A DNA stretch of 59,487 nt. Source: Pseudomonadota bacterium. Lineage in GTDB: Bacteria > Myxococcota_A > UBA796 > GCA-2862545. A model generated the notes under the pieces. The model was not told the DNA's origin, did not search any database, and saw only the letters and a program-made list of their open reading frames with translations. Both the position numbers and the translations under genes were made by a program. The stretch spans positions 1-59,487 of the forward strand of contig CANJMY010000010.1 of NCBI GenBank assembly GCA_947475315.1, given 5' to 3'. Positions 1 through 59,487 of the stretch are shown here, one piece after another. Each line of letters begins with the position of its first letter. Position 1 is the stretch's first letter.

Positions 1-2
1 AC

Positions 3-896
3 GACCTCGGCCTGGACCTGAAGTTCCGCCCTGGCCCCGAGCTCGACATCGTCCCGGGTGGCGGCTGGTCCTACCACGACTACCGGATCCCGGGCGTCAC
101 CGGCCAGGTGCCGTTCGACAACCGGAACACGTACGAGGCGCGCCTGGGGCTCGCATGGCGCTTCTTCCCGAACACCGCGTTGGTGGTGGACGCCTCCTAC
201 GCGTTCAACCGCTGGGACCAGCACTGGATCCCGACGGGCGACGCGGGCACCGCCGCCGACCCGGACACCGGTCAGGCTGGCGCCGTAGGCGAGTACCTCG
301 CGCTCCCGGACTCCGACTTCCTCAAGGCCAGCACCGGCATCCGCGGTCGCCTCGGTCGCAACGTGCTGCTCGTCCTGACGGCGGGCTGGGGCTTCGGCAA
401 GTACGACGTCGCGTCCGTGGTCGACGAGGCCAACGCGAACGGCGGTGTGGCGACGGAAGCGGACGGCGCGGCGGTCGGCTTCGACGCGAACGTCACGCCG
501 GTCGAGGGCATCCTGGTGAGCGCCCGCGTGTCGTCGAACTTTGGCTTCGACGACAAGCAGAAGTTCGGCCAGAAGCTGACGTTCGAGTACCGCAAGGACT
601 TCGAGGACTCGTTCTTCACCAACTACGTGGCGGAGAACCACCTCAAGCTGTTCTTGGAGAGCCGGTTCGGCCAGTACGTGAACACGCGCTTTGAGGGCAG
701 CGTCCGGTTTGAGAGCTACGCCGGTGAGGTCACCCGTCGCGACATCTTCGCGAAGGTGGACGGCGCGCTGAACCTGACGCCCACGCGCTACCTGACGTTC
801 CAGGTCGGCGGCTACTGGGCGCGTCGTCAGTCCAGCGACCCCGGCGTCGAGTATGACAACGTTCAGGGACGTTTTCTTGCGACGTTCGCGTACTAG
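3..896 (+). CDS. Outer-membrane beta-barrel-like protein, 5' partial (frame is open to the window edge)
   Basis: ORF 108..896 continues without a stop back to base 3. Aromatic-rich alternating pattern with a C-terminal ...ATFAY (terminal aromatic) typical of OM beta-barrels. No recognisable family. Confidence 0.45.
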   Translation, partial: DLGLDLKFRPGPELDIVPGGGWSYHDYRIPGVTGQVPFDNRNTYEARLGLAWRFFPNTALVVDASYAFNRWDQHWIPTGDAGTAADPDTGQAGAVGEYLALPDSDFLKASTGIRGRLGRNVLLVLTAGWGFGKYDVASVVDEANANGGVATEADGAAVGFDANVTPVEGILVSARVSSNFGFDDKQKFGQKLTFEYRKDFEDSFFTNYVAENHLKLFLESRFGQYVNTRFEGSVRFESYAGEVTRRDIFAKVDGALNLTPTRYLTFQVGGYWARRQSSDPGVEYDNVQGRFLATFAY

Positions 897-971
897 CAGG
901 CGATGATGTGGGCGCCCGGGCGTGTTCTACGTCGGATGCGCAGCAGGACGCCGGGTCCAGCGGAGGGTCGG

Positions 972-1742
972 ATGCTTCGGGTGTGGAGCTTGGTGCTTGG
1001 CTTGATGCCGCTGTCGGCGTTTGCCGCGGACTACCAGGTGGGTCCCGGCGACTCGCTCTCGGTGCTGGTTTACGACGAGCCCACGTTGTCCGCCGACGTG
1101 GTCGTCAGCGAGACGTGCACGATCACGCTCGCGCTGATTGGCCGGGTGGAGGCCTGCGGTCACTCGACGGCCGAGCTCGAGGCGAACATCGCGGGCCAGT
1201 ACGCTGCCGGCTACCTGGTCAACCCGAACGTCGCGGTGAAGGTAGCTCGCTACCACAGCCAGCGCGTCGACGTGCTGGGCGAGGTCCAGAAGCGCGGGCC
1301 GCTCTACCTGGAAGGCCAGACCAGCCTAGTCGAGGTGGTCAGCCTCGCCGGCGGCCCCACGGCCGACAACGTCGTCACCGTCGAGGTCGTCTCGGAGGAC
1401 GGCTCCTCACACATCTACGACCTGCGCGAGCTCACCACGAGCGGTCAGGCGGTGTGGGTGCTCCCCGGTGACAAGGTCATGCTGCGCCCGGGCGAGCTGG
1501 TCTACATCGAGGGCCAGATCAAGCGCCCCGGCGTGGTCACCCTCAACGAGGGCCTGACGGTCACGCAGGCGCTCACGCTGGCGGGCGGCTCGGACGAGTA
1601 CGCCAACCTGCGCCGGGTCGTGCTGCGCCACGCCGACGGCACCAAGGAGATCGTGAACGCGTTCAAGGCCGCCCGCGGCGCTAGCGCCGATCCGGTCCTC
1701 AAGGCCGATGACCACGTCATCGTGCCCCGAGGCGCCTTCTAG
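972..1742 (+). CDS. Polysaccharide export protein (Wza/Poly_export + SLBB family)
   Basis: Signal peptide MLRVWSLVLGLMPLSAFA followed by the YQVGPGDSLSVLVYDEP Poly_export motif. Length is family-typical at ~256 aa. Upstream Met codons at 903/906 are less likely starts. Confidence 0.7.
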   Translation: MLRVWSLVLGLMPLSAFAADYQVGPGDSLSVLVYDEPTLSADVVVSETCTITLALIGRVEACGHSTAELEANIAGQYAAGYLVNPNVAVKVARYHSQRVDVLGEVQKRGPLYLEGQTSLVEVVSLAGGPTADNVVTVEVVSEDGSSHIYDLRELTTSGQAVWVLPGDKVMLRPGELVYIEGQIKRPGVVTLNEGLTVTQALTLAGGSDEYANLRRVVLRHADGTKEIVNAFKAARGASADPVLKADDHVIVPRGAF

Positions 1743-2713
1743 CGCTTGCCGTAGCGGGGGCTCTGGTACCAGCCCCACGCGTCGCGGATGACCGTCTCCA
1801 GGTCGCGCGTGGCGCGCCAGCCCAGATCCACGTAGGCGCGTGATGCATCGGCGACAAGCATGGGCGGGTCGCCATCGCGGGCGGGGCCGAGCGTGCGGGC
1901 GACGCGGTGCCCGGTGACGCGCTCGATGGTGTCCATCACCTCGAACACGCTCGCGCCGTGTGCGGTGCCCAGGTTCCACGCGCCGCCCGGGTGACCGGCC
2001 AGCATGCGGTCGAGCGCGCGCAGGTGCGCGTCGGCCAGGTCCTCGACGTGCACGTAGTCCCGCACGCAGGTTCCGTCCGGGGTGGGGTGCTCGGTGCCGA
2101 ACACGGTCATCGGACGGCCGGTGGCGGCGGCCTCGAGCGCCAGCGGGATGAGGTGCGTCTCGGGGAAGTGGCTCTCGCCGAGCGAGCCGTCGGACGCCGC
2201 ACCCGCGGCGTTGAAGTAGCGCAGGCACGTGACGCGCATGTCGTTGGCCGGGCGCGCGAGCGCCAGGATGCGCTCCACGACGGCCTTGGTCTCACCGTAG
2301 GGGGAGATGGGCGCGTGGGGAAGGTCCTCGTCGAGCGGCACGCGCGCGGGGCGCCCGTAAATCGCGCACGTGGACGAGAAGACCAGCACCTTGCACCCAT
2401 GGGCGCGCATCGCCTCCAGCAGGGTGAGGGTGCCGCCGACGTTCACATCGAAGTAGCCGACCGGGTCCTCGTTAGACTCGCCGACGCTCATGCGCGCCGC
2501 GAAGTGCAGGACCGCGTCGAACCCACGGGCGAGGACGGCGTCGAGCGCCGGTCGATCGCGCAGATCGCCGACGACCAGCTCGCCGGAGACCGCCTCTCGG
2601 TGCCCGCCGGCCAGCGAGTCGAACACCACCACGTCGTGTCCGGCCTGCCGCGCCGCCCGCGCGCACACCGCGCCGACGTACCCGGCTCCGCCTGTGATCA
2701 ACAATTTGGCCAT
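1739..2713 (-). CDS. galE: UDP-glucose 4-epimerase
   Basis: N-terminal Rossmann LITGGAGYVG, the YFNAAGA motif, and the SDR extended-family layout. Confidence 0.85.
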   Translation of the reverse strand: MAKLLITGGAGYVGAVCARAARQAGHDVVVFDSLAGGHREAVSGELVVGDLRDRPALDAVLARGFDAVLHFAARMSVGESNEDPVGYFDVNVGGTLTLLEAMRAHGCKVLVFSSTCAIYGRPARVPLDEDLPHAPISPYGETKAVVERILALARPANDMRVTCLRYFNAAGAASDGSLGESHFPETHLIPLALEAAATGRPMTVFGTEHPTPDGTCVRDYVHVEDLADAHLRALDRMLAGHPGGAWNLGTAHGASVFEVMDTIERVTGHRVARTLGPARDGDPPMLVADASRAYVDLGWRATRDLETVIRDAWGWYQSPRYGKR

Positions 2714-2841
2714 GATCGACACCCCTCAAATGAGCCGCAGATCTAACTCATCGCGGAGCGCGGGGACCAGGACCTCGAAAGTCACTTGAAGTGTTCCCAT
2801 GACACGTCAAGAGGTGCTATGATCTCGGCGCGAGCGCGATC

Positions 2842-5800
2842 ATGAACGGAACGACCACCAAAAATCGTGACCCCGAATTGGCTGCGACGGCGAAGCGGCC
2901 GGTCAAGCCAAAGCCCGCTCCGGCGGGTACGGCGGCTCCCACCGCGCAGGGCGGAGCTGCGCCCGCAGCGCCGCGTCCCAAGACCGTCCGCCTCAAGCGC
3001 GAGACCCCGCCGCCCACGTCCGTCGGTACGGTCGTGACCAGCGTCGTCACCACCGTGCAGGGCGCCGTGTCCGAGCACCGTCGCGAGCTGCTGCTGATCG
3101 GCGCGCTCGGCTCGGCCGCGTTCACCGCGGTCGCGCTGGTCGGCTGGTCCGCGCAAGACCCGACCTGGGCCCACCCCGTGCTGGACGCGACGGTGGTGGT
3201 CACAAACCCGTGCGGCCCGCTGGGCGCGAACGTGGCGGACCTGCTGTACCGTTCGATCGGCTACGGCGCGTGGGCGCCCGTGGCGCTCGGCTTGGTCGTG
3301 CCGGTCTATGTTCTCGCGCGTCGACCGCTGGTGCCGTGGCCCAAGGCCCTGATGAGCGGCTGGCTGTGGCTGATGACGCTCGGCTTCATGGAGCTGACCT
3401 TCGGCCCGGCGGCCGAGATCGAGCTTCGCCCCGGTGGCCTGCTGGGCGCGTGGGTGTGCAACTCGCTGACCGGCGTGGTCGGCGTGGTCGGCGCGTCCAT
3501 CACGCTCGTCGCCACCATCGTCAGCACCGGCGGCCTGCTCGCCGGCGTGTCCTGGAGCTCCGTCGCCCACCGCGTGCTCGGTCGGGTCGAGGCCGAGCTC
3601 CCGGCGGTCAAGGAGAAGGCGGTCGCTGCGAGCGGTCAGGTCGGCGGCCTCGCGGTCGGTGGCGCCAAGGGTGTGGGGCGTGGCGTGTTTGGCCTGCTGG
3701 TCCGCATCGGCGACGTGTCGATCGGCTCCGTGAAGGGCATGTTCCGCGGCGCGAACACGGTGGTCGCGCGCGCCAAGGACGCGGTCACCCGCACGGACGC
3801 GGACGAGGACGACGGCGCTTGGAGCGCGTCGGGGCTGATCGAGCCGGAGCGCGCCAAGGGGGCTGTGCTGCCGGTGCTCGCGCAGGTTCCTGCGTTCGCG
3901 GGCCCCGACACCGAGGTCGACGATGACACGGCGCCCTCGGCCGAGGTCGCCTGGGAGCCCACCCGCGCTGAGGCCGGGCAGGTGCTTCAGCTCTTCCCGG
4001 AGCTTGGCCGCCGCCGCAAGGGCGACGGGCCCCACGCGGAAGACATGGACGAGCCGGTCCGCGTGGCTCGCCGCGCGCCCGTGGCCCCCGCGGCTGCGCC
4101 CGCGCTGGCCGACGTCGCCGCCACGCCCCGCCGTCCGACGCGTCGCGCCAAGGTCGTGGTCGCCGCGGTGCACGAACCGCGCACGCTCGCCCCGGCGGAC
4201 GACTCCGACGTGGACGACGACGAGGTCGAGACCGGCTCGTTCCCGGCCGTGGTGTCTGCGCTCGCCTCGAACCACCGCCCGGAGGACGACCCCTTCGAGG
4301 CGATCGACCCTGCCAACATGCCCACCACCGCCGAGCACCGCCCGGTGGCCATGGACATCCGCGTGGAGCCGGCCAGCGGCCTGCAGACCTCGCCCAAGAC
4401 CGATGACGGCCAGTCCGTGTCGGACCGTGGCTCGCTGTTCTTCGAGCTGCCGCCGCTCTCGCTGCTCGACCCGGTCCCGGAGCAGACCGCCTACATCGAC
4501 GAGGACGCGCTGCGCCGCATGGCCGGCACCGTCGAGGAGGCGCTCGCCAGCTTCAAGGTCACGGGCAAGGTCACCGACGTGCGCGTTGGCCCTGTCGTCA
4601 CGATCTTCGAGTTCCAGCCGGACCCGGGCATCATGGTGCGCCGCGTGTCCAACCTCGCCGACGACCTGGCGATGGTGCTCAAGGCCCGCAGCGTGCGCGT
4701 CGTGGCCCCCATCCCCGGCAAGGGCGTGGTCGGCATCGAGATCCCCAGCCAGGACCGCCTGACCATCTACCTGCGCGAGCTGCTCGCCAGCACAGAGTTC
4801 CGGACGTCTGACGCGGACCTCCCCGTCGTGCTCGGCAAGGACGTCGAGGGCCGACCGGTCGTCGACGATCTGGCGAAGATGCCGCACCTGCTCGTCGGCG
4901 GCACCACAGGCTCGGGCAAGTCGGTCGGCGTCAACGCGATGCTGATGTCGCTGCTCTACACCCGCACCCCCGAAGAGCTGCGCCTGATCCTGGTCGACCC
5001 GAAGAAGCTCGAGTTCGAGGCCTACTCGGGCGTGCCGCACCTGCTTCACCCGGTCATCACCGACCCGCAGATCGCGGCCGCCGCGTTGGCCTGGGCCTGC
5101 CGCGAGATGGACCGCCGCTACGAGTTGCTGGCCCGCTGGGGCACCCGCAACATCTCCGGTTACAACAAGAAGGTCGCCCGCGAGCTCAAGAGCTGGAGCG
5201 CCGAGAAGGCCCGCAGCTACGCGCCCGCCGACTGGCCCGACGAGATCCCGCCGCCCAAGGCCGAGTCGCTGCCCTTCATCGTCATCGTCATCGATGAGCT
5301 CGCCGACCTGATGATGGTCGCCAAGAAGGACGTGCAGGACAGCATCGTCCGCCTCACGCAGATGGCCCGCGCCTGCGGCATGCACCTTATCTGCGCCACG
5401 CAGCGCCCGTCCGTCGACGTGGTCACGGGCCTGATCAAGGCGAACATGCCCACGCGCATCGCCTTCAAGCTGCGCTCGGTCATCGACTCCCGCACCATCC
5501 TCGATCAGGGCGGCGCTGAGAAGCTGCTCGGTCGCGGCGACCTGCTCTGGCTCCCGGGCGCGGGCGAGGTCCGTCGCGTGCACGGCCCGTTCGTCTCGGA
5601 CGACGAGGTCCACCGCCTGATCGCGTTCCTCCGCGCGCAGCGTGATCCCGAGTACATCGAGACGCTCCGTCCCGTTTCGTCCGGAGATGGCGAGGACGCC
5701 CTCTTCGACGACCCCGAGATGCAGGACGATCTCTATGACCAGGCCCTGCAGATCGTGGTCGAGAAGGGCAAGGCCAGCACGTCGATGGTGCAGCGCCACC

Positions 5801-5913
5801 TCAAGATCGGGTACAACCGCGCCGCGCGTCTGATCGACGCGATGGAGGCTGCCGGGGTGGTCGGCCCGGCCGATGGCGCCCGTCCGCGCGAAGTGCTACT
5901 TGGGCAGCGTTAA
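2842..5913 (+). CDS. ftsK: DNA translocase FtsK/SpoIIIE
   Basis: N-terminal TM segments, a long Pro/Ala-rich linker, motor domain with Walker A VGGTTGSGKSVGVN, and a C-terminal winged-helix gamma domain (MVQRHLKIGYNRAARLID). Confidence 0.9.
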   Translation: MNGTTTKNRDPELAATAKRPVKPKPAPAGTAAPTAQGGAAPAAPRPKTVRLKRETPPPTSVGTVVTSVVTTVQGAVSEHRRELLLIGALGSAAFTAVALVGWSAQDPTWAHPVLDATVVVTNPCGPLGANVADLLYRSIGYGAWAPVALGLVVPVYVLARRPLVPWPKALMSGWLWLMTLGFMELTFGPAAEIELRPGGLLGAWVCNSLTGVVGVVGASITLVATIVSTGGLLAGVSWSSVAHRVLGRVEAELPAVKEKAVAASGQVGGLAVGGAKGVGRGVFGLLVRIGDVSIGSVKGMFRGANTVVARAKDAVTRTDADEDDGAWSASGLIEPERAKGAVLPVLAQVPAFAGPDTEVDDDTAPSAEVAWEPTRAEAGQVLQLFPELGRRRKGDGPHAEDMDEPVRVARRAPVAPAAAPALADVAATPRRPTRRAKVVVAAVHEPRTLAPADDSDVDDDEVETGSFPAVVSALASNHRPEDDPFEAIDPANMPTTAEHRPVAMDIRVEPASGLQTSPKTDDGQSVSDRGSLFFELPPLSLLDPVPEQTAYIDEDALRRMAGTVEEALASFKVTGKVTDVRVGPVVTIFEFQPDPGIMVRRVSNLADDLAMVLKARSVRVVAPIPGKGVVGIEIPSQDRLTIYLRELLASTEFRTSDADLPVVLGKDVEGRPVVDDLAKMPHLLVGGTTGSGKSVGVNAMLMSLLYTRTPEELRLILVDPKKLEFEAYSGVPHLLHPVITDPQIAAAALAWACREMDRRYELLARWGTRNISGYNKKVARELKSWSAEKARSYAPADWPDEIPPPKAESLPFIVIVIDELADLMMVAKKDVQDSIVRLTQMARACGMHLICATQRPSVDVVTGLIKANMPTRIAFKLRSVIDSRTILDQGGAEKLLGRGDLLWLPGAGEVRRVHGPFVSDDEVHRLIAFLRAQRDPEYIETLRPVSSGDGEDALFDDPEMQDDLYDQALQIVVEKGKASTSMVQRHLKIGYNRAARLIDAMEAAGVVGPADGARPREVLLGQR

Positions 5914-6024
5914 GAAACCGACGTGCGGGTCTTTTTGAGGCCCAGGTTGAATGCCCCGGCCTCTGCACCGTCTGACCTTCGAGCGGACTTGACCCGCCTG
6001 ACCCATGGACCCCAGGAGCACCTG

Positions 6025-6696
6025 ATGGCCCTTCGCCCCCTCAAGCAGATCTTCGGTTCGCTGTTCGTCACCGTCGGCATGATGTCCGCGCTCGTGGTCG
6101 TCCCCACGCACGCCACCACCGCATACGCCGTGACCGCCGCAGACCTGATCAAGGCTGTGGAGACCAAGTACAAGTCGGTCGCCGGTCTGCGCGCCTCGTT
6201 CACCCAGATCTCGCGCAACGCCGTGTTCGGCGACGAGACGGTGACCGGCATCATCACGGTGAAGCGCCCGGCCAAGATGCGTTGGGAGTTCGGCAAGGAC
6301 AAGCTGTTCATCACCAACGGCAGCAAGCTCTGGATCTACACCGTCGCCGACAAGCAGGTCATCCAGTACGACGATCTGTCGTCCGGCCAGACCACGGCGG
6401 AGTCTCTGCTTGGCAGCCTCGACAAGCTGACCAGCATGTTCAAGATCACCGTCGTGAAGTCCGATGCCACCGGCAACGTACTCGACATGATCCCCAACGA
6501 GGAGGGCCAGTTCAAGCGCGTCCGCCTCACGCTCGACGCCGCGCTGCTCATCAAGCAGGTCATCATCACCGACACGTTCGACAACGTGACCGAGATGAAC
6601 TTCACCGCCGTGCAGCTCAACCCCGCCATCGACGACGCGATCTTCGAGTTCCGCGTCCCCGCGGGCGTCGACGTGGTCCGCGCCACCACGAACTGA
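6025..6696 (+). CDS. lolA: Outer-membrane lipoprotein carrier LolA-like
   Basis: Signal peptide plus a ~200 aa LolA-like beta-sandwich. It sits immediately after ftsK, as in the E. coli ftsK-lolA arrangement. Confidence 0.7.
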   Translation: MALRPLKQIFGSLFVTVGMMSALVVVPTHATTAYAVTAADLIKAVETKYKSVAGLRASFTQISRNAVFGDETVTGIITVKRPAKMRWEFGKDKLFITNGSKLWIYTVADKQVIQYDDLSSGQTTAESLLGSLDKLTSMFKITVVKSDATGNVLDMIPNEEGQFKRVRLTLDAALLIKQVIITDTFDNVTEMNFTAVQLNPAIDDAIFEFRVPAGVDVVRATTN

Positions 6697-6753
6697 TCTG
6701 GCGGCCAGCGCCGGCCCCGTGTGGCGGCGACCCTTGGGCGCCCTCGTTCGTGC

Positions 6754-8061
6754 TCAGCGCGCCTTGTGCGCCAGGTCCAGCGCGGCCGCCAGCTGGGGGT
6801 CGTGCGCCAGCCGCTCGGGCACCGACGCTTCCCACGGGATGTCGGTGTGCAGCGCTTTGAGCTCCACGTCCGGGAGCTGCGCCACCAGCGCCAGCATCTC
6901 GGCGCGCTTGGGCGTCGCCTCGTCCAGCGCGGCCAGATCGTCGATCAGGCGGGCGCGGGGCGAGCCGTCGCTCGGCCAGGGGACGACCACGTCCGGCGCG
7001 CGGCCCTCCTTGGTGGCGACCGGCTTTCCGGACGGCGTGTAGTACCGACCGACCGTCAGCTTGAGCGCGGAGCCGTCCCGGTGCTCGAAGATCTGCTGGA
7101 CCGTGCCCTTGCCGTAGGTGTGCGTGCCCACGAGCTTGCCGCGGCCCGTGTCCTGCAGCGCGCCCGCCACGACCTCGGACGCCGACGCCGACAGGCCGTT
7201 CACGATGACGATCACCGGCTGCGTGTAGCCGCCCGGCGTGGCGCGGTGCTCCTGCCGCTCCGACTCGACGCGGCCCCAGGTCGACACGATCACGCCCGTG
7301 TCGAGGAACAGGTCGGCGACCGAGATCGCCTCCTTCAGCAGCCCGCCGGGGTCATCGCGCAGGTCGAGCACGATCGCCTTGAAGCCGCCTTCCTTCGAGA
7401 ACTTGTCGAGCGCCGCCGTCAGCTCCGCCGCCGCGCCCTCCTGAAACTGCGTGATGTGCGCGTAGACCACGTCGGCGTCAAGCCGGACTGTGGACACGGC
7501 GGGCGTGCGGACCTGGTCGCGCACCGTCTGGATGGTGGCCGGGGCCGTGGCGCCGGCGCGGAGCACCTGGAGCGTGGCCGCCTCACCGCGTGGGCCGAGC
7601 AGCGCGCCCTCCACCGCGCCTTGGTCAGACCCGTCGAGCGCGCGACCGTCGATCGACAGGATGGTGTCGCCGACGCTGACGCCGTCCCGGCTGGCGGGGC
7701 TTCCAGGCATCACGCGGGTGACCTGGGCGCCGTGCTCGGTGAGCTTCACCTCGACGCCGATGCCCGTGTAGGTGCCCCAGGTCTCGTTCTGCATGGCGCG
7801 CCAGGTGTTGGCGTCCATCCACTGCGAGTGGGGGTCGAGGTGGTCGACCATCCCGTCGATCGCCGAGCTGACGAGCTGATCGGTGGGCAGGTCGTCGACG
7901 TAGCGGCTCTGGACCAGCCCGAGCACCCGCACCAGCGTGTCGACGGGCGCGTAGGGGTCGGTGGTGTTGTCGGCCGCGGCCGTGGCGGTCCAGGCGCCCG
8001 TGAGCAGGCCGCCCGTGAACAGCGCGATCACCCCTGCGGTCGCTCGATGGTTCGCGTGCAT
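6754..8061 (-). CDS. ctpA: C-terminal processing protease (peptidase S41, PDZ domain)
   Basis: PDZ motif GDTILSIDGRAL, S41 core VIVIVNGLSASASEVVAGALQD, and the catalytic Ser/Lys region. The start could instead be the upstream Met at 8115. Confidence 0.85.
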   Translation of the reverse strand: MHANHRATAGVIALFTGGLLTGAWTATAAADNTTDPYAPVDTLVRVLGLVQSRYVDDLPTDQLVSSAIDGMVDHLDPHSQWMDANTWRAMQNETWGTYTGIGVEVKLTEHGAQVTRVMPGSPASRDGVSVGDTILSIDGRALDGSDQGAVEGALLGPRGEAATLQVLRAGATAPATIQTVRDQVRTPAVSTVRLDADVVYAHITQFQEGAAAELTAALDKFSKEGGFKAIVLDLRDDPGGLLKEAISVADLFLDTGVIVSTWGRVESERQEHRATPGGYTQPVIVIVNGLSASASEVVAGALQDTGRGKLVGTHTYGKGTVQQIFEHRDGSALKLTVGRYYTPSGKPVATKEGRAPDVVVPWPSDGSPRARLIDDLAALDEATPKRAEMLALVAQLPDVELKALHTDIPWEASVPERLAHDPQLAAALDLAHKAR

Positions 8062-8118
8062 GGCCCCTCGACATGCCCCTAACCGCCGCTTGGCGCTCAG
8101 GGACATGTCGGCCACCCG

Positions 8119-8331
8119 CTAGACGTCCAACCACCAGCTCAGCAGCCGCCCCAAGGCCAATTGAAAGACGACGGTCACCGACACGAACCCGACGATCACG
8201 CGCGCGTAGTGCGCACGGGTGTCCGCAGACACCTCGACCGCGGGGGTCGGGTCGATCGAGGGCGGCGGGCGCAGGGTGATGCGCACGTCGCCGAGCGTCG
8301 GCTCGGTCTCCGGCTGATCCAGCAAGAACAT
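8119..8331 (-). CDS. Small hypothetical protein with a C-terminal TM segment
   Basis: 70-aa ORF from MFLLDQPETEP with a hydrophobic C-terminus VIVGFVSVTVVFQLALGRLL. It fills the ctpA-murI gap; there is no homology evidence. Confidence 0.3.
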   Translation of the reverse strand: MFLLDQPETEPTLGDVRITLRPPPSIDPTPAVEVSADTRAHYARVIVGFVSVTVVFQLALGRLLSWWLDV

Positions 8332-8455
8332 GATGGCCCCCCCTGTACGTAGGACCACGGATTGCGCCGCGTCCGTACATCGGATCCTGTGCGAATCCGT
8401 TCGAAGGGTGACCGATGGATCGCGAGATCGCAACAGTCCGTAATTCCAGACTGGG

Positions 8456-9259
8456 CTAGGGCTCGATGAAAGGAGGGGATGCAGGTCCGATATCGACCCA
8501 GGTTACGGGGTCGGGCGCGTAGCCAAGAAAACGTGAGCCGACCTCGCGAAACCGCTCCACGTTGTCCGTGACCCGGTACTCGACGGTGCCCGCGCCATCA
8601 CCGGGCCCCAGCGCCTCCAGGACGGCGGCCGCGGTGGCGCGCGCTGAGTCCACCAGCACCGTTCCCGGCAGCACCTCAGCGAGCGTCGACACCAGCAGCG
8701 GGTAGTGCGTGCAGCCCAAGATGGCGACGTCGGCCTTGCCGCGCAGCGCGCCCAGGTAGGTCTCGGCGATCAGCAGGGGGACCTGCCCGTCGGTCCAGCC
8801 CTCCTCGACCAGCGGCACGAACATGGGGCAGGGGACGGCGAACACCGGGATGGACGGGTCGCGCGCGGCGATCGCGCGCTGGTACGACCCAGCGGTGATG
8901 GTGCCAGGCGTGCCGAGCACGGCGACCGCGCCGCCGCGACGCGCCGCCAGCGCCGCGTTGACGCCCGGCTCCACGACGCCGAACACAGGGATGCCGAGCG
9001 TGTCCGCCGCCTCGCGCAGCGCGGGCAGCGCGTGCGTGGTGGCGGTGTTGCAGGCCACGACGAGCGCGTCCACGCCCTCGTCGACTAGGTAGGACGCGAC
9101 GCGCAGCGAGTAGCGCACGACGGTGATCGGCGAGCGGGTGCCGTACGGGATGCGCGCCGTGTCGCCCAAGTAGAGCAGGTCGTGGCCGGGCACCGCCTCG
9201 CGCAGCGCGCGCAGCACCGTGAGTCCGCCAATGCCTGAGTCGAACACGCCGATCCGCAC
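8456..9259 (-). CDS. murI: Glutamate racemase
   Basis: VRIGVFDSGIGGLTVL, VVACNTATT and the second Cys region are all present. The start is set at the GTG giving VRIGVF, because nadD starts at 9326 on the other strand and the longer ORF's N-terminus is Arg-rich junk. Confidence 0.85.
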   Translation of the reverse strand: MRIGVFDSGIGGLTVLRALREAVPGHDLLYLGDTARIPYGTRSPITVVRYSLRVASYLVDEGVDALVVACNTATTHALPALREAADTLGIPVFGVVEPGVNAALAARRGGAVAVLGTPGTITAGSYQRAIAARDPSIPVFAVPCPMFVPLVEEGWTDGQVPLLIAETYLGALRGKADVAILGCTHYPLLVSTLAEVLPGTVLVDSARATAAAVLEALGPGDGAGTVEYRVTDNVERFREVGSRFLGYAPDPVTWVDIGPASPPFIEP

Positions 9260-9325
9260 GCCGCCTCCGCCGCCGGGCGCACGCCCGGGGAGTGGTTGCG
9301 TTAACGTGAACCGCGGAGGCTGGGC

Positions 9326-9859
9326 ATGCGCGTCGCGGTCTACGGCGGCAGCTTCTTCCCGCCGCACGTCGGCCACGGGATGGTGGCGGCTTGGCTGCGC
9401 TGGGCAGACAGGGTCGACGAGGTGTGGCTGGTCCCCACCTTCACGCACCCGTTTGGCAAGCGTCTGGCGCCCTTCGAGGACCGCCTGCGCTGGGCGGAGG
9501 CGCTCGCCAGCACGGTGGGCCCCTGGGTGAAGGTGAGCGACATCGAGCGGCAGCTCGGTGGCACCAGCTACACGGTGCTCACCCTGGACGCGCTCGCCGC
9601 CGCGCACGCCGAGCATGAATTCCGCCTGGTGATCGGCGCGGACCTGCTGGAGTCGACCTGGCAGTGGCACGAGTGGGAGCGCCTGGCCGACACCTACCGT
9701 CCGATCGTCGTGGGCCGCGCGGGCTGGCCGGACGTGCCCGGCGCGCCGACGTTCCCCGACGTGTCGTCGACGATGATCCGCGCGCGGATCGTAGCCGACG
9801 AAGACGTGAGCGCGTGGGTGCCCGCCGCCGTGCTCGACGCCATGGCGGACAAGGCGTGA
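9326..9859 (+). CDS. nadD: Nicotinate-nucleotide adenylyltransferase
   Basis: GGSFFPPHVGHG (the (H/T)xGH nucleotidyltransferase motif) and a NadD-like length. Confidence 0.8.
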   Translation: MRVAVYGGSFFPPHVGHGMVAAWLRWADRVDEVWLVPTFTHPFGKRLAPFEDRLRWAEALASTVGPWVKVSDIERQLGGTSYTVLTLDALAAAHAEHEFRLVIGADLLESTWQWHEWERLADTYRPIVVGRAGWPDVPGAPTFPDVSSTMIRARIVADEDVSAWVPAAVLDAMADKA

Positions 9860-12030
9860 GCACCTGGATCGAAGGCCGCGTCGAGCGCGTGCTGTGGGTG
9901 GCCGAGGACCGGGGCTGGGCCGTGATCCGCGTCCGCACCGCCGAGGGCTCGACCATGGTCGTCGGCCCGATCGGCGCGGTCGCCGACGTGGCGGACGAGC
10001 TGCCGTTCGCGTCGTTCGAGGGCGAGCACGAGCACCACCCGCTCCACGGCTGGCAGTTCAAGGCGAGCGGCATGCTGCTGTCGTCCCCGCGGACTGAGGC
10101 GGGCATCCGGCTCTACCTCGCGTCGAGCGGCGTGAAGGGGATCGGAGGCGCGCTCGCGGACCGCATCGTCGACCACTTCCGCGAGCAGACGACGACGATC
10201 CTGGAGAGCACACCGGAGCGCCTGGCCGAGGTGCCCGGGATCGGCGCCAAGAAGGCGGCGGCGCTCGCTGAGTCCTGGCGTGCCGACGCGGGCGGGCGCG
10301 CGCTGTCGATCCTGCTGCGTGGACTGGGGCTGTCGCCGCGTCTGGTGGGCCGGGTGCGCGCTCGCTACGGCGACGAGGCGTGGGCCGTCGTGCACAGCGC
10401 GCCCTACCGACTCGCGGAGGAGATCTCCGGCATCGGGTTTGGCATCGCCGACAAGCTGGCGCTCGGCCAGGGCATGGCGAAGGACGCGCCAGAGCGCGTG
10501 CAGGCCGCGATCGCGCACGTGGTCTCTCGCGCGCAGGACGAGGGCCACTGCCACCTGCCCGAACCCGAGATCCCGCCTGCGCTGGAGCGGCTCGACGTGC
10601 CCGCGCGCGACGTGCCGGCGGCGATCGACGCGCTGCTCGACCGCGGCGTGCTGGTGGACGTGAGCGACGGCGACACGCGCCTGCTCGCGGACCCCGACCT
10701 CGCCTTCGCGGAGGAGCGGGTGCTCGCGGGCCTGGCGCTGCGCGGCATGGGCGACGCGCCCGACGACCTCGACGACGCCTTGCTCACGCGCGCGGAGGCG
10801 GCGGTCGGCATTACGCTGGACCCCGGGCAGCGCGACGCCGTGCGGCTGGCCGCCACCTCGCCGTTCTCGGTGATCACGGGCGGGCCCGGCACCGGCAAGA
10901 CGACGCTGGTGAAGGTGCTCCTCCACCTCGCCGGCGCGCGCGGCGAGACGTGGTCGCTCGCGTCACCCACCGGCCGCGCGTCGCGTCGGCTGGCCGAGGC
11001 GACCGGGCACGAGGCCGCGACGCTGCACCGCCTCCTGGAGTTCCAGCCCGGCACCGGCGGGTTCGCCCGTGGGCCTGGCTCGCCGCTGGAGTCCGACGCG
11101 CTGCTGATCGACGAGGCGTCGATGGTCGACGTGCGGCTGATGGCGTCGGTGCTGGAGGCCTGCCCGAGCGACCGCCCGTTCCGTGTGGTGCTGGTCGGCG
11201 ACGCGGACCAGCTCCCGAGCGTGGGCCCCGGCCAGGTGCTGCGCGATCTGGTGGACTCCGGCGCGGTCGCCGTCGCGCGGCTCGCGCACGTGCACCGGCA
11301 GGGCGCGCGCAGCGGCATCGTCGCCGCCGCGGCTGAGGTGCACGCGGGGCGCGTGCCGGGCTCCGGTCAGTCCACCGGCCACGACGACTTCTTCCTCGTG
11401 TCGCGCGACGACCCGTCGGCGGTCGCGGCGGCGCTCGTGGAGATCGTCACGCGCCGCCTGCCGCAGCGCGGCCTCGATCCGCGGCACGACGTCCAGGTGC
11501 TCACGCCCACGCGCAAGGGGCCGCTCGGCACCGGCGCGCTCAACGACCTGCTCCGGGACGCGCTCAACCCCGACGCGCCGCGCCTGACGTTTGGCTTCAA
11601 GTCCTTCGCGGTGGGCGACCGCGTGATCGGCACGCGCAACCGCTACGACCTGGGCGTGTTCAACGGCGACATGGGCACGGTCGAGCAGGCCCACCCGGGA
11701 AGCCTCGCGGTGCGCTTTGACGAGGGGCTGATCCCGTACTTGCGCGAAGACCTCGACGACCTTGAGCTCGCCTACGCGATCACCGTGCACAAGAGCCAGG
11801 GCAGCGAGTACCCGGCGGTCGTGCTGGTGCTCCACTCGTCGCACAGCATCATGCTCAGGCGAAACCTCGCCTACACGGCCATCACGCGCGCGCGCCGGTT
11901 CTTCTGCGGGATCGGCGACGCGGCTGCGTGGTCACGGGCCGTGCGTGCGCAGCGAGGGGACGCGCGTCACACACGGCTCGGGGTGGTGCTCCGCAGGGAA
12001 CACCAGGCGTTGGCTACAGATCCTCGGTGA
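9856..12030 (+). CDS. recD2: RecD2-like SF1 ATP-dependent DNA helicase (RecD/TraA family)
   Basis: N-terminal OB/HhH region, Walker A ITGGPGTGKTT, SF1 motifs and a C-terminal SH3-like region. The GTG start overlaps the nadD stop. The N-terminal part of the longer ORF (from 9664) is the Arg-rich out-of-frame continuation over nadD. Confidence 0.8.
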   Translation: MSTWIEGRVERVLWVAEDRGWAVIRVRTAEGSTMVVGPIGAVADVADELPFASFEGEHEHHPLHGWQFKASGMLLSSPRTEAGIRLYLASSGVKGIGGALADRIVDHFREQTTTILESTPERLAEVPGIGAKKAAALAESWRADAGGRALSILLRGLGLSPRLVGRVRARYGDEAWAVVHSAPYRLAEEISGIGFGIADKLALGQGMAKDAPERVQAAIAHVVSRAQDEGHCHLPEPEIPPALERLDVPARDVPAAIDALLDRGVLVDVSDGDTRLLADPDLAFAEERVLAGLALRGMGDAPDDLDDALLTRAEAAVGITLDPGQRDAVRLAATSPFSVITGGPGTGKTTLVKVLLHLAGARGETWSLASPTGRASRRLAEATGHEAATLHRLLEFQPGTGGFARGPGSPLESDALLIDEASMVDVRLMASVLEACPSDRPFRVVLVGDADQLPSVGPGQVLRDLVDSGAVAVARLAHVHRQGARSGIVAAAAEVHAGRVPGSGQSTGHDDFFLVSRDDPSAVAAALVEIVTRRLPQRGLDPRHDVQVLTPTRKGPLGTGALNDLLRDALNPDAPRLTFGFKSFAVGDRVIGTRNRYDLGVFNGDMGTVEQAHPGSLAVRFDEGLIPYLREDLDDLELAYAITVHKSQGSEYPAVVLVLHSSHSIMLRRNLAYTAITRARRFFCGIGDAAAWSRAVRAQRGDARHTRLGVVLRREHQALATDPR

Positions 12031-12328
12031 CGTACGCGGCGACGTCGGCGATCTCCTGATCGGTCAGCGTGCCGCTGAACGCGGGCATGCTCTCCTTGCC
12101 GGTGAGCACGACGCCGATCACGGTGTCGAGCGCGTAGGCCGAGCCGGCCAGCTTGGGGCCGCTGCCGCCGCCGCCGGTGTCGCCATGGCAGGCCGCGCAA
12201 TTGTCGGCGTACACGTTGGTGCCGTTCGCGTTGTCGGGGGTGAGCGCGGCGATGCGGGCGACGTCGGAGTTCGACGGCGTCGCGTTGCACGCGGCGAGGA
12301 GGCTGACGACACACAACAGGGGACGCAT
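12014..12328 (-). CDS. c-type cytochrome (class I), lipoprotein
   Basis: Lipobox LLAAC, haem-binding CAACH and the distal Met region. Confidence 0.75.
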   Translation of the reverse strand: MRPLLCVVSLLAACNATPSNSDVARIAALTPDNANGTNVYADNCAACHGDTGGGGSGPKLAGSAYALDTVIGVVLTGKESMPAFSGTLTDQEIADVAAYVTEDL

Positions 12329-12421
12329 GGACACTCCAGGGGTGCGCGCTGCACCCATCCCCTTCATAGGCTGAACCGATCGGAGTCTCATGATTCGCAG
12401 ATGAGAACTGCGTGAGGGAGC

Positions 12422-12447
12422 AGGGGGCGATCCAATCGCCGCCCCCT
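12422..12447 (-). terminator. GC-rich hairpin downstream of the SPFH/flotillin gene (putative intrinsic terminator, no U-tract)
   Basis: AGGGGGCG-(10 nt loop)-CGCCCCCT, an 8-bp perfect stem lying between the flotillin stop (12459) and the cytochrome c start. Confidence 0.3.
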
Positions 12448-12458
12448 TGGGCTCAACC

Positions 12459-14531
12459 TCAGGACGCGTCGGGCGTCTTCACGTCGGCGTCCAGACGCTT
12501 CTCCAGCATGTTGGCGAGCAGCAGCTGCACCAGCCCGCCGCCGTCGCCGTGGCCACCGCCCGTCACCTGCACACGCGGCACGATGTCGAGCCCGGCGCCG
12601 GCGATCTGCTTCATGACCTCGACCGCGGTGACGCCCTGCGCGGTGAGCGCGTCCACCTGGTCCTTGTAGGCCTTGGCCTGCGCCTCACCCTTCGAGCGGA
12701 TGACGTCCGCTTCGGCGTCACCGACCTGCTTGGTGCGCGAGGCCTCGGCCTCGGCCTTGGTCTTGACCGCCTCGGCCTCGCCCTTGGCGCGCTCCTGCAC
12801 CTGGTTCGCCTCGTGCCGCGCGATCTCGATGCCGACCTGCGCCTTGATCAGCGCGTCCTGCTGATCGGCCTGCGCCTTGGTCTTCTGGAACTCGATGCGG
12901 CGCTTCTCGGCCTGCTCCTGCGCGTCGAACATCGACTTGCGCTGCTCCGCCAGGTTCTTCTCCTGTGTGGTCTTCATCAGCGCTTCGGGCAGGTGGATGT
13001 TGGTGATCATGACCGACACCACCTCCACGCGGTAGCTCGCCAGATCCGCCTTCACCGCGGCCTGCGCGGCGTCCTGCTCGGCGGCGCGGTTCTGCTGGTA
13101 GGCGATCGCCGGCGACTTGGAGACCTGGGCGCGGAAGATGCCGTCGATCTGCGGGTGGATGACGTTGCGCTCCAGGTCCTCGATCGAGCCGAGCTTCTGC
13201 ACGACGTACGGCGCGTTCTCCGGGAGCACCCGGTACTGGCACCGCACTTCGACCTGCATCTCGAAGCCGTCATGCGACACGACGCGGAACGGATCGAAGG
13301 TGCCGTTCTTGGCCTGGTCGCCGGCCCACTCCACCGACCGCGTGGTCGTGGGGATGGGGAGCACCGTGTAGGCGAGCGGGTTGAGGTTGTACTTGCCCGG
13401 CCCGAGCACGTTCTGCTGGATGCCGCGGTAGCCCTCCGGCACCACGTGACGGGTGCGGAAGCTCTTGCCGCCGGTGGACGTGTCCTCGCCTGACTCCTGC
13501 ACGTCCTCGTCGCCGCGGTGCAGCTCGGACGGGTCGCGCCCGATGTTCGAGATCAGCACGCCGACCTCGCCCTGGCGGATCACCGTGAGCGGACGCATGG
13601 TGACCGCGAACGAGTAGGGGTTGATGTAGTAGGTGCCTGGGCGCAGCACCGCCTCCTGCGGACCGCGGCGGCCGCCGAGCGTGAGGAAGGCTTGGCCGTC
13701 CTGGAAGCTGTTGTGCTTCGTCACGTCAGGCGTGGCGGCGACCACGTCCTCCTTGGCCATCGGCTGACCGTCGCGCGCGTCGACGATGCCGACGGAGTCT
13801 TCGCTGATGGTGATCGCGGGCTGCGTCTCCACGCGGAACATGTCGGTGAAGACGTTGTACGTGCCAGGCCGCAGGAAGTCGATCTGCGGGCCCTTCTGGC
13901 CGCCGTTCTTGAGGAAGATTTCGGCCATCTGGAAGTTGTCGTGGCCGTCCACGCTACGCGCCAGCAGCTGGCTGGCCAGCAGCGACCCTCCGTCGGCCGC
14001 GGTCACCACGCCGATCATCCCCTCCGGGATGAACGTCTTCTTGATCTTCTCCACCTTGAACAGCAGCGGGTGGATCTTGAACGTGCCGTTGGTCAGGAAG
14101 CGCAGCTGCTTGCCGCGGATGCCTCCGTGGTTGAGGAACGCGACCGGGTCCTGGAAGTTGTCGTGGCTGCCGCCCGCCTTGTCCTCAGCGAACACACGCC
14201 CCGACGGCATGGACTCACCGTCCGACGCCGTGACCACGCCCAGCTCGTTGGCCGCGATGCTGACGAAGTCCACCTTCAAGATCACCGTGACGAAGGGCCA
14301 CGGGATGAAGTGCAGGCCCGGCGCCAGGTACTCGGCCTGGATGCCGATCTCGCCGTTGGCGGCGAACGCGCGCCCGGCGGGCAGCTTCTTGCCCAGGTAA
14401 CGCCGCTCGGTGATCGCGATGCGCGTGGGGCCCACGTTCACGACCCAGAGCGACGCCACCGAGGCGAGCACGATCAGGACGAGCAGGATGGGCAACACCA
14501 CGATGAGGACGGGGAACAGGTCTTCGAACAT
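12459..14531 (-). CDS. SPFH/Band-7 (flotillin-like) membrane protein with four N-terminal tandem repeats and a long C-terminal coiled coil
   Basis: N-terminal TM (LFPVLIVVLPILLVLIVL). Four ~65-aa repeats share DG...HDNFQ...FL..GG.RG.Q...LRPGTY.(I/L)NP. These are followed by an SPFH core and an E/A/K/Q-rich heptad region (flotillin-type EA repeats). Confidence 0.75.
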   Translation of the reverse strand: MFEDLFPVLIVVLPILLVLIVLASVASLWVVNVGPTRIAITERRYLGKKLPAGRAFAANGEIGIQAEYLAPGLHFIPWPFVTVILKVDFVSIAANELGVVTASDGESMPSGRVFAEDKAGGSHDNFQDPVAFLNHGGIRGKQLRFLTNGTFKIHPLLFKVEKIKKTFIPEGMIGVVTAADGGSLLASQLLARSVDGHDNFQMAEIFLKNGGQKGPQIDFLRPGTYNVFTDMFRVETQPAITISEDSVGIVDARDGQPMAKEDVVAATPDVTKHNSFQDGQAFLTLGGRRGPQEAVLRPGTYYINPYSFAVTMRPLTVIRQGEVGVLISNIGRDPSELHRGDEDVQESGEDTSTGGKSFRTRHVVPEGYRGIQQNVLGPGKYNLNPLAYTVLPIPTTTRSVEWAGDQAKNGTFDPFRVVSHDGFEMQVEVRCQYRVLPENAPYVVQKLGSIEDLERNVIHPQIDGIFRAQVSKSPAIAYQQNRAAEQDAAQAAVKADLASYRVEVVSVMITNIHLPEALMKTTQEKNLAEQRKSMFDAQEQAEKRRIEFQKTKAQADQQDALIKAQVGIEIARHEANQVQERAKGEAEAVKTKAEAEASRTKQVGDAEADVIRSKGEAQAKAYKDQVDALTAQGVTAVEVMKQIAGAGLDIVPRVQVTGGGHGDGGGLVQLLLANMLEKRLDADVKTPDAS

Positions 14532-14740
14532 CGGACCTCCTTGCCTTTTGCGCATATCGGACCGCTTTGGGGCCGGAGGAGCAACGCGCTCAAATTTCCT
14601 CCTTGCATGCGTCTGTTCTTGCATCCTCGGCGTGCGGAGGACGGTCTCGTGGGTCGGGGGCGCGCATCCGAGGCGGTCGGGTGGCGGCGGTTCTGCGCCC
14701 GGGCCATGACGCCGCGCGCCCTTGGCGCCACGGAGGCCCC

Positions 14741-15349
14741 ATGTCTGAGTCGATCCAGGGCGAGCACCTCGACCGGACCTTCGTCGGTGCGCAAGCGGCG
14801 GGGGAGCGCGTCACCGGCGGCGAGTACGAGCGCGTCCGCTTCGAGCGCGGCGCCTTCACCGGCACCCGCTTCGACGACTGCCGGTTCGAGCGCGTGGTGT
14901 TCGCCCACTGCGAGCTGACCACCGCCAGCTTCGCCAACTGCACGCTGCGCGACGTCACCTTCATCAGCTGCCGCATGATGGGGATCAACTGGACCACGGC
15001 GCGCCCGCTGACCCTGTCGATGCGCTTTGAGCAGTGCCGTCTAGACAACTCGGTGTTCGCGGGGATGAAGCTCAAGAAGCTGGCTGCGATCGAGTGCGGT
15101 CTGGTCGGCGTCGACTTCACGGGCTGCGACCTGTCGGGGGCGCGCTTCCCGCAGAGCGACCTCACCGCTGCGATCGTGCGCCAGGCGACCCTGCTGGAGA
15201 CCGACCTGACCGGAACGCGCGGGTGCGCGATCGACCTGCGGACCTGCAAGCTCGGCGCCACGCGCATCGACCTGGGCACCGCCGCCCAGCTGCTCGTCGA
15301 TCTGGGCCTCGTCTGTCCGGACCTGGATCCGTACTTCTCGCAGGACTGA
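14741..15349 (+). CDS. Pentapeptide-repeat protein
   Basis: Successive A(D/N)LxG/x pentapeptide units, e.g. CRFERVVFAHCELTTASFANCTLRDVTFISCRM and DFTGCDLSGARFPQSDLT. Confidence 0.75.
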   Translation: MSESIQGEHLDRTFVGAQAAGERVTGGEYERVRFERGAFTGTRFDDCRFERVVFAHCELTTASFANCTLRDVTFISCRMMGINWTTARPLTLSMRFEQCRLDNSVFAGMKLKKLAAIECGLVGVDFTGCDLSGARFPQSDLTAAIVRQATLLETDLTGTRGCAIDLRTCKLGATRIDLGTAAQLLVDLGLVCPDLDPYFSQD

Positions 15350-15388
15350 CCGGCGTCGACCGCAATCCCGGACCGCGCGCGGTATGAT

Positions 15389-15400
15389 GGGGAGGGAGGG
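15389..15400 (+). promoter_or_regulatory. Shine-Dalgarno GGGGAGGGAGGG upstream of the TTG start of the 15407 CDS
   Basis: A purine-rich SD 6-7 nt before TTG (15407). Confidence 0.4.
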
Positions 15401-15406
15401 CTGACG

Positions 15407-17419
15407 TTGCGGAGCTGCGTGTCGAGCGCGACCATGCTTGCCCTCCTCGCCTGCAACAAGCCCGGCGGGGAGCCCGTCGTCGACACCGACGTGTCCGATG
15501 ACACGGACCGCGCCCCGATCGTCGACACGGACGTGCCTGCGGACACGGACGCGCCGCCCGACACCGACGTCCCCGTGCCCGGTCCGCCTGCGAGCTGGGG
15601 GGGCGGTCTGGTCGACATCAGCGCGGCGCCCTTCGCGGCGGCGGCGATCCCGTTCTTCGTCGGAGACCCGAGCATCCAAGGCGCGCCGCAGACCACGCGC
15701 GCGGTGTTCGCGGACCTCGACGGCGACGGGCAGGTCGAGGTGCTCGTCGACGAGTCCAGCTACGCCACCTCGGCGACCGAGCGCGCGCCGCGTGTGTTTC
15801 GCTACGACCGCGCACAGCGTGTGTTGGTCCGCGATCTGGCGCTGGAGGAGACGCTCTCGCAGGGCGACGATCAAGCCTTCATGGCCGGGCTCGACATCGA
15901 TGGTGACGGGCGCGAGGAGCTGTTCCAGGAGTCGCCAGACCTGATCTGGTGGCCGGACGGCCACGGCGGGTTTGAGCGCGGCGTGACGCTCACCCACTCC
16001 GATCTGCCCAGCCGGTGGACCTACACCACGCTCAGCGTGCTCGACCTCGACGAAGACGGCTGGATCGACATGCTGGTCGGGTCCGATCGCTGCGAGTGGT
16101 CGCTGCGCGCGCTGCTCCAGACCGGCTCGCGCACCTTCGACGTCCGAGCGGACCTCTTCGACGCGCCGATGCCGATGCGGCTGGTGCGCGCGTCGACGCT
16201 GTGGCGAGGCGATGGCGAGCTCGGCGTGCTCACATCGGCGTCGGTCTGCCCCGGCGCGGCTCACCCGCCGGGCGGCTTCCTGGAGCGCAGCGCGACGCGC
16301 GCGGACGACGACACCGTGCGTTGGACGGACGTGGACCTGACGCCGGACGACGCGCGCTGGAAGATGGATCCCGCCACCGCGGGCGCGCCCTACACCGCCG
16401 CCATGCCGATGGGCGGGCTCAGCTCGGACCTGGACGGCGACCTGCGGCCCGACCTCGTGCTCTCGCTCGGCAGCGCGTACCTCGCGGTGCTTCGGTCCAT
16501 GCCCGACGGCAGCCTGCAGGACGCGACGACGCTGAAGTTTCCGCTCACCTACGGGCAGTCGGACACGCCCTGGGGCGTCGTCACGCCGGACCTCGATCTG
16601 GACGGCGTCGCCGATCTGATGGTCGGCTTTGGCGACGACGCGACGTCGTTCCATGGGTACGCTGGCGAGCTGTACCCGCCGCGCGCCTACTGGGGCCGCG
16701 GCGACTTCACGTTCGAGGACGTGACGACGCCGATCGGCATCACCGCGCGCGGCAGCTGGCACGGCATGTCGCTCGACGACCTGGACGACGACGCCGATCC
16801 GGACGTGGCGATCGTCGGGTACGGCAACGCGCCGCTCGTGCTCCGCGATGACATCGACGTGGGAAACCACGCGATCGCGCTGCGCTTGCGCGGCACGACC
16901 AGCAACCCGCTCGGGCTTGGCGCCTTGGTCGAGCTGGAGGCCGAGGGGATTGCTAGCCGCGCGCAGCTCATGGGCGGCGACGCGAACATGGACTCGCTAC
17001 CGCGCGAGCGCCTGTTCTTCGGGCTGGGCGCGAACACCCACGCGCGGGTGGTGCGCGTGCGCTGGCCCTCGGGCGTGGTGCAAGAGGTCACCGGCTTGAC
17101 CGCCGGGCAGACGTGGACCGTCACCGAGCCCGCCAGCGTCACGCTCTCAGAGGCCGATCGGCACCTGCCCGCCAACGGCAGCGTCACCGTCCAGGTGACC
17201 GTCTGGCCGCGCGACGGCGTGGGCGGCCTCGCGGTCGCGTCGACCGTCACCCTGACGTTGGGCGGCACCCCGGTCGCCCTGGTGGACCCGCCCAGGCTCC
17301 AGACCGACGGCTCGTGGCTCGCCACGATCCGCGCGCCCACCCACCCGGGCTCCACCCGCGTGGTCGCGTCGGTCGATGGCGTCGCCTACAAGGTCGCACC
17401 GCGCATCTGGTGGGACTGA
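15407..17419 (+). CDS. CRTAC1-family lipoprotein (FG-GAP/VCBS repeats + ASPIC/UnbV C-terminal domain) with an N-terminal DTD acidic repeat linker
   Basis: Lipobox LLACN. Repeated DxDGDG Ca-binding-like loops (DLDGDGQVE, DIDGDGREE, DLDEDGWID, DLDGDLRPD, DLDLDGVAD). C-terminal ALRLRG...VRVRWPSG matches the UnbV_ASPIC domain. Confidence 0.75.
   Translation: MRSCVSSATMLALLACNKPGGEPVVDTDVSDDTDRAPIVDTDVPADTDAPPDTDVPVPGPPASWGGGLVDISAAPFAAAAIPFFVGDPSIQGAPQTTRAVFADLDGDGQVEVLVDESSYATSATERAPRVFRYDRAQRVLVRDLALEETLSQGDDQAFMAGLDIDGDGREELFQESPDLIWWPDGHGGFERGVTLTHSDLPSRWTYTTLSVLDLDEDGWIDMLVGSDRCEWSLRALLQTGSRTFDVRADLFDAPMPMRLVRASTLWRGDGELGVLTSASVCPGAAHPPGGFLERSATRADDDTVRWTDVDLTPDDARWKMDPATAGAPYTAAMPMGGLSSDLDGDLRPDLVLSLGSAYLAVLRSMPDGSLQDATTLKFPLTYGQSDTPWGVVTPDLDLDGVADLMVGFGDDATSFHGYAGELYPPRAYWGRGDFTFEDVTTPIGITARGSWHGMSLDDLDDDADPDVAIVGYGNAPLVLRDDIDVGNHAIALRLRGTTSNPLGLGALVELEAEGIASRAQLMGGDANMDSLPRERLFFGLGANTHARVVRVRWPSGVVQEVTGLTAGQTWTVTEPASVTLSEADRHLPANGSVTVQVTVWPRDGVGGLAVASTVTLTLGGTPVALVDPPRLQTDGSWLATIRAPTHPGSTRVVASVDGVAYKVAPRIWWD
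15474..15578 (+). repeat. Imperfect tandem DNA repeats encoding (V/A/P)DTDV acidic units
   Basis: gtcgacaccgacgtg / gtcgacacggacgtg / gcggacacggacgcg / cccgacaccgacgtc. Confidence 0.4.
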
Positions 17420-17501
17420 ACGACGCGCGCCCGGTGTGAATGGCCGCGTTCGACGACGCCCCATTCCCGCGCTACCTCGGCCGCTTCCCTGGACCCAGCC
17501 G

Positions 17502-18590
17502 ATGCCCTCCCACGCCCTCGCACACGACGACCAAGGCCGGATCGACCTGCGCTCGCTGGACTGGGACGCGTTCCGGGCGTTGGTGGTCGACGAGTGGGGC
17601 GACTCGGCCACGCGCGCGCGTCGAGTGTTCCGCCACATCTGGACCCAGCCGTTCACGTCGTTCGAGGTCATCCCCAACCTGGCCCTCGCGACGCGGCGGA
17701 TGCTGGAGCAGCGCGCCTACGTGCCGACACTCCAGACCGAGCAGATCATCGAGTCCGAGGACGGTACGACCAAGTTCCTCTGGCGCTGTGAGGACGGCGC
17801 CGTGATCGAGTCGGTGCTGATCCCCGACAACGATCGCCTGACCTTGTGCATGTCGAGCCAGGTGGGCTGCGCGATGGCCTGCACGTTCTGCCTCACCGGC
17901 GACATGGGCCTGAAGCGGCAGCTCAAGGCGTCTGAGATCGCCATGCAGCCGCTGCTGGTGGGGCTCTCGCTGCCGCCTGAGAAGCGCATCGCCAACCTCG
18001 TGCTCATGGGCATGGGCGAGCCGCTGCACAACCTGGACAACCTGGTCCCGGCGCTCACGCTGTGCATGGACGATCACGGCCTGAACTTCGGCCACCGCAA
18101 GATCACCGTGTCCACCGTGGGCTTGGTCCCGAAGATGGCTGAGCTGGCGGCCGCGCTGCCGGTGAACCTGGCCGTGTCGATCAACGCGACCACGGAAGAG
18201 CAGCGCCGCCAGATCATGCCGATCACGCGCAAGCACAGCCTGGCCGAGCTGCTGGACGCCTGCCGCGCGTTCCCGCTGCCGTCGGGCAAGAGCATCCTGT
18301 TCGAGTACGTCATGCTCGCCGGCTTCAACGACACCGACGAGGACGCGGTGCGGCTGGCGGATCTGCTCGAAGGGATCCCCAGCAAGATCAACCTGATCCC
18401 GTACAACGAGAACCCGGATCGCGACCTGCGCCGCCCCGGGCCCGAGCGCGTCACGGCCTTCCAGGCCCTGCTGATGCAGCGCGGCTACTTCACCAAGGTG
18501 CGCATCACGCGAGGCATCGACGTGTCGGCCGCGTGTGGTCAGCTCGGCAAGGCGCGGCAGCGCAACGCCCCCCTGAGCGCGACCGCCTAG
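17502..18590 (+). CDS. rlmN: 23S rRNA/tRNA adenine C2-methyltransferase RlmN (radical SAM)
   Basis: Radical-SAM CAMACTFC cluster, conserved MSSQVGC, and a C-terminal Cys-containing GQLG motif. Confidence 0.9.
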   Translation: MPSHALAHDDQGRIDLRSLDWDAFRALVVDEWGDSATRARRVFRHIWTQPFTSFEVIPNLALATRRMLEQRAYVPTLQTEQIIESEDGTTKFLWRCEDGAVIESVLIPDNDRLTLCMSSQVGCAMACTFCLTGDMGLKRQLKASEIAMQPLLVGLSLPPEKRIANLVLMGMGEPLHNLDNLVPALTLCMDDHGLNFGHRKITVSTVGLVPKMAELAAALPVNLAVSINATTEEQRRQIMPITRKHSLAELLDACRAFPLPSGKSILFEYVMLAGFNDTDEDAVRLADLLEGIPSKINLIPYNENPDRDLRRPGPERVTAFQALLMQRGYFTKVRITRGIDVSAACGQLGKARQRNAPLSATA

Positions 18591-19597
18591 GACGCCTTGT
18601 TCGCGTCCCGGCTGCGCCGCACCGACCCGACCAGATCGATCCCGCGCAGCGCCATGAAGATCAGGCCCAGCACGGCCGTGAAGCCGAACGCGTACAGGTG
18701 GTAGGCGACGCCGTACACCCGCGCGAGGTTCGGGTCGTAGCCCAGCACCGCGAGCGAGCCCGCCGCGCCGGCCTCGAAGCTGCCGAAGAAGCCGGGCGTG
18801 GGCACCAGCGTGATGGCGGTGAGCGTGGCGGCCCAGGAGAACATGGCCTCGTCTAGGCGCGCGCCCAGGCCGGGGAAGCCGTGCATCGCGGTCCAGCAGG
18901 CGAGCACGCCGACCACCCAGATGCCGCCGGTGAGCAGCACGGCGACCGCCGCGTCGCGCGGGCGGGACGCCAGGGTGCGAAAGCCCTCGACGAACGTGGT
19001 GCCCATGCGCCCGACCTTGCCCGCGAGGGACATCGACACCCTCCCCACGACGCGCTCGAGGAAGCGCACCGCGGGAAGCCCGACGATCGCCAGCGTGCCG
19101 ACGCCGACCAGCGCGGTGGCGACGGCGCTGCCGATGGTCCACTGTCCCACCTTGATCAGGTCGACGCCCTTCACGACCACGTCGCGATCCGGCATGTCGA
19201 GCGCCACCAGCGCCAACAGCACCAGCAGCCCGATCAGGTCGAGCACGCGCTCCAGCACCACCGCGGCCACGCCGTGGCCGAACTCGATCTTGTAGCGCTC
19301 GGCCAGCAGGTAGGGGCGGACGAACTCGCCCATGCGCAGCGGCACCACGTTCACCGCCAGGAAGCTGACCGCGACCACGCCGAACAGGTCGCGGAAGGGG
19401 ACCGGGGCGCGCAGGAGCAGCTTGTAGCGGGCCGTCCGAATGACCGAGGCCACCAGGTACAGGGCGGTGAGCGGGAACAGCACGGCCAGGTGCGCCTGCG
19501 ACAGCGCCAGACGGGCGTCCTCGACCTTGAGGCCCCAGAGGACCGCGATCAGGCAGCCGGCGGTCACGAGCAGGACGGCGACGAGGCTCCAGCGCAT
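18587..19597 (-). CDS. MprF-like flippase-domain membrane protein (UPF0104 / lysylphosphatidylglycerol-synthase TM-domain family)
   Basis: ~8 TM helices with a family-typical R/K-rich loop (RTARYKLLLRAPVPFRDLF). Transcribed divergently from the glycosylation operon. Confidence 0.6.
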   Translation of the reverse strand: MRWSLVAVLLVTAGCLIAVLWGLKVEDARLALSQAHLAVLFPLTALYLVASVIRTARYKLLLRAPVPFRDLFGVVAVSFLAVNVVPLRMGEFVRPYLLAERYKIEFGHGVAAVVLERVLDLIGLLVLLALVALDMPDRDVVVKGVDLIKVGQWTIGSAVATALVGVGTLAIVGLPAVRFLERVVGRVSMSLAGKVGRMGTTFVEGFRTLASRPRDAAVAVLLTGGIWVVGVLACWTAMHGFPGLGARLDEAMFSWAATLTAITLVPTPGFFGSFEAGAAGSLAVLGYDPNLARVYGVAYHLYAFGFTAVLGLIFMALRGIDLVGSVRRSRDANKAS

Positions 19598-19776
19598 GAA
19601 CAGCACCCGTGCCACGACGCGCAGGCGAGACCAGGACGCCCGCGTCGGCGAGGGTGGTCCCATTACCGGCCAATCCCAGGCCACGCAAGCCGCTCCCCGT
19701 CGACGATCCGGGGCCCGCGTGCTAGGCCGCCGCGCCCGTCCTATGCATGCACCAGGGTCGGCAACCCGGAGCCCCC

Positions 19777-20367
19777 ATGGGCGAACACTCCAGCAGCAAC
19801 CTTGGCAAGTACCAGTCCGGCAACCCGGTCGTTCAGGGCCTCCTGACCCGGTACCAGGACACCCTGGCGTCGCTGCTCGTGCCGCTGGCGCCCACCTCCG
19901 TGCTCGACGTGGGCGCGGGTGAGGGGATGACCGCGGCCAAGCTCCACACCCTGCCGCTCTCGTTCCGCTACAAGGGCATCGACCTGAGCCCCGGCGCGGT
20001 CGACGAGGCCCGTCGGCGCAACCCGGGCCTGGACTTCCAGCAGGGCAGCGTGTTCGAGCTCGGCGGCCAGACGGCCGACGTCGTCTTGTGCCTTGAGGTC
20101 ATCGAGCACCTCGAAGACCCGGCCAAGGCCATCGACGCGCTGGCCGACGCCGCGGAGCGCGCGATCATCGTCAGCGTCCCGTGGGAGCCTTGGTTTCGCC
20201 TCGGCAATCTGGCGCGCGGCAAGTACCTGGACCGCCTCGGGAACCACCCCGAGCACATCCAGCAGTTCAACCCGACGAGCATCGCGGCCCTGCTGTCCAC
20301 GCGCTTCACCCACGTTCGGGTCAAGACGTCCTTCCCGTGGGTGTTCGCGTGCGCGGACAAGCGCTGA
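19777..20367 (+). CDS. Class I SAM-dependent methyltransferase
   Basis: Motif I VLDVGAGEG and post-I/II motifs (VVLCLEVIEHLEDP). Confidence 0.75.
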   Translation: MGEHSSSNLGKYQSGNPVVQGLLTRYQDTLASLLVPLAPTSVLDVGAGEGMTAAKLHTLPLSFRYKGIDLSPGAVDEARRRNPGLDFQQGSVFELGGQTADVVLCLEVIEHLEDPAKAIDALADAAERAIIVSVPWEPWFRLGNLARGKYLDRLGNHPEHIQQFNPTSIAALLSTRFTHVRVKTSFPWVFACADKR

Positions 20368-21962
20368 TCCGACGGCTGGCGCCGGTCGCCCTGCTGTGGG
20401 CGCTGGTGTTGCTCTTCGCGTGCGCCACGCTGCCGCTGCCGTTCGGCCGCGACCAGGGCATCTACGCCTACACGGCGGACCGCTTCCTCCAGGGGGACGC
20501 GCTCTACCGCGACATCTACGTGTTCAAGCCGCCGTTGACGGTGTTCGTGCACGCGCTGGCCATCGCCTTGTTCGGCCGTTCGATGACCTCGATCCGCGAG
20601 CTGGACGTGCTGTGGACGCTGGCCACCGCCACCGCGATCTACGCGTTCGTGAAGCTCGCGTGGCGTGACTCGCGCGCGGTGATGGCGTCGTCGTGGGCGG
20701 CGATCGCGGCGGGCGTCAGCTTCGCTGTCTTCTACCACCACACCGACTACTGGAACTCCGCGCAGACCGACGGCTGGGCCAACCTGCCATCCGTGCTCGG
20801 CATGCTGCTGCTGTTCGTGGAGCAGGGCCGCCGTCGCACCGCGCGCTTCGCCGCCGGCTTCCTGATCGGCGTGGCGTTCCTGTTCAAGTACACGCTGGGC
20901 GGCCTGCTGCCGCTAGCGTTTGTGCTGCTCTTCCTGCTCCGCGGCCCGTCTGCGTTTCGCGACGCGGTCGCGCTGGTCTGGGGCTTCGTCGCCAGCATCG
21001 TCGCGCTCATCGTCGTCATGGCGCTCGACGGCGGCCTGATGCCGTTCCTGCACAGCCAGCTTGAGGTGCTGCTGCCCTACGCCGGCGCGCCCAAGGCGGG
21101 TCGTAATTGGGGAGGCGCCACCCACACCCTCTGGCTCATGCCGGACGGTCTGGTGGAGGCGGCGCTCGTGGGCCTCGCCCTCGCGGTGGTCACGCTGCTC
21201 GTGCGGGTGTTCGTGAGGGATCCGGAGCGTCGGCGCGAGTCGGTCGCCACGCTCGCGGTGGTGGGCTGGACGGCGAGCGCCGCGACGTCGGTGATCGTGC
21301 AGGGCCGCTTCTTCCCGTACCACTACCTGCCGCTGCACGCGCCGATGGCGCTGCTGGTCGCCTACTCGGCGTCGCGCGTGCTCGACTTCCTCCCGGCGCG
21401 GGTTCAGCCGTGGCTCGCGGCGCTGGCGCTGGCGGGGCTGGTCGGGGCGAGCGTGACGGACGACCCGTACCCCAACCGCCTGGCGCTGGTTCAGAAGCAG
21501 CTGTCGGACCCGACCGCGTTCGCCACCGGCTGGGAGAAGGGCGCGTACCGCAACCGCGACATGGCCCTGGTCGACGATCAGGCGATGGCCGACTGGCTCG
21601 ACGAGCACACGCTCCCGAACGAGCGCGTGTTCCTGTGGACGTACGATCCGATGATCTACTTCCTCGCCAACCGCCGCCTGGTGTCGCGCTTCCTCTACAC
21701 GTACCCGCTGGTGGTCACGTGGGGGCCTGACACCTACGATCAGGAGCTGCTCGAGGACCTCAAGGCCACGCCGCCCGCGGTGTTCGTCGTGGGCTCCCGC
21801 GACGCCACGCCGCCGGTCATGGGCCACAAGCTCGACAGCGTCGGCACGTTCGACAGGTCCGGCCCGCTCAAGGAGTGGGTGCTCGAGAACTACGAGGAAG
21901 TGACGACCGTGAACAACCGCTTCCACGTCTATGAACAGAAGCAGCCCGGAGTGGCCCCATGA
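20349..21962 (+). CDS. Multi-pass membrane protein, GT-C-fold glycosyltransferase-like (PMT_2/GT39-like)
   Basis: ~11 predicted TM helices and a large periplasmic C-terminal domain. Weak GT-C similarity. The GTG start overlaps the methyltransferase 3' end. Confidence 0.5.
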   Translation: MRGQALIRRLAPVALLWALVLLFACATLPLPFGRDQGIYAYTADRFLQGDALYRDIYVFKPPLTVFVHALAIALFGRSMTSIRELDVLWTLATATAIYAFVKLAWRDSRAVMASSWAAIAAGVSFAVFYHHTDYWNSAQTDGWANLPSVLGMLLLFVEQGRRRTARFAAGFLIGVAFLFKYTLGGLLPLAFVLLFLLRGPSAFRDAVALVWGFVASIVALIVVMALDGGLMPFLHSQLEVLLPYAGAPKAGRNWGGATHTLWLMPDGLVEAALVGLALAVVTLLVRVFVRDPERRRESVATLAVVGWTASAATSVIVQGRFFPYHYLPLHAPMALLVAYSASRVLDFLPARVQPWLAALALAGLVGASVTDDPYPNRLALVQKQLSDPTAFATGWEKGAYRNRDMALVDDQAMADWLDEHTLPNERVFLWTYDPMIYFLANRRLVSRFLYTYPLVVTWGPDTYDQELLEDLKATPPAVFVVGSRDATPPVMGHKLDSVGTFDRSGPLKEWVLENYEEVTTVNNRFHVYEQKQPGVAP

Positions 21963-22897
21963 TCCGCTTCAGCGTCGTGATCCCCGCCTACAATGAGGTG
22001 GGGACGGTGCAAGAGCTCTACGACCGCGTGGTCGCCGTGCTCACCAAGATGAACGAGCCCTGGGAGATCGTGTACGTCGACGACGGCTCCCACGACGGCA
22101 CCAGCGAGGCGCTCGACAAGCTCGCCGCGTCGGACGACCGCATCGTGGTCATCCACCAGCCGGGCAACTTCGGCAAGTCGGCGGCGTACACTGCGGCCTT
22201 CCGACGCCTTCGCGGCGAGATCGTCTTCACGCTCGACGCCGACCTGCAGGACGAGCCGGGCGAGATGCCCAACCTGCTGGCCGCCATCCAGGGCGGGAGC
22301 GATCTGGTGATCGGCTGGAAGCGCGGCCGCATGCAGAACGAGCCGCTCAAGCGCATCCCGTCGGGCGTGTTCAACGCCATGATGACGCGCAGCTTCGGCC
22401 TGAAGCTGACCGACTCCAATTCGGGCATCCGCGGCATGACGCGCGCGGTGGTCGACACCTTGGTGCTCTACGGTGATCTGTACCGCTTCATCCCGCAGCT
22501 CGCGCACACGGCGGGCTTTCGCGTGACGGAGATCCCGGTCGAGCACCACGCGCGCAAGCACGGCGTCTCCAAGTACGGCGCCAAGCGCTTCTGGACCGGC
22601 GCGCTGGACCTGCTGACGGTGCGCTTCCTGACCCGCTACCGCGAGCGCCCGCTGCACTTCTTCGCCACCGCCGGCCTGGGCCCGCTGGTGCTCGGCACGC
22701 TCATCGAGCTGCTGGTGCTGGCGGCCAAGCTCGCGGGCCACACCTTCCAGGAGCACGTGGCCGCGATCATCGTCGGTGTGCTGCTGATCCTGCTCGGCTT
22801 CCAGGCGATCGCCGTGGGCTTGATCGCGGAGCTGATCAGCGGTCAGCTTCAGCACATACGTCACGAGCGAGATCGATCGGAAAGTCGTCCACGGTAG
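21959..22897 (+). CDS. Polyprenyl-phosphate sugar synthase, GT2 (DPM1/GtrB/ArnC-like)
   Basis: FSVVIPAYNE, VDDGSHDGT and DADLQDEP (the DxD motif), plus two C-terminal TM helices as in GtrB. Confidence 0.85.
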   Translation: MIRFSVVIPAYNEVGTVQELYDRVVAVLTKMNEPWEIVYVDDGSHDGTSEALDKLAASDDRIVVIHQPGNFGKSAAYTAAFRRLRGEIVFTLDADLQDEPGEMPNLLAAIQGGSDLVIGWKRGRMQNEPLKRIPSGVFNAMMTRSFGLKLTDSNSGIRGMTRAVVDTLVLYGDLYRFIPQLAHTAGFRVTEIPVEHHARKHGVSKYGAKRFWTGALDLLTVRFLTRYRERPLHFFATAGLGPLVLGTLIELLVLAAKLAGHTFQEHVAAIIVGVLLILLGFQAIAVGLIAELISGQLQHIRHERDRSESRPR

Positions 22898-24518
22898 GGG
22901 GGTGCTCGACGGCAGCGATGGTCTTCGCGCACGCGTTGCGCGCCGCCTGGCCCCACTTCGCGATCGGCATCGGGCGCAGCACCAGGCTGTCGCCCGGGTG
23001 GTCGTACACCGTCTGCGTGCCGTAGATCAGCACGTCGCGGCCCATGAAGCCGAGGATGGGTGAGTCGAACAGGCGCTCGCGGTCCATGGGGATCCACGCG
23101 CCCGGGTTGTCTCGCAGCGCGATGCACAGGTCTTCCAGGTTGCGCAGCACCGGCCAGCCGATCCAGTAGTCGGACAGCTCGCCGTGCTCGTTCTTGCGGG
23201 TGTAGCGGTCGCGGCGCCAGGTGGGGCCAGCGATGAACGCCACCTCGGTCTGGTCCTTGAGCATCAGCCCGAACACCGGGGGGATCACGGCGTAGACGGG
23301 CTCGCCGGGCATGCGGTGCGCCTCGACGTAGTCGAGCGACGGGCGGAAGTCCTCGTCGACCAGCGGGTCGTACAGCCGGTAGAACGCGCCCCAGATCAGC
23401 ATGCCGAGCACGACTGAGCCGACCAGCTGCGTGCCGATCCGGATCCAGCGGCCGGCGCCCACCGACGCGTCGAGCGCGTAGGCGAGCATGGCGATCGCGA
23501 AGGGCTGCATCGGCAGCAGGTAGCGGGGCTGCTGATCGGAGAGGAGGAACGCCACGGTGAGCAGCGGCATGGCGTACAGCGCGATCAGCGCGCCCAGGTC
23601 GGCGTCCACGCGGCGCTCGCGGCGGATGTGGAGCAGCCAGGAGATCAGCAGCCCGACCGCCACCGTCAGGAACAGGGGCGGCACCACCAGCATCCCGGGC
23701 AGGTCGCCATACAGCTTGATCAGGCCGTCCAGGCGCGGCGCGATCAGCCGGCGGTAGTTGATCAGGTGGTTACCGACGAACGCGGGCACCTCGGTGCTCT
23801 TGCTGCTCGACACGCCGAACCACGTGTTCACCGCCAGGAACAGCGCGGGGCCGCCCAGCGAACCAGCCAGACCGAGCGTGGGCACCAGGCCCTCATGGAA
23901 GACACGCTTGCGGTACACGGCGAGCGTCAGCACCACCATGCCGGGCCACAGCATCAGCCCGCCGAGGTGCGTGAAGGTGACCAGCGCGAACGTGAAGATA
24001 AGCCCGATCGCGGCGAACTTGTCCTGCTTCACGAGCGCGCGGTGGAAGAGCACCGCGAGCGCGATGCACATCGTCTCCAGCAGGCCGTACGGGCGGATGT
24101 TCGCGCCCCACTGCAAGGTCAGCGGATCGACGGCGAGCATGAACGCGGCGAGCGTGGCGGCCGACGTGCGGCCGGTCAGGTCGCGCACGAACTGAAAGAG
24201 AAGGGGGATGCCAAACGTGCTGGCGACCACCGTGACCAAGCGCAGCACGGACAGGTCCCACGCGTCGTCCCAGCCCAGGATGGCGAGCGGCGCCATCAGG
24301 TAGGACATGGTGCAGCCCTGCAGGTAGAGCACGCCGGACGTGAACACGGGGAACCCGGTCGCGACCACGCGCAGCGACGCGAGCTGGCTCGCCGCCTCGT
24401 CGGTGTGCGGGGACAGGTGCAGCGCCGCGTAGAGCCTAAGCCCAAACGCGAGCGCCATCAGCCCCAGGACGACGAGGGTCGGCCGGGGCTCAGGACCCCT
24501 TGGTGCCGATTCCCGCAT
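22836..24518 (-). CDS. ArnT/PMT-family GT-C glycosyltransferase (polyprenyl-P-sugar dependent)
   Basis: DE motif in the first periplasmic loop (PHTDEAAS), ~12 TM helices, and a C-terminal periplasmic domain. Its 3' end overlaps the GT2 3' end by ~62 bp. Confidence 0.7.
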   Translation of the reverse strand: MRESAPRGPEPRPTLVVLGLMALAFGLRLYAALHLSPHTDEAASQLASLRVVATGFPVFTSGVLYLQGCTMSYLMAPLAILGWDDAWDLSVLRLVTVVASTFGIPLLFQFVRDLTGRTSAATLAAFMLAVDPLTLQWGANIRPYGLLETMCIALAVLFHRALVKQDKFAAIGLIFTFALVTFTHLGGLMLWPGMVVLTLAVYRKRVFHEGLVPTLGLAGSLGGPALFLAVNTWFGVSSSKSTEVPAFVGNHLINYRRLIAPRLDGLIKLYGDLPGMLVVPPLFLTVAVGLLISWLLHIRRERRVDADLGALIALYAMPLLTVAFLLSDQQPRYLLPMQPFAIAMLAYALDASVGAGRWIRIGTQLVGSVVLGMLIWGAFYRLYDPLVDEDFRPSLDYVEAHRMPGEPVYAVIPPVFGLMLKDQTEVAFIAGPTWRRDRYTRKNEHGELSDYWIGWPVLRNLEDLCIALRDNPGAWIPMDRERLFDSPILGFMGRDVLIYGTQTVYDHPGDSLVLRPMPIAKWGQAARNACAKTIAAVEHPPTVDDFPIDLARDVCAEADR

Positions 24519-25800
24519 AGACGAACCCCTGGCCACGCAAGCCGTAACCGGACCAGATGTTGCGGCAGTCGAACAGGATCGGCGTGTGCATCAGCCCGCG
24601 CACGCGATCGAAGTCCGGGTTCTGGTACTCACGCCATTCGGTCATGAGCACCAGCGCGTCGGCGGCTTGGACCGCCGTGTAGGCGTCCTCCACCACGTTG
24701 ACCTTGTCGCCGAAGTGCGCGCGCACGGCGTCGCGGGCCTCGGGGTCGTGCGCGGCGACGATGGCGCCATCGCTGACCAGTGCGTCGATCAGCGTGATGG
24801 CGGCGGACTCGCGCAGGTCGTCGGTGCGGGGCTTGAACGTGCAGCCCCAGATCGCCACGCGCTTGCCGCGCACGTCACCGCCCAGCATGGCGCGGAGCTT
24901 GCGGTAAATCAGGCTGCGCTGGCGGCTGTTCACGCGGTCGGTCGCCGCGGCGAGCTCGATCTCCAGGCCGTGCTGACGGCCGGTGTGGACCAGCGCGGAC
25001 ACGTCCTTGGGGAAGCAGCTGCCGCCGTAGCCGGGGCCCGCGTACAGGAACTTGGTGCCGATGCGGCTGTCGCTGCCGACCGCCTCGCGCACGCGGTGGA
25101 TGTCCGCGCCGACCACGTCGCACATCGCGGCGACCTCGTTCATGAACGAGATGCGCATCGCGAGCATGGTGTTGGCGACGTACTTCGTGAGCTCGGCGCT
25201 GGGCGGGTCCATCCAGATGATGCGGTTCCGGTCCAGACAGAGCGGGTGGTAGAGCCGCGCCATCAGGTCGACCGCGAAGCTGTCCTCCTCGTCGCAGCCG
25301 ATCACGATGCGATCGGGGCGCAGGAAGTCGGCCACGGCGTCGCCCTGCTTGAGGAACTCAGGGTTGGACACCACGTGGATCGGGTGCGCGCTGCCCTCGA
25401 CGATGCGGCGGATGCGCTCGTTGGTGCCGACCGGCACGGTGCTCTTGAGCACCAGGATCAGCTCGCGGCCCACGGCCTTGGCCACCCAGGTGGCGACCGT
25501 GTCCACCTGCGTCAGATCGGCGCCGCCGTCCTTGCGGGTGGGGGTGCCGACGCAGATGAACACAAGCTGCGCCGCCGCGATCTCTTCGTCCGACGGGAGC
25601 GCGAACGACAGGCGCCCGGCCTCGACGTTGCGCGCGACGAGATCGTCGAGGCCCGGCTCAAAGATGGGGATCTCGTTGCGACGGAGGGCGTCGATCTTGG
25701 CTTGGTCGAGGTCGAGACAGACCACCCGGTTGCCCATCTCGGCGAACCCGGCACCCGTGACCAGTCCGACGTACCCTGTGCCAACGACGCAGACGCGCAT
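24490..25800 (-). CDS. ugd: UDP-glucose 6-dehydrogenase
   Basis: NAD-binding VVGTGYVGLVTG, the catalytic Cys region GGSCFPKD, and full UDPG_MGDP_dh domain order. Confidence 0.9.
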   Translation of the reverse strand: MRVCVVGTGYVGLVTGAGFAEMGNRVVCLDLDQAKIDALRRNEIPIFEPGLDDLVARNVEAGRLSFALPSDEEIAAAQLVFICVGTPTRKDGGADLTQVDTVATWVAKAVGRELILVLKSTVPVGTNERIRRIVEGSAHPIHVVSNPEFLKQGDAVADFLRPDRIVIGCDEEDSFAVDLMARLYHPLCLDRNRIIWMDPPSAELTKYVANTMLAMRISFMNEVAAMCDVVGADIHRVREAVGSDSRIGTKFLYAGPGYGGSCFPKDVSALVHTGRQHGLEIELAAATDRVNSRQRSLIYRKLRAMLGGDVRGKRVAIWGCTFKPRTDDLRESAAITLIDALVSDGAIVAAHDPEARDAVRAHFGDKVNVVEDAYTAVQAADALVLMTEWREYQNPDFDRVRGLMHTPILFDCRNIWSGYGLRGQGFVYAGIGTKGS

Positions 25801-25942
25801 GCGACTCTCTCGGTCGCGGCGCGTCTAACGCAGGTCTGCCGACTTCGCCCGTACCCGCGCGCGCCCCAGGAGCGCCCGCACGAATACGGTATCGCGCAGG
25901 GGGGGCTGTCGCGGACGGCGGTCTTGTTGTAGCATCACCTCC

Positions 25943-26920
25943 GTGAAATTTCGTACGTTCGGCGCTGCATTGCTGTTCACCCTGCCCGCGACCGCGTGCG
26001 GCGGTCCGGCGGCGCCGTCGGTCACCTGGCACCCTGTCTACATGAACGGTACCGGCCGCTACCCCTATGCGTGCGGCGGCGCGGACTCCGAGGTCTCCGG
26101 GTGCTTCGTGCGCGTGGAGCAGGGGACCTTTCGGATGGGCGCGCAGGCGACCGACCCCTCCGCGCCCGGCTACGACGCCGCCGCCAAGCCTGACGAGGCG
26201 CCCACGCGATCGGTGGGCGTCCCCGCGTTCTGGGTCCAGCGCGAGGAGGTGAGCGCGGGCGCGTTCCAGGCCTGCGTCGACAAGGGCGGCTGCTCGTCAG
26301 ACCACGTCCTGCTCGACGCGCCGGCCGCCACCTTCCACGGACCGGATCCGCTCTGGCACCCGGCGAACGCGGTGAGTTGGGAGGGGGCTCGCCAGTACTG
26401 CGCGTGGATCGGCGCGCGCCTGCCCACCGAGGCCGAGTGGGAGTACGCCGCGCGCGGGACGGACGGGCGGCGCTGGCCGTGGGGGAGTGATCCAGGCTGC
26501 GGGCCCTACCCCAAGGACGCCGGCGCGCTCCGCCACGACAAGGAGACCACGTCGATGGGCCAGACCGGCGCCACGCTCACCTGCGTGCACCGCGAGCCCA
26601 ACCACTACGCGGACCACGGACCGGCGAGCGCGTTCGGGCTGGCCTTCATGGGCGGCAACGTCTGGGAGTGGGTGGCCGACTGGCACGCGCCCTACGACCC
26701 GCAGGCGCTGGACAACCCCAAGGGCCCGAGCACCGGCACCGAGAAGGTGCAGCGCGGCGGCGGGTGGACCAGCGAGGATCCGAACGAGCTGCGCGCCGCG
26801 GGCCGCGCCTCGGTCCCGCCCGAACAGAAGTTTGATGACGTGGGCTTCCGCTGCGCGATCGACGACGCGGGGCGTCTGATGGTCCGCGGCGGCGGCGGCC
26901 CGACGGAGCCTGCGCCGTGA
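25943..26920 (+). CDS. Formylglycine-generating-enzyme family (SUMF1/FGE-sulfatase domain) lipoprotein
   Basis: Lipobox TACGG. Both halves of the FGE domain are present: RLPTEAEWEYAARG and GNVWEWVADW...RGGGW. GTG start. Confidence 0.75.
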   Translation: MKFRTFGAALLFTLPATACGGPAAPSVTWHPVYMNGTGRYPYACGGADSEVSGCFVRVEQGTFRMGAQATDPSAPGYDAAAKPDEAPTRSVGVPAFWVQREEVSAGAFQACVDKGGCSSDHVLLDAPAATFHGPDPLWHPANAVSWEGARQYCAWIGARLPTEAEWEYAARGTDGRRWPWGSDPGCGPYPKDAGALRHDKETTSMGQTGATLTCVHREPNHYADHGPASAFGLAFMGGNVWEWVADWHAPYDPQALDNPKGPSTGTEKVQRGGGWTSEDPNELRAAGRASVPPEQKFDDVGFRCAIDDAGRLMVRGGGGPTEPAP

Positions 26921-28329
26921 TCGGCGCGCTGCTCTGGCTCTCGGTCGCGCTGGGCGGCGATGTGCTCGGCTGGCGGCGTGACGGCACCGGGGTGTTCCCG
27001 GACGCCGCCCCGCCGACCCACTGGTCGACCACCGACTCGGTCGCCTGGAAGGTGGCGATGCCCGCCCGCTCCAACGCGAGCCCGATCGTGGTCGGTGGCA
27101 CCGTGCTGGTCACAGCCGAGCCGACCACCTTGATCGCGGTGCGGGCGAGCGACGGCGCCGTGCTCTGGCGTCGTGATCACGGCGTCGAGATCACCCGAAA
27201 GACCCAGGCCGAGCGCGACCTCGCCAAGCGGGAGATGGCCGAGATCCCGACCCTTCGGGTGGCGGTGCGCGACGGGCAGCGCGCGGTGAGCGAGCTGCGC
27301 CGTGCCGCGCGCGCCGGGGGTTCCACCGCAGATCTGCTCGCCCGCATCGACGTCGCCACCAAGGACCTGTACGCCAAGCAGGGGAGGCTGGACACGCTGG
27401 AGACCCGCTACCCCACGCCGCCGGACGAGCAGAGCAGCGAGTATGCGTCCGGCTTCGTCGGGTTCTCGTCGAGCACGCCGGTGAGCGACGGGCGCCGGGT
27501 CTACGTCGTCTTCGCGAACGGCGTGGTCGCCGCGCGGGAGCTCGACGGCTCGCTGGCGTGGGCCACCTGGGTGGGTGCCCCCGCCACGTCGATGCGCGGC
27601 TACCACGAGGGCCACGCGGCCTCGCCGGTGATCGCGGGCGGCGTGTTGGTGGTCGGGATGGGGTCCCTTATCGGCCTCGATCTGGCGACGGGTGTCGTCC
27701 GCTGGCGGGGCGCCTCCTACGAGGACTTCGGCACGCCCGCCGTGGTGCATGTCGGCGCAGAAGCCATGGTGGTCACGCCGGGCGGCGACGTGGTCCGCGG
27801 TCGCGACGGGGCCAAGGTCGGCTCGCTGGGCCGCACGCTCTGGTACACTGGGCCCGTTCCGCACCCAGGCGGGGTCTGGCTTGTCGGCAACCACACCAGC
27901 GACACGGCGTCGGGGTCCGACTACACGCTCGGCGCCACCGGCAGCGCGGTCAGCACGTCGACGCGCTGGACGGCCACGCTCCCGACGGATCGCTACTACG
28001 GGGCGCCGGCGCCCTGGGGCGGGCTGCTCAACATGGTCAGCCGACACGGCCAGGTGTTGGCGCTGGGGGCCGCGGGCGGCGCCGTCTCCTTCCGCGAGAC
28101 GTTTGACCTTGGCGCCGTGGGCGAGATCTACTCGAGCCCGTGTGTCGCGGGGGACCTGCTGTTCATCACGTCGGACGCGGGGAACACGCTGGTGCTGCGG
28201 ATCACCGCGCAGGGCTACCAGCGGGTCGGCGTGAACCCGCTGGAGGAGATGCGCAGCAGCTTGGTGTTCTCAGGCCGCGACATCTATGCGCGCGGCATGA
28301 AGTACCTGTGGAAGCTGCACGGCGGCTGA
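26917..28329 (+). CDS. PQQ-like beta-propeller repeat protein (BamB-like) with an inserted coiled-coil segment
   Basis: Repeated W-containing blades (AVLWRRDHG, LAWATWVG, VVRWRG). Start overlaps the upstream stop. Confidence 0.65.
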   Translation: MIGALLWLSVALGGDVLGWRRDGTGVFPDAAPPTHWSTTDSVAWKVAMPARSNASPIVVGGTVLVTAEPTTLIAVRASDGAVLWRRDHGVEITRKTQAERDLAKREMAEIPTLRVAVRDGQRAVSELRRAARAGGSTADLLARIDVATKDLYAKQGRLDTLETRYPTPPDEQSSEYASGFVGFSSSTPVSDGRRVYVVFANGVVAARELDGSLAWATWVGAPATSMRGYHEGHAASPVIAGGVLVVGMGSLIGLDLATGVVRWRGASYEDFGTPAVVHVGAEAMVVTPGGDVVRGRDGAKVGSLGRTLWYTGPVPHPGGVWLVGNHTSDTASGSDYTLGATGSAVSTSTRWTATLPTDRYYGAPAPWGGLLNMVSRHGQVLALGAAGGAVSFRETFDLGAVGEIYSSPCVAGDLLFITSDAGNTLVLRITAQGYQRVGVNPLEEMRSSLVFSGRDIYARGMKYLWKLHGG

Positions 28330-28343
28330 GGCCGGGGCGCACC

Positions 28344-29183
28344 TTAGGGGTGCGTGTAGCCGGCCACGTCGAGCGAGGTGGTGGTGGCGACCTTGTAGGC
28401 GCCGCGCTCCCAGAACAGAACGCCGTTGAGGCTGGAGAAGCTGTCGGTGTTGCCCAGGCCCGGGTAGTCCGCGAGCACGTCGTAGAAGCGCGGCGTCATC
28501 AGGACTTCGTCGCTCCCGCCCACGGTCGTGACCTTGACCTCGCCGTAGCCGTTGCGGTTGCTGACCACGTTGAGCGGGCCGTCCACGTGGACGCGCATGC
28601 TCTCGTAGGTCTCGGCGACGGACGGGTCGAGGATGTCGGCGAGGGTCAGCGTGACCGGCTCGGGCAGCGCGGCGGCGCCCGTCACGTTGAAGTACGAGCT
28701 GGTGTCGATCGGGTCGATCACGATGGTGGAGAGCGCGTCCACGCTCGTGCCGCCGACCGGATCCTCGACGTAGACGCCGACGAAGTCGAGCAGGTCGCCG
28801 ATCTCCGGCATGTCCTGGGTGTTGTCCAGGTCAAGGTAGAGGCCGGCGTTGTCGGTGTAGGCGGGGTCCTGCACGATCACGCCGTTGCTCGCGGGCGGGG
28901 TGACTCGGTAGCGAACCGCGGTGACGACCAGGTCGTGGAAGTGCAGGTACGAGTTGAGCGTGTAGATGCCGGCGTGTACGAACGGCACCTTCGCGTACTC
29001 GAGCTGCACGTCGGTGTCGGTCGTGTCGGTGTCGGCGACTTCGGTGTCGGCGACGTCGGTGTCGGCGGCGACGTCCGTGTCGTCGAGGTTGTTCCCAGTG
29101 GCGTCGGTGTCTTCGTTGCCGGTGCCCTTGGCGTCACAAGCGGTGAGGGCGAGAGCAGCGAGCAGGAAAGCAGAGGGACGCAT
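28344..29183 (-). CDS. Lipoprotein with an N-terminal DTDV acidic tandem repeat; hypothetical
   Basis: Lipobox LALTAC followed by DTDVAADTDVADTEVADTDTTDTDV; the rest has no recognisable family. Confidence 0.55.
   Translation of the reverse strand: MRPSAFLLAALALTACDAKGTGNEDTDATGNNLDDTDVAADTDVADTEVADTDTTDTDVQLEYAKVPFVHAGIYTLNSYLHFHDLVVTAVRYRVTPPASNGVIVQDPAYTDNAGLYLDLDNTQDMPEIGDLLDFVGVYVEDPVGGTSVDALSTIVIDPIDTSSYFNVTGAAALPEPVTLTLADILDPSVAETYESMRVHVDGPLNVVSNRNGYGEVKVTTVGGSDEVLMTPRFYDVLADYPGLGNTDSFSSLNGVLFWERGAYKVATTTSLDVAGYTHP
29009..29084. repeat. DNA-level tandem repeat (period ~15 nt: gtcggtgtcggcgac) encoding the DTDV units
   Basis: gtcggtgtcggtcgtgtcggtgtcggcgacttcggtgtcggcgacgtcggtgtcggcggcgacgtc. 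Confidence 0.5.
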
Positions 29184-29197
29184 AGGAGTCTCCAGGT

Positions 29198-30157
29198 TCA
29201 GGCCTCGGCGCCGAGGCTAGCGTTGTTCGGCGTGTCGCCCACGCCGGGGATCCAAGATTCGTCCGGGCCTTCATCAGGCAGGACAAGGGGCTTGTTGAGA
29301 TAGTCCACCCGGATTCCGGGTGAGACGCACATCCGCCAGATGTAGGCGGGCATGCTGGGTTGATCGAGGTTGGGATGAATGTGGGGAGCGACCAGCTCCT
29401 CGTGCGCAGCCTTGGTCTTGGACCAGTGCAGGCCTGCCTGCATGTGGTGAATGGTGTGGTAGCCGTTGTTGAACGCCCACCAGTTGATCCAAGGTCCGAC
29501 GAAGTTTCTGGAGTGGTCCCACTGACTGTCGATTGCCGTGCCGTCGTGTTGTAGGAAATTCATCCCGACGATGCCAGCACCCGCACAATTGTGGGGGATG
29601 AACAAGAACAACAGGAAGGCCATGGGATGGAAGTAGAGCAGCGCGACCTGTGTAGACGCAAACACGACCCACTCGCTCACCCACTGGCGGAACCAGCGCG
29701 GGCGCTCGGTGCGCATGGCGGTCGCGTACTGCAGGTCCGCGGCGAAGATGTCGCGGCTGAGGACGACCGGTGCCAGCAACAGATTCAAGGCGTTGATCTT
29801 GAAGCGCACCTTGGTCGTGCGCATCACGTCGCGGCGCGACTGGGTGTGCAGGTGGTGGGACAGGTTGTGCCCGGGGACGTAGGCGCTCACCGGGTGTCCG
29901 TAGGCCAGCGTCAGCACCAGCTGGAACGCCTTGTTCAGCGTGCGCGAGTGGAAGATCGGCGCGTGGATGGTGTTGTGCGTGATGACGGCGCACATGAAGC
30001 TCATCCAGCAGGTGGCGAGCACCCACGGCACGATCGCCCACCAGGGCAGCTTGTCGAACAGGGCGTAGCCGCCGAGCGACAGCGCGAACGTGGTGCCGAC
30101 GAATGCCAGCGTGCGACGATCGCTGGGCTCCTTGAGCAGGGCCATCGAGTCCTCCAT
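29198..30157 (-). CDS. Membrane fatty-acid desaturase family protein
   Basis: Three His boxes: HNTIH, HNLSHHLH and HTIHHM, separated by TM helices. Confidence 0.8.
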   Translation of the reverse strand: MEDSMALLKEPSDRRTLAFVGTTFALSLGGYALFDKLPWWAIVPWVLATCWMSFMCAVITHNTIHAPIFHSRTLNKAFQLVLTLAYGHPVSAYVPGHNLSHHLHTQSRRDVMRTTKVRFKINALNLLLAPVVLSRDIFAADLQYATAMRTERPRWFRQWVSEWVVFASTQVALLYFHPMAFLLFLFIPHNCAGAGIVGMNFLQHDGTAIDSQWDHSRNFVGPWINWWAFNNGYHTIHHMQAGLHWSKTKAAHEELVAPHIHPNLDQPSMPAYIWRMCVSPGIRVDYLNKPLVLPDEGPDESWIPGVGDTPNNASLGAEA

Positions 30158-30233
30158 TGCAGGGGCGGCTAACACGACGTGGCCGTCTGCCCCGGTGGGC
30201 GATTATCCACCCTCGGGTCTGAGGTCTCTCGAC

Positions 30234-31262
30234 ATGGCCGACACGCCGCTGGAAGCTGCGCCCCCCCGGGCGTCCGCGTGGGGCCACAGGCTCGGCAGGC
30301 TGGTGGAGGTCTGCCTGGTGATGGCGGCCACGGCGGCGGTCTCCGAGGTGGTGCTGAGGCTCGTGAACCCCACGCCCCGCGTGCAGATCACCCGCTCCAA
30401 GCGTCCGGGAGTCGACGGCTGGGACTTCGCGATGCTGGGCGACCAGCCCACTTGGCGCGACGCGGGCTCCGAGGCGCGCCGCAACGACTCCTGCCCCCAC
30501 GAGGGCAGCGTGGACGTGGTGCTGATGGGCACCTCGATCACGTTTGGGACCGGCCTTGGGCCCGACGAGCCGTTCGCGCACCTCATGCAGCGCTCGCTCG
30601 ACGCGCAGGCGCCGGGGCGCTGGTGCGTGCTCAACCTGGCCCAGCCGGCCTATGTCGGGTCGAACAAGCTGGCCGAGCTGCCTGCCGCCCTGGCTCGCTT
30701 CCACCCCAAGCTGGTGCTGTGGGAGGTCTGGGGGAACGACCCCGACCGCTACACGATGGTCGGCCCCGATGCGTTCGCGTTCAAGGACCTCCGCGTCGGC
30801 GCCGACGGCCTGCCGTGGGTGCTGCCCGTCCCCAACCCGCTGCATGGCTGGCTCTTCGCGCGGTCGCGCCTCTACCAGTACGGCACGCTCGCGCTCGACA
30901 GCCGGGTGGACGACGGCGCGGACCGCTGGCACCACTGGGCCGACGATCGCATGGAGCAGGTCTACGCCCTGGTGTCGGCGTCTGGGGCCAAGCTCGCCCT
31001 GTACGCGCCCACGCCGCTCTACAAGGCGCCCGACGAGCTCGCCGACCACCCCGACCAAGCGATGAGCACCGCCAGGACCTGGGGTGCTAAGCACGACGTC
31101 CCCGTGTTCTTCTTCGCGGAGGCGCTGCGCGGGAACGATCCGGCCCAGATCGCCATGCACCGCGACGGGCACCTCAACGCGTTGGGGCATGCCCGCATCG
31201 CGCCGCCGTTCCAGGCGTGGATGGTGTCGCTGCTGCCCGATCTTGCGCCGCCGTCGCCCTGA
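30234..31262 (+). CDS. SGNH/GDSL-type hydrolase-like protein with an N-terminal TM anchor
   Basis: TM helix (LVEVCLVMAATAAV), GTSITFG (GDS(L)-like block I) and a C-terminal DGHLN (Asp/His block V). Divergent from the desaturase. Confidence 0.6.
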   Translation: MADTPLEAAPPRASAWGHRLGRLVEVCLVMAATAAVSEVVLRLVNPTPRVQITRSKRPGVDGWDFAMLGDQPTWRDAGSEARRNDSCPHEGSVDVVLMGTSITFGTGLGPDEPFAHLMQRSLDAQAPGRWCVLNLAQPAYVGSNKLAELPAALARFHPKLVLWEVWGNDPDRYTMVGPDAFAFKDLRVGADGLPWVLPVPNPLHGWLFARSRLYQYGTLALDSRVDDGADRWHHWADDRMEQVYALVSASGAKLALYAPTPLYKAPDELADHPDQAMSTARTWGAKHDVPVFFFAEALRGNDPAQIAMHRDGHLNALGHARIAPPFQAWMVSLLPDLAPPSP

Positions 31263-31328
31263 CTCACGCAATCCGTCGCGCGCGGTCGCGGCGCCCGGTT
31301 ACGCGTGAACACGAGCGGGTGGGAGAGC

Positions 31329-32054
31329 ATGAGCATCGACGGGATGGCGCTGCGGCGACGGCGGGAGCGGCTGGGATTGAGCCTGGAGCGGGTGTCCGAG
31401 GGCACCAAGGTCTCGCTCGACTACCTGCGCGCGCTTGAGTCCGGTGACCTCGCGCTGATCCCGCCCGGCCCCTACGCGGAGCGCTACGCGACCGCCTACG
31501 ACTCGCTCCTGTCTCGTGTCGCCGCCCAAGGTCCCATGGCGATCGACGGCAGCGTCGAGCCGTCGGCGTGGAGCGACGCCGCTTCGCTGCCCACCGTGGA
31601 CGGCGAAGACGGCGAGCCGCTGTCCGAGCCCATCATCCACACGCGCCCCGTGCCGGAGGAGCCCGTGGAGATCGAGCGCCGCGTGCCGCTCGCCACGGTC
31701 CGCCGCATCGCCACCGTCAGCATGACCATCGCCGCGCTCCTGATCACCTGGGAGACGCTGTTTCACTGGAAGCCCTGGCGGGCCGTCACCGGCGCGCGCG
31801 AGGATCACGTGGTCGTGCGGGCGAAGGTGCGCGAGAACGCGCGCCTGGCGGTCCGGGTGGACGGGCTGCTGATGGAGGACCGGGTGTTCGCCGGTCGGGA
31901 AGAGGGCACCTGGTCGGGGTCTGAGCGCGTCGAGCTGGATGTGCCGCGCCTGGATCTGGTCACCGTCACGTTCAACGGCCGCGCGGTCGACCCTCGCGGC
32001 GAGCAGGATCACCCGCGCACGCTCACGTTCGTCGACGACGCCGGGTCGCGCTGA
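31329..32054 (+). CDS. rodZ: RodZ-like protein (XRE-type HTH, TM helix, DUF4115 C-terminal domain)
   Basis: HTH LRRRRERLGLSLERVSEGTKVSLDYLRALE, TM ATVSMTIAALLITW, and a beta-rich C-terminal domain. Confidence 0.6.
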   Translation: MSIDGMALRRRRERLGLSLERVSEGTKVSLDYLRALESGDLALIPPGPYAERYATAYDSLLSRVAAQGPMAIDGSVEPSAWSDAASLPTVDGEDGEPLSEPIIHTRPVPEEPVEIERRVPLATVRRIATVSMTIAALLITWETLFHWKPWRAVTGAREDHVVVRAKVRENARLAVRVDGLLMEDRVFAGREEGTWSGSERVELDVPRLDLVTVTFNGRAVDPRGEQDHPRTLTFVDDAGSR

Positions 32055-32057
32055 CGC

Positions 32058-32783
32058 ATGGAGCACGGCGCCGACGCGATCGTGGTGGGGCGCGTCGACG
32101 TCGGGGACGCAGATCGGGTCATGCGCTTCCTCACCGCGGACCACGGTCGCTTGGACCTGATGGCCCGCGGCGCGCGCACGTCGCGCAAGCGCTTTGGGCC
32201 CGCGCTGGAGCTGGGCACGCGGGTGTTTGTGGTGTGGCGGCGTGGTCGCGGCGACCTGTCCTCGCTCGACCGCTGCGATGCGATCGCCATGCCGCGCCGC
32301 GCGCGCGAGGGCTACGACCGCGTCGTGCTGCTCGCCTACGGCTGTGAGCTGGCCTACGCGCTGTCGGCGGCCGGGCAGGGAAACGAGAAGCTGTTCCGCC
32401 TGCTGCTCGCGTGGCTCGATCTGCTGGAGGCGGACACGGAGCCCGGCCACGCGGAGCGCGTCGCGTTCGAGGCCAAGGCGCTGACCTTCTCCGGCCTGAC
32501 GCCCGCGCTCACGCGGTGCGCGGTCTGTGGTGAGCCGCTGGACGGCGAGGTGCGCTTTGACCCGGAGGCCGGCGGAGCCGTGCACCTGGGCTGCGGCCCT
32601 GGGAAGGTGGTGGACGCCACCGTGCTCGCGGTTCTCGACACGTTGCGACGCACCGCGCTCGCCGACGTGGGCCCCATCGAGCTACCCAAGGCCGGCCGCT
32701 GGCTGCTCGCGGACTTCGTCGAGCACCACCACCGGGCCAGGATGCGCTCGCGCGCCTTGCTCGACACGATGGAGGGCGCATGA
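32058..32783 (+). CDS. recO: DNA repair protein RecO
   Basis: N-terminal OB fold (IVVGRVDVGDADRVMRFLT) and zinc-binding CAVCGEP...HLGCG. Confidence 0.8.
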   Translation: MEHGADAIVVGRVDVGDADRVMRFLTADHGRLDLMARGARTSRKRFGPALELGTRVFVVWRRGRGDLSSLDRCDAIAMPRRAREGYDRVVLLAYGCELAYALSAAGQGNEKLFRLLLAWLDLLEADTEPGHAERVAFEAKALTFSGLTPALTRCAVCGEPLDGEVRFDPEAGGAVHLGCGPGKVVDATVLAVLDTLRRTALADVGPIELPKAGRWLLADFVEHHHRARMRSRALLDTMEGA

Positions 32784-33499
32784 GGTTCTGGATTGGGCTG
32801 GTGATGCTGGGCGCCGCGGGCTGCGCGCCGTCGACCGTGTCGATCGCGGGCCGCGTGATGGCGGGCTTCCATTCGACGGACGTCGCCGCTGGCGCACACG
32901 TGGAGCTGCGTGACGAGGCGTTCGGGCTGGTCGACGTCGCCGACGCCGACGCCGACGGCGTGTTCTTCGTCGACGCGCCCGAGCGGGCCTACATCCACCT
33001 GATCGTCTCTGGCGACGGGCTCGTGCCCGCCTCGTTCCCCGGCGAGTCCGGCGACGGCCCCGCGTTCGACATCCCGAACGGCCAGATCTTCGCGGTGACC
33101 GAGGCCGAGCTCGCCGCGGAGCGCGCAGACTTCCTAGGCTGTGCGGGCGCTGAGGAGGCGGACGGCGTCATCTACGGCACGGCCTGGCTCTCGGTGCCCG
33201 TCGCCGACGTGACCACCGGCCCGCCGGAGCCGGCCGCCTTTGCCTACGTCGAAGACCTAAACCAGACCGACAAGCGGACCGCCTGCTACCTGGATGACGC
33301 GGGCTCTGCGGTGGCACCGGACGCCACCGTGGCCGGCACCACCGGTCGCTTCGCGATCTTTGGCGTGGCCGGCGGCCCGTGGGCGCTCACCCAGGGTCGC
33401 ATGACCTCGAGCTCCAGCTCCGTGCTGGGACGGCAGACCGTCTACGTGCCCGAGGGCGGCGTGCTCGCCCGCCTGCCCGCGCTGGTGCCGGTCCTCTAG
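32780..33499 (+). CDS. Hypothetical lipoprotein
   Basis: Lipobox LGAAGCAP; no family recognised. Start overlaps the recO stop. Confidence 0.5.
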   Translation: MRFWIGLVMLGAAGCAPSTVSIAGRVMAGFHSTDVAAGAHVELRDEAFGLVDVADADADGVFFVDAPERAYIHLIVSGDGLVPASFPGESGDGPAFDIPNGQIFAVTEAELAAERADFLGCAGAEEADGVIYGTAWLSVPVADVTTGPPEPAAFAYVEDLNQTDKRTACYLDDAGSAVAPDATVAGTTGRFAIFGVAGGPWALTQGRMTSSSSSVLGRQTVYVPEGGVLARLPALVPVL

Positions 33500-33658
33500 T
33501 TTGTCCTCGCGCGCCGCAGGCCTGTGTCGCGCGCCGCGGCGGCGCAATCGTGTCGTCCGCGTGGTTCAGGGCTCAGACCGTGTCTTGTCGGACCGATAGG
33601 GTTGTGCGAGCGGAATCGATTCCGTACGGGTTACCGCCCGTGGTATCCGTGGACACGA

Positions 33659-34696
33659 ATGAACGACCCCTCGTCGCAAACTCTTCGAAGCTCTCACGGC
33701 GTGCCCGTGGCGTGGCACGTCCGCTCGGACGTGGGCCGGGTCCGTTCCAACAATGAGGACGCCTGGGGCGCGCGTTGGCTCCCGGACGGATCCCTCCTGC
33801 TGGTCGTGTGCGACGGCATGGGCGGGCACGAGGCCGGTGAGGTCGCGTCCAACCTGGCGGTGGAGGTCATCTCCAACGTGATCCTGCACTCCGACACCAC
33901 CACGCCGCAGGCCGCCGTCTACGAGGCGCTGATCGCGGCCAACCAGGCGATCGTCGACGAGAGCCGCAACGCGGGCCGACGCGGGATGGGCACCACCGCC
34001 ATCGTCGCGCTGGTGCGTGGGCGCGAGGTCTACGCGGGCCTGGTCGGCGACAGCCGCATGTACCATGTGCGTCGCGGCAACGTGGCGCTCCGCACGGTGG
34101 ACCACACCCGCGTGCAGAGCCTGCTCGACCGCGGCGAGATCCGCCGCGAGGACGCCCGAGACCACCCGGACGCCGGCATGCTCACCCGCGCGCTCGGGCA
34201 CGCCCGCATGAGCAACGGCCTGCCGCTCGTCCCTGAGGTGTTCGCCGAGGCGATCCACCTCGAAGACGGCGACTCGATCGTGCTGTCCAGCGACGGCATG
34301 CACGACCTGATCGAGGACTGGGAGGTCGCGGCCACCGTCGCCGGCGAGACGCCGGACCGGGCGGCCGAGGCCCTGGTGGACCTGGCGCTGGACCGTGGCG
34401 GCCACGACAACTGCACGGTCGCGATGCTCACGATCGGCGAGCGCGCGAGCGCGTACGACGCGTCCTTCGCCGAGCCCATGGTGCCGTCCGAGGGCGCCGT
34501 TGACGTGGACATGGACGGCCCGACCGTCGATGAGTCCCGCCGCGGCGAGCGCCTTGTTGTTCAGGAAGTCCCTGCCAAGAAGCGGGACGATCAGCTCCTG
34601 CTCATGGCCCTGGTCGCGGGGATCTTCCTGCTGGCCGTGTCCGTGGCGCTGATGACGGGTATCTGGTTCATGTACGCGCGAGAGGGCGCGCCCTAG
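33659..34696 (+). CDS. PP2C-family Ser/Thr protein phosphatase with a C-terminal TM anchor
   Basis: SDVGRVRSNNEDA, VCDGMGGHEAGEVAS, DSRMY and the GGHDNCT metal-binding Asp motifs. C-terminal TM LMALVAGIFLLAVSVALM. Confidence 0.85.
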   Translation: MNDPSSQTLRSSHGVPVAWHVRSDVGRVRSNNEDAWGARWLPDGSLLLVVCDGMGGHEAGEVASNLAVEVISNVILHSDTTTPQAAVYEALIAANQAIVDESRNAGRRGMGTTAIVALVRGREVYAGLVGDSRMYHVRRGNVALRTVDHTRVQSLLDRGEIRREDARDHPDAGMLTRALGHARMSNGLPLVPEVFAEAIHLEDGDSIVLSSDGMHDLIEDWEVAATVAGETPDRAAEALVDLALDRGGHDNCTVAMLTIGERASAYDASFAEPMVPSEGAVDVDMDGPTVDESRRGERLVVQEVPAKKRDDQLLLMALVAGIFLLAVSVALMTGIWFMYAREGAP

Positions 34697-34760
34697 ACGC
34701 GCCCGATGTCCGAAGTGGGTCGAGTCGTGCTAGGGTTCCTGTGGATGCCGGAGGCCACGA

Positions 34761-36822
34761 ATGGGTCGTAGCGCCGACGATGTCGCCGTAGCGGTGCGCA
34801 CGTTCGGACTCGTAGGTCACCGGTCGGCCGGGAAGACCCAGCTCGCGGAGAGCTTGCTGCACGCGGCAGGCGTGGTGCGTGAGCCCGGTCTGGTCGATCG
34901 CGGCGAGGCCCTGCTCGCGTCCGAGCCCGAAGAGCACGCGCGCGGAGGCAGCCTGTGGCCTGCCATCGCCTGGATGCCCTGGCAGGACGCCGTCGTTCAG
35001 ATGATCGACACGCCCGGAGACGACGCCTCCACGCACACCGCGCGGCTGGCCTTGTCGGGCGTGGACGCCGAGCTGCTGGTGATCTCCGGTCCGGACGGGC
35101 TGGAGCGCGGCGCGGAGGACGCGCTGCGGGCCTCGCGTCACGCCGATCGGCCGATGATCGCCGTGATCAGCAAGCTCGACCGCCCCGCCGACCTGGACGG
35201 CATCCTCGCGCGCTTGGCCGACGTGGGCCGCCGTCGGGTGCTCCCGCTGCAGGTGCCCGTGTTCGACAAGCACGGCGCGCTGACCAGCCTGGTCGACGTG
35301 ATCGGCGAGCGGCTCCTGACGTGGTCCGCCCCGGGCGAGCCTGTCGTGGGCCCTGTCCCCGAGGACCTGATCGATGAGGCCGAGGCGCTACGCGAGCGCG
35401 TCGTCGACGCGGCCGCCATGTGCGACGAGGCGCTGCTCGAAGCGTGCCTAGCCCAAGCGCCCATCTCGGCGGAGTCGCTCTGGCCTGCGCTCGCGCGCGC
35501 GGTGCGGGACGGCGTGGTGCTGCCGGTGCTCTTCGCGAGCGGCGTGAAGGGTGTGGGTGCTCAGCCGGTGCTCGACACCATGTCGCAGCTGACGCCGTGC
35601 CCGCTCGGCTGGACGCTCCCGCCCGACGGCGACGGCGAGCCCGCGTTCGTCGCGCAGTGGATCGCCAGCCGCCTGGACGCCGAGGGCCAGGTCGTGTCGA
35701 TCGTGCGCATCTGGCAGGGGCACGTCGGCCCGAACTTGATGTGGAAGAACGCGCGAACGGGCGGCACCGTGCGGGTCCGCAAGCCGTATGAGGCCCGCGG
35801 CCCCCGTCGCTCGGTCGCGCGGCACGACGGCCCCGGCACGCTGCTCGCGCTGTGGGAAGATCTGCCCGGCCTGCCTGGCGACACCTTCACCGACGGCCCC
35901 CGCGTGCCGCTGGGTCCGCCGGCCTCCCGCCCCGCCATGGCCTGGCTCAACCTGGCGCCGCGCGACCCCACGCACCGCGAGCGCGTGGTCGCAGGCCTGA
36001 GCCGACTCGCGCGCCTGGATCCGTCCGTGCGCGTGGAGGACGACGCCACCACCGGCGCCATCCGCCTGTCCGGCACCAACCCGCGCCAGCTGGAGCAGGT
36101 TGTCGAGCTGCTCCGTGGTCGGTTGGCGCTGGAGGTCACCTCGTCGCTGCCTCCCGTGCGCTACCTGGAGCGCCCCGTCGCGGGCGTGACCGGCGTGCAC
36201 ACGCTGCACCGCAAGGAGAGGGGCGGGGACGTCTCGGAGTTCGCCGAGGTGTGGGTCGATTTGACGCCTGCGACGATCGACGCGCCCTTCCGCTTCGTGT
36301 CGGACGTCGACGAGGACGTGCTGCCCACGCGCTTCCAGCCCCCAGTGGGCGAGGGCGCCAAGCGTGCACTCGAGCAGGGCCCGACCGGCGGCTACCCGGT
36401 GCGCGGCGTGTTCGTGCGCCTCACCGGCGGCGAGTACGACGTGCTCGAGTCCAAGGAAGAGCACTTCATCACGGCGGGCGAGCTGGTGATGCGCGCCGCG
36501 CTGCACGCCTCGGGGACGGAGCTCTGGGAGCCGTGGACCGAGGTCCACGTGTTCGTGCCGTCGGCCGACGTGGGCGCGGTGCTGTCGGACCTGGCGTCGC
36601 AGCGCGCGCGCGTGATGGGCCTTGAGGTCGATCACGACGACGAGACGTCGATCCAGGCGTGGCTTCCGGACCGCGAGATGCGCACCCTGTCGACGCGGCT
36701 CGACTCGCTGACGGGTGGCCGGGGCTGGTTCATCCCGCGCTCGACACACTACGACAAGCTGCCCCGTGATCTGGTCGCCGACGCGGTGGCGTCTTCGCCC
36801 TTCCGTCGGGTACGGTCGACGG

Positions 36823-36833
<11 letters not shown>
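34761..36833 (+). CDS. EF-G-family translational GTPase paralogue with divergent G motifs
   Basis: EF-G domain order, but G1 is GHRSAGKT (canonical AHIDAGKT), G3 is DTPG, and G4 is SKLD (canonical NKMD). Confidence 0.7.
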
Positions 36834-37821
<988 letters not shown>

Positions 37822-37910
37822 CGCTGAGCGGTCGCGCGCCCCGCGAGCGGGGCAGTCCTACGCGGGCGGCGCGGCGTGCTCCGGCGCCGCGCGGCGCCGG
37901 CCCGCGGCGA

Positions 37911-39128
37911 TCAGTCTCGGCGGGGACCGGACGGGCGGCCGCCGCGCGCAGGCGGGCGACGCGAGTCAGAGCGCGACTCGGAGCGCGGCTGAGGGCCGTC
38001 GAGGCCAGCGTCGAAATTGCGCAGCGCGGCGCGCTGGATCTTGTTGCCGATGGCCTTCTCGATCTGGGCGAAGTTGCCCTCTTCATCCGGCGAGATGAAC
38101 GTGAGCACCGCGCCCTCGGCGCCCGCGCGCGCGGTGCGGCCGCTGCGGTGGATGTAGTCCTCAGACGAGAAGGGGACGTCGAAGTGTACGACGTGCGTGA
38201 TGCCGTCCACGTCGATGCCGCGGGCGGCGACGTCGGTGGCGACGATCACAGGGCAGTCGCCGCGACGGAACGCCTCCAGGGCGGCGACGCGCTCCTCCTG
38301 CGTGCGATCGGAGTGCATGCTGGTGGCGTTCACGCCGCTGCGCGTGACGGTGCGCGCGAGCTGGTCGGCGTCCTTCTTGCGCTTCACGAACACGATCACG
38401 GACTTCATCGCGCGGTGGCGCAGCAGCTCGCAGAGTAGCGCGGCCTTGCGGCGCGACGACACGCGGAACGCGCGCTGCACCAGCTTCTCGGCGGGCTTCT
38501 GCGCGTCGACCGTGACGGTGGCCGGGTCACGCAGGATCTCGTCGGCGAGCTTGCGGACGGCCGGCGCCATGGTGGCCGAGAACAGCATGGTCTGACGCTC
38601 CTTGGGGAGCTTCTCGATGATGCGACGCAGGTCCGGGAGGAAGCCCATGTCGAACATACGGTCGGCCTCGTCGAGCACCAGGACCTCAAGCCCCGAGTAG
38701 TCGACATAGCCAAAGCGCATGTGGTCGAGCAGTCGGCCGGGCGTGGCGACGATGATCTCGGCGCCGGCCTTGATGGCCCACTCCTGCGGGCGGATGTCCA
38801 CGCCGCCGACCACGGACACGGCGGTGAAGCCGAGGTGGTAGCCGAGCGCGAGCGCCTGCTCGTCGGTCTGCATCGCGAGCTCGCGCGTGGGCGCGAGGAT
38901 CAGGACGCGGAGCTTGCCCTTCTCACCGCCCGCCATGCGCTGCAGGATGGGGAGGAGGAAGGCGGCGGTCTTGCCCGTGCCGGTGGACGCGCAGCCGATG
39001 ATGTCGCGGCCGGTCATGGCGATGGGGATGGCTTGCATCTGAATGGGGGTGGGCCGCTCGAATCCAAGGTCACGCAGCGCGGTGGTGAGCTCAGGGATGA
39101 GATTGAAGGCCTCAAAGGTGTCGGACAT
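37911..39128 (-). CDS. DEAD-box ATP-dependent RNA helicase (RhlE-like, Arg-rich C-tail)
   Basis: Q motif, AxTGTGKT, DEAD (VLDEADRM), SAT and HRSGRTAR motifs. Confidence 0.9.
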   Translation of the reverse strand: MSDTFEAFNLIPELTTALRDLGFERPTPIQMQAIPIAMTGRDIIGCASTGTGKTAAFLLPILQRMAGGEKGKLRVLILAPTRELAMQTDEQALALGYHLGFTAVSVVGGVDIRPQEWAIKAGAEIIVATPGRLLDHMRFGYVDYSGLEVLVLDEADRMFDMGFLPDLRRIIEKLPKERQTMLFSATMAPAVRKLADEILRDPATVTVDAQKPAEKLVQRAFRVSSRRKAALLCELLRHRAMKSVIVFVKRKKDADQLARTVTRSGVNATSMHSDRTQEERVAALEAFRRGDCPVIVATDVAARGIDVDGITHVVHFDVPFSSEDYIHRSGRTARAGAEGAVLTFISPDEEGNFAQIEKAIGNKIQRAALRNFDAGLDGPQPRSESRSDSRRPPARGGRPSGPRRD

Positions 39129-39274
39129 GCGCTCCTAGCGGGAAGGCGCCACAAGTATGCTGTGTTGCGTCGGTAGTCAAGGTTTCGAGCGCAATTCTCG
39201 GCCTTGTCGGGTGCCGTCGCGAGTTGGGCGCGCGGCTGTGGGGAGATCGGTGGTAGCTTGCCGCCGGGCACACC

Positions 39275-40468
39275 ATGGAGGTCTCCTTGCCGAGCACGTA
39301 CAGCGCCAGGCTCTCGCTCGTCCTCGCGTCGTTGGCGGCGTGTCAGGGCGGCTCGCCGTTACCGCATGGGAAGAACGATCCGAACGACATCCGATCGATG
39401 GCAGGCGCGGAGCGGCTGGACGGCTGCCTCGTGGCCCCGGACTACGCCAAGCAGCCCGAAGACATGGACATCGTGGTGGCGGACTGCCACTGGGTCGTGG
39501 CGAATGGCGCGGACTGCCCCGCAGCGGACGCCCCGCTTCCCTGGACCGACCCGCTGTACTCGCGGACCACGCCGGAGGCCGGTTGCGCGGCGCTCGGGCG
39601 GACCGTGTGCCTCACTGCCGCGACGGGGCGGGTCGACACGCCCGTCGAAACCGGGTGGACCGGGGACACCACCGACACCGATGCACCTCCAGACACCCGC
39701 GACGTTTGCCACTATGGCTGCGTCGTCGTGCTGAACGGAGCGGTCTGCGGCCGCCCCCTCCGCGCCGAGGCCGGCGCCGCCTGCGTCGCCCCGGTCGTGG
39801 CCCGTTCTGGCTGGTCCGCCCCGCTCGCGGTGGAGGCGCTGCCCGCCGACCTGCGTCAGGCCCTCGGCGAGCGCTGGCTGCGCGACGCGGTGGGGGAGCA
39901 CGCGTCGATCGCGTCGTTCGCGCGCCTCGCCCTCGACCTGCTCGCGCACGGCGCGCCCGCCGACCTGATCGCGCGGGTCACCGAGGCCCAGGCGGACGAG
40001 GTTCGGCATGCGACCGCGGCGTTCTCCATCGCGTCGGCGGCGCTAGGCACCGCGGTGGGCCCGGGTGCGCTCGCCATCCCGCAGGGCCCGACGCCGACGC
40101 TCGCGCAGCTCGCCGCCGACACCGTGCGCGACGGCTGCCTCAACGAGTCGATCGCGGCGGCCGAGGCGATGGTCCGGCTGGCGGGCGCGTCGCCCGGGCC
40201 GATCGCGGACGCGCTGCGGCAGGTCGTGGAGGACGAGGCGCGGCACGCCGTCCTGGCGCGTGACCTTGTCGCCTGGGCGATCGAGCAGGGCGGGGAGGAG
40301 GTCGCGGTGGCCGTGGCGGCGGCGTGGCGCGTGGGCGTCGAGTCCGTCGCCCACGTGGCCGACGAGCGCGTCGCGCCCGAGGTCGGGCTGTGCGGCGCGG
40401 ACGCCCTCCGGCTCGCACACACCCAGGTGCGTCAGACCCTGTGGGCACCCGAGGTCGCGGCCGCCTGA
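39275..40468 (+). CDS. Lipoprotein with a C-terminal ferritin-like/DUF-type four-helix domain; hypothetical
   Basis: Lipobox LAACQG, a Cys-rich and DTD-containing N-terminal region, and a C-terminal EHASIASFARL...EVRHA diiron-like helix pair. Confidence 0.5.
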   Translation: MEVSLPSTYSARLSLVLASLAACQGGSPLPHGKNDPNDIRSMAGAERLDGCLVAPDYAKQPEDMDIVVADCHWVVANGADCPAADAPLPWTDPLYSRTTPEAGCAALGRTVCLTAATGRVDTPVETGWTGDTTDTDAPPDTRDVCHYGCVVVLNGAVCGRPLRAEAGAACVAPVVARSGWSAPLAVEALPADLRQALGERWLRDAVGEHASIASFARLALDLLAHGAPADLIARVTEAQADEVRHATAAFSIASAALGTAVGPGALAIPQGPTPTLAQLAADTVRDGCLNESIAAAEAMVRLAGASPGPIADALRQVVEDEARHAVLARDLVAWAIEQGGEEVAVAVAAAWRVGVESVAHVADERVAPEVGLCGADALRLAHTQVRQTLWAPEVAAA

Positions 40469-40630
40469 CGCGGCCGCCCGCAGGGGCAGCGAGCGCGCTT
40501 GGCTTGCAGCGCAGGCGTGCGCGGAGGGGCCTTGCGTGGATCCAGCGGAGCGCGTGCGCGTCCGATCGAGACGCCGGGGCCAAACCGAGATAGACCCCTG
40601 GGTCGCCCGCGACCAGGACCCGCAGAATCC

Positions 40631-43021
40631 ATGCCCGAGACCCCTCCGATCGACCGCGCCTCCGCTCTCCGCCGCTGGGCGGTGCTGTGCGTCGTCGCGC
40701 TGTGCACGGCGGTCTTTGTGGTCGACTGGGGCGGCGTCCCGCGCGAGGTGCTGCGCGTCGGGGACGTCGCAGAGCGCTCGGTCAAGGCACCTTTCTCGTT
40801 CTCGTGGACCGACCTCGCGTCGTGGGACGCGGCGCGCGCCAACGGGCGTGAGGCGGTGCCGCCCGTGTTCACGCTCGACACGTCCGTGGCGCTCAGAACG
40901 GTCGACCGCGTGGGGCAGGCCTTCGCCGCCGCGCGCGACGCCATGGCCGCCGCCTCGCCGCGCGAGCAGGCCGCCGCGGCGCGCGCCGCCACGCACACGC
41001 TCGCGCTGACGCTCGCCGTCCCGCAGCTGGAAGGGGACCTCAAGCCGCTCGCGGACGCCGGCTTCCCCGTCCTCGCGCAGGACATGATCGGCCGCTGGAT
41101 CCAGGCGGCCTACGCGGATCGATTCGTGGTGGCGGATCGCGCCGCGCTGCCGCGCGCGGGGGCCCAGCTCCGGCTCGTGTCCGGTCAAGACGCCCGCGAT
41201 CTGCCCGTGGACGAGCGCTTCCTGACGCCCGAGGAGCTGCGCGAGCGGCTGACCCTGGCCGCCATCCAAGACGTGCGCTCCGCCACCTGGGGACCGTCGG
41301 CCGAGGCCCTAGGCCGCGCGTTGGTGGCGCCCAACCTGACGCCCGACGTCGCCCGCACCGAGTCTGAGCGCAGCGCGGCTGAGGCGGCGATCGTGCCTGA
41401 GCCGATCGTTGTGCAGCGCGGCGAGACGTTGTTCCGCGAGGGCGACAAGCTCGGCCCCACCGAGATCGCCCGGTACGAGGCGCTGCAGCGCGGCCGCACG
41501 GATCACGGCCCGGCGCTCCAGCTCGCGTCCACCATGGGCTTCTTGCTGCTGATCATGGCCACGCTCTCGCTGGGCCGTCGCCGCGGCGAGACGGAGGATG
41601 AGGACACCCGCGAGCTGGCGGCGGTCGGTGTGCTCGTCGTGCTCACCGCGTTCCTGGCGCGCGTGGTGGTGGCGGCGGCGCCCGGTGTGGCCGACATGGT
41701 CGGGCACGACATGTCGCCTGAGGCCGTCTGGTACATGGCGCCCGTGGCGGGCGGCGCCATGCTGGTGCGCATCCTGATGGGCGCGCGTCGGGCGATGTTC
41801 TACGCGGCGGCGGCGGCGGCGGTCTGTGGTCTGCTGATGCAGCTCGACGCGCTGCTGGTCGTGTACTTCCTGCTGGTGGGCGTGGTGGCGGCGTCGCGGG
41901 TGGACGCCTCGCAGGAGCGCCTGAGCATCCTGCGGGCGGCGCTGGTGTCGGGCCTGATCGGCGCGCTGACCGTGCTGGTGCTGCACTTCGTGCGCATGTA
42001 CCAGGGCGACGGCGAGCTCTCCCTGGCCAACACGATCGGCCCGCTGTGGTCGATGTCGGCGGCGGTGATCGGCGGCGTGCTGTCCGGCTTCTTGGTGCTT
42101 GCGCTCGTGCCGCTCTTTGAGCTGCTGGGCTTCGTCACCGACAACCGCATGCTGGAGCTCGCGAGCCTGAACCACCCGCTGCTCCGCCAGCTGATGCTGC
42201 GCGCGCCGGGCACCTACCACCACTCGGTGATCGTCGGCACGTTGGCCGAGGCGGGGTGCGAGGTGATCGGCGCGAACTCGCTCCAGGCCAAGATCGCGTC
42301 GTACTTCCACGACATCGGCAAGTCGCAGCGGCCCCGGTACTTCGTGGAGAACCAGCGCGGCGGCGCCAACCCCCACGGTGAGCTGGAGCCCGCGGACTCA
42401 GCCGCCATCCTGGTGGGCCACGTGGTCGAGGGCGCGCGCATGGCGCGGGAGCACAAGCTCCCCAAGCCCATCATCGACAACATCCTCATGCACCACGGCA
42501 CGGGGATCATCCAGTACTTCTATGACCGCGCGCGCAGCCAGGCGGACCAGCCGTCGCAGGTCGACGAGACGTCGTACCGCTACCCGGGCCCCAAGCCGAA
42601 CACGCGCGAGGCGGGCGTGATCATGCTGGCCGACAAGGTCGAGGCGGCCACGCGCACCATCCGCAACCCGACGGAGGACAACATCCGCGCGATGATCCAG
42701 CGGATCGTCACGTCGGTGCTCAACGACCACCAGTTCACCAACTGCCCGTTGACCTTCCAGGAGATCCACGCGGTCAACGAGACGTTCGTGAAGGTGCTGG
42801 TCGGCATCCACCACCAGCGCATCGAATACCCGGACACCGCGTCGATCAGCCAGGCCCCCGCGGTGCGTCCGCAGCCCCGCCAGGACGACTACGAGGCCGT
42901 GCACAACGTGGTCGAGCTGGACCCTGTCGCCATGAACCCGGCCGCCCGCTGGCACCGCGACGACCTGACCGACGAGACCACCGACTACGAGTCGCTGCGC
43001 AACCTGCCCGGGGGGAAGTGA
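40631..43021 (+). CDS. 7TM receptor with intracellular HD hydrolase (7TMR-HD/HDIG, YqfF-like)
   Basis: Signal-anchor plus extracellular 7TMR-HDED-like domain, seven TM helices, and an HDIG domain with HDIGK and MHHG. Sits between phoH and ybeY, as B. subtilis yqfF does. Confidence 0.85.
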   Translation: MPETPPIDRASALRRWAVLCVVALCTAVFVVDWGGVPREVLRVGDVAERSVKAPFSFSWTDLASWDAARANGREAVPPVFTLDTSVALRTVDRVGQAFAAARDAMAAASPREQAAAARAATHTLALTLAVPQLEGDLKPLADAGFPVLAQDMIGRWIQAAYADRFVVADRAALPRAGAQLRLVSGQDARDLPVDERFLTPEELRERLTLAAIQDVRSATWGPSAEALGRALVAPNLTPDVARTESERSAAEAAIVPEPIVVQRGETLFREGDKLGPTEIARYEALQRGRTDHGPALQLASTMGFLLLIMATLSLGRRRGETEDEDTRELAAVGVLVVLTAFLARVVVAAAPGVADMVGHDMSPEAVWYMAPVAGGAMLVRILMGARRAMFYAAAAAAVCGLLMQLDALLVVYFLLVGVVAASRVDASQERLSILRAALVSGLIGALTVLVLHFVRMYQGDGELSLANTIGPLWSMSAAVIGGVLSGFLVLALVPLFELLGFVTDNRMLELASLNHPLLRQLMLRAPGTYHHSVIVGTLAEAGCEVIGANSLQAKIASYFHDIGKSQRPRYFVENQRGGANPHGELEPADSAAILVGHVVEGARMAREHKLPKPIIDNILMHHGTGIIQYFYDRARSQADQPSQVDETSYRYPGPKPNTREAGVIMLADKVEAATRTIRNPTEDNIRAMIQRIVTSVLNDHQFTNCPLTFQEIHAVNETFVKVLVGIHHQRIEYPDTASISQAPAVRPQPRQDDYEAVHNVVELDPVAMNPAARWHRDDLTDETTDYESLRNLPGGK

Positions 43022-43492
43022 ATGGAGATCGACGTCACGATCGAGGACGGCGTCGTCGCCGACGGCAGCGCCATCGAGGCCGACGCGCGCCGCGTGCTGG
43101 AGGCGCTGGACCTCGACGAGCCCGAGCTGTCGATCGTGCTGACCGACGACGCCCGCATCAAGGCGCTCAACGCCACCTGGCGCGACAAGGACGTCGCCAC
43201 CGACGTGCTCTCGTTCCCGCAGCAGGAGGACGAGGACGTGGTGGGCGGCTTGCTCGGGGATCTGGTGATCAGCGTCGAGACCGCCGCAGCCCAGGCCGCC
43301 GAGGTCGGCCACGACCTGCAGACCGAGCTGCGCGTGCTGCTCGTCCACGGCCTCTGCCACTTGCTCGGCTACGACCACTTGGCGCCCGACGAGGCCGCCG
43401 CCATGCGCGACGAGGAGCAGCGCCTGCTCACCGTGCTGTTTGGAGCCACCGCGGCCGCTGGTCTTGTGGAGCGGGCGGGCATCGTCGGTTAG
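43022..43492 (+). CDS. ybeY: Endoribonuclease YbeY (rRNA maturation factor)
   Basis: HGLCHLLGYDH zinc-binding motif at ~150 aa. Confidence 0.9.
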   Translation: MEIDVTIEDGVVADGSAIEADARRVLEALDLDEPELSIVLTDDARIKALNATWRDKDVATDVLSFPQQEDEDVVGGLLGDLVISVETAAAQAAEVGHDLQTELRVLLVHGLCHLLGYDHLAPDEAAAMRDEEQRLLTVLFGATAAAGLVERAGIVG

Positions 43493-43535
43493 GGCGCGCG
43501 GCCGGTGCCCGTGAGGGCGCCACCGAGGGTTCTCC

Positions 43536-44667
43536 ATGGTCGACGACATCCGCGCTGCGATCCAGCCGCTCTCAGCGCGTGTCGACGCGCTGTGGGGGCA
43601 CCTTTGACATCGGACCCAAGGTCGAACAGCTCGCTGAGCTAGACCGTCAGGCGTCCATGCCGGAGTTCTGGTTGGACGCCGCCGCCGCCCAGAAGATCCT
43701 CAAGAACAAGGGTCAGGTCGAGCGCACGGTGAGCGACTGGAAGGAGGTCAAGAGCCTCCGAGACGACGTGATCACGCTCGCGGATCTGTCGCAAGAGATG
43801 GACGACGACGCCACGGCGGACGAGGCGCGCGCCGCGCTCGCGGAGCTGGAGAAGAAGCTCGATGGCCTGGAGACGCGCCGCCTGCTGTCGTCGGAGTCCG
43901 ACAACAGCGACGCGATCGTGGAGATCAACCCCGGCGCGGGCGGCGTGGACGCCGCGGACTGGGCCGGCATGCTCATGCGCATGTACACCCGCTGGGCCGA
44001 GAAGAACGGCTTCACCGTGGAGATGTTCGACCGTCAGGACGGCGAGGAGGCCGGCATCCGCAGCGCCAGCTTCGCGGTGCGCGGGCCCTACGCCTTCGGC
44101 CAGCTCCAGTCCGAGATGGGCGTGCACCGCCTGGTGCGCATCAGCCCCTTCGACCAGAACGCGCGCCGTCACACCGCGTTCGCCGCCGTGAACACCTACC
44201 CAGAGATCGACGACGACATCCAGATCGATCTCAACCCCGCGGACATCGAGTTCAGCGCGATGCGCGCGTCCGGCGCGGGCGGACAGTCGGTCAACACCAC
44301 CGACTCCGCAGTCCGCTTGATCCACCGCCCCACGGGCATCGCCGTGAAGTGCTCGGCCGAGCGCAGCCAGCTGCAGAACCGCGAGAAGGCGATGAAGATG
44401 CTGCGCGCGCGGCTCTACCAGCTCGAGATCGAGCGGCGTCAGTCCGTGCAGAACGAGCTCAACGCCGCCAAGAAGAAGATCGACTTCGGCAGCCAGATCC
44501 GCTCCTACGTGCTGGCGCCCTACCAGATGGTGAAGGACCTGCGCACAGGCTTCTCGGTCGGCGACGTGGACCGCGTGCTCGACGGCGAGCTCGGGAACTT
44601 CATGTCCTCGTGGCTCGCGGCGCGGGCGGAAGGTCGCCTGGGCGACGTGCAGGACGCGGACGACTAG
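43536..44667 (+). CDS. prfB: Peptide chain release factor 2, encoded as join(43536..43604, 43606..44667) with a programmed +1 frameshift
   Basis: Frame 0 reads MVDDIRAAIQPLSARVDALWGHL then TGA. After CTT-TGA-C the +1 frame continues DIGPKVEQLAELDRQ...SPF...GGQ (the GGQ motif as SGAGGQSVN). Confidence 0.9.
43593..43607 (+). other. RF2 autoregulatory +1 frameshift site (internal SD-like GGGGG, CTT TGA C)
   Basis: tgggggcacCTTTGAc. This matches the canonical prfB recoding cassette: SD-like element 3 nt upstream of CUU, then in-frame UGA followed by C. Confidence 0.85.
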
Positions 44668-44696
44668 TCGGTTGGTTGTGGGCCCTCTACCAAGGC

Positions 44697-46256
44697 ATGA
44701 CGATGTACGAGTTCGACGCAGAGTTCGTGGCCAAGACCGAGGCGATGCGCGCCGCGGGGGTCAACCCGTACCCCAACGGCATGCAGCCCACGCATGTGTC
44801 CAGCGCGCTCCACAAGCGCTTCTTGGGCGTGGACGATCCGGCGACGGATCCGACCAGCCTGGACGTGGCGGTCGGCGGCCGCGTGATGTTCCGCAACCGC
44901 ATGGGCAAGGCCATGTTCCTGCGCGTGCAGGACCGCGGCGAGGCGGTGGTGATCGGCACGGACGCCGAAGGCCAGCCCATCGTCCGTGACGGCATCATCC
45001 AGGTCTACGCGCGCCAGGAGGAGATCGGCGTCGAGGCGTTTGAGCAGCTCAAGGCGCTCGACATCGGCGACTTCGTGTTCGCGCGGGGCCACCTCATGCG
45101 CACCAAGACCGGCGAGCTGTCGGTCCAGGCGCACCAAGCGCAGCTCGCCGGCAAGATCCTCAACACCTTCCCGGACCGCTTCCACGGCGTGGCCGACGTC
45201 GAGCTGCGCAGCCGCCAGCGCTACGTCGACCTGTTCATGAACGGCGACACCCGAGACACCTTCCGCACGCGCAGCCGCGTGGTGCGCTTCGTGCGGGACT
45301 TCTTTGAGGCGCGCGACTTCCTGGAGGTCGAGACGCCCATGATGCAGACGATCCCCGGCGGCGCCACGGCCCGCCCGTTCGTCACGCACCACAACGCGCT
45401 CGACATGCCGCTCTACCTGCGCGTCGCGCCCGAGCTGTTCCTCAAGCGCCTGCTGGTGGGCGGCCTGGAGCGCGTGTTCGAGATCAACCGCAACTTCCGC
45501 AACGAGGGGATCAGCGTCAAGCACAACCCCGAGTTCACCATGCTGGAGTTCTACCAGGCGTGGGCCACCTACGAGGACCTCATCGAGCTCACCCAGGACC
45601 TGCTGGTCGGCCTGGTGCACAAGCTCAAGGGTGAGAACCTCACGGTGGAGTTCGCGGGCAAGTCCATCAACTTCACGCCGCCTTTCCGCCGCGCGGACAT
45701 GGACGAGCTGATCGCCGAGACGCTGTCCGTCCCGCGCGAGTCGCTGCGCGATCCGGCCTTCTGCGAGGCCTGGTGGCGCGCGCACCACACGGTCGCCCAC
45801 GACCAGAAGCTGCCCACCACCTGGGGCCGCTGGTGGGAGATCCTGTTCGGCGAGCACGTCGAGCACACGCTGATCAACCCGACCTTCGTCACCGGCTTCC
45901 CCGCTGAGATCTCGCCCCTGGCGCGTCGCAATGACGCCGACCCCACCCGCGTCGACCGCTTCGAGATGATCGTGGCCGGCTGGGAGCTGGCGAACGCGTT
46001 CAGCGAGCTCAACGACCCGGTCGACCAGGCGGCCCGCTTCCAGGCCCAGGTGGACGCCCGCGACTCGGGCGACGACGAGGCCATGCACTTCGACGCCGAC
46101 TACATTCGCGCCCTGACCTACGGCATGCCGCCCGCGGCCGGGCAGGGGATCGGCATCGACCGCCTCGTGATGCTGCTCACGGGTCGTACGTCGATTCGTG
46201 AAGTGATCCTGTTCCCGACCTTGCGCCCCGAGCGTGCGCAGGCGACCGGGGAGTGA
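44697..46256 (+). CDS. lysS: Lysine--tRNA ligase (class II)
   Basis: N-terminal OB anticodon-binding domain and class II motifs (FRNEG; motif 3 GIGIDRLVML). Follows prfB as in E. coli. Confidence 0.9.
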   Translation: MTMYEFDAEFVAKTEAMRAAGVNPYPNGMQPTHVSSALHKRFLGVDDPATDPTSLDVAVGGRVMFRNRMGKAMFLRVQDRGEAVVIGTDAEGQPIVRDGIIQVYARQEEIGVEAFEQLKALDIGDFVFARGHLMRTKTGELSVQAHQAQLAGKILNTFPDRFHGVADVELRSRQRYVDLFMNGDTRDTFRTRSRVVRFVRDFFEARDFLEVETPMMQTIPGGATARPFVTHHNALDMPLYLRVAPELFLKRLLVGGLERVFEINRNFRNEGISVKHNPEFTMLEFYQAWATYEDLIELTQDLLVGLVHKLKGENLTVEFAGKSINFTPPFRRADMDELIAETLSVPRESLRDPAFCEAWWRAHHTVAHDQKLPTTWGRWWEILFGEHVEHTLINPTFVTGFPAEISPLARRNDADPTRVDRFEMIVAGWELANAFSELNDPVDQAARFQAQVDARDSGDDEAMHFDADYIRALTYGMPPAAGQGIGIDRLVMLLTGRTSIREVILFPTLRPERAQATGE

Positions 46257-46303
46257 TTCAAAAACACCCTTCCTCCTAGAACGGGGAGGGGCCTTGGAGC
46301 GCC

Positions 46304-47689
46304 ATGGACACGCCGGCCCCGGTGGCGGAGGCAGGCCAACCCTCGACCACGCCGGTCGACTTCGACCGCCTCCCGGCGGTGGAGGGTCGCCGCGCGTTCA
46401 GCGCCGAGTGGTGGCTGGCGCGCGGGCATCTCAAGGCGGGGTCGGGCGAGCTGTTCGTGTCGTTGATCACGGCCCTGTCCATCCTGGGCGTGGTGCTTGG
46501 TGTGGCCGTGCTCGACTGCGTCCTGGCGGTGATGAGCGGCTTTGAGATCGACCTGCGCGACAAGATCCTGGGCGCCAACGCGCACGTGGTCGTGATGCGC
46601 CTGGGCGGCGGGGTGGAGGCAACCCCCGAGCTGCTCAAGACGGTCGAGGACGTCCCGGGCGTCGAGCACGCCGCGCCCTTCGTCTACAGCGAGATGATGA
46701 TCCGCTCGCGGTTTGGCACCAGCGGCGTGGTGTTCAAGGGCGTCGACCCGGAGCGCACGGGCGCCGTGACCGAGGTCCTCAACCAGATCCAGCGCGGCGT
46801 GGACGGCAAGTCCGACACCGAGGCCCAGAAGCGCGCCGTGTTCACCTCGCTCGTGGGAACCCTGACGGGCGTGGGCCCCGACGGCGACACCGCCTACCCC
46901 ACGATGATCGTCGGCAACGAGCTGGCGACCGACCTACAGGTCGAGCCGGGCGACGTGGTCCAGGTGATCAACCCGCTGGGCTCGGGCCCGTCCATGATGG
47001 GCATGCCCACGCCCACGGTGCGCAGCTTCCGCGTGGCCGGCATCTTCCACAGCGGGATGTTCGAGTACGACACCAAGTGGACCTACGTGAGCGTGGCGGC
47101 CGCCCAGGACTTCCTCAAGCAGCCCAACACCGTCACGGGCATCGAGATCCGGGTCAAGGACATCGACGCCGTCGAGCCGATCTCCCGCGAGATCGAGGGC
47201 AAGCTCGGCTACCCGTTCTACGCGCGCCACTGGCGCAACCTCAACCAGTCGCTGTTTGAGGCCCTGGCCTTGGAGAAGCTGGTGATGGGGCTGATCCTGA
47301 GCCTGATCAGCGGCGTCGCGGGCCTGCTCATCATCTCCAACCTGTACATGATGGTGCTGACGAAGCGCCGCGAGATCGCCATCCTCAAGGCCATGGGGGC
47401 GGGCGCGGGCACCGTGCTGCGCGTGTTCGTCATGGTCGGCGCGGTCATCGGGCTGGTCGGGGCTACGCTGGGGACCCTGCTCGGATACGCGGGCTGCCTG
47501 TTCCTGGCCTGGTACCAGTGGCCGCTGGAGACCGACGTGTACTACCTCTCCAGCCTCCCGGTGGTGTTCGAGCCCGAGAACTTCGCGTCCAGCGCGATCG
47601 TCGCGCTGCTGATCTGCCTGCTGGCCACGGTCTACCCGGCCTACCGCGCCGCTTCGCTCGACCCGGTCGAGGGGCTTCGGTACGAATGA
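46304..47689 (+). CDS. Lipoprotein-releasing system permease (LolC/LolE, FtsX-like)
   Basis: MacB-like periplasmic domain between TM1 and TM2, and a C-terminal FtsX 3-TM bundle (ILKAMGAG). Confidence 0.8.
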   Translation: MDTPAPVAEAGQPSTTPVDFDRLPAVEGRRAFSAEWWLARGHLKAGSGELFVSLITALSILGVVLGVAVLDCVLAVMSGFEIDLRDKILGANAHVVVMRLGGGVEATPELLKTVEDVPGVEHAAPFVYSEMMIRSRFGTSGVVFKGVDPERTGAVTEVLNQIQRGVDGKSDTEAQKRAVFTSLVGTLTGVGPDGDTAYPTMIVGNELATDLQVEPGDVVQVINPLGSGPSMMGMPTPTVRSFRVAGIFHSGMFEYDTKWTYVSVAAAQDFLKQPNTVTGIEIRVKDIDAVEPISREIEGKLGYPFYARHWRNLNQSLFEALALEKLVMGLILSLISGVAGLLIISNLYMMVLTKRREIAILKAMGAGAGTVLRVFVMVGAVIGLVGATLGTLLGYAGCLFLAWYQWPLETDVYYLSSLPVVFEPENFASSAIVALLICLLATVYPAYRAASLDPVEGLRYE

Positions 47690-48366
47690 CGGGCGTCGCG
47701 GTCAAGGTGGTGGGCGTCTCCAAGACGTACCAGAAGGGCGGGGAGCAGATCCGCGTCCTCCAGGACGTGAACCTGTCGCTGGAGCCCGGCGAGCAGGTGG
47801 CGATCATCGGTCCGTCCGGGAGCGGAAAGTCGAGCTTCCTCCACATGCTCGGCCTGCTGGATCGAGCGTCGGCGGGCAAGGTCCTGCTCGACGGCGTGGA
47901 CGTGGACACCCTGTCCGGCGGCGCGCGGGATCAGCTGCGCAACGGCAAGATCGGGTTCGTATTCCAGTCGCACAACCTGCTCCCCGAGCATGACGCGCTG
48001 GGCAACGTGATGGTGCCGGTCCGGCTGGGTGGCGGCACGGTCGCCACCGCCCGAGCGCGCGCGGAGGCCGTCCTGGGCGCGGTCGGCCTGGGGCACCGCC
48101 TGACCCACAAGCCGGGTGAGCTCTCCGGCGGCGAGCAGCAGCGCGTCGCGCTCGCGCGGGCCCTGGTGATGGGGCCTGGACTGATCCTCGCAGATGAGCC
48201 GACTGGGAACCTGGATCCGGTTACAGCGGGCGGCGTGTTCCACCTGCTGCTTGATCTCCACCGTCAGCTTGGCAGCACATTGGTCGTCGTCACGCACAGC
48301 CACGAGATCGCCGCGCGATTCCCGCGCCGACTCCTCCTGCGTGACGGTCGCTTCGAGGAGGCCTGA
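47686..48366 (+). CDS. lolD: Lipoprotein-releasing system ATP-binding protein LolD
   Basis: Walker [13 protein letters not shown] signature [15 protein letters not shown], and Walker [12 protein letters not shown]. Confidence 0.85.
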
Positions 48367-48368
48367 TC

Positions 48369-50819
48369 GTGCGTCGAGCGAAGGCGCTCATCCTCGGTGC
48401 CCTGCTCACGGCTTCGGTCGCGGGCGCGGCGGAGCCTGTGCCCGCGTCGGGCAAGGTGGCGGAGGTCGTGGTCCGCGGCACCCGCTGGATCGAGGAGGCC
48501 GCGGTCCTCGCGAACGTGTCGATGCACGTCGGCGACGCCATCACGTCTGAGCGGGTCCGTCGTGACCTGAACGCGGTGTGGGGTACCGGCTTCTTCCAGG
48601 ACGTGCGGGTGCTGTCCGAGGAGATCCCCGGACGCGGCATGCGCCTGATCTTCCAGGTGGTCGAGAAGCCTTCCGTCACGGACGTGAAGCTGGAAGGCAA
48701 CAAGAAGATCGACGAGGAGGACCTCCGCGACCTGATCGACGTGAAGTCCTTTGGCGTGCTCAACGAGGCCAAGGTCCGCGAGACGGTGAAGCTTCTCCGC
48801 GACAAGTACGTCGAGAAGGGCTTCTACCTGGCGGAGATCAACCCCGAGATCGTCCCCACCGGCGAGAACAGCGTCGACGTCGTCTTCCACATCGTCGAGA
48901 ACCGCAAGGTCATCGTCCAGCGCATCGAGTTCACGGGCAACGACCACGTCGCGGACCGCAAGTTCAAGAAGTACATGCAGACCAAGGAAGGCGGCTTCGC
49001 CCCTTGGTTGTTCAATACCGGCACCTTTGACGCCGAGAAGCTCGAAGGCGACGCCCAGGTCGTCCAGTACGTGCTGCTGGAGGAAGGCTACGTCGACGCC
49101 AAGGTCGACCCGGCCAAGGTCTACCTGTCGCCCGACAAGCGCTACATCTACGTCTCCTTCCACGTCGAAGAGGGCCCGAAGTACGAGATCGGCAGCACCG
49201 ACGTCGGCGGCGACTTCAACGACGAGAAGGGCCTGACCAAGGACGCCGTCGAGCAGATCATCTCGGGCATCGCCACGGTGGACGTGCAGGAAGACCAATG
49301 GCGCGCCGCGCACGGCCGTCACGTCCCCAAGACGCACCCCAAGCGCGGCCCGGAGCTTGAGCCCGGCGAGACCTTCAAGTACTCGACCATGGAGGCGGTG
49401 CGGCAGGCCGTCACCAACCTGTACCAGGACCAGGGCTACGCGTTCGTCAACGTCATCCCGCAGCCCATCCCCAACCACGACACGAACACGGTCGACATCC
49501 GGTTCGACGTGGAGATGGGGGAGCCGCAGCGCGTCGGTCGTATCGACATCAGCGGCAATGACCCCACGTTTGACAAGGTCATCCGCCGCGAGATCCTGGT
49601 GAACGAGGGCGACCTGTACCGCGGGTCGCTGATCGAGGCCTCGAAGGAGCAGCTCATGCGGCTGGGCTTCTTCGAGGACGTGCAGGTGAGCACGCCCAAG
49701 GGCGAGGGCGACAACGTCCTCGACCTCAACGTGAAGGTCACCGAGCAGCCCACGGGCAGCTTCTCGCTCGGCATGGGCTACTCCAACCTGGAGAAGTTCT
49801 CGGTCAACGCCAACGTTCAGAAGAACAACTTCCTGGGCTTGGGCTGGATCGTGAACGCCGCAGTCAACTGGTCCAAGCTCAAGCGGCAGGCCAACCTCGA
49901 CTTCATCGACCCGCACTTCTTGGACTCCGACTGGACCTTCAAGATCAGCGGCTACTGGATCGAGCGGAAGTACCAGCTCGACGAGTTCCAGCGTGGCGCG
50001 TCGATCGGCGTGGGCCGGTACCTGGACCGCCTCGACGACGTCGAGCTGCGCCTGGACTACACGATCGAGGACGTGGGCATCAGCTCGCTCGACGCGTACC
50101 GCAAGCGCCTGCTGGGTGGCGAGCTGTTCCGCAACGGCCTGACCAGCAGCGTTGGCCTGTCCTTCATCCTGGACAAGCGGAACAACAAGATCATCCCGAC
50201 CAAGGGTATCTACACCACCGCGTCCATCAGCATGGCCGGCGGCGCGCGCTCCAACGACAAGCTGGTGTCCGTCCTCGGCGGTGACTTCAACTTCGTCGAG
50301 GCCAAGTTCAACCTGCGCTGGTACCAGCCGCTGATCCCGCACAGCGACATGTTGATCTTCCGCTTCAACTCGTCGGTGGGGGCCGTCTGGTCGACGGACG
50401 GCTCGGTCATCCCCTACATCCACCGCTACCGCGCGGGCGGCATCAACTCCGTGCGCGGCTTCCAGTGGTTCAGCCTCGGCCCCACCATCCGCACCATCCG
50501 CTCGGATGACCCCACCTCGGGTGATGACTCCCTGGTGGTCGGCGGCACGCAGAGCTGGGTGAACAACTTCGAGATCGAGTCGCCGATCGTGAAGGCCGCG
50601 GGCATCAGCCTGGTCGCCTTCTTCGACGCCGGCAACGCGTTCGGAGACCCTTGGGGCCACGGCAACATCAACCCGCTCCAGCTCCGCACCGCGGCCGGCT
50701 TCGGTGTGCGCTGGCGCAGCCCGATCGGCCCGCTGCGCTTCGAGTGGGGCTTCCCGCTGCGCCCGCGCGACGACGAGAAGCACACCGTGTTCGACTTCTC
50801 GATCGGCTCCTTCTTCTAG
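48369..50819 (+). CDS. bamA: Outer-membrane protein assembly factor BamA (Omp85)
   Basis: Signal peptide, five POTRA-like repeats, and a C-terminal 16-strand barrel ending FDFSIGSFF. GTG start. Confidence 0.9.
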   Translation: MRRAKALILGALLTASVAGAAEPVPASGKVAEVVVRGTRWIEEAAVLANVSMHVGDAITSERVRRDLNAVWGTGFFQDVRVLSEEIPGRGMRLIFQVVEKPSVTDVKLEGNKKIDEEDLRDLIDVKSFGVLNEAKVRETVKLLRDKYVEKGFYLAEINPEIVPTGENSVDVVFHIVENRKVIVQRIEFTGNDHVADRKFKKYMQTKEGGFAPWLFNTGTFDAEKLEGDAQVVQYVLLEEGYVDAKVDPAKVYLSPDKRYIYVSFHVEEGPKYEIGSTDVGGDFNDEKGLTKDAVEQIISGIATVDVQEDQWRAAHGRHVPKTHPKRGPELEPGETFKYSTMEAVRQAVTNLYQDQGYAFVNVIPQPIPNHDTNTVDIRFDVEMGEPQRVGRIDISGNDPTFDKVIRREILVNEGDLYRGSLIEASKEQLMRLGFFEDVQVSTPKGEGDNVLDLNVKVTEQPTGSFSLGMGYSNLEKFSVNANVQKNNFLGLGWIVNAAVNWSKLKRQANLDFIDPHFLDSDWTFKISGYWIERKYQLDEFQRGASIGVGRYLDRLDDVELRLDYTIEDVGISSLDAYRKRLLGGELFRNGLTSSVGLSFILDKRNNKIIPTKGIYTTASISMAGGARSNDKLVSVLGGDFNFVEAKFNLRWYQPLIPHSDMLIFRFNSSVGAVWSTDGSVIPYIHRYRAGGINSVRGFQWFSLGPTIRTIRSDDPTSGDDSLVVGGTQSWVNNFEIESPIVKAAGISLVAFFDAGNAFGDPWGHGNINPLQLRTAAGFGVRWRSPIGPLRFEWGFPLRPRDDEKHTVFDFSIGSFF

Positions 50820-50834
50820 CCCCCGACGTCCCCC

Positions 50835-50857
50835 TGACCCGCGCCTCGGACGGGTCA
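50835..50857 (+). terminator. Hairpin just after the bamA stop (TGACCCG-9 nt-CGGGTCA), possible terminator/attenuator without a U-tract
   Basis: Perfect 7-bp GC-rich stem 16 nt after the stop codon. Confidence 0.3.
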
Positions 50858-50955
50858 TGGCGGGTCAAGGGTTCTGTCCCCGAATGGCCGGGTCCCGGCC
50901 GTGACGCTAGAAGGCCCGCCTTCCCACTCCCGCTGCCCTGGTTCCAGGAGGCAAC

Positions 50956-51465
50956 TTGATCCGCTCCATCCTCCCCGCGTTCGCGTTTGGCATGCTCTTC
51001 GTCGCGACGCCCGCGCTCGCCGAAACCAAGATATGCATCATCGACGCCGAAGAGGCGATGAACGAGACTGGCGAAGGCAAGGCCGCTCAGGCCAAGCTCG
51101 AGTCCATGTACACGGGCAAGCAGGGCGAGATCGAGCGCCTCCAGGCGGACCTCGAGAAGCAGCTGACGGACTACGAGGCGCGCAAGATGATCCTGTCGGA
51201 GTCTGCCCGCGCAGACCAGGAGCGCGTGCTCGCCGAGAAGCAGCGCTCGTTCCAGGCCATGGTCTCGCAGTCCGAAGAGGAGATGCAGACCACCTACGCG
51301 CAGCTGCTCCAGGGCATGCAGGACAAGCTCCTCCGCGTGGCCCCCACCGTGGCCGCGCGCAAGGCGTGCTCGGTGATGCTCCAGAAGGAGGCGACCGTCT
51401 ACGTCGGCCCCGACGTGCTCGATCTGACGCACGACGTGATCGCCGAGCTCGACAAGGCCCACTAG
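50956..51465 (+). CDS. skp: Periplasmic chaperone Skp (OmpH)
   Basis: Signal peptide and a ~150 aa coiled-coil body rich in Q/E/K/A (OmpH family). Located directly after bamA. TTG start. Confidence 0.8.
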   Translation: MIRSILPAFAFGMLFVATPALAETKICIIDAEEAMNETGEGKAAQAKLESMYTGKQGEIERLQADLEKQLTDYEARKMILSESARADQERVLAEKQRSFQAMVSQSEEEMQTTYAQLLQGMQDKLLRVAPTVAARKACSVMLQKEATVYVGPDVLDLTHDVIAELDKAH

Positions 51466-51472
51466 GCCCGCC

Positions 51473-51937
51473 GTGCGAGACCAGGCCCAAGAGCCCGTCT
51501 CGCTCGACGGCCCCGCCGTGCGCGCGCTGCTCCCTCAGGCAGACCCGTTCGTCTTGATCGACGACGCCCCTGAGGTGGTGCCCGGCGTGCGCGTGTGGGC
51601 CCGATACCAGGTCCCCGAGCGCACCTTCTGGACGGACGCCCACTTCCCGGGCGAGCCGGTCATGCCGGGGGCGCTGCTCTTGGAGGCCATGGCGCAGGCG
51701 TGCTCGCTCGCGTGGCTGACGCTGCCGGACTCAGAGGGGCTGCCCGTGCTGGTGGGCGCTGAGGCCTTGCGCTTCCGCTCGCCCGCGCGTCCGGGCGCCC
51801 TGCTGGACGTGCGCGTCGAGGTAACGGAGCGCCGTCGGCTGTGGCGCTTTCGGGTGGTCGTGACCGAGGGCGTGCGCCGAGTCGCGGACGGGGAGCTGCT
51901 GGCGACCCGCGTCGGACGGCACCCGGCGGGCGCGTGA
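51473..51937 (+). CDS. FabZ-like 3-hydroxyacyl-ACP dehydratase (hotdog fold)
   Basis: HFPGEPVMPGALLLEAMAQ (the catalytic His region) and hotdog C-terminal strands. Lacks the usual N-terminal LPHRYP. GTG start. Confidence 0.65.
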   Translation: MRDQAQEPVSLDGPAVRALLPQADPFVLIDDAPEVVPGVRVWARYQVPERTFWTDAHFPGEPVMPGALLLEAMAQACSLAWLTLPDSEGLPVLVGAEALRFRSPARPGALLDVRVEVTERRRLWRFRVVVTEGVRRVADGELLATRVGRHPAGA

Positions 51938-53313
51938 GCGACGCCGCGACGCGTCGGGCTGACCTGGCCTTCGCGGCGGCGTGGGCGCTGATCCTGGTCG
52001 GCGGTGTCGCGTTGCGGGTCGATGCGCTCACCCACGGCGTCACCACCGACGAGATCGGCAACGTGCTGGTGCGTCAGTGGGGGGCGGCCTTCTTCGACCC
52101 GGAGTCTGGCGTGAACCCGCCGCTCTGGCGTTGGCTGGGCGTGCCGTGGTCGTCCGACCGCACGGCGATCGACGTGGGCCGCGGCGTGGCGTTCGTCGCC
52201 GGGGCGCTGGGGATGGTCGCCGTGGGAGACGCCGCGCGACGTCTGGGCGGGCGGCTGTCCGCGCTCGCCGCCACCTTGCTCGTCGCGCTCGGCCCCACCT
52301 GCATCCGCGACAGCGCGCTCGATCGGGCCTACGCCGCGGGCGCGTTGACGCTGGCGGTGGTGCTGTGGCTGTCGGCGCAGCCCACCCTGCGGCCGCGCCT
52401 GACCCTCGCGGCCATCCTGCTGCTGCCGTGGTGGCACTACCTGCTCTTCCCGGTGGCCGCGGTATGGCTGCTGACGGGCGAGGGGACGCGCCTGCGCACC
52501 CGGCTGATCGCGGGCGCGCTGGCGTGGGCGCCGCTGGTCGTGCCGCTGTTCCTGGGCCGCGGGCGCCGCGAGCCGCAGACCGACGGGTGGATCCGCCCCA
52601 CGCTGGACGTGCTCTCCGGCGGCCTGCACCCCGAGCCGCACGCGGGCAGCCTGGTCGCCGCGTGGGGCGTGGACTCGCCGTCGGTGATCGAGGGCTGCCT
52701 GCTGCTCGGTGTGTGTCTCGCCTGCGGCCTGACTTGGCCGTGGCTCTCCGCGACCGGGCGCCGCGCGTGGTGGGGTGCGCTGGCCGTGGCCGCGGCGGTC
52801 GCGTTGGGTGAGCAGGTGCACTTCGTCCGTAGCGACGCGGCGACGCTGTGGTGGGTGCCCTTGGCCATAGTGCTGAGCACGGCCTCCTCGCGCCTGCCCG
52901 CCTGGGCGCACGCGATAACCCTGTCCTTGCTTGGGTTTGGCCTGTTCGCCCAGCTGCCCGCGGAGGTGGGCGTGATGCGCGAACAGGGCGTCCGGCAGGA
53001 CGGGCTGCGCGAGCTCAACGCGTGGTGGCCGGGCGACACCGCGCTTGTGGTGCACCCCGCGTTCGTCGCGGGCGCGCTGTGGTTCGAGCGGACCGGGACC
53101 AGCCAGACGCTCGCGCGCGACGTCGGTCCCTGCGTGGTCGCGACCGGCTGCTACTCGGACGGTGACGCGACCTGGCGAGGCCTGGACACGCTCGGTCCAA
53201 CGCGTGCGGCCGACGTCGTGACGCTCACGCCCTGGGTGGACGACGCGGCGATGGCCGGGTGCGCGAGGGTGGTGGACCGGCCTGGGTGGCGGGCGTGGCG
53301 GTGCGGTCCCTAG
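51934..53313 (+). CDS. Multi-pass membrane protein, ArnT/PMT-like GT-C glycosyltransferase family
   Basis: First-loop DE motif (LTHGVTTDEIGN), ~11 TM helices and a C-terminal soluble domain. The GTG start overlaps the fabZ-like stop. Confidence 0.5.
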   Translation: MSDAATRRADLAFAAAWALILVGGVALRVDALTHGVTTDEIGNVLVRQWGAAFFDPESGVNPPLWRWLGVPWSSDRTAIDVGRGVAFVAGALGMVAVGDAARRLGGRLSALAATLLVALGPTCIRDSALDRAYAAGALTLAVVLWLSAQPTLRPRLTLAAILLLPWWHYLLFPVAAVWLLTGEGTRLRTRLIAGALAWAPLVVPLFLGRGRREPQTDGWIRPTLDVLSGGLHPEPHAGSLVAAWGVDSPSVIEGCLLLGVCLACGLTWPWLSATGRRAWWGALAVAAAVALGEQVHFVRSDAATLWWVPLAIVLSTASSRLPAWAHAITLSLLGFGLFAQLPAEVGVMREQGVRQDGLRELNAWWPGDTALVVHPAFVAGALWFERTGTSQTLARDVGPCVVATGCYSDGDATWRGLDTLGPTRAADVVTLTPWVDDAAMAGCARVVDRPGWRAWRCGP

Positions 53314-53745
53314 GCGCGTCGCTCACGCGCAGGGGGGGCGGCTGGGCGTCCCCGCGCGTCCGACCGGCCGCATCCAGGCGAGCGCGGCGAACGCGGCCCC
53401 CATGGGCAGGTCGCCGGTCGAGGATGAGTCGCAGCCGCCAGTCCGCTCACAGCCGACGGGCCCGGCGACTTTCGTGTCCACGACGGTGTCGAACGCAGAC
53501 GTGGAGAGGCGCGCCGCCGACGAAGATCCGACCCCCGGCGCGAGCGCCGACGGATCCGGGCTGCATGCCGCCGTGACGGCGAGGCGTCCAACGGACGCGC
53601 AAGGCGTGGGCCTGTTCTTCGCTACGAGTGGTAGCGCGGATCGGCCCGCAGAGGGTCGAACTCGCGCTACAAGCCGACCCCCCGGCGCGACGGGCTCCTG
53701 CGCGACGCCCGCGACCAATTCGGCTACGGGTCGACAGGCGGCTCG

Positions 53746-55989
53746 ATGGGCACACACCTCCAGGCCCCGGCGCGTGGTTCGACGCCGGAGTCTTCCGACA
53801 GCGCATCCAAGACCCGGGGATCACCTGGGAACAGCCGCGCCCAGGCGCGCCTCGCGCCGTCGTCCGTGCCCTCCGCAGCCAGCGTGCTCGCCGGCGTCGG
53901 AGAGGGTGGTCTGGCAGGAGAGCCGCCGCCCGGTGGGGCGTCGCCTGGGGACCTGTTCGCGGCAGCGACCGATGGCGGCGGCGGGTCGCTGCCGTACGCG
54001 GCCGAGATGGGCGTGGCGTTCGGTGTCGACCTGTCCGACGTCTCGGCGCACGTGGGGCAGCCGGGCCCGCTCGGGGCGATGGGGGCGCGGGCCGCGACAG
54101 ATGGGCGCTCGGTGGCCTTCGCCGATGCGTCCCCGGCCCGGTCGACGGTCGCGCACGAGATCGCCCATGTGGCGCAGCAGCGCAGCTCGGGTGGTGGCAC
54201 AGGCGGCGTGCATGCGTCGTCGACCGTGAGCCGTCCGGGTGATGCCTCTGAGGTGGAGGCCGATCGCGCGGCTGCCGACGTGGTCGCGGGGCGGACGCCG
54301 ACCGTGACCGAGGCGCCGGGTGCTGGGGTGATCAGCCTTGAGGCCGATCCTCGGGCCTACGCACCCACGCCGACGATGGGGGGCGTGCAGCGCGAGGCCG
54401 ACTTCGGCGACACCTTCTCCAGCACGCCCGGCGCCGTCCGTCCGAGCGCGAGCGTCGCGCCCGGCGAGTCGACCGTGATGAACATCACGGTCGAGCACGA
54501 CCGCGAGCACCCGCTTGACTTGGGTGTGGGCGATACACCTGCGGAGGAGGAGCTGTTCACCGTCGTGAACCGGGAACCGGTGTCCACGGCCGACACCCTC
54601 TCCATCACGCAGAAGTTCGGATCCACTCAGGCCCCGAACGTGCGCCCCATCCCGGACCCCACGTCGATGTACATCGGCGGCGCGCCGCAGCTCGACGACT
54701 TGAGCCAGGGCGGGATCGGCGACTGCTGGCTGATGGCCGCGCTCTCCAACGTCGTGTCCCGCGATCCGAACAAGATCCCGTCGATGATGACCTTCACCCC
54801 GACCACGGTCTCGGCGACCTTCCACCACTTCGACAACAGCACGCCGCCCGGGCGCTGGGTCGCCGCGACCATGACCACGGCCAACACGCTCCTGCACTAC
54901 CAGGACCCCGCCGATCCCACCGCCACCTACGAGCTGGTCGGGGCCGGACTGCGCCGCGCCGACGAGCCCTCCGGCAGCCTGTGGTACGGCTTCGTGCGTG
55001 GATCGGACCTGTATGTGGTGCGGCGCGACAAGTACGAGGTCGCGCTGTGGGCGCCGATGATCGAGAAGCTCTACGCGCAGTTCACCGAGGCGTTCGGGCA
55101 GTACGGCGGCGGCCCGTCCCCGCGCGAGGGCTCCGAGCCAGGCGGCGCGGGCTCGACGACGTCTGGCTACCAGAACATCGACGGCGGCTGGGAGGATCAG
55201 GCCTACCCGGTGTTCTACGGCGCGAACGTGGTGTCGCACGGGCAGGAGGACATCAACTACACGCCCAACACCAACCCGGTGCTCGCCAACCAGGGGGCGA
55301 TCGCCAACCTGCTCCGCCTCGCGGGGGAGGGGGTGCCCGCGGACCAGACGTTCATGCTGTCGGTCGACCTGGACCAGGGCAGCGCCGTGGCGCGCCTGCG
55401 GCAGCTCATCGACTTTGTCGTCGGCGACCGCGACAGTCGGCGCTACCCGACGCTGCGCAACGCGCTGGTCGCGCTCGGCACCCGCTGCGACGACTACACC
55501 GGCGCGCCCGCTGGAGGACCGGTCGAGGCCGCTGCGCTGTCGAGCCTCGCGCGCGACGCTGAGGCGCACGCCCGCCCGACAGCGTGGCCGATGCTGTCGA
55601 GCCCCAGCGCGCTGCCGCGCTACCACGAGCTCTACGAGCTGCTCAACACCATCAAGAGCTTGGGCACCGACCACAGCCCTGGCCGGCGCAACACCTACGC
55701 CGATCACGCCTACCCGGTGTTGGGCGCCAGCTTCGTCGGGATCGACGGGAACGCGCTCACGCTCACCCAGGCCACCCTGGCCGCAGAGGCCGCGAACATC
55801 GACCCGGCGGCGTCGACGGTGCGGATGCGCAACCCGCACCACACCAACGAGCCAAACGTGCCCACGTCCGCCCGCGACGCGAACCCCAACGACGGCCTGT
55901 TCACCCTGTCGCTGGACCAGTACCTCCGAGACTTCGCGCTCCAGCAGGTCGCGCTCGTCCGCAACACACCCGCGCCGGCCGGACCATGA
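53746..55989 (+). CDS. DUF4157 (eCIS-cargo-type HExxH domain) fused to a calpain-like cysteine protease (peptidase C2) with a disordered N-terminus
   Basis: ~80 aa S/G/P/A-rich N-terminus. DUF4157 block: EMGVAFGVDLSDVSAHVGQPGPLGAMGARAATDGRSVAFADA...VAHEIAHVAQQ...EVEADRAAADVV. Calpain catalytic signatures: QGGIGDCWLMAALSNV (Cys), DHAYPVLG (His), RMRNPHH (Asn). The true start may lie a few codons upstream (GTG/TTG). Confidence 0.7.
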   Translation: MGTHLQAPARGSTPESSDSASKTRGSPGNSRAQARLAPSSVPSAASVLAGVGEGGLAGEPPPGGASPGDLFAAATDGGGGSLPYAAEMGVAFGVDLSDVSAHVGQPGPLGAMGARAATDGRSVAFADASPARSTVAHEIAHVAQQRSSGGGTGGVHASSTVSRPGDASEVEADRAAADVVAGRTPTVTEAPGAGVISLEADPRAYAPTPTMGGVQREADFGDTFSSTPGAVRPSASVAPGESTVMNITVEHDREHPLDLGVGDTPAEEELFTVVNREPVSTADTLSITQKFGSTQAPNVRPIPDPTSMYIGGAPQLDDLSQGGIGDCWLMAALSNVVSRDPNKIPSMMTFTPTTVSATFHHFDNSTPPGRWVAATMTTANTLLHYQDPADPTATYELVGAGLRRADEPSGSLWYGFVRGSDLYVVRRDKYEVALWAPMIEKLYAQFTEAFGQYGGGPSPREGSEPGGAGSTTSGYQNIDGGWEDQAYPVFYGANVVSHGQEDINYTPNTNPVLANQGAIANLLRLAGEGVPADQTFMLSVDLDQGSAVARLRQLIDFVVGDRDSRRYPTLRNALVALGTRCDDYTGAPAGGPVEAAALSSLARDAEAHARPTAWPMLSSPSALPRYHELYELLNTIKSLGTDHSPGRRNTYADHAYPVLGASFVGIDGNALTLTQATLAAEAANIDPAASTVRMRNPHHTNEPNVPTSARDANPNDGLFTLSLDQYLRDFALQQVALVRNTPAPAGP

Positions 55990-57011
55990 CCATGCGACAC
56001 CTCTGCACTTTGCTCTGGCTCGCCGCGTCCACCTGTGCTGCGGCACCTGTCGGAGGGGACGTGCATGCGTCGCCTCCAACCCTCGGAGATCCCGTGCACC
56101 TCACCATCCACAGCCCGGCAGACTTTGCCGCCGCCACCGCCGCGATGGCCACCCTGGCGTGGGGCGACGCTCCAGGCGACGCGCGCCTGGACGTGTCGAT
56201 CGCCGCGGGGGACTACGCCGGGCGGTCGCTTCAGCTCAAGCAGGATCCGAACGCCAAGCACCCCGTCACGCTCGTCGTGCATGGCGAGGGGCGGGCGCGC
56301 GTGGCGTCGCTCGCGCTGGACCTGGAGGCCGCCAGCGTGACGGTCGCCGATCTGGTGTTCGACTCGGCGCCGACGACCTACGCGCTCAAGGTGCGGACGC
56401 CCGGTCAGACCAACCTCGCGCGGCTCGCGTTCCTCGATCAGGTGGTCGGCGCCAAGGCAGGTCCAGCGACCGGCGGCGTGGTGCTGCTGGAGGCCAGCTC
56501 CGCCGCAGCGACGGCGACCCTGACGGACTGCGCGTTCGTCGGTGGCAGCGCGCGACGCCCCGTGCCGATGGTGACGCTGGCGGCGCAGCCCGCGTCCATG
56601 TTCGCCCGCATCGACCTGGTGCGCGCGGTGTTCGCCGACGCGGAGTTTCCGACGCTGATCTCGCTCGCCGCGGCCCAGCAGCTCACGCTCGAGGACAGCG
56701 TCGTCGTGCTCCGCCCAGGCACGCGGCTGGTGCGCGCCGAGGCGCCGTGGGCGCAGCTGGTGCTGCGCAGCGTCACGGTGGTCGCAGACGGTCCCGATCA
56801 GGTGCTGGAGCGGTCGGGCGCGACGGCGCCGCCCTACGAGGCGTCGTCGGTGCGGGTCGCATGGCGCAAGGGTGGGGAGATGCCCGCGGGCGCGGCCTCA
56901 GTCACGCTGAGCGACGACGCGCTGACCCAGGCGGTGGCGGGTCTGCGTGAGGCGCTGCGCTCCGGACCGATCGACCCTGCGGCGTTCCAGGCGAGCGCAA
57001 AGCTCAGGTAG
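55986..57011 (+). CDS. Secreted hypothetical protein, translationally coupled to the DUF4157-calpain gene
   Basis: ATGA overlap with the upstream stop. Signal peptide MTMRHLCTLLWLAASTCAAA. Ala/Val-rich, beta-rich body; no family recognised. Confidence 0.55.
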   Translation: MTMRHLCTLLWLAASTCAAAPVGGDVHASPPTLGDPVHLTIHSPADFAAATAAMATLAWGDAPGDARLDVSIAAGDYAGRSLQLKQDPNAKHPVTLVVHGEGRARVASLALDLEAASVTVADLVFDSAPTTYALKVRTPGQTNLARLAFLDQVVGAKAGPATGGVVLLEASSAAATATLTDCAFVGGSARRPVPMVTLAAQPASMFARIDLVRAVFADAEFPTLISLAAAQQLTLEDSVVVLRPGTRLVRAEAPWAQLVLRSVTVVADGPDQVLERSGATAPPYEASSVRVAWRKGGEMPAGAASVTLSDDALTQAVAGLREALRSGPIDPAAFQASAKLR

Positions 57012-57024
57012 GCGTCGCCCGGGT

Positions 57025-57702
57025 TTAGTGCGCAGGGGTGTCGTGCGACGCCTGGGCCTTTACCAGCGCCTTGAGCTCGGCGATCTCCTTCTCGAGCGCG
57101 TCAATGCGGCGCGCCTGCGCCTGGACCGCGGCCACCGTCATCGACGTGTAGCCGTAGAGATCGACGTGGTCGCCGTCCCGCGTGACGGCGGGGGAGCCCG
57201 ACACCATGTCGTCGATGATGAAGCCCGTGTGCGGGGCGCCCGTGACGTCGTCCTTGTAGATCCACTTGGCGAGCTTCACGTCGCGGAGGTCGCCGTAGAG
57301 GGCGTCCGCCTGGGAGAGGCTCAGATACGTGATGTCGCGCTTGAACGCCGCGCGGGAGATCGGGCACGCGCCCGACCCGATGGGGTTGGCGAAGTCACAC
57401 ATCAGCGTGGTGTTGCAGGCGTCGACCGGGTCGCACTCCTGGCCCACCATGCGCGCGAAGCAGCGACCGCCCGCGACGTGCGGCCCGCAGCGAGGCAGGC
57501 CCTTGGCGATCCACCCTCGACAGACGGGATCCCCGCACGTCTGCCAGAGGGTGGCGAAGCGACGATCGGCGTTGCCCGCGTTGGCCTCCGGCGCGTCGAA
57601 GGAGCCGTCCCGCGTGGTGGGATCAGGTCCGATGGGGTCCGACACGTTCTCGACCCCGCAGGCACCCACAAACACCAGCGTCAACCCGAGCGAGCGAAAC
57701 AT
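57025..57702 (-). CDS. Cys-rich lipoprotein with a C-terminal coiled coil (tail-fibre-chaperone-like terminus); hypothetical
   Basis: Lipobox FVGACG, nine Cys in ~90 aa, and a C-terminal LYGYTSMTVAAVQAQARRIDALEKEIAELKAL. Confidence 0.5.
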   Translation of the reverse strand: MFRSLGLTLVFVGACGVENVSDPIGPDPTTRDGSFDAPEANAGNADRRFATLWQTCGDPVCRGWIAKGLPRCGPHVAGGRCFARMVGQECDPVDACNTTLMCDFANPIGSGACPISRAAFKRDITYLSLSQADALYGDLRDVKLAKWIYKDDVTGAPHTGFIIDDMVSGSPAVTRDGDHVDLYGYTSMTVAAVQAQARRIDALEKEIAELKALVKAQASHDTPAH

Positions 57703-57824
57703 GGCAGCCTCCAGGGACCCACTGAACCTAGCATAGGGCACGCCCCGACCACTCCAACTTTCTAGGCATTCGCAGCCTGATCCGGGCTAGGCTACGCTGG
57801 AGTTGGGCAGGGAAGGGAGTCGAC

Positions 57825-58289
57825 ATGAATCAACGCATCCTCCGGACGGTCTACGCTGCGGCGTGCCTCGCGCTCGGCGCGTGCCAGGACACGGGCCCCG
57901 CCGCCAACTTTGACGACGGGGCCTGGGAGTTCCAGGTCACCTCGCTCTGGGCTGAGCCCGAGGGCGGCGTGGCGAATCCCACCGACCCGCTCGACGACGC
58001 CGACTACACCCCGGTCGACGACGCGGCGGGCTGGTCGCTCCTCGTCTCCGACCACCGAGACACCATCGCCCTCACCGACATCGCGGACGACACCAAGACG
58101 ATCGACGGCACCTTGGGCGACCCGGTGGGCGACAGGCTGCACTACGACCTGACCGAGGGCGTGTTCGCCGGCGGGCGGTTCGAGGTGTGGGACGACGGGT
58201 TCCTGCGCGCCGAGCTGACGATCTACGGTTCGGGCGTGCCGATCGCGCAGAGCGCGCGCGGCGATCTGGTCCAGATCATCGGGCTTTAA
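57825..58289 (+). CDS. Small hypothetical lipoprotein
   Basis: Lipobox ALGACQD, acidic, ~150 aa. Confidence 0.5.
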   Translation: MNQRILRTVYAAACLALGACQDTGPAANFDDGAWEFQVTSLWAEPEGGVANPTDPLDDADYTPVDDAAGWSLLVSDHRDTIALTDIADDTKTIDGTLGDPVGDRLHYDLTEGVFAGGRFEVWDDGFLRAELTIYGSGVPIAQSARGDLVQIIGL

Positions 58290-58304
58290 GCGCGGCGACC
58301 TCCG

Positions 58305-59204
58305 CTAGCGCTTCGCGTTGGGGGCCTTGCACACCGTGCGGATCGCGCACGTTGCGCAGGTCTCGTCGTGCTTGAAGCCCAGGCACGCGCCGCTGATCCC
58401 GTGGTGGGCGAGCGCGAAGTCAAAGCGCACCGGGTCGGCCGGGTCAAAGCGACGCAGGCTGTCCGTGATCTCCGCCGCCGTCCGCCACGACGCGTCCGTT
58501 CGCGCGGTCAGGCCCAGGAAGCGCGACAGGCGGCCCACGTGCACGTCCAGCGGCATCACCAGGTCGGCGGGGGAGACGGTCGACCACAGCGCCAGATCCA
58601 CGCCCTCGCGGGTCGGGCGGACCATCCAGCGCAGGTAGAGGTTCCAGCGCTTGCACGCCGAGCCGTCGGCGGGGTCGGGGAGCAGGTAGCGCACGCCCTG
58701 CGGGAGCTCGCGGAAGTCGTCCACGGGCGACCCATGCTCGGCCGCCGACGCCACACACGCTGCCCGCAGCGCGCCGATCGCCAGACCCAGCCGGTCGCGC
58801 AGGTCAGGGCCTGTCGGGCCAAACAGCGGCTCCAAGCGGCCATGCTCGGCCAGGACACGGCGCAGGGCGCCCAGGAACACGGCCAGGTCCGCGGGACGGG
58901 TCCAGCGGTAGGTGATTCCCGCGATCCGCGGCGCGCGGTCGGCGTCGAACGCGTCGATGAAGCGGCGCGGCCCACCGTGCGCGTCCATGATGTCGAACAG
59001 TCGGTCGAGCACGGGGAGGAACAGGTCGACGCGGCCGAACGCGTAGAGCGCGGCGATCAGGCCCGACAGCTCCGCGTCGCGTGGATCCGTGTAGCGGTGC
59101 GCGAACCGCAGCGGATCGTGCTGGATCCGGTCGGGCCGGGTGTCGGCATAGAGCGCCTCCAGGTGGGCGTGGAGGCGAGCGGCGGCGTCGGTTCGGGCGG
59201 ACAT
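58305..59204 (-). CDS. TIGR02757/DUF2400-family protein
   Basis: Conserved RYLLPDPADGSACKRWNLYLRWMVRP...VDLALW block and a C-terminal Cys cluster (CLGFKHDETCATCAIRTVC). Confidence 0.6.
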   Translation of the reverse strand: MSARTDAAARLHAHLEALYADTRPDRIQHDPLRFAHRYTDPRDAELSGLIAALYAFGRVDLFLPVLDRLFDIMDAHGGPRRFIDAFDADRAPRIAGITYRWTRPADLAVFLGALRRVLAEHGRLEPLFGPTGPDLRDRLGLAIGALRAACVASAAEHGSPVDDFRELPQGVRYLLPDPADGSACKRWNLYLRWMVRPTREGVDLALWSTVSPADLVMPLDVHVGRLSRFLGLTARTDASWRTAAEITDSLRRFDPADPVRFDFALAHHGISGACLGFKHDETCATCAIRTVCKAPNAKR

Positions 59205-59254
59205 GGCGGCGTCTCCGCGCCGGGGCGCGCCCAACCGGCTATCGCCTTGCCATG

Positions 59255-59452
59255 CCTGACGCCGCGCCCTGTGATCCCCGACTCCGCCCGCTCCTGGTCT
59301 GCCCCAAGTGCCGCGGCGAATTGATCGATCGTCCGGACGCGCTGGAGTGTCCGGCGTGCGCGCTGGCCTATCCGGTGGTCGCAGGCATCCCTTGGATGCT
59401 GCCCGAGCGCGCTCGTCGGATCCGCGTGGATCCGTTCCGACGTGGGCGTTAG
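59255..59452 (+). CDS. Trm112-family small protein (DUF343)
   Basis: LLVCPKCRGEL...LECPACALAYPVVAGIPWML, the zinc-ribbon-like Trm112 pattern. Confidence 0.65.
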   Translation, partial: PDAAPCDPRLRPLLVCPKCRGELIDRPDALECPACALAYPVVAGIPWMLPERARRIRVDPFRRGR

Positions 59453-59487
59453 GGGGCGCGCGGTCCGGCCCCGGACCCCGGAGGTCC

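Follow-up and report, generated by a model that had tools for sequence, protein, structure and literature searches.

The 59,487-nucleotide stretch of DNA analysed here (the window) carries six genes at 18,587-25,800 that we read, with moderate confidence, as a self-contained periplasmic glycosylation unit of the three-component type, i.e. a lipid-carrier sugar synthase, a flippase and a GT-C transferase. The pathway logic of the initial annotation, in which a polyprenyl-phosphate sugar synthase works with a candidate flippase and periplasmic GT-Cs, holds in general, and every one of its gene assignments was borne out by profile matches and structure comparison.

The six ORFs are genuine genes at the coordinates given in Table 1. 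They tile the region without leaving space for a further gene, and all have a GC3 of 0.90-0.96 and a codon-position GC pattern typical of true genes (window 70% GC). All six are intact in a 95%-identical MAG contig (L010), and dN/dS values of 0.07-0.16 relative to this contig indicate purifying selection. The reading frames of the methyltransferase (MT) and GT-C1 overlap by 19 nt, those of GT-C1 and GT2 by 4 nt and those of Ugd and GT-C2 by 29 nt, while the convergent 3′ ends of GT2 and GT-C2 overlap by 62 nt. GT-C2 and Ugd are a putative co-transcribed pair. A search of the divergent intergenic region for a sigma-70-like promoter, a terminator and an inverted repeat yielded none above shuffled sequences. 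The host is an uncultured, diderm, Myxococcota-like soil or lake bacterium, and the window encodes BamA and LolA. The module is chromosomal, lies among housekeeping genes and is not phage-borne.

Table 1. Features of the 18,587-25,800 region (coordinates refer to the window).
Feature	Coordinates	Strand	Basis
Stand-alone MprF-flippase-like (PplT/UPF0104, PF03706) membrane protein	18587..19684	-	PF03706 LPG_synthase_TM E 5e-38; TIGR00374 70.8 bits (cut-off 43.2 bits)
Short intergenic region separating the divergent PF03706 gene and MT-GT-C1-GT2 operon	19685..19776	.	position only; presumed divergent promoter site
MT, soluble class I SAM-dependent methyltransferase, 196 aa	19777..20367	+	Methyltransf_23/11/25 matches
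GT-C1, ArnT-like GT-C(A)-fold membrane glycosyltransferase, 537 aa	20349..21962	+	PMT_2 E 8.5e-10
GT2, ArnC/GtrB/DPMS-type polyprenyl-phosphate glycosyltransferase, 312 aa	21959..22897	+	PF00535 E 3e-33
GT-C2, second, more divergent GT-C-fold membrane glycosyltransferase, 560 aa	22836..24518	-	PMT_2 24.7 bits, slightly under cut-off
Ugd, UDP-glucose 6-dehydrogenase, 5′ of GT-C2	24490..25800	-	three UDPG_MGDP_dh domains; TIGR03026 420 bits

The GT2 protein displays a DADLQD sequence at residues 93-98 (DXD motif as defined in PMC12690121) and two C-terminal hydrophobic helices (residues 234-261 and 261-295). Among proteins of known structure it matched ArnC (9bhc, E 1e-41) and GtrB (5ekp, E 1e-28) over the full length as well as DPMS (5mlz, E 1e-19). 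The type and the two C-terminal TM helices proposed initially were thus confirmed. Assignment to ArnC or GtrB alone was not, as the NCBIfam ArnC model gave 160 bits at an equivalog cut-off of 529 and identity amounted to 32% with E. coli ArnC and 25% with the E. coli prophage GtrB (YfdH). The NCBIfam PgfS model scored 135 bits (cut-off 500), and some phage GT2 catalytic domains were 34-41% identical.

Structural models were obtained for both GT-Cs. The ORF of GT-C1 extends 5′ to 20181; the start at 20349 is backed by gene callers and homologues. Its AF2 model (pLDDT 92) includes a C-terminal periplasmic alpha/beta domain. At ~13-22% identity to ArnT, Asp35 and Lys60 align with Asp55 and Lys85 of that enzyme, and both residues are kept in 32 homologues. 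The alignment places 'RDQ' where ArnT has 'PDE', so that Gln36 replaces Glu56, and ArnT Glu84 corresponds to a Phe just before Lys60. The earlier description of an ArnT/PMT-family GT-C with a DE loop therefore fits GT-C1 in its ArnT-like character and misplaces the loop, as the literal DE belongs to GT-C2. In this protein an SPHxDE motif (SPHTDE here) with invariant D40/E41 follows TM1, and a C-terminal periplasmic domain is present. The GT-C2 model, built from a five-sequence alignment, is of moderate confidence (pLDDT 74), and Foldseek matched it to STT3, ArnT, PglB, Pmt4 and ALG9 with E values down to 3e-8, as expected for a GT-C fold. The two GT-Cs are no more than remote paralogues (15% identity, hhalign probability 85%). 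GT-C2 is the rarer one: in a set of 1.84 billion proteins its family numbers 174 representatives (E<=1e-30). Both GT-Cs retain the loop-1 acidic residue (Asp35 in GT-C1, D40/E41 in GT-C2), whose loss the initial annotation had named as evidence against its reading.

The MT protein, for which an alternative start exists at 19747, was searched for TM segments and has none. Its invariant motifs are LDxGCGEG, EVxEHL and GNHPEH, and its similarity to solved structures is confined to the generic SAM-binding core. Orthologues with 35-59% identity adjoin GT-C1/GT2 in L006, L111, L013, L015, L086 and L112. MT-GT2 fusion proteins adjoin relatives of GT-C1 in L027, L043 and L065, and in Polyangiaceae the MT is fused to a GT2 resembling polyprenyl-P-hexose synthases. 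Few members of the module are linked as faithfully as the MT, a point that the initial annotation had not anticipated.

The PF03706 protein comprises approximately eight TM segments, judged from hydrophobic segments, and is devoid of an aminoacyl-PG synthase domain. Its gene (dN/dS 0.086 against L010) may start at ATG 19597, because the L110 orthologue is similar only from residue 30 onward; the intergenic region 5′ of the MT gene would then reach 180 bp. The orthologue in L110 is 42% identical and located immediately 5′ of GT-C1. A second PF03706 subtype, hardly alignable with the first, resides within the operon in L013, L015 and L112. No PF03706 gene was found within 10 kb in three lineages with GT2, GT-C1 and MT (L006/L111, L086). 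Its linkage to GT2 and GT-C1 where present makes the protein the candidate flippase of the lipid-linked sugar. UPF0104 has been predicted to act as a glycosylation flippase, and an archaeal neighbourhood combines it with a PMT/STT3-like GT-C and an AglD-like GT2 (PMC5898192). UPF0104 genes are also part of the glycolipid operons gpgSDF and hexSDF (PMC12713373).

Ugd scored 411 bits with BceC (2y0c) and 410 bits with 4a7p, in agreement with the enzyme identity assigned initially. It is joined to the module only in the near-identical L010 and in the more divergent contig L091, and was not found within 10 kb of it in any other lineage, L006, L013, L015, L086 and L112 among them. Ugd is thus a lineage-specific accessory outside the conserved core. 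Since its linkage is limited to the window's lineage and L091, the proposed provision of UDP-GlcA as donor precursor, and with it GlcA as the sugar, is weakly supported. Genes of the ArnA, ArnB or ArnD type were not detected within 10 kb, consistent with the absence of ArnA/ArnB noted before, and the sole epimerase in the window, a GalE equivalog, lies 17 kb off, leaving no uronate epimerase linked to the module. The FGE-sulfatase, PQQ propeller, desaturase and SGNH genes at 25.9-31.3 kb, previously suggested to belong to the same island, are syntenic in L010 only and are outside the module.

Comparison across genomes altered the outline of the unit. Linkage of GT2 to GT-C1 extends over eight divergent lineages, all of them uncultured Myxococcota-like MAGs, and the carriers of the module are without exception uncultured MAGs or metagenome contigs. 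The GT2 is the best conserved member, with 55-78%-identical orthologues adjoining GT-C1 in the eight lineages. Linkage was found for the MT in five or six lineages, for the PF03706 protein in four, for GT-C2 in three (orthologues inside the module in L091, L013 and L015) and for Ugd in two. In L013/L015 a single co-directional operon reads GT-C1-GT2-MT-PF03706-GT-C2. The order is PF03706-GT-C1-GT2 with overlapping stops and starts in L110, GT2-MT-PF03706 with GT-C1 4 kb away in L112, GT2small-MT-GT-C1-GT2 in L006/L111 and GT-C1-GT2 with a convergent MT in L086. L091 shows Ugd-GT-C2 convergent with GT2-GT-C1, the same arrangement as in the window. In L013, L015, L110 and L112 the PF03706 gene is part of the operon itself, its reading frame overlapping or abutting those beside it. 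As a control, loci of the GT-C1 family that span at least 10 kb and lack the GT2 orthologue were inspected (n = 59); PF03706, MT and Ugd were each present in one of them and GT-C2 in none. The enrichment of PF03706 beside the module was significant at the lineage level (Fisher p = 2e-4). Relatives of GT-C1 with 33% identity or less mostly stand alone, as frequently do GT-C2 relatives with 30-46% identity. Lack of conservation had been named as grounds for rejecting the module; instead, the gene set recurs in divergent genomes with shuffled order and differing flanks. A conserved candidate target-protein gene travelling with the module was not found, the flanks being different in every lineage.

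From these data the following mechanism can be proposed. At the cytoplasmic face, the GT2, as a member of its family, would load undecaprenyl phosphate with one sugar taken from a nucleotide sugar. The MT would modify this sugar, more likely once it is linked to the lipid than while it is still nucleotide-bound; an action on the sugar is suggested by the tight linkage of the MT and by relatives in which it is fused to GT2s resembling polyprenyl-P-hexose synthases. The lipid-linked sugar is probably methylated. By linkage, the PF03706 protein would carry it to the periplasmic leaflet, replacing GtrA or ArnE/F. GT-C1 and GT-C2, whose fold and catalytic-loop residues are those of such transferases, would use the lipid-linked donor to decorate the envelope, either at two sites of one acceptor or on two different acceptors. 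In the window's lineage, Ugd may provide UDP-GlcA or a derivative as precursor.

The step across the membrane could also be organized differently. The PF03706 protein may move or regulate a phospholipid or glycolipid (a role suggested for YbhN/PplT, GpgF and HexF), perhaps the acceptor lipid, and the Pren-P sugar may cross otherwise, e.g. by an unlinked GtrA/SMR/DedA-type protein. We regard this as a serious though improbable alternative. The functional data on the family all concern phospholipids or glycolipids, the module occurs without the gene in L006/L111 and L086, and the two linked subtypes are highly divergent. However, two different subtypes were recruited into the module in four lineages, as against a PF03706 hit in only one of the 59 control loci; the gene lies inside the operon in L013, L015, L110 and L112, and a neighbourhood of the same three families is on record in archaea (PMC5898192). 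Moreover, the window's cluster is fully tiled by its genes, which leaves no room in it for another candidate flippase gene. Chance adjacency of independent envelope genes without any functional unit is disfavoured as very improbable. The window's cluster is indeed divided among three transcription units that do not all run in the same direction (two orientations), signals of promoters or terminators do not favour any particular operon structure, and distant relatives of each GT-C are frequently solitary. Yet the same families recur in at least seven further lineages, rearranged in order and with unrelated flanks, form single co-directional operons in L013 and L015, and include MT-GT2 fusions.

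Regarding sugar and acceptor, the initial annotation preferred an Arn/Rgt-like modification of lipid A or the LPS core with GlcA or a derivative, which we consider unlikely. The GT2 would turn UDP-GlcA delivered by Ugd into Und-P-GlcA, perhaps O-methylated or present as a methyl ester, and the GT-Cs would transfer it to lipid A phosphates or core sugars. ArnC as the nearest solved relative of the GT2, the Ugd-GT-C2 overlap recurring as an arrangement in divergent L091, the diderm host with its BamA and LolA, and the Haloferax methyltransferase AglP and UDP-glucose dehydrogenase AglM sharing one lipid-linked pathway (PMC3871713) all argue for it. Against it stand the missing Ugd linkage in most lineages, the GT2 score far below the ArnC equivalog cut-off and the absence of ArnA, ArnB, ArnD and a linked uronate epimerase. 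Protein O-glycosylation of the PMT/Pgf type appears quite unlikely. Here, the GT2 would produce a polyprenyl-phosphate hexose and the GT-Cs would modify envelope proteins or secreted ones at Ser/Thr, as in actinobacterial Ppm1/Pmt and Streptococcus mutans PgfS/PgfM1/PgfM2. Like the module, the Pgf system has one GT2 and two GT-Cs. In addition, both GT-Cs match the PMT_2 Pfam family, the orthologues P0011, P0016 and L013 GT-C2 also match PF02366 PMT, and the GT2 is recognized by the PgfS model. This score is far under the cut-off, though, a MIR domain is lacking, both GT-Cs carry an ArnT-like C-terminal periplasmic domain, and no conserved candidate target gene travels with the module.

The proposed periplasmic glycosylation unit can be compared with several known systems. 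ArnC and ArnT of the Arn pathway, which modifies lipid A with Ara4N using Ugd, ArnA, ArnB and ArnD, are the nearest solved relatives of GT2 and GT-C1; the ArnT Asp55/Lys85 equivalents are kept, and in the window's lineage a Ugd gene adjoins. In contrast to that pathway, ArnA, ArnB, ArnD and ArnE/F are missing, the GT2 score and the GT-C1 identity are low, ArnT Glu56 and Glu84 are replaced, and the module additionally has a methyltransferase and a second GT-C. In Rhizobium lipid A/core galacturonosylation, one ArnC-like GT2 (RgtE) serves several ArnT-like GT-Cs (RgtA-D), and the sugar is a uronic acid derived via Ugd. Compared with Rgt at the level of systems, the module has no linked UDP-GlcA 4-epimerase and no conserved Ugd linkage, and possesses a methyltransferase and the PF03706 protein.

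In archaeal neighbourhoods, AglD/AglJ-like Pren-P GT2s occur with a UPF0104 domain and PMT/STT3-like GT-Cs, a likeness at the level of families (PMC5898192, PMC3871713). AglM and AglP of the Haloferax AglD/AglR/AglS pathway are likewise a UDP-glucose dehydrogenase and a SAM methyltransferase (PMC3871713), and there, as proposed for the module, a lone sugar on its own lipid-phosphate carrier is added outside the membrane. Unlike these systems, the module belongs to a diderm bacterium, its UPF0104 protein is separate from and not fused to the GT2, and its cluster is devoid of an oligosaccharyltransferase (AglB/PglB); in Haloferax the flippase role is given to AglR, not to a UPF0104 domain. Pseudomonas aeruginosa gpgSDF and Clostridioides difficile hexSDF likewise encode a stand-alone UPF0104/PF03706 protein with a glycosyltransferase making a sugar-modified membrane lipid, whose flipping by the UPF0104 protein is a prediction (PMC12713373). 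These operons differ in a soluble GT4 whose substrate is phosphatidylglycerol or a glycolipid, in a deacetylase where the module has a methyltransferase, and in the lack of a GT-C, the modified lipid being the end product and not a donor.

In overall organization the module parallels the three-component systems, which comprise GtrA/GtrB/Gtr* of Salmonella/Shigella phages, CsbB/GtcA/YfhO of Firmicutes and the pentofuranose systems on which GT136 was founded, with flippases that vary between the GtrA, SMR and MATE families (PMC11127046). Like the module, they have a GtrB/ArnC-type Pren-P GT that carries a DADLQ motif and whose C-terminal part forms two TM helices, together with a membrane protein of their own as candidate flippase and periplasmic-side GT-C-fold transferases in a compact, portable gene set. 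Phage Gtr clusters differ in that the module is chromosomal and its GT2 only distantly related to prophage GtrB. The unit described here is further set apart by an 8-TM PplT/UPF0104 protein as candidate flippase in place of GtrA, SMR, MATE or ArnEF, a conserved soluble SAM methyltransferase and two GT-Cs from small, uncharacterised families.

The six genes of the module abut or overlap, leaving no space for another gene among them, and are arranged in three transcription units. The flippase-like PF03706 gene forms a leftward unit of its own. A rightward unit comprising the genes for the SAM methyltransferase (MT), the first ArnT-like membrane glycosyltransferase (GT-C1) and the polyprenyl-phosphate glycosyltransferase (GT2) starts at the intergenic region common to the flippase-like gene. 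The third unit, Ugd (UDP-glucose dehydrogenase) followed by the second ArnT-like enzyme (GT-C2), runs leftward and converges with GT2. The six-gene set proposed in the initial annotation is real: a MAG contig of 95% identity (Kiruna_bin-11227, here L010) retains every one of the genes in intact form, with dN/dS values of 0.07-0.16. Furthermore, codon-position GC statistics favoured a single reading frame per stretch of the window. At their 3′ ends GT2 and GT-C2 share 62 nt, which leaves no room for terminators, and the corresponding overlap in the divergent contig L091 measures 44 nt. As both C-terminal tails are poorly conserved, this overlap may simply reflect reading frames that run on until a stop codon occurs. 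The flippase-like gene has an uncertain start: its similarity to the orthologue on contig L110 begins at residue 30, corresponding to ATG 19597, and with a start at this codon the region of the divergent promoters would measure 150-180 bp instead of 62-92 bp. In scans of the cluster and of the stretches between its genes, no promoter, terminator or inverted repeat stood out from background.

Coordinates of the module genes and of other features on the window and on contigs with homologues (L-numbers)
Feature	Contig	Position	Strand	Matches and remarks
PF03706 'LPG_synthase_TM' protein	window	18587-19684	-	E 5e-38; TIGR00374 flippase-like
Uncertain start region of the PF03706 gene	window	19597-19684	-	
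MT, class I SAM methyltransferase	window	19777-20367	+	Methyltransf_23/11/25
GT-C1, PMT_2 GT-C protein	window	20349-21962	+	PMT_2, E 8.5e-10
GT2	window	21959-22897	+	PF00535, E 3e-33
GT2/GT-C2 overlap	window	22836-22897		convergent
GT-C2, second weak PMT_2 protein	window	22836-24518	-	24.7 bits
Ugd, UDP-glucose dehydrogenase	window	24490-25800	-	TIGR03026, 420 bits
Wza/EpsE-like polysaccharide export protein	window	903-1742		
GalE equivalog	window	1739-2722		strand opposite to Wza/EpsE-like gene
279-aa ORF	window	28344-29183		
747-aa eCIS_core protein	window	53746-55989		PF13699
MT-GT2 fusion	L027	11572-12747	-	
MT-GT2 fusion	L043	about 4118-5536	-	
MT-GT2 fusion	L065	about 3452-4882	-	
AAA_35 and TIR_2 genes	L112	11695-14952		opposite strand
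Membrane protein adjoining GT-C1	L112	8475-10004		FFTDDAW
Membrane protein adjoining GT-C1	L113	7894-9198		CETDDVLW

The window DNA (59.5 kb, ~70% GC) is chromosomal, and a metagenome contig of 158 kb (ENA ERZ27277814 k141_6761319) contains it in identical form. The presence of genes for FtsK, LolA, RecD2, RlmN, RodZ, RecO, PhoH-YbeY, AspRS and BamA indicates a diderm bacterial chromosome. The genome record nearest to GT-C1 is that of a Swedish lake MAG labelled 'uncultured proteobacterium'; MAGs of Myxococcales, Myxococcota and Polyangiaceae come next, and no cultured carrier of the module was found among the records matching GT-C1. A gene for a Wza/EpsE-like polysaccharide export protein is located ~16 kb upstream of the module, and a GalE equivalog, the sole epimerase in the window, is encoded about 16-17 kb from it. 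Both hint at an exopolysaccharide locus running past the left end of the window. The 747-aa protein, which combines an eCIS_core domain with a weak match to calpain-type cysteine proteases, is toxin- or effector-like. The 279-aa ORF displayed strong coding statistics and no Pfam or NCBIfam match; its copy in L010 is 91% identical, and no other gene of the region has as high a dN/dS (0.27).

GT2 carries the sequence DADLQD at residues 93-98 of its GT-A catalytic domain. This motif defines the polyprenyl-phosphate (Pren-P) glycosyltransferases (GtrB 94DADLQD99, ArnC 100DADLQN105, DPMS 89DADLQH94; PMC12690121). Two hydrophobic helices (residues 234-261 and 261-295) form a C-terminal anchor, and nearly the whole protein (residues 3-297) aligned with ArnC at E 1e-41. 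Alignment with Synechocystis GtrB covered residues 2-297 (E 1e-28), and Pyrococcus DPMS was matched at E 1e-19. Motif, anchor and full-length similarity all fit, and GT2 belongs to the Pren-P glycosyltransferases of the GtrB/ArnC/DPMS type. It is not an ArnC equivalog: its score with the PRK10714 model was 159.9 bits (cut-off 529), and within 10 kb there is no gene for an aminotransferase, a formyltransferase or a deformylase, as a context with ArnA, ArnB and ArnD would require. Neither is it a phage-type undecaprenyl-phosphate-glucose synthase, as it is only 25% identical to GtrB (YfdH) of the E. coli prophage CPS-53 and has no GtrA-like ORF beside it, the fully tiled cluster offering no place for one. 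The best phage matches (34-41% identity) were confined to the catalytic domain. With 32% identity to E. coli ArnC and a PgfS score of 135 bits (cut-off 500), GT2 is placed with neither ArnC nor GtrB. Owing to this distance from characterised ArnC, PgfS and GtrB enzymes, the sugar is not readable from the sequence.

The two membrane glycosyltransferases are distant paralogues only (hhalign probability 85%, 15% identity). GT-C1 belongs to the GT-C(A) class: its fold is multi-TM, and an acidic residue is conserved in periplasmic loop 1, right after TM1. It was matched marginally by the ArnT (GT83) profile (E 8.6e-5) and by no NCBIfam model. Among the ArnT site residues compared (Asp55, Glu84, Lys85 and Arg270 of C. 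metallidurans), the first three could be mapped in GT-C1; equivalents of Asp55 and Lys85 are kept, while the Glu84 position is non-acidic. The sequence of GT-C2 matched no solved structure in the PDB. Its AF2 model, of moderate confidence (pLDDT 74), retrieved STT3, ArnT and PglB in Foldseek at E 3e-8 to 5e-7. Directly after TM1 an SPHxDE motif is located, whose D40 and E41 are invariant in five homologues. The model is clearly of the multi-TM GT-C type, and D40/E41 provide the acidic position that this class conserves in periplasmic loop 1. Like ArnT, GT-C1 and GT-C2 each have a soluble domain at the C terminus. An assignment to the PMT family (GT39) was rejected, since a search for MIR domains matched neither protein, the soluble domain takes their place and the DE motif occurs in GT-C2 only.

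A word-indexed search for GT-C2 returned only five homologues, even with a profile, and a full HMMER scan of 1.84 billion proteins returned 174 cluster representatives at E<=1e-30. In the metagenome scan, every one of 16 loci contained a stand-alone GT-C2 relative. On contigs L099-L102 the N-terminal membrane part and the C-terminal periplasmic domain of GT-C2 matched separate sites on opposite strands, a few kb apart, indicating that this C-terminal domain is also present in another protein. Polytopic membrane proteins adjoining GT-C1 on L112 and L113 have two adjacent acidic residues (DD) immediately following TM1. They had no Pfam match and no detectable relation to GT-C2, and may be further GT-C-like partners. 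One MAG, Ki3-D2_bin-0965 (L012, L013), encodes two GT-C1 paralogues, one inside a five-gene operon and one alone on another contig.

The PF03706 protein scored above cut-off with both PF03706 (131.7 versus 33.4 bits) and TIGR00374 (70.8 versus 43.2), and these scores together with ~8 hydrophobic segments place it in the MprF/PplT (UPF0104) domain family. It is not MprF proper, as its 365 aa comprise PF03706 only and lack the aminoacyl-PG synthase domain. A phmmer search against solved structures, MprF included, gave no match. This family is near-universal and its function open; the one demonstrated case of flipping is that of aminoacyl-PG by the MprF domain (bioRxiv 10.1101/2022.03.11.483950). 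A role as glycosylation flippase was predicted in 2015 from a fusion to AglD and from an archaeal gene neighbourhood that includes a PMT/STT3-like GT-C and an AglD-like GT2, the flippase role of the AglD C-terminal domain being itself a prediction (PMC5898192). Two glycolipid operons, gpgSDF and hexSDF, also contain a stand-alone UPF0104 gene, the role of GpgF being likewise predicted (PMC12713373).

MT is a soluble protein. Its orthologues share the SAM motif LDxGCGEG and the invariant motifs EVxEHL and GNHPEH, the latter ~45 residues downstream of the former in alignment A3. Solved relatives matched through the generic SAM core alone and gave no indication of the substrate; the only one reaching the GNHPEH region, bacterial Hen1, was not significant (E 0.17) and serves as a lead only. 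In Polyangiaceae MAGs, the gene beside a GT-C1 relative encodes a fusion protein, in which a class I methyltransferase domain is combined with a GT2 that resembles dolichyl-phosphate hexose transferases and is devoid of C-terminal TM helices. Ugd contains all three UDPG_MGDP_dh Pfam domains and exceeds the TIGR03026 cut-off (419.9 versus 189.8 bits). Its scores with B. cepacia BceC (2y0c, 411 bits) and UDP-glucose dehydrogenase 4a7p (410 bits) compare with only 168 bits for GDP-mannose dehydrogenase, and the protein is identified as a UDP-glucose 6-dehydrogenase of three-domain architecture.

Gene linkage was surveyed in species-representative genomes scanned with a GT-C1 profile (80 loci) and in contigs encoding individual homologues. 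GT2 and GT-C1 were linked in eight lineages, and PF03706 was linked in four. Two loci with unrelated flanks (L013 and L015) contain a single co-directional operon GT-C1-GT2-MT-PF03706-GT-C2. On L110, PF03706, GT-C1 and GT2 follow each other with overlapping stops and starts, the PF03706 protein being 42% identical to that of the window. L091 resembles the window in that Ugd-GT-C2 converges with GT2-GT-C1 (GT-Cs 51% identical). Further arrangements were small GT2-MT-GT-C1-GT2 (L006/L111), GT-C1-GT2-MT-like (L011), GT-C1-GT2 with a convergent MT (L086) and GT2-MT-PF03706 at 4 kb from GT-C1 (L112). In the last case two defence-like genes, with AAA_35 and TIR_2 domains, are inserted and split the module. 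Across loci, orthologues displayed identities of 55-78% for GT2, 34-51% for GT-C1 and 35-59% for MT. The control consisted of 59 loci with a GT-C1-family gene, none shorter than 10 kb and none with a GT2 orthologue; PF03706, MT and Ugd occurred in one each and GT-C2 in none. The PF03706 linkage differed from this control at the level of lineages (Fisher p = 2e-4). Chance adjacency of the module genes is effectively excluded.

The core of the module is therefore GT2, GT-C1 and MT, with PF03706 and GT-C2 as frequent members. Ugd, linked in L010 and L091 only, was dropped from the core and is a lineage-specific accessory. The linked PF03706 proteins comprise two subtypes that can barely be aligned to each other, pointing to a family recruited twice or to very fast divergence; a PxRxG(E/D)xxR stretch is common to the window protein and the L013/L015 subtype. 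Synthase, candidate flippase and GT-C protein co-occur in unrelated contexts. The initial annotation holds in part: its gene assignments and pathway logic are borne out. Its extension to an envelope-remodelling island did not hold: the genes for FGE-sulfatase, PQQ propeller, 279-aa hypothetical protein, desaturase and SGNH hydrolase (25.9-31.3 kb) are syntenic in L010 alone and missing beside the module elsewhere, and were excluded from it.

Family and fold assignments, catalytic-loop residues and gene linkage make a periplasmic glycosylation pathway of the three-component type (lipid-carrier sugar synthase, flippase and GT-C transferase) the best-supported reading. From these we infer each of the reactions, the sequence of methylation and flipping, and the part of the PF03706 protein as flippase. 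GT2 would load one sugar onto undecaprenyl phosphate at the cytoplasmic face, and the soluble MT, confined to this side, would most likely methylate the sugar once it is linked to the lipid, or else at the nucleotide stage. The (methylated) lipid-linked product would be flipped by the PF03706 protein, and GT-C1 and GT-C2 would transfer the sugar to two sites or two acceptors. The PF03706 protein might instead handle a phospholipid or the acceptor rather than the donor. Known three-component systems employ unrelated flippase families, namely GtrA, the SMR-type ArnE/F and Rv3789, and MATE proteins (PMC11127046), and lipid-linked glycosylation in Haloferax combines the UDP-glucose dehydrogenase AglM and the methyltransferase AglP in one pathway (PMC3871713). 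This variety of flippases, the UPF0104 predictions, gpgSDF/hexSDF and AglM/AglP make the three-component reading plausible.

Possible alternatives differ in sugar or acceptor. An Arn/Rgt-like modification of lipid A or core with GlcA, the sugar suggested initially, is consistent with ArnT and ArnC being the closest solved relatives and with co-transcription of Ugd and GT-C2; the linkage of Ugd is not conserved, however, and no Arn accessory gene accompanies the module, two points that weaken this reading. GlcA as the sugar is not supported. An Rgt (GalA) system as in Rhizobium would call for a UDP-GlcA 4-epimerase, whereas the window has only the GalE equivalog 17 kb away. The module may also glycosylate proteins at O-linked sites in the manner of PMT/Pgf systems, a reading that receives no specific support, and the architecture of the GT-C proteins is ArnT-like rather than PMT-like.

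Three-component glycosylation is a well-known kind of system. In contrast to those with GtrA or ArnE/F, the module has an MprF-type flippase-like protein in that place, in a bacterium, and differs from known systems in a conserved MT that is sometimes fused to GT2. New are two small uncharacterised GT-C families, so far seen in uncultured organisms only. A bacterial module joining PF03706, an ArnC-like GT2 and GT-C enzymes was not found described in the literature, as far as full texts were covered. The conserved, sometimes fused MT suggests methylation of the sugar at the lipid-carrier stage, for which we know of no description in three-component systems. It is conceivable, though rather unlikely, that this is the first bacterial system with a stand-alone PplT/UPF0104 flippase dedicated to an undecaprenyl-phosphate monosaccharide, a donor methylated on the lipid and two unclassified GT-C families restricted to uncultured Myxococcota-like bacteria. 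If true, the widespread and functionally open PplT family would gain a substrate class, and a methylated undecaprenyl-phosphate sugar would be added to the known donors.

No established concept is overturned by the module. With it, the envelope-modifying enzymes catalogued for uncultured Myxococcota grow by two small GT-C families and one orthologue group of Pren-P glycosyltransferases. Most phyla of bacteria and archaea have stand-alone PF03706/PplT proteins, and the only known substrate is aminoacyl-PG in MprF. The recruitment of two different PplT subtypes beside a Pren-P sugar synthase and GT-C proteins leads to a concrete hypothesis, namely that polyprenyl-phosphate sugars are the substrates flipped by some members of the PplT family.
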